Shown: one piece after another, positions 1 through 32,000 of the stretch | How the letters are laid out: every line of letters starts with the position of its first letter | Position numbering within the stretch: the first letter of the stretch is position 1 | Assembly: GCF_001457615.1 (NCBI RefSeq) | Contig: NZ_LN831024.1 | Span: 30,001 to 62,000, forward strand | Source of the DNA: Pseudomonas aeruginosa | GTDB lineage: Bacteria; Pseudomonadota; Gammaproteobacteria; Pseudomonadales; Pseudomonadaceae | Reading direction: 5' to 3' | DNA length: 32,000 nt | Notes under the pieces: generated by a model | The model's database searches: none | Seen by the model: only the letters and a program-made list of their open reading frames with translations | Told to the model about the DNA's origin: nothing | Program-made: the position numbers and the translations under genes

Positions 1-12
1 GCGCCCTGAGCG

Positions 13-1566
13 TCAGCCTTCGTAGTGCAGGCGGCAGCCTTCGTCGGCCTGCCGGCCCAGCGCTTCGCGGACCTGCGGGCGGGCGTGGCGCAATACCAGG
101 CGGCGGCCCTCGGCGTGCAGGCGGCGGGCTTCCTGCTGCAACAGCACTGCGCCGGCGAAGTCGATGAAGTTCACCTGGCGGGCGTCCAGCACCAGCCGTG
201 GCCTGTCGCATTGGCGCATGAGGCGTTGCAGGTAGTCGCAGGCGCCGAAGAAGATCGAGCCTTCGATGCGCAGCACTTCTTCCTCGTCGTTGCGCTGGCG
301 CAGTACGCGTGGTGTCGAGGTGCGCCGCAGGTAGAAGACCAGCGACGCCAGCACTCCCGCGTAGATGGCGTTCTGCAGCGGCAACAGCAGCGTGGCCAGG
401 GCGGTTAGGCCGGCCACCAGGCATTCGGCGCGGCCGCTGCGGTAGAGCGCGCGGAGCGCCGGGCGGTCGATCAGGCCCCAGGCGATCAGCAGGATGCCTG
501 CGGCCATCGCCGGCAACGGTACATGCTCGATCAGGCGCGCACCGAGCACGGCCAGCAGTGCCACCCAGAGCGCCGAAAACGCACCCGCCAGCGGGGAGCG
601 CGCACCGGCTTCCAGATTCAGCCCGGAGCGGGTGAAGGAGCCCGCCGACAGGCTCGCCGACAGCCAAGGCCCGAGCAGGTTCGACAGGCCCTGGGCGCGG
701 ACCTCCTGGTTGGCATCGAACGCGTCTCCCTGGCGCGCGGCCAGGGCGCGGGCGATCGACAGGCTGGTGACCAGCCCGAGCATGCCGCAGGCCACCGCCG
801 CAGGTAGCAGGTCGAGGATCGATCGGGAATCGAAGACCAGCGGATTCCAGCCCGGCAGTGCGCTCGATAAGGCCTGCACATGGGCTACCGAGGCGAAGGT
901 CCCGGGTAGCGCCCAGACCAGCGTGGCACCGCCCAGCAAGCCAAGCAGCAGGGCCGGCCAGCGCGGTCGCAGGCGCCTGACCAGCAGGCTGAGCGCGAAG
1001 CTGAAGCCGCCCACCAGCAGCGATGGGCCATCGAACTCGGCGAACCGCGCCAGCAGCCGCCAGCCGTTTCCCGGCGCTGCGCCCTCCCCGCTCGCGGCCA
1101 GGCCGAGAAGATAGGGCAGTTGGCCGAGGACGATCAGCAGCGCCGCGCCAAGGGTGAAGCCGAGCATCACCGAATGCGAGACGAAATTGACCAGCGACCC
1201 GACGCGCAGGACGCCGAGCAGCCACTGGAAGGCGCCGGCGAGAAAGGTCAGCAGCAGCACGGCCTGGACGTATTGCGGGCTGCCCAGCGGCGCCAGCGGG
1301 GCCACCGAACTGAACAGCAGCACCGAGATCGCCGCGGTGGGACCGCTCACCAGGTGGCGCGACGAGCCCCACAGGCAGGCGATCGCCACTGGCAGCATCG
1401 CCGCGTACAGGCCGTACTCCGCTGGCAGGCCGGCGATCAGCGCATAGGCCATCGATTGCGGCAGTGCCAGGATTGCGCCATTCAGGCCGACCCAAGCCTC
1501 GCGCCCGAGCATGCCCCGGTGCAGCCCCGGTAGCCAGGCGAGGAACGGCAGCAAGCGCGTCCACAT
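13..1566 (-). CDS. SulP-family anion (sulfate) transporter with C-terminal STAS domain
   Basis: 517-aa ORF with many hydrophobic segments, then a soluble C-terminal STAS-like region (EVLRIEGSIFFGACDYLQRL...LVLDARQVNFIDFAGA). Only 4 nt separate it from the upstream binding-protein gene, which suggests an operon. I recall this as PA0029-like. Confidence 0.85.
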   Translation of the reverse strand: MWTRLLPFLAWLPGLHRGMLGREAWVGLNGAILALPQSMAYALIAGLPAEYGLYAAMLPVAIACLWGSSRHLVSGPTAAISVLLFSSVAPLAPLGSPQYVQAVLLLTFLAGAFQWLLGVLRVGSLVNFVSHSVMLGFTLGAALLIVLGQLPYLLGLAASGEGAAPGNGWRLLARFAEFDGPSLLVGGFSFALSLLVRRLRPRWPALLLGLLGGATLVWALPGTFASVAHVQALSSALPGWNPLVFDSRSILDLLPAAVACGMLGLVTSLSIARALAARQGDAFDANQEVRAQGLSNLLGPWLSASLSAGSFTRSGLNLEAGARSPLAGAFSALWVALLAVLGARLIEHVPLPAMAAGILLIAWGLIDRPALRALYRSGRAECLVAGLTALATLLLPLQNAIYAGVLASLVFYLRRTSTPRVLRQRNDEEEVLRIEGSIFFGACDYLQRLMRQCDRPRLVLDARQVNFIDFAGAVLLQQEARRLHAEGRRLVLRHARPQVREALGRQADEGCRLHYEG

Positions 1567-1570
1567 GGCG

Positions 1571-2494
1571 CTATGGCTGGCCGCGAACCGCGGCCAGGGC
1601 GTCGCCGCCGTCGCGGCTGGTCACCCCTTGCAGCCAGGCCTCGAGCACCCGCGGGTTGGCCTTGAGCCAGGCGCGGGTCGCCGAGGCCGGAGTCGCCGTG
1701 CCTTCCAGCGCGTCGCTCATCAGGCGGTTCTCCATGTCCAGGTCGAAGCGCAGGTTGGCCAGCAGCCGCGCCGGGTTCGGGCACTGCGCGGCGTAGCCCT
1801 TGCGTGCCAGGGTGTAGACCTGGCCGCGGTCGCCGAAGTACTGCTCGCCGCCTTCCAGGTAGCGCAGGTCATGGCGGATGTTCATCGGGTGCGGCGTCCA
1901 GCCGAGGAACACCAGCCAGCGCTGGCGCTTCTCGGCCCGGCCGAGTTCGGCGAGCATCGCCTGCTCGCTGGACTCCACCAGCTTCCAGTCGCCGAGGCCG
2001 AACTGGTTGGCGTCGATCATCTTCTGGATCGACTGATTGGCCGGCGCGCCGGAGCCGATCCCGTACAGCTTGCGGTTGAAGCGTTGCCCTTGCGCGGCGA
2101 GGTCCTCGAAGCGGTGTACGCCGGCGTCCCAGACGTAGCGCGGCACCGCCAGGGTGAAGCGGGTGCCGTCGAGGTTGCGACCGAGGCGTTCGACCTGGCC
2201 GCTGGCGACGAACTTGTCGTGATAGTCCTGGTGCGCGGGCATCCAGCCGCCGAGGAAGGCGTCCACCTGGCCGTCGCGCAGGCCGCCATAGATGATCGGC
2301 ACCGACAGGGTATCGATCTTCACCTGGTAGCCGAGGCTTTCCAGGAGAAACGCGGCAGTGGCGTTGGTTACCGCGATATCGCTCCAGCCTGGATCGGCCA
2401 GCCTGACGCGGGCACAGGCGGGGTCTTCGGCGTATAGCGAGGCGCTGCCCAGGAACAGGGTGGCGGCCAGCAGGCAGGTGGGAAGCCGGTTCAT
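1571..2494 (-). CDS. Periplasmic substrate-binding protein, glycine betaine/choline (OpuAC) type; probably binds choline-O-sulfate
   Basis: The track ORF 1571..2587 has an internal Met at codon 32 (ATG at 2494..2492 on the minus strand) that opens a typical signal peptide, MNRLPTCLLAATLFLGSASLYA. The mature part resembles OpuAC/ChoX-type binding proteins. It lies between betC and the SulP gene. The upstream extension lacks a signal peptide and overlaps the betC 3' end. Confidence 0.8.
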   Translation of the reverse strand: MNRLPTCLLAATLFLGSASLYAEDPACARVRLADPGWSDIAVTNATAAFLLESLGYQVKIDTLSVPIIYGGLRDGQVDAFLGGWMPAHQDYHDKFVASGQVERLGRNLDGTRFTLAVPRYVWDAGVHRFEDLAAQGQRFNRKLYGIGSGAPANQSIQKMIDANQFGLGDWKLVESSEQAMLAELGRAEKRQRWLVFLGWTPHPMNIRHDLRYLEGGEQYFGDRGQVYTLARKGYAAQCPNPARLLANLRFDLDMENRLMSDALEGTATPASATRAWLKANPRVLEAWLQGVTSRDGGDALAAVRGQP

Positions 2495-2510
2495 GGAAGT
2501 GCCCTCGTGC

Positions 2511-4022
2511 TCAGGGTTGCGGGAAGCGCGCGCGGCGCTCGAGATCGTCCAGGTCGATATGGTTGCGCATGTACTGCTGGCTTGCATCGACCCACGGCTG
2601 GTGGTCCCAGCTGGCCAGCCGTCCTCGCGCCAGCGCGGCGGCCACCAGGCGTCGGCGGCGCTGGCTGTCGAGTACGGCGCGGGTGATCGCGGGGATGTCC
2701 CAGCGTCGCCGGGCCTCGTCGAGGAACGCCTCGAACGTTCCGCGATGGGCCGGACTGGCGGCGAGGTTCTCGCGCTCCTGCGGGTCGTTGCGCAGGTCGT
2801 AGAGCAGGCAGGGGTCCTGCTCGGAGTAGATGAACTTGTAGTCGCCGCGGCGGATCATCATCAGCGGGCTGAGGGTGCCCTCGGCGGTGTATTCGCCGAT
2901 CACCTCGTCATGCCCGCTGCCGTCGCGCAGGTGCGGCAGCAGCGAGCGGCCTTCCAGCGGCAGGCGTGGATCGACCTGGCCGCCGGCCAGCTCCACCAGG
3001 GTCGGCAGCAGGTCCACGGTGGATACCGAAGCGCCGATGCGGCGCGGCGCGAAGCGCGCCGGCGCATGGACCAGCAGCGGCACGCGCGCGGCCATCTCGA
3101 ACCAGTGCATCTTGTACCAGAGGCCGCGCTCGCCGAGCATGTCGCCATGGTCGCCGGAGAACACCACGATGGTGTCGTCGGCCAGCCCGCATTCCTCCAG
3201 GGTCGCCAGCAGCGCACCGATCTGCGCGTCGACGTAGCTGCAGGCGCCGAAGTAGGCACGCCGGGCGGCGCGGATGCGCTCCTCGGGCAACGGCTTGTCC
3301 CACAGGTCGATGACCTTCAGCAGGCGTTGCGAATGAGGGTCCTGCTCCTCCTGGGCGAAGCGCTGGCGCGGCAGCGGGATGTCCTCGTCGCGGTAGAGAT
3401 TCCAGTAGCTCGCCGGGATGCTGTAGGGGTCGTGCGGATGGGTCATCGACACGGTCAGGCAGAATGGCTGGCCGGCGTGCTGGCGAACATGGTCGTAGAG
3501 GTACTGGCGGGCCTTGAACACCACCTCCTCGTCGAAGTCCAGCTGGTTGGTGCGCACGCAGGGACCGGCCTGCAAAACCGAGGACATGTTGTGGTACCAG
3601 CTCGGGCGCACCTCCGGCTCGTCCCAGTTCACCGCCCAGCCATAGTCCGCCGGATAGATGTCGCTGGTCAGGCGTTCCTCGTAGCCGTGCAACTGGTCGG
3701 GACCGCAGAAGTGCATCTTGCCCGACAGCGCCGTGCGATAGCCGAGGTTGCGCAGGTAGTGGGCGTAGGTGGGGGTATCGGCGGCGAAGTCGGCAGCGTT
3801 GTCCCAGGCGCCGATGCGGGTAGGCAAGCGACCGCTGACCAGGGTGAAGCGCGACGGCGCGCAGAGCGGGCTGTTGCAGTATGCCGAGTCGAACACCACG
3901 GCCCGTTCGGCGAGGCGCGAGAGGTGAGGCATGCGCAGCGCCGAGCGCGGATCGTGAAGCGGCAGCAGCGGCGCGGCCATCTGGTCGGCCATGATGAACA
4001 GGATGTTCGGCGAGGTCTTCAT
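2511..4022 (-). CDS. betC: Choline sulfatase
   Basis: 503-aa ORF with the type I sulfatase signature C-x-P-x-R (SPLCAPSRFTLVSG, the formylglycine site) and an N-terminal PNILFIMADQ metal-binding motif. Context is a binding protein plus a divergent LysR regulator. Confidence 0.85.
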   Translation of the reverse strand: MKTSPNILFIMADQMAAPLLPLHDPRSALRMPHLSRLAERAVVFDSAYCNSPLCAPSRFTLVSGRLPTRIGAWDNAADFAADTPTYAHYLRNLGYRTALSGKMHFCGPDQLHGYEERLTSDIYPADYGWAVNWDEPEVRPSWYHNMSSVLQAGPCVRTNQLDFDEEVVFKARQYLYDHVRQHAGQPFCLTVSMTHPHDPYSIPASYWNLYRDEDIPLPRQRFAQEEQDPHSQRLLKVIDLWDKPLPEERIRAARRAYFGACSYVDAQIGALLATLEECGLADDTIVVFSGDHGDMLGERGLWYKMHWFEMAARVPLLVHAPARFAPRRIGASVSTVDLLPTLVELAGGQVDPRLPLEGRSLLPHLRDGSGHDEVIGEYTAEGTLSPLMMIRRGDYKFIYSEQDPCLLYDLRNDPQERENLAASPAHRGTFEAFLDEARRRWDIPAITRAVLDSQRRRRLVAAALARGRLASWDHQPWVDASQQYMRNHIDLDDLERRARFPQP

Positions 4023-4121
4023 CGGGCGGCTTATCCCATGCGATTGGGTTATGCGATAGTGCTGCGTCGATCATCAGTGCATCGAAATCCCTGGTAAACC
4101 GCATGGGGCTGGATGCGTTGG

Positions 4122-4136
4122 ATAAGCCGGGCTTAT
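4122..4136. promoter_or_regulatory. Candidate LysR-type (T-N11-A) operator in the betC / LysR divergent region
   Basis: Dyad ATAAGCC-G-GGCTTAT, which contains T-N11-A. It sits in the 127-bp divergent intergenic region, 14 nt upstream of the LysR ATG. A related half-site GGCTTAT occurs at 4028..4034. Confidence 0.35.
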
Positions 4137-4149
4137 GTGAGAACACCTC

Positions 4150-5049
4150 ATGCCGCCATCCCTCGACCTGCTCCGGGTATTCGAGTCCGCCGCCCGCCAA
4201 CTCAGCTTCACCGCTGCCGCCGAGGAACTGGGGACCACCCAGCCTGCGGTCAGCCAGCAGATCAAACGCCTGGAGAAAGAGCTGGCGACCCCTCTGTTCC
4301 AGCGCGTTCATCGAGGCATCGTGCTCACCGACGCCGGCCAGCTTCTGCTCCGCCACGTGGCCGCCGGCCTCGAGACGATCGATGCCGGCATCGCCGCGCT
4401 GGGCGCGCGCCAGCGCCACGAGGTGCTCCAGGTGGCCACCGACTACGCCTTCGCTGCCTACTGGCTGATGCCGCGCCTTCCGCGCTTCCATCAGGCCCAT
4501 CCGCACCTGGACGTGAGCCTGGTGACCAGCGAGCGCGGCCTGGCCGGCCAGCGCGGCGATATCGACGTGGCGATCCTGTTCGGCGACGGTCGTTCCAAGC
4601 ACGGCGAAGCGCACCGGCTGTTTCGCGAGGAGGTGTTCCCGGTCTGTAGCCCGCGGCTGGTCGAGGGATTGCAGTTGCCGCTGGCCAAGGCGCACCTGGC
4701 GCGCCTGCCGATGCTGCATCTGAAGCCGGCGCAGCACGCCCGCTGGTTCGACTGGCCGGCGTTGTTCGAAGCGTTGGCCATCGATCGGCAGCCGATTCCG
4801 GCGGTGCTCAGCTTCGACAACTACACCTTGCTGATCCAGGCGGCCATCGCCGGCCAGGGCGTGGCCATCGGCTGGCGCCACCTGGTCGACGGCCTGCTCG
4901 AACAGGGGCTGCTTTGCCGGCCCATTGGCGAGAGCTGCCTGTCGCGATACGGGTACTATGCGGTATTGCCGGAGCGCAAGCGGCGCCAGCGGCTGGTCGA
5001 CGGTTTCGTCGACTGGCTGCAGGCCGAGTTGCAGGCCGGCGGCGCTTGA
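4150..5049 (+). CDS. LysR-family transcriptional regulator, likely controlling the divergent betC operon
   Basis: 299-aa ORF. The N-terminal wHTH (FTAAAEELGTTQPAVSQQIKRLEKEL) is typical of LTTRs, and it has a C-terminal co-inducer domain. It is divergent from betC. Confidence 0.9.
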   Translation: MPPSLDLLRVFESAARQLSFTAAAEELGTTQPAVSQQIKRLEKELATPLFQRVHRGIVLTDAGQLLLRHVAAGLETIDAGIAALGARQRHEVLQVATDYAFAAYWLMPRLPRFHQAHPHLDVSLVTSERGLAGQRGDIDVAILFGDGRSKHGEAHRLFREEVFPVCSPRLVEGLQLPLAKAHLARLPMLHLKPAQHARWFDWPALFEALAIDRQPIPAVLSFDNYTLLIQAAIAGQGVAIGWRHLVDGLLEQGLLCRPIGESCLSRYGYYAVLPERKRRQRLVDGFVDWLQAELQAGGA

Positions 5050-5059
5050 AGAGGTGACG

Positions 5060-5437
5060 ATGAACGAGTATTCCACCCCCCGCATCCAGGGCTTCCATGC
5101 TCACGTCTATTTCGATGCGCAGAGCATCGAGCGAGCCCGCGCCCTTTGCGAAGAGGCGGCGCGGCGCTTTCCGCTGAAGATGGGGCGGGTCCATGAGCGG
5201 CCGGTAGGGCCGCATCCGGACTGGAGCTGCCAGCTGGCGTTCGCTCCCGAGGTGTTCGGCGAGCTGGTGCCCTGGCTGGCCATCCATCGGCAGGACCTGG
5301 TGGTGTTCATCCACCCGGTTACCGGCAACGATCTGCTCGACCATCGCGACCGAGCCATCTGGATGGGAGCCATTCGCCCGCTGGACCTGTCGATCCTGGA
5401 CGAAGGCCCGCAACGCTATGACTTCGCCGTGCCTTGA
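5060..5437 (+). CDS. DOPA 4,5-dioxygenase-family small protein
   Basis: Internal ATG at 5060 preceded by GAGGTG. The 125-aa product starts MNEYSTPRIQGFHAHVYFD...GRVHERPVGPHPDWSCQLAF...VFIHPVTGNDLLDH, which matches my memory of the DOPA-dioxygenase family (PF08883-like). The longer track ORF from 4925 overlaps the LysR gene and is rejected. Confidence 0.6.
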   Translation: MNEYSTPRIQGFHAHVYFDAQSIERARALCEEAARRFPLKMGRVHERPVGPHPDWSCQLAFAPEVFGELVPWLAIHRQDLVVFIHPVTGNDLLDHRDRAIWMGAIRPLDLSILDEGPQRYDFAVP

Positions 5438-5781
5438 GGCGCGGTCATCGTCATCCAGTCGTGCAGTTCGCATTGCAGCTCGCCCAGTGCCGTCACCAGG
5501 TCGTCGACGGCATCGGCGAGCTTGCGCACGGAGCTTTCGCCGCAGGCGATCTCCAGTTGGTGGCAGGCGCGTTCCACGGCGTGGGCGTGGATCAGCGAGG
5601 CCATGCCCGCCAGGCGGTGCGCCAGCTCGTTGAGTTCCTGGGTCTGCTCGCGCTCCTGGGCGCGTCGCAGCTTGCGGGTGTCTTCGTTGTTGCTGGTCAT
5701 CAGCTGCGCGACGAGCAGGCGGCTGATCTCCGGTTGGTTGGCGCGGTCGCCCAGGGCGGCGGTCAGGTCGAACGTTCGCAT
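5416..5781 (-). CDS. hptC: Histidine phosphotransfer (Hpt) protein
   Basis: 121-aa helical protein with an Hpt-like phospho-His motif (ELAHRLAGMASLIHA). A GAGGA RBS lies upstream. It starts 7 nt after the response-regulator stop. I recall this position as hptC (PA0033). Confidence 0.7.
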   Translation of the reverse strand: MRTFDLTAALGDRANQPEISRLLVAQLMTSNNEDTRKLRRAQEREQTQELNELAHRLAGMASLIHAHAVERACHQLEIACGESSVRKLADAVDDLVTALGELQCELHDWMTMTAPQGTAKS

Positions 5782-5788
5782 GGGATCC

Positions 5789-6412
5789 TCAGATCAGCTC
5801 GTGGCGGCGGGCGAAATCGATCAGGCCGGCCAGGGAATGGGCGTTGAGTTTCAGCATGATGCGTGACTTGTAGGTGCTCACGGTTTTCTCGCTGAGGAAC
5901 AGCTGCTGGGCGATGGCCTTGTTGGTGTTGCCGTTGGCCAGGTACTGCAGCACGGTCATCTCGCGGTCGGAAAGGCTTTCCAGCATGCGGGCCTCGTTGT
6001 CGCGGCTCTGCTGGTTGATGCTGCGCAACGCCCCGGTGGGGAAGTGGATGTAGCCGGCCAGCACGGCCTTGGCGGCGAGCAGCAGCTCGGAGAGGTTTTC
6101 CCTTTTGCTGACGAAGCCCATGGCGCCGGCCTGCAGGCAGCGCGGGGCGAACTGCGCCGGATTCTGCCGGGTCAGGACCAGGACCTTGGTGTCCAGCTTC
6201 AGGGACTTCAGGCGGGCTATCACTTCGAGACCGTCGATCTTGGGGATGCCGATGTCCAGGATGGCCAGGTCGGGAGACTTCTTGCGGGCTACCTGCAGGG
6301 CTTCGGCACCGTTGTCGGCCTCGCCGACGATGGTGAAACCGTCGCGCTCGAACAGCAAGCGCACGGCCAGGCGGATAGCGGGATGATCATCGACGATCAG
6401 CACCTTACTCAT
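5789..6412 (-). CDS. NarL/FixJ-family two-component response regulator (REC + LuxR HTH)
   Basis: 207 aa. Receiver domain (MSKVLIVDDHP...DLAILDIGIP...) plus a LuxR-type HTH (LSDREMTVLQYLANGNTNKAIAQQLFLSEKTVSTYKSRIMLKL). Confidence 0.9.
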   Translation of the reverse strand: MSKVLIVDDHPAIRLAVRLLFERDGFTIVGEADNGAEALQVARKKSPDLAILDIGIPKIDGLEVIARLKSLKLDTKVLVLTRQNPAQFAPRCLQAGAMGFVSKRENLSELLLAAKAVLAGYIHFPTGALRSINQQSRDNEARMLESLSDREMTVLQYLANGNTNKAIAQQLFLSEKTVSTYKSRIMLKLNAHSLAGLIDFARRHELI

Positions 6413-6547
6413 GCGAACCTTCTTTGAATGCGTTGGCTATTTGGGTGAGGCGCTATTCAAGGCTTCGGCAGAGTCGGCGGACAATAAGACGTTTCTGAAA
6501 GTGACCGTGAATTTTTCCTCACGGTTCTGGCAGCGTGCAACGCAAGG

Positions 6548-6575
6548 CCAGGCGCAGCGGGTTGCCTGCGCCTGG
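6548..6575 (-). terminator. Candidate stem-loop downstream of trpA
   Basis: Perfect 10-bp inverted repeat CCAGGCGCAG/CTGCGCCTGG with an 8-nt loop, about 25 nt after the trpA stop. A second hairpin ACCGTGA/TCACGGT lies at 6504..6525. There is no clear U-tract, so confidence is low. Confidence 0.35.
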
Positions 6576-6597
6576 AGAATGCCGCTGTCAGGGTCTG

Positions 6598-8712
<2,115 letters not shown>

Positions 8713-9600
8713 ATGAGCCGCGACCTGCCCTCCCTGAATGCCCTGCGCGCTTTCGAAGCCGCTGCCCGGTTGCACAGCATCAGCCTGGCGGCCGAGGAAC
8801 TGCACGTTACCCATGGCGCCGTGAGCCGGCAGGTGCGGTTGCTCGAGGACGATCTCGGGGTGGCCCTGTTCGGCAAGGATGGACGCGGCGTAAAACTCAC
8901 CGATTCCGGCGTTCGCCTGCGTGACGCCTGCGGCGATGCGTTCGAGCGACTGCGTGGCGTCTGTGCCGAGCTGCGCCGGCAGACCGCCGAGGCCCCGTTC
9001 GTCCTCGGCGTACCCGGCAGCCTGCTGGCGCGCTGGTTCATCCCGCGGCTGGACCAGCTCAACCGTGCCCTCCCCGACCTGCGCCTGCAACTGTCCACCA
9101 GCGAGGGCGAGTTCGATCCGCGTCGTCCCGGCCTGGACGCCATGCTCTGGTTCGCCGAGCCGCCCTGGCCGGCGGACATGCAGGTCTTCGAACTGGCGCC
9201 CGAGCGCATGGGCCCGGTGGTCAGCCCGCGCCTGGCGCAGGAAACCGGCCTGGCCCAGGCGCCCGCCGCGCGGCTGTTGCAGGAGCCGCTGCTGCATACC
9301 GCCTCGCGACCCCAGGCCTGGCCGGCCTGGGCCGCGAGCCAGGGGCTGGCGGCGGAGGCGCTGCGCTATGGCCAGGGGTTCGAGCATCTCTACTACCTGC
9401 TGGAAGCGGCGGTGGCGGGCCTCGGCGTGGCCATCGCCCCGGAGGCGCTGGTCCGCGACGATCTCGCCGCGGGCCGCCTGGCGGCGCCCTGGGGCTTCAT
9501 CGAGACCGATGCGCGCCTGGCCCTGTGGGTACCGGCACGCCTCCACGATCCGCGTGCCGGGCGCCTGGCGCAATGGTTGCGGGAGCAGTTGGCAGGCTGA
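8713..9600 (+). CDS. trpI: LysR-family activator of trpBA
   Basis: 295 aa with an LTTR HTH ([35 protein letters not shown]). It is divergent from trpBA. Confidence 0.9.
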
Positions 9601-9700
9601 GCGCTGGCGATTTGCTGCACTTTTCCGGCTCGGCTAGTGTCCATTGAACAGAGGCGCCCGCCGGGCGCGAAGAACCAGGCATCGTCCGGGGAGAGAGTTC

Positions 9701-9916
9701 ATGTCCAATCACCACACCTACAAGAAGATCGAACTGGTCGGCTCGTCCAAGACCAGCATCGAGGACGCCATCAACAACGCCCTCGCCGAAGCGGCGAAGA
9801 GCATCCAGCATCTGGAATGGTTCGAGGTGGTGGATACCCGCGGGCACATCGAGAACGGCGCCGTCGGCCATTACCAGGTGACCCTGAAAGTAGGGTTCCG
9901 TATCGCCAATAGCTGA
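9701..9916 (+). CDS. Dodecin-family flavin-binding protein
   Basis: ATG at 9701 preceded by GGAGAG. The 71-aa product [68 protein letters not shown] matches the dodecin pattern. The track ORF's 5' extension from 9644 is unsupported. Confidence 0.8.
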
Positions 9917-10106
9917 TGGCACCCTGGAAACCTGTCCACGATCGCCTGCGCCCTGGAAAGGCCGCCGTGTCTTTCCGCTTCGCCGGATCATGCACAGGCT
10001 ATGAGGGCGGCGTGCCTCCATGGGCGGCGCGCTCGTCTCAACCTTGCCGCATTTGGCAAGCCTGACCCGTTCGGGTCTTCATCCATGCAACGAGGGAATG
10101 TGTTCA

Positions 10107-10327
10107 TGAAGAAGTTGATGTTGGCAGTCGGCCTGTTTGCCGTGGCGGGCAGCGCATTCGCCGCCAAGCCCTGTGAGGAACTGAAAGCCGAGATCGATGC
10201 GAAGATCAAGGCCAACGGCGTTCCTGCCTACACCCTGGAAATCGTCGACAAGGGCAGCGTCACCGACAAGAAGGTAGTCGGCACCTGCGACGGCGGCACC
10301 AAGGAAATCGTCTACCAGCGCGGCTGA
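10107..10327 (+). CDS. Small secreted DUF1161-family protein
   Basis: ATG at 10107 after GAGGGA. The 73-aa product has signal peptide MKKLMLAVGLFAVAGSAFA and mature part AKPCEELKAEIDAKIKANGVPAYTLEIV..., as in DUF1161 proteins. Confidence 0.75.
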
Positions 10328-10354
10328 TGCAGCGCCTGCGACGAGCAGTATCCG

Positions 10355-10391
10355 GGGCCGGCTTTCCCATGGGAGCCGGCCCTTTCTTTTT
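10355..10391 (+). terminator. Rho-independent terminator after the DUF1161 gene
   Basis: 9-bp GC-rich stem GGGCCGGCT/AGCCGGCCC (10355..10363 and 10374..10382) followed by TTTCTTTTT. Confidence 0.8.
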
Positions 10392-10603
10392 GCCGCGATG
10401 AGTACCCTGCCAACGATGGGTCTTGTTGCAGTTCGTCGAGAAAGCGTGCCATCTAACGGATTAATCCAAAAGTCTGTGTTAGGTTTTTCGGCACGCCCAG
10501 ATGGCCTTGTGCCTTACCTCCGGATTGTCCGACTCATGGAAGACGGATTTCGGAATATTCCTGCTTACCCGCTGTAGCCGCTGGGCCAACATCGCGCCTT
10601 TCT

Positions 10604-10628
10604 GTATTTCAAGGAATGAAATCGTGGC
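10604..10628 (+). promoter_or_regulatory. GGA-loop hairpin overlapping the cdiB SD and GTG start; candidate RsmA/CsrA-type site (motif copy 1)
   Basis: GTATTTCAAGGAATGAAATCGTGGC. ATTTC/GAAAT form a 5-bp stem around loop AAGGAAT, and the GTG at 10624 follows directly. Copy 2 at 30410..30434 is 24/25 identical. Several more GGA motifs lie upstream in 10440..10600. Confidence 0.45.
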
Positions 10629-12312
10629 TCTCCATCGCCTGGCCTTTATCTTCCTGTGCCTGCCGCTCATGGCCAGCGCCGCCCCCTTCACCTCCCCCGG
10701 CGACCGCGACCTGATCCGCGACCGCCAGCAGCGCCTGCTGGACGAACAGCGCAAGCGCCTGGAGGAACTCCAGCAACTGCCCGGCAAGGGAGCGCCCGCC
10801 GCTGCGGATGCCTCCGGCGACGACGAGCGCTGCTTCGAGATCCGCCGCATCGAGCTGGAAGGCGCCGGGCACCTCGGCGAAAGCGCGCGTCGCCAACTGC
10901 TGGCGCCCTACCAGGGGCGCTGCCTGGGCGTCGGCCAGCTCAATGCGCTGCTCAAGGCCGTCACCGACCATTACCTGGATCGCGGCTACGTCACCACCCG
11001 TGCCTACCTGCCACAGCAGGACCTGGCCTCCGCGACCCTGCGCATCATCGTCGTCGAAGGCCGCCTGGAGGGCCTGGACAGCTCCGCGCTGGCCAGCCCG
11101 CGCGAACTGGCGATGAGCTTTCCGGGCAGGACTGGCGAGTTGCTCGACCTGCGCGAGCTGGAGCAACTGGTCGACCAGTTGAGCCGCCTGCCGTCGCGCC
11201 AGGCGCAACTGGAGCTGGTGCCCGGCAGCGAGGTCGGCGGCAGCCGGGTGCGTCTCAAGGGCGAGCGCGACAAGCCCTGGCGGGTCTCCGCCACGCGCAA
11301 CAACGACGGCGACGTCAGTACCGGCGAGCAGCAGATGGGCCTGGGCCTGGACTGGGACAGCCCGCTGGGCCTGGCCGACCAGCTCAACCTGCGCGCCAAC
11401 CGCGACGCGGTGACCGACCGCTGGCGCCATTCCGACAGCCAGAGCCTGTTCTACAGCCTGCCCTGGGGCTGGTGGACCTTCACCTACGGCTACAGCCAGA
11501 GCGACTACCGCACGCGCAACGAGGCCAGCGGCTTCCCCTTCAAGCTCGATGGCGACAGCCGCAGCCACCAGTTCCGCGCCGAACGCGTGCTGCACCGCGA
11601 CGGTGTGAGCAAGACCGCCATGAGCCTGGGGCTCAGCCACCAGCGCACCAACAACTATGTCGAAGACACCCGCCTGGAAGACCAGAGCACGCGGATCACC
11701 GAGACCCAGCTCGGCTTCAACCATGGCCGGCGGATCGGCAGCGGTTTCGTCTACCTCGACCTCGGCTGGCAGCAGGGCATCGGCGCCCTTGGCGCGCAGG
11801 GTCGCGGCCACCCGCAGGCGGGCGATCCGAATGCGCGCTACGACAAGTACAGCCTGACCCTCAGCTACCTGCAGCCGTTCCAGCTATGGGGCGAGCGCTT
11901 CAGCTTCGACAGCCTGGCCACCGGGCAGAGGAGCGAGGACGTGCTGTTCAGCCCGCAGCGCATCAGCCTCGGCGGCAACAGCTCGGTGCGCGGCTTCAAG
12001 GACCAGACCCTGACCGGCGACAGCGGCGGCTACTGGCGCAACCAGTTGCGCTGGCGGCGCGCGGTGGAGTGGGCGCCGCTGCGGCCCTGGCTGCAGGAAT
12101 ACGGCGTGGCCTTCGCCTACGACGTCGGCGTGATCCGCCACGACCGCTACAACGACGGCGCCAGCGGGCGCATGAGCGGCAACGCCATCGAACTGGATGC
12201 CCGCGGCCGCTATTTCGCCGCCAGCGTCGGCTTCGCCCGCTCGCTGGAGCGGCCCAGCGCCATCGAGCGGCGCGAGCACCCGATCTATTTCCGGGTCGAC
12301 GCGTTCTTCTGA
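10624..12312 (+). CDS. cdiB: Two-partner secretion outer-membrane transporter (TpsB/ShlB/FhaC family) for CdiA
   Basis: POTRA-like N-terminal region (CFEIRRIELEGAGHL...GYVTTRAYLPQQDL...IIVVEGRLEGL) and a C-terminal beta-barrel ending in F. The preferred start is GTG 10624 (AAGGAA 8 nt upstream), giving signal peptide VALHRLAFIFLCLPLMASAAP. An alternative ATG at 10501 adds 41 residues with no signal-peptide character. Confidence 0.85.
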   Translation: MALHRLAFIFLCLPLMASAAPFTSPGDRDLIRDRQQRLLDEQRKRLEELQQLPGKGAPAAADASGDDERCFEIRRIELEGAGHLGESARRQLLAPYQGRCLGVGQLNALLKAVTDHYLDRGYVTTRAYLPQQDLASATLRIIVVEGRLEGLDSSALASPRELAMSFPGRTGELLDLRELEQLVDQLSRLPSRQAQLELVPGSEVGGSRVRLKGERDKPWRVSATRNNDGDVSTGEQQMGLGLDWDSPLGLADQLNLRANRDAVTDRWRHSDSQSLFYSLPWGWWTFTYGYSQSDYRTRNEASGFPFKLDGDSRSHQFRAERVLHRDGVSKTAMSLGLSHQRTNNYVEDTRLEDQSTRITETQLGFNHGRRIGSGFVYLDLGWQQGIGALGAQGRGHPQAGDPNARYDKYSLTLSYLQPFQLWGERFSFDSLATGQRSEDVLFSPQRISLGGNSSVRGFKDQTLTGDSGGYWRNQLRWRRAVEWAPLRPWLQEYGVAFAYDVGVIRHDRYNDGASGRMSGNAIELDARGRYFAASVGFARSLERPSAIERREHPIYFRVDAFF

Positions 12313-12424
12313 AGACGCGGCGACCTCCTGAACGCTTTAGGAAAGCGCCTACCTGCATCGAGGCCCTTTCCTTGGAAAACCTTGCTTAACCTCGCCGGGC
12401 CCCTACCCGCCAAGGAGTAACGAT

Positions 12425-13324
12425 ATGGACATCCGCAGCCCGCTGAACCAGTGCATCGCCCTGTCCCTGGCCGGCATCCTGTTCCTCAACCCGATCGTCG
12501 CCGCGGCGGCGGGGCTGGCGCTGGACAAGGCCGCCGGCGGCAACACCGGCCTGGGCCAGGCGGGCAACGGCGTGCCCGTCGTCAATATCGCCACGCCCAA
12601 CGGCGCCGGGCTGTCGAACAACCATTTCCGCGACTACAACGTCGGCGCCAACGGGCTGATCCTCAACAACGCCACCGGCAAGACCCAGGGTACCCAGCTC
12701 GGCGGGATCATCCTCGGCAACCCCAACCTCAAGGGCCAGGCGGCGCAGGTGATCCTCAACCAGGTCACCGGCGGCAACCGCAGCACCCTGGCCGGCTACA
12801 CCGAGGTGGCCGGGCAGTCGGCGCGGGTGATCGTCGCCAACCCGCACGGCATCACCTGCCAGGGCTGCGGCTTCATCAACACGCCGCGCGCGACCCTCAC
12901 CACCGGCAAGCCGATCATGGACGGCCAGCGCCTGGAGCGCTTCCAGGTGGACGGCGGCGACATCGTCGTCGAAGGCGCCGAACTGAACGTCGGCAACCTC
13001 GAACAGTTCGACCTGATCACCCGCAGCGCCAAGCTCAACGCCAAGCTCTACGCGAAGAACCTCAACATCGTCACCGGCCGCAACGACGTCCAGGCCGACA
13101 GCCTGCAGGCCACGCCGCGCGCCGCCGATGGCAGCGAGAAGCCGCAGCTGGCGATCGACAGCTCGGCGCTGGGCGGGATGTACGCCGGGGCGATCCGCCT
13201 GGTCGGCACCGAGCAGGGCGTGGGGGTGCGGCTGGCCGGCGACATGGCCGCCAGCGGCGGCGACATCCGCATCGACGCCAGCGGCAAGCTGAGCCTGGCC
13301 CAGGCCTCCAGCCAGGGCGACCTG
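12425..13324 (+). other. CdiA signal peptide + TPS (haemagglutination activity) secretion domain
   Basis: [25 protein letters not shown]...[20 protein letters not shown]...[18 protein letters not shown] are the hallmark NPNL/NPNGI-type TPS motifs. Boundaries are approximate. Confidence 0.8.
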
Positions 13325-16300
13325 AAGATCGCGGCCCAGGCCGTGGAGCTGAATGGCAAGACCTACGCCGGCGGCAGCGCCGAGATCCGCAGCGCGGAGG
13401 AACTGGTCAACCGGCAGAGCCTGGCGGCGCGCGAACGCATCGCGCTGGAGGCGGCGCATATCGACAACGCCGGGGTGATCGAAGCCGGCGTCGAGCCAGA
13501 CGAGCGGCGCAACGCGCGCGGCGACCTCGAGCTGCGCAGCGGCACCCTGCGCAACGCCGGCAGCCTGGTGGCCAGCCGCGCGCTGGAAGCGAAGGCGAGC
13601 CAGGCGCTGGACAACCAGGGCGGCAGCCTGAAGGGGGCGACCGTCCGGGTCGACGCCGGGCACCTGGACAACCGTGGCGGCAAGCTGCTCGCCGAGGGCG
13701 AACTGCGGGTCGAGGCGAGCAGCCTGGACAACCGCCAGGACGGCCTGTTGCAGAGCCGGGACCGCGCCGTGGTCAAGACCCGTGGCGATCTCGACAACCG
13801 TGGCGGCCAGGTGATCGGCCTGAACGACCTGGAGGTCGGCGCGGCGACGCTCGACAACGGCCAGCAAGGCCTGCTCGGCAGCCAGCAGTCCACCCGCGTC
13901 AGCGCCCAGGCGCTGGTCAACCGGGGAGACGGCGAAGTCTCCGGCAAGCGCGTCGAGGCCCGCGTCGGCAGCCTCGACAATCGCGGCGGCAAGCTGATCG
14001 GCGACGACCTGCTGGTGGTCGCCAGCGGTGCCATCGACAACCGCCTCGGCTTGTTCTCCGCGGCCAACCGCCTCGACCTGCGGGCGCGCAGCCTGGACAA
14101 CAGCGGCAAGGGCACGCTGAGCAGCCGGGGCGGCCTGGAGGTCAGCCTCGGCGGCCTGCTGGACAACCGCGATGAAGGCAACCTGCTCAGCCAGGGCGCG
14201 CAGCGCGTGACGGTGGGGCAACTGGACAACCGCGCCGGCGGCCTGCTGTCGAGCCGCAGCGAGTTGAACGTCCACGGCGCCAGCCTGGACAACCGTGGCG
14301 GCGTGCTGGTGGCCGACGCCGGCCTGAGCGCCACGGGAGGCGCCTTCGACAACCGCGACGGCGGCAGCGCCAGCGGCAAGGCTGGCGTGCGCGTGGAGGT
14401 CGCCAGCCTGCGCAACGACCAGGGTGGCAAGCTGCTCAGCGATGGCCGCCTGGACCTCGCAGCGAACGCCGTCGGCAACGCCGGAGGGCGTATCGCCGCC
14501 AAGGGCGACCTGCAGGCGACGCTTGGCAGCCTGGCCCAGCAAGGTGGCGAACTGGTCAGCGAAAAGACCCTGAAGGTCGCGGCCGACACGCTCGACAACA
14601 GCCAGTCCGGGCTGATCGCCGCGAATGGCGGCATCGCTATCGAGGCGCGGCAGGTCGACAACCGCGCCGGCGAGATTTCCAGCACCTCGAAGGTCGCCGT
14701 GAACGCCCGCGAGCAACTGGACAACCGCGGCGGCAAGGTTATCGGCGACAGCGGCCTGCGCCTCACCGTGCAGCGCCTGCTGAACCAGGCCAAGGGGGTG
14801 CTGGCCGGGCGCGACGGCCTGAGCCTGGACGGCGGCGAACTGTTCAACGGCGACGGCGGGCGGCTCGACAGCCAGAACAGCCTGAGCGTGAGCCTCGGCG
14901 GCGTGCTGGACAACCAGGGCGGCAGGCTGCTCAGCGATGCCGGCGTGACGCTGAAGGGCGCCAGCCTCGACAACAGCCGTTCCGGCGTGATCAGCGCCAA
15001 GGGTGCGGTGGATATCCGCACCGGCGTGCTGGACAACAGCCGCAACGGCGGCATCGGCAGCAACGCCGGCATCACCCTGGTGGCCGCCCGGCTGGACAAC
15101 GGCCAGCAGGGCCGGGTCAGCGCCAAGGGCCTGCTCGACGCCAACCTGAAAGGCCTCGACCAGCGCGGAGGCGGCGTCCTGGTCAGCGAAACCGGCGTCA
15201 CCCTCGACCTCAATGGCGGCACACTGGTCAACCGCGACGGCGGCCTGATCGCTACGCCCGGCGCGCTGCTGCTGCGCCAGCTCGGCGCGGTGGACAACGG
15301 CGCCGGCGGGGAAATCTCCAGCGACCGCGCCTTCACCCTCGCCGCCGCCAGCCTGGACAACCGCGGCGGGCGCCTGATCGGCGCCGCCAGCCTGACCCTG
15401 CGCATCGCCCAGGCCCTGGACAACAGCCTGGCCGGGGTGATCTCCGGCGCCGCCGGCCTGGACATCGCGGCCGCTCGCCTGGACAACAGCGCCAAGGGCA
15501 CCCTGGCCAGCCGCGCCGGCATCGACCTGCGCGTCGACGGCGCGCTGGACAACCACGCCGAAGGCACCGTTTCCGGCGCCCGCCTGACGCTCGCCAGCGC
15601 CTCGCTGGACAACAGCGGCAAGGGCCTGCTCTCCGGCAACGCCGGCCTGACCGTCGTCACTGGCGCGCTGGACAACGCCGAGGGTGGCCAACTGATCAGC
15701 CAGGGCGTGCTGGACGTCAGCAGCGCCGACCTCGACAACCGTGGCGGCGCCCTCAGTGGCAAGCAGTCGCTGCGCCTGAGCGCCGCCAACCTGGACAACC
15801 GTGGCGGCCTGCTGACCAGCGACGGCGAACTGGAACTGACGGCAGGGCGCGTCGACTCCGCCGACGGCGGCGAAATCTCCGCCCGGGGCGACCTGCGCCT
15901 GACGGTCGAGCGCCTGGTGCAACGCCAGGGCCGGCTGATCGGCGAGCGCGGCGTCAGTCTCGACCTGCGGGGTGGCGACCTGGATAACCAGGGCGGCCTG
16001 ATCAGTGCCCGCGGCCCGCTGAGCATCGAGCGGCTGAACGTCCTCGACAACCGCCAGGGCGGCGAGATTTCCAGCCAGCAGGGCTTCGAGCTGCTGGCCA
16101 GGCGCATCGACAACGGCCAGCAGGGGCGCATCATCAGCGCCGGGAAACTGCGCCTGGACGCCGACGCGCTGGGCAACGCCGGCGCCGGCCTGCTCTCCGG
16201 ATGGCAGGGCCTGACGGTGACAGGCGGGAGCCTGGACAACAGCGCCGGCGGCACCCTTTCGAGCAAGGACGGCGAGCTGGCCATCAGCCTCGGCGGCGCG

Positions 16301-19300
16301 CTGGACAACCACGGCCAGGGCGCCCTGGTCAGCAAGGGCGCGCAACGGATCGACGCCGCCAGCCTGGATAACGCCCAGGGCATTGTCTCCGGCGAAAGCG
16401 ACGTGACCCTGAGCATCGCCGGGAAGCTGGACAACGGCCAGGGCGGCCTGGTCTCGGCGCAGCGCGCGCTGAGCTTCGAGCGCGACGATACGCTGCTGAA
16501 CAACGCCGGCGGCCGGATCAACGGCGGCAGCCTGCTGCTCAAGGGCGCCAGCCTGGATAACAGCGACGGCCAGTTGATCAGCCAGGGCCGGCTCGACGCC
16601 ATCCTTGGCGGCGCCCTGGTCAACGCCGGCGCGGCGCGCCTGGCCAGCGGCGGCGACCTGCTGCTGCGCAGCGCCAGCGTCGACAACCGCGGCGGCAAGC
16701 TGGTCAGCCAGGGGCTGCTGGAGATCAGCGCCGGCAGCCTCGACAACAGCGCCTCCGGCACCCTCGCCAGCCAGGCCGGCATGAGCCTGCGCCTGGGCGG
16801 CGGCGCCCTGCGCAACCAGCAGGACGGCCTGATCTTCAGCCAGGCCGGCGCCCTCGAGGTGCAGGCCGGCAGCCTGGACAACCGCCAGGGCACGCTCCAG
16901 GCCCAGGGCGACAACCAGCTGCGTATCGGTGGCGCGCTGGACAACCAGGGCGGCCGCCTGGACAGCCGGGCCGGTAACCTCGACCTGCAGAGCGGCAGCC
17001 TCGACAACGGCGCCGGCGGCGTGCTCAACAGCGCCAAGGGTTGGCTGAAGCTGGTCACCGGGCTGTTCGACAACAGCGCCGGCGTCACCCAGGCGCAGTC
17101 GCTGGAAATCCGCGCCGGGCAAGGCGTGCGCAACCAGCAGGGCCATCTCTCGGCGCTGGGCGGCGACAACCGCATCGTCACCGCCGACTTCGACAACCAG
17201 GGCGGCGGCCTCTACGCCAGCGGCCTGCTCAGCCTCGACGGCCAGCGCTTCCTCAACCAGGGCGCGGCGGCGGGTCAGGGCGGCAAGGTCGGCGCCGGGC
17301 GCATCGACTTCAGCCTGGCCGGCGCGCTGGCCAACCGCTTCGGCCAGTTGGAAAGCGAAAGCGAGCTGCACCTGCGCGCCGCCGCGATCGACAACAGCGG
17401 CGGCAGCCTGCGCGCCCTCGGCCGCAGCGGCAGCACGCGGCTGGTCGCTGGCGGCCTGAACAACGCCTACGGCGTGCTGGAAAGCGCCAACCAGGACCTC
17501 GACCTGCAACTGGGCAGCCTGGCCAACGCCGGCGGGCGCATCCTCCACACCGGCAACGGCACCTTCGGCCTGGATTCCGGGCAGGTGATCCGCGCCGGCG
17601 GCGAACTGACCACCAATGGCCTGCTGGACATCCGCGCCAGCGAATGGACCAACAGCAGCGTGCTGCAAGCCGGACGCCTGAACCTGGACATCGGCACCTT
17701 CCGCCAGACGGCCGAGGGCAAGCTGCTGGCGGTGCAGTCCTTCACTGGCCGCGGCGGCGACTGGAGCAACGACGGCCTGCTGGCCAGCGACGGCAGCTTG
17801 CGACTCGAGCTGAGCGGCGGCTACCGTGGCAACGGCCGCGCCACCAGCCTCGGCGACTTCGCCCTGAACGCCGCCAGCCTCGACCTCGGCAACGCCGCCA
17901 GCCTCGCCGGCGGCGCCAATGTCACGCTCGGCGCCGGCAACCTGCTGGTCAACCGTGGGCGGATCACCGCCGCCGGCGACCTCGTGGCCAGCGCCGCGAG
18001 CCTGAACAACTACGGCACCCTGGGCGGCGGCGGCAACCTGCGATTGAACGCGCCCGCCCTGCTCAACGAGCGCGGGTTGCTGTTCAGTGGCGCCGACATG
18101 ACCCTGCGCGCCGGCGACATCACCAACCTCTACGGGGATGTGTACAGCCTCGGCAGGCTGGATATCGCCCGCGACGATGCCGGCAACCGTGCCGCCAGCC
18201 TGCGCAACCTTTCCGGGGTGATCGAGAGCGGCAAGGACTTCAGCCTGCGTGCCAGCCTGATCGAGAACCGTCGCGCCGTGCTGGAAAGCAAGTCGGGCCT
18301 GTACACCGCGAAGATGGAGCAGACCGCCTGCATCGAAGGCGTCAACGCGGGCGACTGCAGCGGCAAGCGCAACGCCATCTGGACCATCACCCAGCGCGAC
18401 AAGACCGAGGTCACCGCCAGCAGCGCCATGGGGCAACTGCTGGCCGGAGGCGACTTCGCCATCGACGGCGGCACCCTGAACAACCTTTCCAGCCTGATCG
18501 GCAGCGGCGGCAACCTCACCGCCAACCTCGAAGTCCTCGACAACCAGGGCCTGGAAACCGGCGAGCTGGAAACCATCCGCGTGCTGCGTACCGCTCGCGG
18601 CGGCGATATCGGCGGCATCGATCAGAAGTCGCGCAACTTCACCAACCTCTACTGGTACCAGAGCGCCAATTTCGACCCGGCGCGCGCGGGCGAGATCCCC
18701 GCCGCGCTCAACGCGATCCTCAGCGACTGGTCCTTCGAGTACGAATTCCCGAGCAAGGGGCCGACCCCGATCAGCAGTGGCGACCAGTCCTACGCAGCGG
18801 TGATCCAGGCCGCCGGCGACGTCACGGTCAATGCCAGCACGCGCATCGACAACGGCGTCACCCGCCCCGGCTACACCTTCGTCGGCAGCGGCCGCCAGGT
18901 GGGCGACAGCGCGGTGGGCGGCAGCGGGGTTTCGGTGGTCGTGCCGCTGACCTCGCAACTGCCGCCCGACCTGGCGCGGCGCCAGGTCAACCCGGTTACC
19001 CTGCCCGGCTTCAGCCTGCCCCAGGGTGACAACGGCCTGTTCCGTCTCAGCTCGCGCTTCGCCGAGGACGGCAATGGCAGCGCCGCGCTCGGTGCCGGCG
19101 CCGACCGCACCCAGGGCGGCAGCGGCGTCTCGGTCGGCCAGCAAGGCGCCGGCAACGTCGCCGGTACCTGGCAGGGCCAGGGCGTGCGAGTCGACGGCCT
19201 GGCTGGCGCGGCCAACGTCCAGGGTCAGGGCGGCAGCACGCTCGGCGGTAGCCTGCCGGGCGTCGCCCGGGTCCAGGGCGTGCCCGGCAACGCCACGCCG

Positions 19301-22300
19301 AGCGCCAGCCACAAGTACCTGATCGAGACCAACCCGGCGCTCACCGAACTGAAGCAGTTCCTCAACTCGGACTACCTGCTCAGCGGCCTGGGCATGAACC
19401 CGGACGCTAGCAAGAAGCGCCTCGGCGACGGTCTCTACGAGCAGCGGCTGATCCGCGACGCGGTGGTGGCGCGCACCGGCCAGCGCTACATCGATGGGCT
19501 GAGCAGCGACGAGGCGCTGTTCCGCTACCTGATGGACAACGCCATCGCTTACAAGGACCAACTGCACCTGCAACTGGGTGTGGGTCTGAGCGCGGAGCAG
19601 ATGGCGGCGCTGACCCACGACATCGTGTGGCTGGAAGAGGTCGAGGTGAACGGCGAGAAGGTCCTCGCGCCGGTGGTCTACCTGGCCCAGGCGGAGGGTC
19701 GGCTGGCACCCAACGGTGCGCTGATCCAGGGCCGCGACGTGAAGCTGGTGAGCGGCGGCGACCTGCATAACGTCGGCACCCTGCGCGCGCGGAACGACCT
19801 CTCGGCGACGGCCGACAACCTCGACAACAGCGGCCTGATCGAGGCCGGCAAGCGCCTCGACCTGCTCGCCGGCGACTCGATCCGCAACCGCCAGGGCGGG
19901 GTCATCGCCGGGCGTGACGTGAGCCTCACCGCGCTGACCGGCGACGTGATCAACGAACGCAGCGTGACCCGCTACGACAGCGCGCTCGACGGCCGCACCT
20001 GGGAGCGCAGCTTCGCCGACAGCGCCGCGCGGGTGGAGGCGGCGAACAGCCTGAACGTCCAGGCCGGACGCGACATCGCCAACCTCGGCGGGGTGCTGCA
20101 GAGTCGCGGCGACCTCAGCCTCGACGCCGGACGCGACGTCACCGTCGCCGCCGTCGAGGACCGCCAGGGCCAGACCCGCTGGAGCACGTCGCGGCTACAG
20201 AGCGTGACCCAGCTCGGCGCCGAAGTCAGTGCCGGGCGGGACCTGAACGTCAGCGCCGGGCGCGACCTCAGCGCAGTGGCCAGCGCCCTCGAAGCGCGCC
20301 GCGACATCGCCCTCTCCGCCGGGCGCGACGTGACCCTGGCGGCGGCGGCGAACGAGGAGCATGCCTACAGCAAGACCAGGAAGGTCACCTACCAGGAAGA
20401 CAAGGTCGCCCAGCAAGGCACCCGCGTGGACGCCGGCGGCGACCTGGCGATCAATGCCGGACAGGACCTGCGCCTGATCGCGAGCCAGGCCAGCGCCGGC
20501 GACGAGGCCTACCTGGTGGCCGGCGACAAGCTGGAACTGCTGGCCGCCAACGACAGCAACTACTACCTGTACGACAAGAAGAAGAAAGGCGACTTCGGCC
20601 GCAAGGAAACCCGGCGCGACGAAGTCACCGACGTCAAGGCGGTGGGCAGCCAGATCAGCAGCGGCGGCGACCTCACCCTGCTCAGCGGCGGCGACCAGAC
20701 CTACCAGGGCGCGAAGCTGGAATCGGGCAACGACCTGGCCATCGTCAGCGGCGGCGCGGTGACCTTCGACGCGGTGAAGGACCTGCACCAGGAGAGCCAC
20801 GAGAAGAGCAAGGGCGACCTGGCGTGGCAGTCGTCGAAGGGCAAGGGCCAGACCGACGAAACCGTGCGCCAGAGCCAGATCGTGGCCCAGGGGAATCTGG
20901 CGATCAAGGCCGTGGAAGGGCTGAAGATCGACCTCAAGCATATCGACCAGAAGACCGTGAGCCAGACCATCGACGCGATGGTGCAGGCGGATCCGCAACT
21001 GGCGTGGCTGAAGGAGGCCGAGCAGCGCGGGGATGTGGACTGGCGCATGGTGCAGGAGGTGCACGATAGCTGGAAGTACAGCAACTCGGGGTTGGGGGCT
21101 GCGCCGTCACTGGCCATTGCCATCGTTGCAGCTGCTTACCTCGGCCCGGTGTATGGCGCAATGGCCAGCAACCTCGCCATTGGCACCATCAACAATGGCG
21201 GTGACCTTGGCAAGGGGCTGCAACAGGCCACCAGCGCTGACAGTCTGAAAGGGTACGCCATCGCAGCGGCCACGGCTTATCTCGTCAGCCCGCAGTTGGA
21301 CAAGGCATTCGGCGTATCCAGTGACAACATCAACAAAGTCACCAAAGGATTCAAGCTCAGCACAGTTGAGGGAATCGGTGGATTTGCTGCCTACAGCATT
21401 GCCCAAGGCTTTGCTCAATCGGTCATGCAGCAGGCCGCCTATGGCGGCAGCTACATCGACAACCTCGGTAATGCCATGGCAGGTCAGGCGCGCAACCTGG
21501 GAATGGCGGTAGGTTTCAATTTCATTGGCGACTCGGTCAAATACCCTGATGGCAGCCCGCCGAAAATCATGGCTCACGCCCTGATGGGAGGTCTGCTGGC
21601 CGAAGCCTCCGGCAGTGACTTCAAGACTGGAGCGGCGGCCGCTGGTGCCAACGAGGCCATGATCAACCTCCTTGGGAAAATGGTAGGTGGCGATCAAAAC
21701 CTCGAACTGATGGCCTCGCAACTCGTTGGCGTAGCCGCGGCAAGTGCGGTCAATGGCGATGTGAGTCTGGGCGCCGAGATCGCCAAAAGCGGGACGGCGT
21801 ACAACCGGCAGCTACACCCAGATGAAATCAAATTCGCATCGGATGTGGAGCGCGTCAAACGTTATGCCCAGGAAAATGGGCTGAGCGAGGACACCGCCCG
21901 CAAAGAGCTTCTCAGCACGGCCGCCATGATGGTGGACAATGGCTGGAACCAGGCCTTGGCCGGCACAGACATCAACGCTGCCCGGGCTGCTCAGTATCTG
22001 CGTACGGAGCTGGGCACAGGCCCGGACAGCAATCTCTTCCAGGTGACCCAGGCTGACTACTACAACGAGCGGGTGGGGCTGACGGCGCTATTCAAGAACA
22101 AGGAGGCCCTGACCAGCGTTCTGGAAAACATAGCCCTAGCGAATCCCGCGAGCTATACGAGGGACCCCGCGAACCGTGCGGAAGTGCTGAATGCCAAAGG
22201 TGAAGGTAGCCAAGCGGGCTTTGGGCTGGCACTGGAAGGGATCGTCAGCGCGCCTTCAAAAACTGCCTTGTGGTTGATGGGTGCGCTAACCTGTTCAAGC

Positions 22301-22867
22301 TGTGCGGAGCGGGATATCCAGAACGCTTGGAACTCGGTTGCCTCGTTACCTGAAGACATCCGTATGAAAGGCTATCTGGATGCCTTGCACACCATGCAAG
22401 GCCAGGGTGCCAGCGTGGTGCGGGACAACGCCGCGAGTTCGACTGCATTGGGAGTTGAGGTTGGGCTGGCCATTGATGGAGGGTTGGCAGGGGCAGGCAA
22501 GGGCGTCGTTACGGATGGTCCGAAAGGAATACTTACACTGAAAGATTTTCCTGATGTCTCTACCAAGATAAGCCAGAAGCAGCTTCGCCATATTGCTGGA
22601 ACACAGCAGCTTGAGGCACGGGGAGGCGGTGGTTTCTTAAACAGTGTCTCTGATGCTCAAAAAGTGCTTGATGCCTACCATACCGGCCAAGTGAAAATCC
22701 TAGGGAGAAATGCTCAGGGATTCCCAGTAGTCAAGTTTGAGGGCGTTACTGGAACTAACGTTAATCTCGGTGTTGGTATAACTGATCAGGCAACCAATGT
22801 ATTTATTATCAAGGGCACAAAGAGTCCAAGTATTGTCCCTACAAATCCAAACTGGAGTCCCAAATGA
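12425..22867 (+). CDS. cdiA: Contact-dependent inhibition exoprotein CdiA (TpsA filamentous haemagglutinin-like), 3480 aa
   Basis: AAGGAG RBS. N-terminal signal and TPS domain with NPNL and NPHGI motifs, long beta-helical repeat tracts, a central non-repeat region ([12 protein letters not shown]...), GRD-rich FHA-2-like repeats, a DAMV motif, a Gly/Ala-rich pretoxin region and a divergent AT-richer C-terminus. It sits immediately after cdiB and before a small overlapping ORF. Confidence 0.95.
13400..18100 (+). repeat. FHA-1-type degenerate ~20-residue beta-helix repeats inside cdiA
   Basis: Dozens of imperfect repeats built on xSLDNRGGxLxxxxxLxLxA (LDNRGG, LDNSxxG, LDNGQQG). They explain the long stop-free antisense and off-frame ORFs. 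Boundaries are approximate. Confidence 0.8.
19725..20790 (+). repeat. FHA-2-type repeats inside cdiA (GRD/GGD-rich)
   Basis: Recurrent AGRDV/AGRDL/SGGDL segments ([73 protein letters not shown]). Boundaries are approximate. Confidence 0.7.
20972..20983 (+). other. DAMV motif (aa 2850-2853), which I recall as the conserved/variable boundary of P. aeruginosa CdiA
   Basis: The codons GAC GCG ATG GTG are in frame ([16 protein letters not shown]). Third-position G/C bias relaxes about 80-100 nt downstream, at about 21060-21100. Confidence 0.6.
21806..22864 (+). other. CdiA-CT region (353 aa after a VENN-equivalent ...[11 protein letters not shown]|RQLHPDE junction): putative entry domain + ~120-aa terminal toxin domain
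   Basis: [15 protein letters not shown] aligns by eye with the GAQAGKNAVENNxL / (Q/E)LYN pretoxin junctions of other CdiA proteins. The last ~120 aa (from about nt 22500) are markedly AT-richer and end ...[71 protein letters not shown]. Confidence 0.6.
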
Positions 22868-23181
22868 GTAGCCAGCCAACGTTGGAAGAATGGAATTTTC
22901 AAGTGTTAATGCTAATTCAAGCGTTGGTAGGTGCGATATCTGCCAATTTTAGAATGATTGCATTGTTATGGGATGGCGATGAGTGGGTATTGAGATTTTA
23001 TCTTGAAGAGAGCAACGAAGAGGACGTTGAGGAGATTGAGGATGTTGTTTGCCAATATACGGCATATCAGGGCTCTAGTTTGAGATGCAGGTCTGAGTTG
23101 ATCGTGGGGCGTGAACGCCTTCCGGGGCTTTCGGAGGTGGGTAGGGTTGTATACCGTCGCAGAGAGTCTTTTGATATTTAG
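22864..23181 (+). CDS. cdiI: Cognate CdiI immunity protein (105 aa, acidic)
   Basis: Its ATG overlaps the cdiA stop as ATGA (22864..22867). It is small and AT-rich, with an acidic stretch ([15 protein letters not shown]). The position is canonical for cdiI. I recognise no family. Confidence 0.75.
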
Positions 23182-23333
23182 TTGGGGCAAAAGGTAGCTC
23201 CGGCGCAGAAAGTGCTATCAATCAAGGCAGGCTTAATTCTCAGCTCCTGTCTGAGGAGGTTGCGAATGGCCACGCGTTCCAGAAACATTTAGTCGAACGG
23301 CAAGAGTTTGTTGATCTTGCGCCAACAGCATAA
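23175..23333 (+). pseudogene. Orphan toxin 5' fragment (...GAKGSSGAESAINQGRLNSQLLSEEVANGHAFQKHLVERQEFVDLAPTA*), cut by the RAYT element
   Basis: An open frame with no start codon begins right after cdiI. The sequence LxxEExANGHAFxKHxxxxxEF resembles the N-termini of nuclease-type polymorphic toxin domains (from memory). The stop TAA is supplied by the first bases of the repeat at 23331/23332. Confidence 0.4.
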
Positions 23334-24126
23334 AGGGGACAGATTTATTTTCCCTACTCTAATTTTCTAAGCAGGGAGGCTCCAGTGCAGACGCCGTAAG
23401 GAGGCTCCGCGATGCCTAGGCAAGGGCGAGTGGTTTTACCGAATTATCCGCTTCACGTGGTCCAGCGGGGACACAATCGGCAAGTGGTATTCGCCGAGGA
23501 CGAGGACTACCAGCGTTACCTCTCCGATCTACGGGACCTCAAGGATGCCTTTGGTATCAAGGTCTACGCATTTTGCCTGATGACCAACCATGTCCATCTG
23601 CTCTTGGCGCCTGGTGATTCGCTGTCTGGCTTGGCGCAACTGATGAAAACGCTGGCGGCGCGCACGACACGATATCGGAATCGCTTGGAGGGCCGTTCCG
23701 GAACGTTGTGGGAAAGTCGCTATAAATCGAGTGTCGTACAGAGCGATGCCTACCTGCTGGCGTGTTGCCGGTACATCGAACTGAACCCTGTTCGGGCGCG
23801 GATGGTGGACGATGTGGCGGCCTATCCCTGGTCAAGTTATGGGCTGCGGGCGGATTGGTTGAAGGAGCCAAACTGGTTGGATATGGATTCCTGCTTCATT
23901 GAGCTAGGTCAGACGGCCGAAGAGAGATATCGGCGATACGTAACGTTCATGAAAGAGGCGATACCGGCCGAGGAATTGAGGCTGATTCGCGAGGCGGTTC
24001 AGCGTGGACAACTGACGGGCAATCAACGGTTCGTGGACGAGATCGAGCGGGTAGCCGGGGTGAGAATAGAGCGGCGTGGGCAAGGGCGGCCGAGATTAGA
24101 GCAGGGAAAATAAATCTGTCCCCTTT
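23332..24126 (+). mobile_element. RAYT unit: REP-associated tyrosine transposase gene flanked by ~33-bp inverted repeats
   Basis: Left end AAAGGGGACAGATTTATTTTCCCTACTCTAATT (23332..23364). Right end ATTAGAGCAGGGAAAATAAATCTGTCCCCTTT (24095..24126) is its near-perfect inverted copy. The RAYT stop codon lies inside the right repeat. An extra half-repeat AGTCCCCTTTTTT lies at 24141..24153. Confidence 0.8.
23412..24113 (+). CDS. REP-associated tyrosine transposase (RAYT; IS200/IS605-like Y1 HUH transposase family)
   Basis: 233 aa. Motifs: HVVQRGHNRQVVF, the HUH motif in FCLMTNHVHLLL, and the catalytic Tyr context GTLWESRYKS, as in TnpA-REP/COG1943 proteins. Flanked by inverted repeats. Confidence 0.85.
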   Translation: MPRQGRVVLPNYPLHVVQRGHNRQVVFAEDEDYQRYLSDLRDLKDAFGIKVYAFCLMTNHVHLLLAPGDSLSGLAQLMKTLAARTTRYRNRLEGRSGTLWESRYKSSVVQSDAYLLACCRYIELNPVRARMVDDVAAYPWSSYGLRADWLKEPNWLDMDSCFIELGQTAEERYRRYVTFMKEAIPAEELRLIREAVQRGQLTGNQRFVDEIERVAGVRIERRGQGRPRLEQGK

Positions 24127-24135
24127 TTTCTTTTT

Positions 24136-24231
24136 TTCTTAGTCCCCTTTTTTCTTACATTACCAGACGGACGGGCTGCTAGTTGGGGTGGGGATGGTAA
24201 ATTTATTGGGTTTAGAGGCGTGCAAAAATGA
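24136..24231 (+). pseudogene. Possible 3' tail of a deleted orphan toxin (...LPDGRAASWGGDGKFIGFRGVQK*)
   Basis: A short open frame with no start runs from the RAYT right end. Its TGA (24229..24231) overlaps the ATG of the next ORF as ATGA, the same junction as cdiA/cdiI. Confidence 0.3.
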
Positions 24232-24473
24232 AGGTAAATTTGATTTTTGAAAAAGTTGGAGATGTTAATAGTGATTATCCATATCTTTGTGTATATAAGG
24301 AGGGGGAGAGAGAGCCTTTTATGGAGATATCAGTGAGTAAAGAAAGAAAGATTGAGTTTGTTTTTTATTCTAGAGCTGATAATTTTTCCCTAAGCTCTGA
24401 AGAGTTCTATGAAATATATGGTAGGGCGGAAGCTTTTTTGCCTCAAGCTTTAGAAAATGAAGATTCGCTGTAA
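24228..24473 (+). CDS. Orphan immunity-like small protein (81 aa)
   Basis: Intact AT-rich ORF (MKVNLIFEKVGDVNSDYPYLCVYKEGEREPFMEISV...) with an ATGA junction to the upstream toxin-tail remnant. No family recognised. Confidence 0.45.
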   Translation: MKVNLIFEKVGDVNSDYPYLCVYKEGEREPFMEISVSKERKIEFVFYSRADNFSLSSEEFYEIYGRAEAFLPQALENEDSL

Positions 24474-24598
24474 TATTTAAATAAAGAGACTGGTTATAAT
24501 GGGGATTTTTATTTTCCTGACTCTAGTGTTATCCGGCGGCAAATATGATTTCGATACTTTGATTTCAGAGAAATCCTCAAAGTTTTAGTTGAAAGAAT

Positions 24599-24779
24599 AA
24601 AGGGGCAGATTTATTTTCTCTACTCTAATTTCGGCGACGGCGCCCACGCCGAACTACTCAAAGAAAATAACTCGTTAAACCATGCGCCCTTACCAAGGCA
24701 TCACGAAGTTCCTTTACGGCATCTGCACTGGAGCCTTTGCTCAGAAGATTAGAGTAGAGAAAGTAAATCTTTCCCCTTT
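24599..24779 (-). mobile_element. MITE/REPIN-like internal-deletion derivative of the RAYT unit (copy 1, inverted)
   Basis: The ends AAAGGGGCAGATTTATTTTCTCTACTCTAATT and AGATTAGAGTAGAGAAAGTAAATCTTTCCCCTTT form an inverted pair. The interior is homologous to the RAYT 5' leader with its first ~13 codons, joined to the last ~60 nt of the RAYT unit. Confidence 0.75.
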
Positions 24780-24958
24780 CAATGTTGTTTCAAGAGAAGA
24801 CTGTGGTCAGCAAAGAGCCCACGGAAGCTTAGGATGTGGTTCGGATGGAAGGGCGGCTCCGCACGAGCATAAAATTGAATATAACGAAAGGGCTATGTAA
24901 GAAGAAATAGGCTCGGATGGAAAGCCGGTAGGCCCTTGGATACCAGATAGGTGATTAA

Positions 24959-25114
24959 ATGTCTAATGATGTATGTGGGTATATAAAATATGATGGTGTT
25001 TATCCGGAGTCAGATCTGCTTGAGTATTTGTCAAAAAGTGAGCTAGGTGTTTTTAGAGTTCCAAAGGAGCATCTATATCGAATGAAAGGGACAGATTTAT
25101 TTTCTCTACTCTAA
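24959..25114 (+). pseudogene. Possible orphan immunity-like ORF, 3'-truncated by MITE copy 2
   Basis: AT-rich ORF MSNDVCGYIKYDGVYPESDLLEYLSKSELGVFRVPKEHLYRM.... Its last ~9 codons and its stop are read from the MITE starting at 25085. It is below the ORF-track cutoff and I translated it by hand. Confidence 0.25.
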
Positions 25115-25249
25115 ATTTTCTGAGCATGGAGGCTCCAGCGCAGATGCCGTAAAGGAACTTCGCGATGCCTAGCGAATTATTTGCTTTGAGCGTTTCAGAG
25201 TGGGCGCAGTCGCCGAAATTAGAGTAGTAAAAATAAATCTGTCCCCTTT
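25085..25249 (+). mobile_element. MITE/REPIN-like internal-deletion derivative of the RAYT unit (copy 2)
   Basis: AAAGGGACAGATTTATTTTCTCTACTCTAAATTTTCTGAGCATGGAGGCTCCAGCGCAGATGCCGTAAAGGAACTTCGCGATGCCTAG... ...GTCGCCGAAATTAGAGTAGTAAAAATAAATCTGTCCCCTTT. It shares the deletion junction (after CGAATTAT / CGAGTTAT) with copy 1, is in the opposite orientation, and is clearly diverged from it. Confidence 0.75.
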
Positions 25250-25250
25250 T

Positions 25251-25559
25251 TTACAAGGGAGTGCTATAACGGGGCAGAGTTTCAAGACTGGACAAGCGTT
25301 TGACGTTGGTAGGGTGAGTGACTTCGATATTGCCTTGGCAGGCCCTGAGTTGTTGCAGCGTGCACAGCCGCTAGGAATAGGTTTGAGAAGCGGCGGTACT
25401 CGTACTGGTCCTCTGAGCGGAAGAGATTTGCAAGCACTTGGATTAAAAGATCTAGCTAGAAAGCTAAGTGCACAAGCAGGGCGTGAAGTTAACTTTATGA
25501 TTTATGATTCTGCGGCAACGGCTGCAAGCCGCGCTCCGAGCTTGGTACTTCCAAAATGA
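25251..25559 (+). pseudogene. Orphan cdiA-CT-like toxin fragment with a Pol-beta nucleotidyltransferase-like G-S...D-x-D signature
   Basis: The native sequence starts exactly at the MITE copy 2 end: LQGSAITGQSFKTGQAFDVGRVSDFDIALAGPELLQRAQPLGIGLRSGGTRTGPLSGRDLQALGLKDLARKLSAQAGREVNFMIYDSAATAASRAPSLVLPK*. The track ORF's first 17 codons, including its GTG start at 25200, are MITE sequence. Its stop overlaps the next ATG as ATGA. Confidence 0.45.
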
Positions 25560-25876
25560 TTGCATATGACTTGTACGGAACGAAAAATCTCAGCCTTTTG
25601 CTGGCAAGAGAGCATATAGAGAAAATTTTTGGAGTGCCTCTTGATGAAAGAAATAGTTCTTATCAAGGAGGGGATTACTACATGTTTGGTAGTAATGATT
25701 CGGAGAATTTTATTCTGAAAGCCAATCTTGACCCTCTTGATGATGAACCAGTAGAGTTAAATTTTCCTGACTACCCTATTTTGCTCTATATAAACGCCAC
25801 GACACGTTCATCTGCTATAGAAGGGGTAATCAAGAAGGGTGCATGCTTTAAGCTGCTCAGGCATGAAATGTTCTAG
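25556..25876 (+). CDS. Orphan immunity-like protein (106 aa) paired with the preceding toxin fragment
   Basis: Intact AT-rich ORF with an ATGA overlap at 25556..25559: MIAYDLYGTKNLSLLLAREHIEKIFGVPLDERNSSYQGGDYYMFGSNDSENFILKANLDPLDDEPVELNFPDYPILLYINA.... No family recognised. Confidence 0.55.
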   Translation: MIAYDLYGTKNLSLLLAREHIEKIFGVPLDERNSSYQGGDYYMFGSNDSENFILKANLDPLDDEPVELNFPDYPILLYINATTRSSAIEGVIKKGACFKLLRHEMF

Positions 25877-25888
25877 GAATGAAAGAAC

Positions 25889-25903
25889 AAAGGGGACAGA
25901 TTT
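25889..25903 (+). repeat. Solo copy of the RAYT-end repeat core
   Basis: AAAGGGGACAGATTT is identical to the first 15 nt of the left repeat at 23332. The similarity is lost after that. Confidence 0.6.
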
Positions 25904-25985
25904 GAATGGCACTTACTTAACCCTTTTCGGATGACCGTGTTTCTTGATCGCTGCCCGAGCAGATTGACGTGTACAGGTCAGTAAT

Positions 25986-26015
25986 CAGCATAAAGGGGAC
26001 CAGCATAAAGGGGAC
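25986..26015 (+). repeat. Tandem duplication of CAGCATAAAGGGGAC at the left end of the second RAYT copy
   Basis: CAGCATAAAGGGGAC occurs twice in direct tandem (25986..26000 and 26001..26015). The same 15-mer precedes the intact RAYT at 23326..23340. Confidence 0.7.
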
Positions 26016-26086
26016 TGATTTATTTTCCCTACTCTAATTTTCTAAGCAAGGAGGCTCCAGCGCAGACGCCGTAAGGAGGCTCCGCG

Positions 26087-26283
26087 ATGCCTAGGCAAGG
26101 GCGAGTGGTTTACCGAATTATCCGCTTCACATGGTCCAGCGGGGACACAGTCGCCAAGTGGTATTCGCCGAGGACGAGGACTACCAACGCTACCTCTCCG
26201 ATCCTCAAGACCTCGAGGATGCCTTCGATAACAAGCTCCATGCATTTTGCCGAATGGCCACCCATATCCATCTGCTCCTGGCG
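26087..26283 (+). pseudogene. Degenerate RAYT copy (frameshifted, 3'-truncated) marking the right edge of the AT-rich region
   Basis: The left repeat (26007..26039), leader and first ~65 codons are homologous to 23332..23610. A 1-nt deletion (GTGGTTT-ACC versus GTGGTTTTACC) shifts the frame. Homology ends after ...HIHLLLA at about 26283, where GC-rich core sequence resumes. Confidence 0.8.
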
Positions 26284-26462
26284 GCTTGCCGACCCTCCTT
26301 TCTACTGCCCCGTCGCACAGCGCCCCAATGTACTAGTACACCGGAAACCGCCGTCTCCCGTTGAACGGGCGGGCCCCGGCCCCCTACCATTCGCAGCACA
26401 CCGACCCGCGCAAAGGGAGCGGGATGCCGCGTAGGCAGGCCGCCATGGAAGGAGAAGCACAT

Positions 26463-26858
26463 ATGCCGGTACTGGCTCTGAGACTCACCGCCCTGGCGGC
26501 CCTTGCGATCAGCGTGTCGGGGTGCGTCATGGAGGCCTATGGCAGTCGCGCGCGTAGCGATGCGCAATCCTGGATCGGCTTGCCGATCCAGGACGTGATC
26601 AAGCGCTTCGGCGAGCCGGAACGCGTGACGGGGGATGCCGCCAGGCAGAAGTACGTGTGGAAGGAGTACGAGAACTATAGCCACGACTACGACTACACCT
26701 ACTACGAGCAGGGCCATGGCAATACGCCCAACAGCTCGGTCCTGAACCAGAAGACCGGCACGGCCAACCAGAGCGGCTATTACACCTGCATCTACGAGTT
26801 CTTTGCCGACGCCTCGGGCAGGGTGGTCGATGCGACCGCGCGGGGTGAGTGCCGCTAG
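26463..26858 (+). CDS. Small lipoprotein of unknown function
   Basis: ATG at 26463 after GGAGAA. Signal peptide and lipobox MPVLALRLTALAALAISVSG|C. 131 aa. The longer track ORF from 26361 is an unsupported 5' extension. Confidence 0.7.
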   Translation: MPVLALRLTALAALAISVSGCVMEAYGSRARSDAQSWIGLPIQDVIKRFGEPERVTGDAARQKYVWKEYENYSHDYDYTYYEQGHGNTPNSSVLNQKTGTANQSGYYTCIYEFFADASGRVVDATARGECR

Positions 26859-27128
26859 TTCCAGGCGCCCTTCACGCCGCAAAGGGCGATTGGCTCAGCC
26901 AGCCACCGCCTTGTCTCCGACGTCGCAGAGACGCCTCAGTCCAACGCGGAGGCGTCCCCTCCCCTCGCTCCGCCGTGATCGCCAGGCCGCCCTGCCTCAC
27001 CCGGGTCCTGGTCCGGTCCTTGGCCTTGAAACCCGGCCGTTGCAGCCAGTAGCCGCGCAGGTTGATGCGGGGCGCCAGGCGGTTGTCGTCGCGTTCGTCC
27101 AGCGGCGCTCCGAGGTTTCCCCGGCGCC

Positions 27129-28382
27129 TCACAGCAGGATCAGCAGCGCTCCTACCAGCAGCCCCGCCAGGCTGAAGGGTAGCGTTTGCAGGGCCAGCCG
27201 CTTGCCGCCCACCAGCACGACCAGGCCGGCCTTGACCAGGCTGTTGCTCAGGGCGGCAAGGGCGATGCCGCGGCTGGCCACGCCTGGATCGAGTTCGCCC
27301 TGCGCCGCGCGGGCCAGGGACAGGGTGATCGCGTCGACGTCGGCGAGGCCGGAGAGCAACGCGACCGCGTAGATGCCGGCATCGCCGAACAGCCGCCGGC
27401 CGACCTCCACCAACAGCAGGATCGCGCTCAGCAGGGCGGCGAAACGCAGGGCCGGGAGCAGTTCGAAGGGGTTGCGCAGGCCTGGCTCGTCGGGTGCCTC
27501 CTGGCTGGCGCGGCCGCCGCGCAGGGCGTGGAACAGCGTGCCGCCAAGGTAGACGAGGGTGGTGGCGGCGAATGGCAGGGCCAGCTCCTTCAGCAAGGCC
27601 GGGTGGATCGCGCCGATCTCGACGAGGATGCGCGGGAACATCAGCGCCGAGGTCGCCAGCAGGGCGCACGCCAACAGGGCGTCGGGCATGCGCTCGCGCA
27701 GGCGCGCCAGGGTCAGGGTCATCACCGTGGAGGACACCAGGCCGCCGAGCACCGCGGTCAGCAACAGGCCCTTGCGCGAGCCGATCAGGCGGATGGCCAG
27801 GTAGGCGGAGAAACCGAGGGCGGCGATCAGCACCACCATCCACCAGGTCAGGTAGGGATTGAAGAACGCCCAGGGACCATAGCCCTGGTTGGGCAGCACC
27901 GGCAGCAGGACCACGGAAATGAACAGCAGCTTGAGGGTGCCCGATAGCTCCTCGGCGGTCAGGCGCTTCAGCAGGGCGTGGAGCTTGTCCTTGAGGCTCA
28001 GCAGCAGGGTCAGCACGATGCCGCCGGCGGCAGCCAGCAGGCGCTGTTCGGTGAGGGCGAGGCTGCCGAGGAGGAAGGTCATCAGCAGGGCGATCTCGGT
28101 GGTCATGCCCTGGTCGCCGCCACGCCTGACATCGCTCACGTAGCCGGCCACGGCCAGCGCCGCGAGGGCCAGCAGCAAGGCTACCCAGACCGCGCTGCCC
28201 AGTTCGCCCGCGAGCAGGGTGGCGAAGCCGCCGAGCAGGCCGGCCAGGCTGAAGGTGCGGATTCCGGCGATCTGCCGCGCATCTTCGTGGTCGCGCTCCT
28301 GCCAGCCGCGCTCGGCGCCGATCAGAAGGCCGATGGCCAGGGCCGTGCACAGGCTCAACAACAGATCCAGGGAAAGCGTCAT
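27129..28382 (-). CDS. MgtC/SapB-family + DUF4010 integral membrane protein
   Basis: About 417 aa and highly hydrophobic. The N-terminus MTLSLDLLLSLCTALAIGLLIGAERGWQER... is typical of the MgtC/DUF4010 family. The start is chosen at the second of two close ATGs (alternative at 28394). The upstream part of the 469-aa track ORF has no coding character. Confidence 0.75.
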   Translation of the reverse strand: MTLSLDLLLSLCTALAIGLLIGAERGWQERDHEDARQIAGIRTFSLAGLLGGFATLLAGELGSAVWVALLLALAALAVAGYVSDVRRGGDQGMTTEIALLMTFLLGSLALTEQRLLAAAGGIVLTLLLSLKDKLHALLKRLTAEELSGTLKLLFISVVLLPVLPNQGYGPWAFFNPYLTWWMVVLIAALGFSAYLAIRLIGSRKGLLLTAVLGGLVSSTVMTLTLARLRERMPDALLACALLATSALMFPRILVEIGAIHPALLKELALPFAATTLVYLGGTLFHALRGGRASQEAPDEPGLRNPFELLPALRFAALLSAILLLVEVGRRLFGDAGIYAVALLSGLADVDAITLSLARAAQGELDPGVASRGIALAALSNSLVKAGLVVLVGGKRLALQTLPFSLAGLLVGALLILL

Positions 28383-28618
28383 GCTCGATTCCATTCGCCG
28401 GGAGAGAGGATGGCGACGTGCCTGTGCGCACCATAGCAGCAGACGACCCCGAGGTGCCTGCACGGCGGTGCGCCGTCCACCAAGAGCCCGTCGCTGCCGC
28501 CGATATCCATCGGGTTCTCCGCCCCGGTGTAGGCGCACGGGAGCTGGCGTAGGGAAAGTCCGCTGTTTTTCGGCCGCTGACGGTTCTCTTTCCGCGTGCT
28601 CCGACGGCCGCCAACAGT

Positions 28619-28644
28619 AAAAAAACCACGGCCAATCCTGATAG
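28619..28644 (+). promoter_or_regulatory. ExsA binding site of the exoT promoter
   Basis: AAAAAAACCACGGCCAATCCTGATAG fits the ExsA consensus as I recall it (tAaAAAnwnMyGrCynnnmYTGayAk) at all but about one defined position (plus the lower-case first base). A TAGACT -10-like hexamer lies at 28665..28670 and a GGAGA RBS before the ATG. Confidence 0.75.
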
Positions 28645-28701
28645 GCGGAGGGGCGCCTCGTTCCTAGACTGGCGGGGAAACATCAGGAGACGTCAATCAT
28701 C

Positions 28702-30075
28702 ATGCATATTCAATCATCTCAGCAGAACCCGTCTTTCGTGGCTGAGTTGAGCCAGGCCGTGGCCGGGCGCCTGGGACAGGTCGAGGCCCGCCAGGTGGCC
28801 ACTCCCCGGGAGGCGCAACAACTGGCCCAGCGCCAGGAAGCACCGAAGGGCGAGGGCCTGCTCTCCCGCCTGGGGGCCGCCCTCGCGCGTCCCTTCGTGG
28901 CGATCATCGAGTGGCTGGGCAAACTGCTGGGGAGCCGTGCCCACGCCTCCACCCAGGCGCCGCTCTCCCGTCAGGACGCGCCGCCTGCCGCCAGTCTCTC
29001 GGCCGCCGAGATCAAGCAGATGATGCTGCAAAAGGCACTGCCCCTGACCTTGGGCGGACTTGGCAAGGCGAGCGAGCTGGCGACTTTGACAGCGGAGAGA
29101 CTGGCGAAGGATCACACGCGCCTGGCCAGCGGCGACGGCGCCCTGCGCTCGCTGGCCACCGCCCTGGTCGGGATTCGCGATGGCAGCCGGATCGAGGCTT
29201 CCCGTACCCAGGCTGCCCGCCTGCTCGAACAGAGCGTTGGGGGGATCGCGCTGCAACAGTGGGGGACCGCGGGCGGTGCCGCCAGCCAGCATGTACTCAG
29301 CGCAAGCCCGGAGCAACTGCGCGAAATCGCCGTCCAACTGCATGCGGTAATGGACAAGGTCGCCCTGTTGCGCCACGCGGTAGAGAGCGAGGTAAAGGGC
29401 GAGCCTGTCGACAAGGCGCTGGCGGATGGCCTGGTGGAGCACTTCGGGCTGGAGGCGGAGCAGTACCTAGGCGAACACCCGGACGGGCCGTACAGCGATG
29501 CCGAGGTGATGGCGCTCGGTCTCTATACCAACGGCGAGTACCAGCACCTGAATCGTTCCCTGCGTCAGGGGCGAGAGCTGGATGCTGGCCAGGCGTTGAT
29601 CGACCGGGGCATGTCTGCCGCGTTCGAAAAGAGCGGACCGGCTGAACAGGTCGTGAAGACCTTCCGCGGCACCCAGGGCAGGGATGCCTTCGAGGCGGTG
29701 AAAGAGGGCCAGGTCGGCCACGACGCCGGCTATCTCTCCACCTCCCGGGACCCCAGCGTTGCCAGGAGCTTCGCGGGCCAGGGCACGATAACCACCCTGT
29801 TCGGCAGATCCGGGATCGATGTCAGCGAGATATCGATCGAGGGCGATGAGCAGGAGATCCTCTACAACAAGGGGACCGACATGCGCGTGCTTCTCAGCGC
29901 CAAGGATGGGCAGGGTGTGACCCGTCGGGTGCTCGAAGAGGCCACGCTGGGGGAACGGAGCGGCCACGGCGAGGGACTGCTCGATGCCCTGGACCTGGCA
30001 ACCGGGACGGATCGTTCAGGCAAGCCCCAGGAACAGGACCTGCGCCTGAGAATGCGCGGCCTCGACCTGGCCTGA
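28702..30075 (+). CDS. exoT: Type III secretion effector ExoT (RhoGAP + ADP-ribosyltransferase)
   Basis: 457 aa. The N-terminus MHIQSSQQNPSFVAELSQAVAGRLGQVEARQVA... matches ExoT as I remember it. GAP arginine context GDGALRSLATAL. ADPRT motifs FRGT, YLSTS and GDEQEILY (E-x-E). Confidence 0.95.
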   Translation: MHIQSSQQNPSFVAELSQAVAGRLGQVEARQVATPREAQQLAQRQEAPKGEGLLSRLGAALARPFVAIIEWLGKLLGSRAHASTQAPLSRQDAPPAASLSAAEIKQMMLQKALPLTLGGLGKASELATLTAERLAKDHTRLASGDGALRSLATALVGIRDGSRIEASRTQAARLLEQSVGGIALQQWGTAGGAASQHVLSASPEQLREIAVQLHAVMDKVALLRHAVESEVKGEPVDKALADGLVEHFGLEAEQYLGEHPDGPYSDAEVMALGLYTNGEYQHLNRSLRQGRELDAGQALIDRGMSAAFEKSGPAEQVVKTFRGTQGRDAFEAVKEGQVGHDAGYLSTSRDPSVARSFAGQGTITTLFGRSGIDVSEISIEGDEQEILYNKGTDMRVLLSAKDGQGVTRRVLEEATLGERSGHGEGLLDALDLATGTDRSGKPQEQDLRLRMRGLDLA

Positions 30076-30091
30076 CCGGTCGACGGCAGAG

Positions 30092-30124
30092 ACGGACACT
30101 CCCAAGGGGTGTCCGTTTTCATTT
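30092..30124 (+). terminator. Rho-independent terminator after exoT
   Basis: 8-bp stem ACGGACAC/GTGTCCGT (30092..30099 and 30109..30116) followed by TTTCATTT. Confidence 0.7.
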
Positions 30125-30409
30125 GCGCCGTACAGCGTCGGGCGCAATGGGCGGCAAGGAGGCCTGCCTGGCTGCCACCGGTTGGTGGCGGACACCGGTG
30201 CCCGGCGTCCCACCTCGATCCTGCGAACGAGACGCAGTCAGAATTCTCCGAGTATGCTTCCTGCATAACGAAACGATCGGAATAACTGTGGTAACTTTGC
30301 CGCCCACCGAGATGGCCTATTGATGGCTCATACGGTTCGTGCATCGCTTCCCGCACGATTCTTTCGGATTTCCAAGGCCGGCCGGGAGCGCCGGTTGATC
30401 GACGCATTC

Positions 30410-30434
30410 GTATTTCAAGGAAAGAAATCGTGGC
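30410..30434 (+). promoter_or_regulatory. GGA-loop hairpin motif copy 2, upstream of the csgG-like operon
   Basis: GTATTTCAAGGAAAGAAATCGTGGC is 24/25 identical to 10604..10628. The GTG at 30430 opens a 32-codon ORF ending at TAG 30526..30528, 42 nt before the ATG of the CsgG-like gene. Confidence 0.4.
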
Positions 30435-30570
30435 CACCCCATTTCGCCCCTCGCCTTGGCGCGCCGCCGTGCCGCCTGGCCTTCCTCGATTTTCACTACG
30501 CCCTCTTTTCCGCACACGGGGCGGCTAGAAGCCGCTCCGCGTCGATAGCGTTTTTTTCCAGGAGAACCCC

Positions 30571-31257
30571 ATGAGTCACAGCGCCAAGAAAGCACTACTG
30601 CCGCTCCTCGCCGTCGCCACCCTGGCCGGCCTGGCGGGCTGCGCCACCGAGACCTCCACCGCGTTGCCGGTACAGCAGGTCGAGAGCGTCAACCGACCCT
30701 ACAGCGGCGTGCGTTCGCCGATTGCGGTAGGCAAGTTCGACAACCGCTCCAGCTACATGCGCGGGATCTTTTCCGATGGCGTCGACCGCCTCGGCGGCCA
30801 GGCCAAGACCATTCTCATCACCCACCTGCAGCAGACCAATCGCTTCAACGTGCTGGACCGCGACAACATGAGCGAGATCCAGCAGGAAGCGGCGATCAAG
30901 GGCCAGGCCCAGCGCCTGAAGGGTGCCGACTACGTGGTGACCGGCGATGTCACCGAGTTCGGCCGCAAGGAAGTCGGCGACCGCCAGCTGTTCGGCATCC
31001 TTGGCCGCGGCAAGTCGCAGATCGCCTACGCCAAGGTGGCGCTGAACATCGTCAACATCTCTACCTCGGAGGTCGTCTATTCGACCCAGGGCGCTGGCGA
31101 GTACGCCCTGTCCAACCGCGAGGTGATCGGCTTCGGCGGCACCGCCAGCTACGACTCGACCCTCAACGGCAAGGTTCTCGACCTGGCCATGCGCGAGGCG
31201 GTGAACAAGTTGGTCAACGCGGTCGATAGCGGGGCCTGGAAGCCACAGAACCAATAA
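30571..31257 (+). CDS. CsgG-family outer-membrane lipoprotein
   Basis: 228 aa. Lipobox LAGLAG|C, GGAGAA RBS. The body (PIAVGKFDNRS...LLQTNRFNVLDRDN...YVVTGDVTEFG...) matches the CsgG/curli-transport-component family fold signature. Confidence 0.8.
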   Translation: MSHSAKKALLPLLAVATLAGLAGCATETSTALPVQQVESVNRPYSGVRSPIAVGKFDNRSSYMRGIFSDGVDRLGGQAKTILITHLQQTNRFNVLDRDNMSEIQQEAAIKGQAQRLKGADYVVTGDVTEFGRKEVGDRQLFGILGRGKSQIAYAKVALNIVNISTSEVVYSTQGAGEYALSNREVIGFGGTASYDSTLNGKVLDLAMREAVNKLVNAVDSGAWKPQNQ

Positions 31258-31287
31258 TCCACCAGAAACCAGGGAATCACGGCACAC

Positions 31288-31641
31288 ATGAGCAAGACGA
31301 TCACATGGACGGCGGCGCTGCTGGGGAGCATGGCGCTGGCCGGGTGCAGCGGACCGAAGACGCTGTACCAGTGGGAGGGCTACCAGGCCCAGGTCCACGA
31401 ATACTTCAAGGGTGAATCCAAGGAGGCCCAGGCGCAGGCGCTGGAAGCCGACCTCGAGAAGATCCGGGCGAAGAACGGCGCGGTGCCGCCGGGCTACCAC
31501 GCCCAGCTGGGGCTGCTCTATTCCAGCATCGGCAAGGACGACCAGATGGTCCGCGAGTTCGAGACCGAGAAGGCGCTGTTTCCCGAGTCGGCGACCTACA
31601 TGGACTTCCTCCTGAACAACGCCCGTGGAGGTGCCCGTTGA
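31288..31641 (+). CDS. DUF4810-family lipoprotein
   Basis: 117 aa. Lipobox MALAG|C. Conserved YxWxxYQ-type N-terminus (LYQWEGYQAQVHEYF). It accompanies the CsgG-like and DUF799 genes. Confidence 0.7.
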   Translation: MSKTITWTAALLGSMALAGCSGPKTLYQWEGYQAQVHEYFKGESKEAQAQALEADLEKIRAKNGAVPPGYHAQLGLLYSSIGKDDQMVREFETEKALFPESATYMDFLLNNARGGAR

Positions 31642-32000
31642 AACTCGCCCGACTGTCCGGCCTGGTGGCCGGTTTCACCCTGCTGGCCCTGCTCGGCGGC
31701 TGCGCGCCGACCAAGAGCGTCGATTACTCGGCGTTCAAGCAGGCCAAGCCGCGCTCGATCCTGGTCCTGCCGCCGCTGAACGAGTCGCCCGACGTGAAGG
31801 CGACCTACAGCATGCTCTCGCAGGTCACCTTCCCGCTGGCCGAGGCCGGCTACTACGTGGTGCCGGTGGCGCTGGCCGACGAGACCTTCCGCCAGAACGG
31901 CCTGACCAGCGCCGGCGACGTGCACCAGGTGTCCCCGGCCAAGCTGCGCGAGATCTATGGCGCCGACGCGGCGCTGTACGTCACGGTGAGCGACTACGGC
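31638..32000 (+). CDS. DUF799-family lipoprotein (GNA1162-like), 3'-truncated by the window end
   Basis: TTG start 7 nt after GGAGG, overlapping the previous stop as TTGA. LKLARLSGLVAGFTLLALLGG|CAPTKSVDYSAFKQAKPRSILVLPPLNESPDVKA... is typical of DUF799 lipoproteins. The start codon is uncertain. Confidence 0.65.
   Translation, partial: MKLARLSGLVAGFTLLALLGGCAPTKSVDYSAFKQAKPRSILVLPPLNESPDVKATYSMLSQVTFPLAEAGYYVVPVALADETFRQNGLTSAGDVHQVSPAKLREIYGADAALYVTVSDYG

Follow-up and report, generated by a model that had tools for sequence, protein, structure and literature searches.

A TIRtron lineage in the polymorphic-toxin loci of Pseudomonas

A lineage of TIRtrons probably lives in polymorphic-toxin loci, its co-oriented copies being the sites at which toxin/immunity modules are truncated, swapped and stacked. 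We give this reading a probability of about 0.6. A TIRtron, as the term is used here, is a gene for a Y1 HUH single-strand-DNA transposase placed between two long inverted repeats; the locus also carries gene-less derivatives of the element. The element described below is located in an array of orphan cassettes behind a contact-dependent inhibition (CDI) toxin gene of P. aeruginosa. The window, that is the whole stretch of DNA analyzed, is 32 kb long.

Organization of the array

The features of the array, with the basis of each assignment in brackets, are as follows.

12425..22867, + strand: cdiA, contact-dependent inhibition toxin gene heading the array, 3480 aa (ORF list)
22864..23181, + strand: cdiI, immunity gene of the resident toxin, 105 aa (ORF list)
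23190..23331, + strand: short coding fragment, possibly an orphan toxin piece (sequence reading)
23332..24126, + strand: intact autonomous element (TIRtron) (left repeat 23332-23363, leader, ORF, right repeat 24095-24126)
23412..24113, + strand: TIRYT transposase gene, 233 aa (Pfam Y1_Tnp, 7.8e-14)
24142..24156, - strand: partial right terminus GTCCCCTTTTTTCTT, a nested-end footprint (sequence reading and inverted-repeat detection)
24157..24473, + strand: orphan cassette 1, last toxin codons and an 81-aa immunity-like ORF at 24228-24473 (ORF list)
24497..24529, + strand: decayed left repeat, about 25 nt past the immunity stop codon (70% identity in the repeat search)
24599..24779, - strand: miniature non-autonomous element A, opposite in orientation to the others (repeats and alignment)
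24959..25084, + strand: beginning of a small ORF that element B cuts, a remnant of cassette 2 (ORF 24959-25114 enters the repeat)
25085..25249, + strand: miniature non-autonomous element B (repeats and alignment)
25250..25876, + strand: orphan cassette 3, toxin 3' part (to 25559) and a 106-aa immunity-like ORF at 25556-25876 (ORF list)
25889..25903, + strand: solo left terminus, 15 nt (terminus search)
25987..26286, + strand: left terminus CAGCATAAAGGGGAC present twice, then the truncated transposase copy (duplicated terminus 25987-26001)
26007-26286, + strand: truncated transposase copy with a frameshift (about 91% identical to the full element, 1-nt deletion)

The 32-nt repeat AAAGGGGACAGATTTATTTTCYCTACTCTAAT has seven copies at three or fewer mismatches, at 23332 (+), 24095 (-), 24598 (+), 24748 (-), 25084 (+), 25218 (-) and 26007 (+). 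At this threshold the remainder of the 32-kb window has no copy, and none arose by chance in 100 shuffles. Partial termini are present as well. A preliminary description of this DNA had reported four to five copies of a repeat of about 33 bp. The repeats are real but the count was too low: given the seven sites and the 15-nt solo terminus, there are seven full copies plus partials. Besides the one intact element, the window has a pair of miniature deletion derivatives, a solo end and, at the border between the array and the core, a truncated copy. The decayed left repeat has a better preserved homolog in locus L224.

Homologs of cdiA in other strains contain the Pfam families TPS, Fil_haemagg and DUF637, and an identical cdiI gene is annotated there as PF26541 (MafI2). 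The coding fragment that follows cdiI belongs to a stretch of 2133 nt shared with other strains at 100% identity, and its frame is closed by a TAA within the first bases of the left repeat. Cassette 1 corresponds, at 93% identity, to the cdiA-CT/cdiI module resident in L224/L231. The ORF at 24959-25114 matched no Pfam or NCBIfam family. Cassette 3 occurs in L001 (97.9%) and has homologs in L021 and L030; the index of the collection lists its exact protein for 723 blocks.

In each miniature a left-end segment of about 100 nt (leader, ATG and first codons) is fused to a right-end segment of about 50 nt, and each forms a long hairpin (z = -6.3 for A and -6.6 for B). When aligned with 10 additional copies found in other strains, the miniatures have one deletion junction in common, and B shares a secondary 17-nt deletion with one copy of another strain. 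Since the junction is common to miniatures of several strains, they constitute a propagated family, and the earlier view of these 165-181-bp elements as diverged non-autonomous derivatives that arose by internal deletion is borne out. Miniature B is 98.9% identical to positions 3778-3953 of L001, where the cassettes on both sides are different. The last copy, previously described as a frameshifted and truncated transposase (26007..26283) headed by a repeat about 85% identical by eye, is indeed decayed; it has a 1-nt deletion and is about 91% identical to the full element. It stops at the G+C-rich core flank, and this junction is kept in other strains (positions 26001-27000 of the window match L002/L003 at 96.6-97.2%).

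The same ends form far shorter doublets of 39-100 nt in related species and bare 46-nt hairpins in metagenomes. The long P. aeruginosa miniatures are simply the deletion product of one lineage, and the 'snapshot of REPIN genesis' seen in them earlier is an unneeded assumption. Altogether 81 doublets were found across 33 non-redundant loci, irregularly placed with respect to ORF ends (the median distance to the upstream stop is 128 nt). With its long stem between an A-run and a T-run, each doublet has the shape of a bidirectional terminator, and left repeats begin just past immunity stop codons. The hairpins might accordingly be kept as RNA or DNA signals (terminators, mRNA stabilizers or insulators) for orphan immunity genes, the transposase being incidental. 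This is extremely improbable. A simple terminator scan detected 5 in the region where 4.0 were expected, which is no excess, and it detected none at the doublets themselves; Rfam gave no matches, and neither the intact, selected transposase nor the truncation of toxin genes at right ends would be explained.

The transposase and the class of the element

The arms of the intact element are 40 nt long and 90% complementary, and the transposase stop codon falls within the right repeat. Copies 98-100% identical to the element are present in other P. aeruginosa arrays. The gene product has the HUH motif H60-V-H62 and the catalytic tyrosine Y121, the columns of which are invariant in the alignment. 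Its profile matches IS200-type TnpA and 4er8. A structure model, of only modest confidence (pLDDT 61), matches the fold of TnpA-REP 4er8 best, followed by the IS608 and ISDra2 TnpA proteins. The gene is a Y1 HUH transposase of the single-strand-DNA type. The enzyme is probably active and would cut just after GGGGAC, where tandem duplications of 12-16 nt, carried as footprints by 72 termini, come to an end.

These features agree with the TIRYT/TIRtron class described by Di Nocera et al. (2013, PMC3733652), which is subclass 2.1 of Quentin et al. 2018 (PMC6006769). As in that class, a RAYT-like Y1 HUH protein, longer than RAYTs by a C-terminal extension, is accompanied by long terminal inverted repeats in place of REPs. 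Dimers and small families of the repeats occur too, and the repeats contain the motif GGGGWSAS, here in the form GGGGACAG. The repeat core is kept around homologs down to 58% amino acid identity.

In the preliminary description the gene was an intact RAYT flanked by a repeat pair, with REPIN-like doublets. It is a Y1/HUH gene and it does lie between inverted repeats, but the classical RAYT assignment and its REPIN partners have given way to the TIRYT/TIRtron class. 'RAYT with REP/REPIN partners' was rejected as the wrong class on the non-palindromic repeat, the NCBIfam miss and the multiple copies in arrays. RAYTs (Nunvar 2010; Bertels & Rainey 2011, PMC3116915; Bertels 2017, PMC5581495) share their enzyme superfamily with the present protein, and the nearest fold that has been solved, 4er8, is the REP-associated transposase of E. 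coli. The doublets are non-autonomous and fold like REPINs (z = -5 to -10), lone hairpins of the repeat are dispersed in metagenomes, and the genes of the sister clade are single-copy and syntenic. The score with the NCBIfam RAYT model REP_Tyr_transpos, 75.5 bits, is close to the curated cutoff of 80, although below it. That the locus is the home of a domesticated, single-copy host gene dispersing palindromic REP doublets is still very improbable. A single repeat is no palindrome (z = +0.5 and +1.3), the local repeats are clustered and not dispersed, an array holds up to three intact copies plus fragments, and the gene is accessory in P. aeruginosa. The element may correspond to 'Group 1' of Bertels, which has a wide distribution and few flanking repeats.

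Members of the IS200/IS605 family lack terminal inverted repeats and carry a separate subterminal hairpin at each of their two ends. The present enzyme shares with those of IS608 and ISDra2 the Y1 HUH plus Tyr architecture and DNA hairpins at the ends as the likely substrate, and the strict co-orientation of the element recalls the strand-specific insertion of that family. However, the NCBIfam IS200 model gives 27.8 against a cutoff of 55.

Linkage to toxin loci

In P. aeruginosa, all places shown for the exact protein are within the cdiA..mgtC/exoT orphan array. Each array has two or three copies, up to three of them intact; this distribution covers 12-20-kb neighborhoods and the 32-kb window. 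The genome-collection matches included no record with P. aeruginosa in its title, and the sole 98% match was a contaminating contig in the MAG of another species. The order cdiA-cdiI-transposase was found in 3 of 3 other species checked. With one genome per species, a polymorphic-toxin gene is located upstream on the same strand in 33 of 59 assessable loci and on the opposite strand in none of the 59, in a sample that consists of the 80 closest relatives of this protein and is therefore biased to its clade. All extra copies and fragments at these loci are co-oriented. Linkage and orientation may have been inherited with mobile cdi islands instead of being established anew each time, so that the 33 loci are not independent.

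The toxin genes are mostly of the CdiA type, but T6SS VgrG islands and Rhs loci are also represented: VgrG and DUF4123 in L044/L055, Fil_haemagg and PT-HINT in L072, a cdiB-EndoU remnant in L023 and RHS in L083/L085. At least seven different chromosomal contexts occur among the 33 loci. The toxin-linked proteins group in a single clade, and its sister group consists of single-copy, core-syntenic relatives. The idea of an array of immunity cassettes linked to a Y1 enzyme, first suspected from this locus, stands, and it applies in dozens of species and at T6SS and Rhs loci as well. The toxin-linked transposases are under strong, long-term purifying selection (omega of 0.04-0.10 wherever dS is unsaturated). 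In metagenomes the repeat core is mostly found as lone hairpins, and four toxin queries detected no toxin gene with them (2 of 52 contigs of at least 5 kb).

The TIRYT papers (PMC3733652, PMC6006769) describe no link to toxin or immunity genes, and no published description of a TIRYT/TIRtron linked to toxin loci was found in the literature. Unlike the published TIRYTs, one clade sits here in CDI, T6SS and Rhs loci, in multiple copies within arrays, with gene-derived miniatures and with ends that mark cassette boundaries. Orphan cdiA-CT/cdiI arrays are themselves known from earlier work (Poole et al. 2011, PMC3150448; Mercy et al. 2016, PMC4725963), with occasional IS interruptions. In those arrays as in the present one, cdiBAI of P. 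aeruginosa is followed downstream by truncated toxin 3' ends with intact immunity genes; the descriptions contain no recurring dedicated element, in contrast to the present loci. Mercy et al. (PMC4725963) limited the orphans among Pseudomonas to P. aeruginosa, whereas arrays with the present repeats occur in many species.

The elements could also be bystanders, a selfish insertion sequence and its MITEs tolerated in a dispensable, A+T-rich acquired region in which cassettes turn over solely by homologous recombination through conserved cdiA sequence. Insertion sequences leave truncated or frameshifted copies, nested ends and miniatures as they decay, the G+C content of the array is 32-50% against 63-72% in the flanks, and orphan cdiA-CT genes with IS interruptions are known elsewhere (PMC3150448). 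We consider this reading unlikely. The same selected clade stands behind toxin genes in the 33 species-level loci, always co-oriented; no copy was seen elsewhere in the neighborhoods examined; a second TIRYT type, 41% identical, is likewise found in cdi arrays; and differences between strains break at element termini.

Breakpoints and cassette exchange

Positions 22000-24132 of the window are 100% identical to L002/L003, and the identity ends at the right end of the element. Homology to L224/L231, in which the resident toxin module is different, resumes at a left end. Cassette 3 is bounded by repeats on both sides; in all its carriers the left repeat begins 10-17 nt past the stop codon and the toxin gene is cut at differing points. 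Across three species the one cassette has a constant 3' junction with the left repeat and variable 5' cuts by the right repeat. More generally, left ends begin 10-25 nt past immunity genes and right ends cut toxin genes at varying points. The coincidence of element and cassette boundaries first noticed in the window is upheld by the comparison of strains, and the suggested alignment of the locus across strains, extended to species, breaks exactly at element ends. These comparisons revealed neither transposition events nor empty sites or target duplications.

Paired on one strand, the ends of an element make a long hairpin, and in miniatures only the hairpin remains. Copies are found directly past immunity genes and beside or within the termini of older copies, all pointing in the direction of the toxin gene. 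A module would end with the left repeat just past its immunity gene, and the next would start with the right repeat that cut its toxin gene at a variable position, leaving a working immunity gene behind a dead toxin. Exchange between strains takes place at the elements. The transposase may drive it, or the repeats may be no more than anchors for ordinary recombination between copies. We infer that the elements caused the truncations and exchanges; RecA recombination between near-identical copies can also yield every boundary pattern.

The rAID of Bacteroidales, integrons and IS26 translocatable units are arrays of small cassettes with a repeated site and an adjoining enzyme that breaks and joins DNA. 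These enzymes are tyrosine recombinases or a DDE transposase, not HUH Y1 proteins. The present architecture resembles IS26 translocatable-unit or integron arrays, with co-oriented flanking repeats and cassette content that varies between strains. A dedicated capture system, in which the TIRYT enzyme excises and integrates repeat-bounded modules as single-stranded hairpins, and which would amount to an HUH-driven acquired defense like an integron or rAID, is quite unlikely. It would accord with the conserved linkage and orientation, the purifying selection, the hairpin doublets between cassettes, the constancy across species of the junction 10-25 nt past immunity genes, terminal duplications ending at one exact position (GGGGAC) and the recurrence of an identical miniature between different flanks. 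However, many cassettes are damaged toxin pieces and not neat units, the doublets are irregularly placed, and outside the clade the relatives behave as ordinary RAYT-type systems do, being either single-copy genes in core contexts or associated with hairpins that are dispersed.

In dozens of Pseudomonas species, then, an element lineage is found directly behind contact-killing toxin genes, and its ends mark where spare toxin/immunity cassettes start and stop, a link that has apparently not been described before.

The array and its repeat-bounded elements

The array of interest occupies about 3 kb behind the immunity gene of the cdi locus, where the G+C content is 32 - 50% compared to 63 - 72% in the flanks. 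The core genes past the array are an mgtC-like gene and then exoT/exoS.

Features of the window (strand given for the oriented miniatures)
12425-22867: cdiA, 3480 aa
22864-23181: cdiI-type immunity gene, 105 aa
23332-24126: intact element, with left repeat 23332-23363 and right repeat 24095-24126
24142-24156: partial terminal duplication
24157-24473: cassette 1, the first orphan, with an 81-aa immunity-like ORF
24599-24779, minus strand: miniature A
25085-25249, plus strand: miniature B
25250-25876: cassette 3
25889-25903: solo repeat terminus, 15 nt
25987-26016: terminal duplication
26007-26286: truncated transposase copy
27129-28538: mgtC/DUF4010 gene, flanking the array
28702-30075: YopE/ADP-ribosyltransferase toxin gene (exoT/exoS type), 457 aa, flanking the array

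A 32-nt repeat is present in seven copies at three or fewer mismatches, where none would be expected, and is absent from the rest of the 32 kb. Together with the solo terminus, this confirms the repeat copies of the preliminary description and exceeds its count. One repeat pair, the arms of which are 32 - 40 nt long and 90% complementary, encloses the intact 233-residue ORF of a transposase. The stop codon of this ORF lies inside the right repeat (24095-24113). The usual TAG is replaced by CAG in the copy of the window, resulting in a protein of 233 instead of 230 residues and explaining the one mismatch of that repeat. The seventh repeat is at the head of a further copy, which has lost 1 nt and ends at 26286, where core DNA starts. 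This truncated copy at the junction of array and core is conserved among strains, which argues that the presence of the element at this locus is old. An exact-protein look-up found no record of the truncated ORF. The cassette proteins of the window had no matches in Pfam or NCBIfam, Rfam gave no match, and a scan for terminators and promoters gave no excess over expectation.

Two further repeat pairs bound the miniatures, elements of 165 - 181 bp that each consist of the left ~100 nt and the right ~50 nt of the full element. Both have the features of a MITE: they are short and non-coding, carry the terminal repeats of the parent, have an internal deletion and exist as diverged copies. When they were aligned with ten miniatures from other strains, all 12 copies had one common internal junction and pairwise identities of 75 - 99%, so that they constitute an old, propagated family. 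Thirteen of 14 orientable miniatures are co-oriented.

Approximately 10 - 15% of 734 repeat ends carry a direct tandem duplication, 12 - 16 nt long, of their own outermost terminus, and 72 of these duplications are near-perfect. The duplication always ends at GGGGAC, immediately before AGATTTATTT. One homologous locus, L224, has three nested termini (5740-5790). No direct repeats of flanking DNA, such as a target-site duplication, were seen across the elements, only these duplications of their own termini. The pattern hints at breakage and joining right after GGGGAC and may mark the point at which the enzyme cuts and joins.

Class and distribution of the element

The element had been assigned to the RAYT/REPIN class in the preliminary description. 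This is the wrong drawer; the element is a TIRYT. The TIRYT (or TIRtron) was described by Di Nocera et al. 2013 (PMC3733652) as a RAYT-like gene between long inverted repeats that share the motif GGGGWSAS. It corresponds to subclass 2.1 of Quentin et al. 2018 (PMC6006769), who report a C-terminal extension resembling a helix-turn-helix domain. The element belongs here because both its inverted-repeat arrangement and the start of its repeat, AAAGGGGACAG, fit this definition. GGGGACAG, found in all repeat copies, conforms to GGGGWSAS as well. As in other TIRYTs, a gene for a Y1 HUH protein stands between long terminal inverted repeats and not between REPs, and the same arrangement is found in about 70 homologous loci. 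Unlike the REPs of RAYTs, which are short imperfect palindromes that each fold into their own hairpin, the single repeat is not a palindrome and folds no better than its shuffles (z = +0.47 and +1.31). Repeat pairs fold as long hairpins (z = -5 to -10). Furthermore, RAYTs are single-copy and vertically inherited, whereas two to three intact copies and additional fragments are found per array. A further RAYT trait is a large population of doublets scattered over the whole genome; the coverage here was local, and at that scale the repeats do not leave the array. The ends of IS200/IS605 elements are also different, being subterminal hairpins without inverted repeats.

The protein matches the Pfam family Y1_Tnp (7.8e-14). 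It narrowly misses NF047646, the NCBI model for REP-associated tyrosine transposases (75.5 bits, cutoff 80), and clearly misses the IS200 model NF033573 (27.8 bits, cutoff 55). The HUH motif His60-Val-His62 and the catalytic Tyr121 are invariant in 27 homologs. A profile search of the PDB found IS200-type transposases and, weakly, E. coli TnpA-REP; a single-sequence phmmer search of the same database gave no match. A structure model of modest quality (pLDDT 61) is most similar in fold to TnpA-REP (4er8), followed by ISDra2/IS608. About 90 residues of the 233-residue protein follow the Y1 domain and are predicted, at low confidence, to be helical; a Pfam search gave no helix-turn-helix family even at E = 1.

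The protein has thousands of homologs. They were sampled at the species level as 79 loci from one-genome-per-species data, a set biased to the clade of the window's element. The repeat core GGGGACAGATTTATTT flanks nearly every homolog among these loci, down to 58% identity in distant taxa. Tight inverted doublets, i.e. close inverted pairs of repeats, number 81 in 33 non-redundant loci, and their sizes, from 39 to 243 nt, are lineage-specific. In metagenome contigs (L097-L216; e.g. L122, 8860-8920) the same core is widespread, mostly as near-perfect lone hairpins of 46 - 80 nt, the outermost 2 - 6 variable bases of which are also inverted-repeated. No transposase or toxin gene was detected near most of these hairpins. 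The family at large thus behaves as a dispersed hairpin-repeat system. In P. aeruginosa, one lineage has its own version of it, with long miniatures derived from the gene. They are not a special stage, and the earlier idea that they represent a snapshot of REPIN genesis is not needed.

None of the best 80 matches in the genome collection was a record titled P. aeruginosa. A 3463-nt contig (L018, CALLKG010000120.1) from a metagenome-assembled genome labeled Corynebacterium tuberculostearicum is 98% identical to the P. aeruginosa element, most likely owing to bin contamination. With regard to a phage vector, no phage record matched the transposase element. The repeat core alone, with no transposase gene, is present on seven viral contigs; in one of them (L220, IMG/VR, 3650-3861) four core copies in the same orientation are spaced 50 - 80 nt apart, again without a transposase gene. 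Three 'plasmid' records matched, two of which are 1.8 - 2.6 kb records with partial matches. The third, L001 (NZ_CP116719.1, 1-24299), is linear, 24 kb long and labeled as a P. aeruginosa plasmid. It reads entirely as a cdi orphan array and is probably an unplaced chromosomal fragment, and a plasmid vector was rejected. L001 contains three transposase copies and at least eight miniatures. Its cassettes include DUF637, EndoU, deaminase, glutamine deamidase and nuclease types, and a 1.8-kb segment is duplicated (16455-18300 and 22087-23930).

Toxin loci and module boundaries

The exact P. aeruginosa protein belongs to a cluster of 1531 sequences on 282 contigs. In every place shown it lies between cdiA and mgtC/exoT, often in two to three copies. 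Three homologs from other species are all directly behind cdiA-cdiI. In 33 of the 59 species-level loci that could be assessed (those with at least 5 kb upstream, not mutually independent), a polymorphic-toxin gene lies upstream. It is invariably on the strand of the transposase and mostly of the CdiA type. A weak RHS match upstream of the transposase in L069, a member of the core-syntenic group, had E = 0.13 and was not counted. The extra copies and fragments in the arrays are all co-oriented.

Toxin contexts and arrays in homologous loci
L044/L055: T6SS islands with VgrG, DUF4123, effector and immunity-like genes, then two transposase copies
L072: Fil_haemagg/PT-HINT toxin
L023: cdiB fused to an EndoU remnant
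L083/L085 (Nevskia, Solimonas): RHS toxins with a small ORF
L021 9230-14340; L008 6700-8450; L030 3400-14300; L072 4700-11450: small immunity-like ORFs separated by doublets
L048 7936-8622; L051 7934-8626; L053 5941-6618: second TIRYT type
L030 5200-5496, 12384-12932: second TIRYT type, fragments

In a neighbor-joining tree the toxin-linked proteins form one clade. Purifying selection on this clade is strong (omega 0.04 - 0.10 in 20 unsaturated pairs, most pairs being saturated at synonymous sites). The sister group is single-copy and occupies conserved core contexts, for example beside alginate lyase and fba; the single-copy, vertically inherited habit of RAYTs does fit this sister group. Beside the first, cdi arrays also contain a second TIRYT type, which shares about 41% identity with it and carries a different repeat, AATAGGGGACAGACCACGTTTT.

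Behind cdiA, species other than P. aeruginosa also have arrays in which doublets lie between small immunity-like ORFs. The arrays in L021, L008, L030 and L072 run contrary to the statement of Mercy et al. 2016 (PMC4725963) that, among Pseudomonas, orphan modules are limited to P. aeruginosa. That paper makes no mention of transposases, and Poole et al. 2011 (PMC3150448) mention only occasional IS interruptions. In the full-text literature we found no description of a linkage of TIRYT, RAYT or IS200 to CDI, Rhs, orphan immunity or polymorphic toxins; Allen & Hauser 2019, outside this coverage, might mention 'transposase' genes. In our view the locus is a variation on two things already known, the TIRYT element and the orphan toxin/immunity array.

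Comparisons between strains place the breakpoints at the element termini. Window positions 22000-24132 are 100% identical to a block in L002 and L003, and the match extends up to the right end of the element. The resident toxin/immunity pair of the window is an orphan in these two loci, and past the right end each strain has a different cassette. In L224 and L231 the resident toxin module is 93% identical to the first orphan of the window, and from precisely the left repeat onward these loci match the window again. L001 also has cassette 3 between repeats, and a 98.9% identical miniature B with different cassettes on both sides.

One toxin/immunity family was compared across the window and L001, both P. 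aeruginosa, and L021 and L030. The left repeat begins 10 - 17 nt past the immunity stop codon in all four loci. For the right repeat, three different cut positions in the toxin gene were seen, one for each species; the cut in L001 is that of the window. A decayed left end also stands behind the 81-aa immunity gene. The fixed left junction and the variable right cuts define the module as right repeat, truncated toxin, immunity gene and left repeat. The proposal that element ends coincide with cassette boundaries is supported by the breakpoints in L002/L003, L224/L231, L001, L021 and L030. A regular, attC-like placement of doublets after ORFs was not seen, the median distance being 128 nt.

A putative cassette system

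New elements would be inserted behind immunity genes and at termini already present, and truncation, exchange and stacking of modules would then take place at the co-oriented copies. A circle of one element and a module might recombine with a resident element, which would yield co-oriented elements, orphan modules starting from the right end, and the fixed junction after the immunity gene. The same pattern of circle recombination is known from the translocatable units of IS26. Such joining could be performed by RecA or by the transposase, and both fit these data. The breakpoints were rejected as a means of telling recombination from site-specific exchange because the large elements are at least 98% identical, so that crossovers within them are invisible. 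No transposition event was caught in the loci compared.

We give roughly one chance in five to the reading that one TIRYT clade serves as the recombinase of a warfare cassette system. The enzyme would nick the hairpin-forming ends after GGGGAC, excise and integrate repeat-bounded modules behind the toxin genes of CDI, T6SS and Rhs systems, and build orphan-immunity arrays, an acquired defense similar to integrons or rAIDs but operating on single-stranded DNA. Integrons and rAIDs have a tyrosine recombinase of the Int/Xer type, whereas the only DNA enzyme of the array is the HUH Y1 protein. Their cassettes are site-bounded and vary between strains; here the breakpoints are at element ends, but the spacing to ORFs is irregular and no site-specific event was seen. 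There is a real chance that the locus represents a cassette system of a new type.

By what route arrays of orphan toxin/immunity genes come together and change their content is an open question in CDI, Rhs and T6SS systems. Homologous recombination through the conserved toxin gene is the usual explanation. The element described here is recurrent, selected and orientation-locked, and in many species and three delivery systems its ends match the borders of modules. As a candidate it is testable: it may be the recombination partner on the downstream side, or even the enzyme, and a predicted cleavage position, after GGGGAC, is supplied. With the repeat core as a simple marker, orphan immunity arrays overlooked by annotation pipelines can be found. 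Furthermore, the toxin loci provide the first clear biological context for TIRYTs, a branch of the RAYT/IS200 superfamily that is poorly understood.
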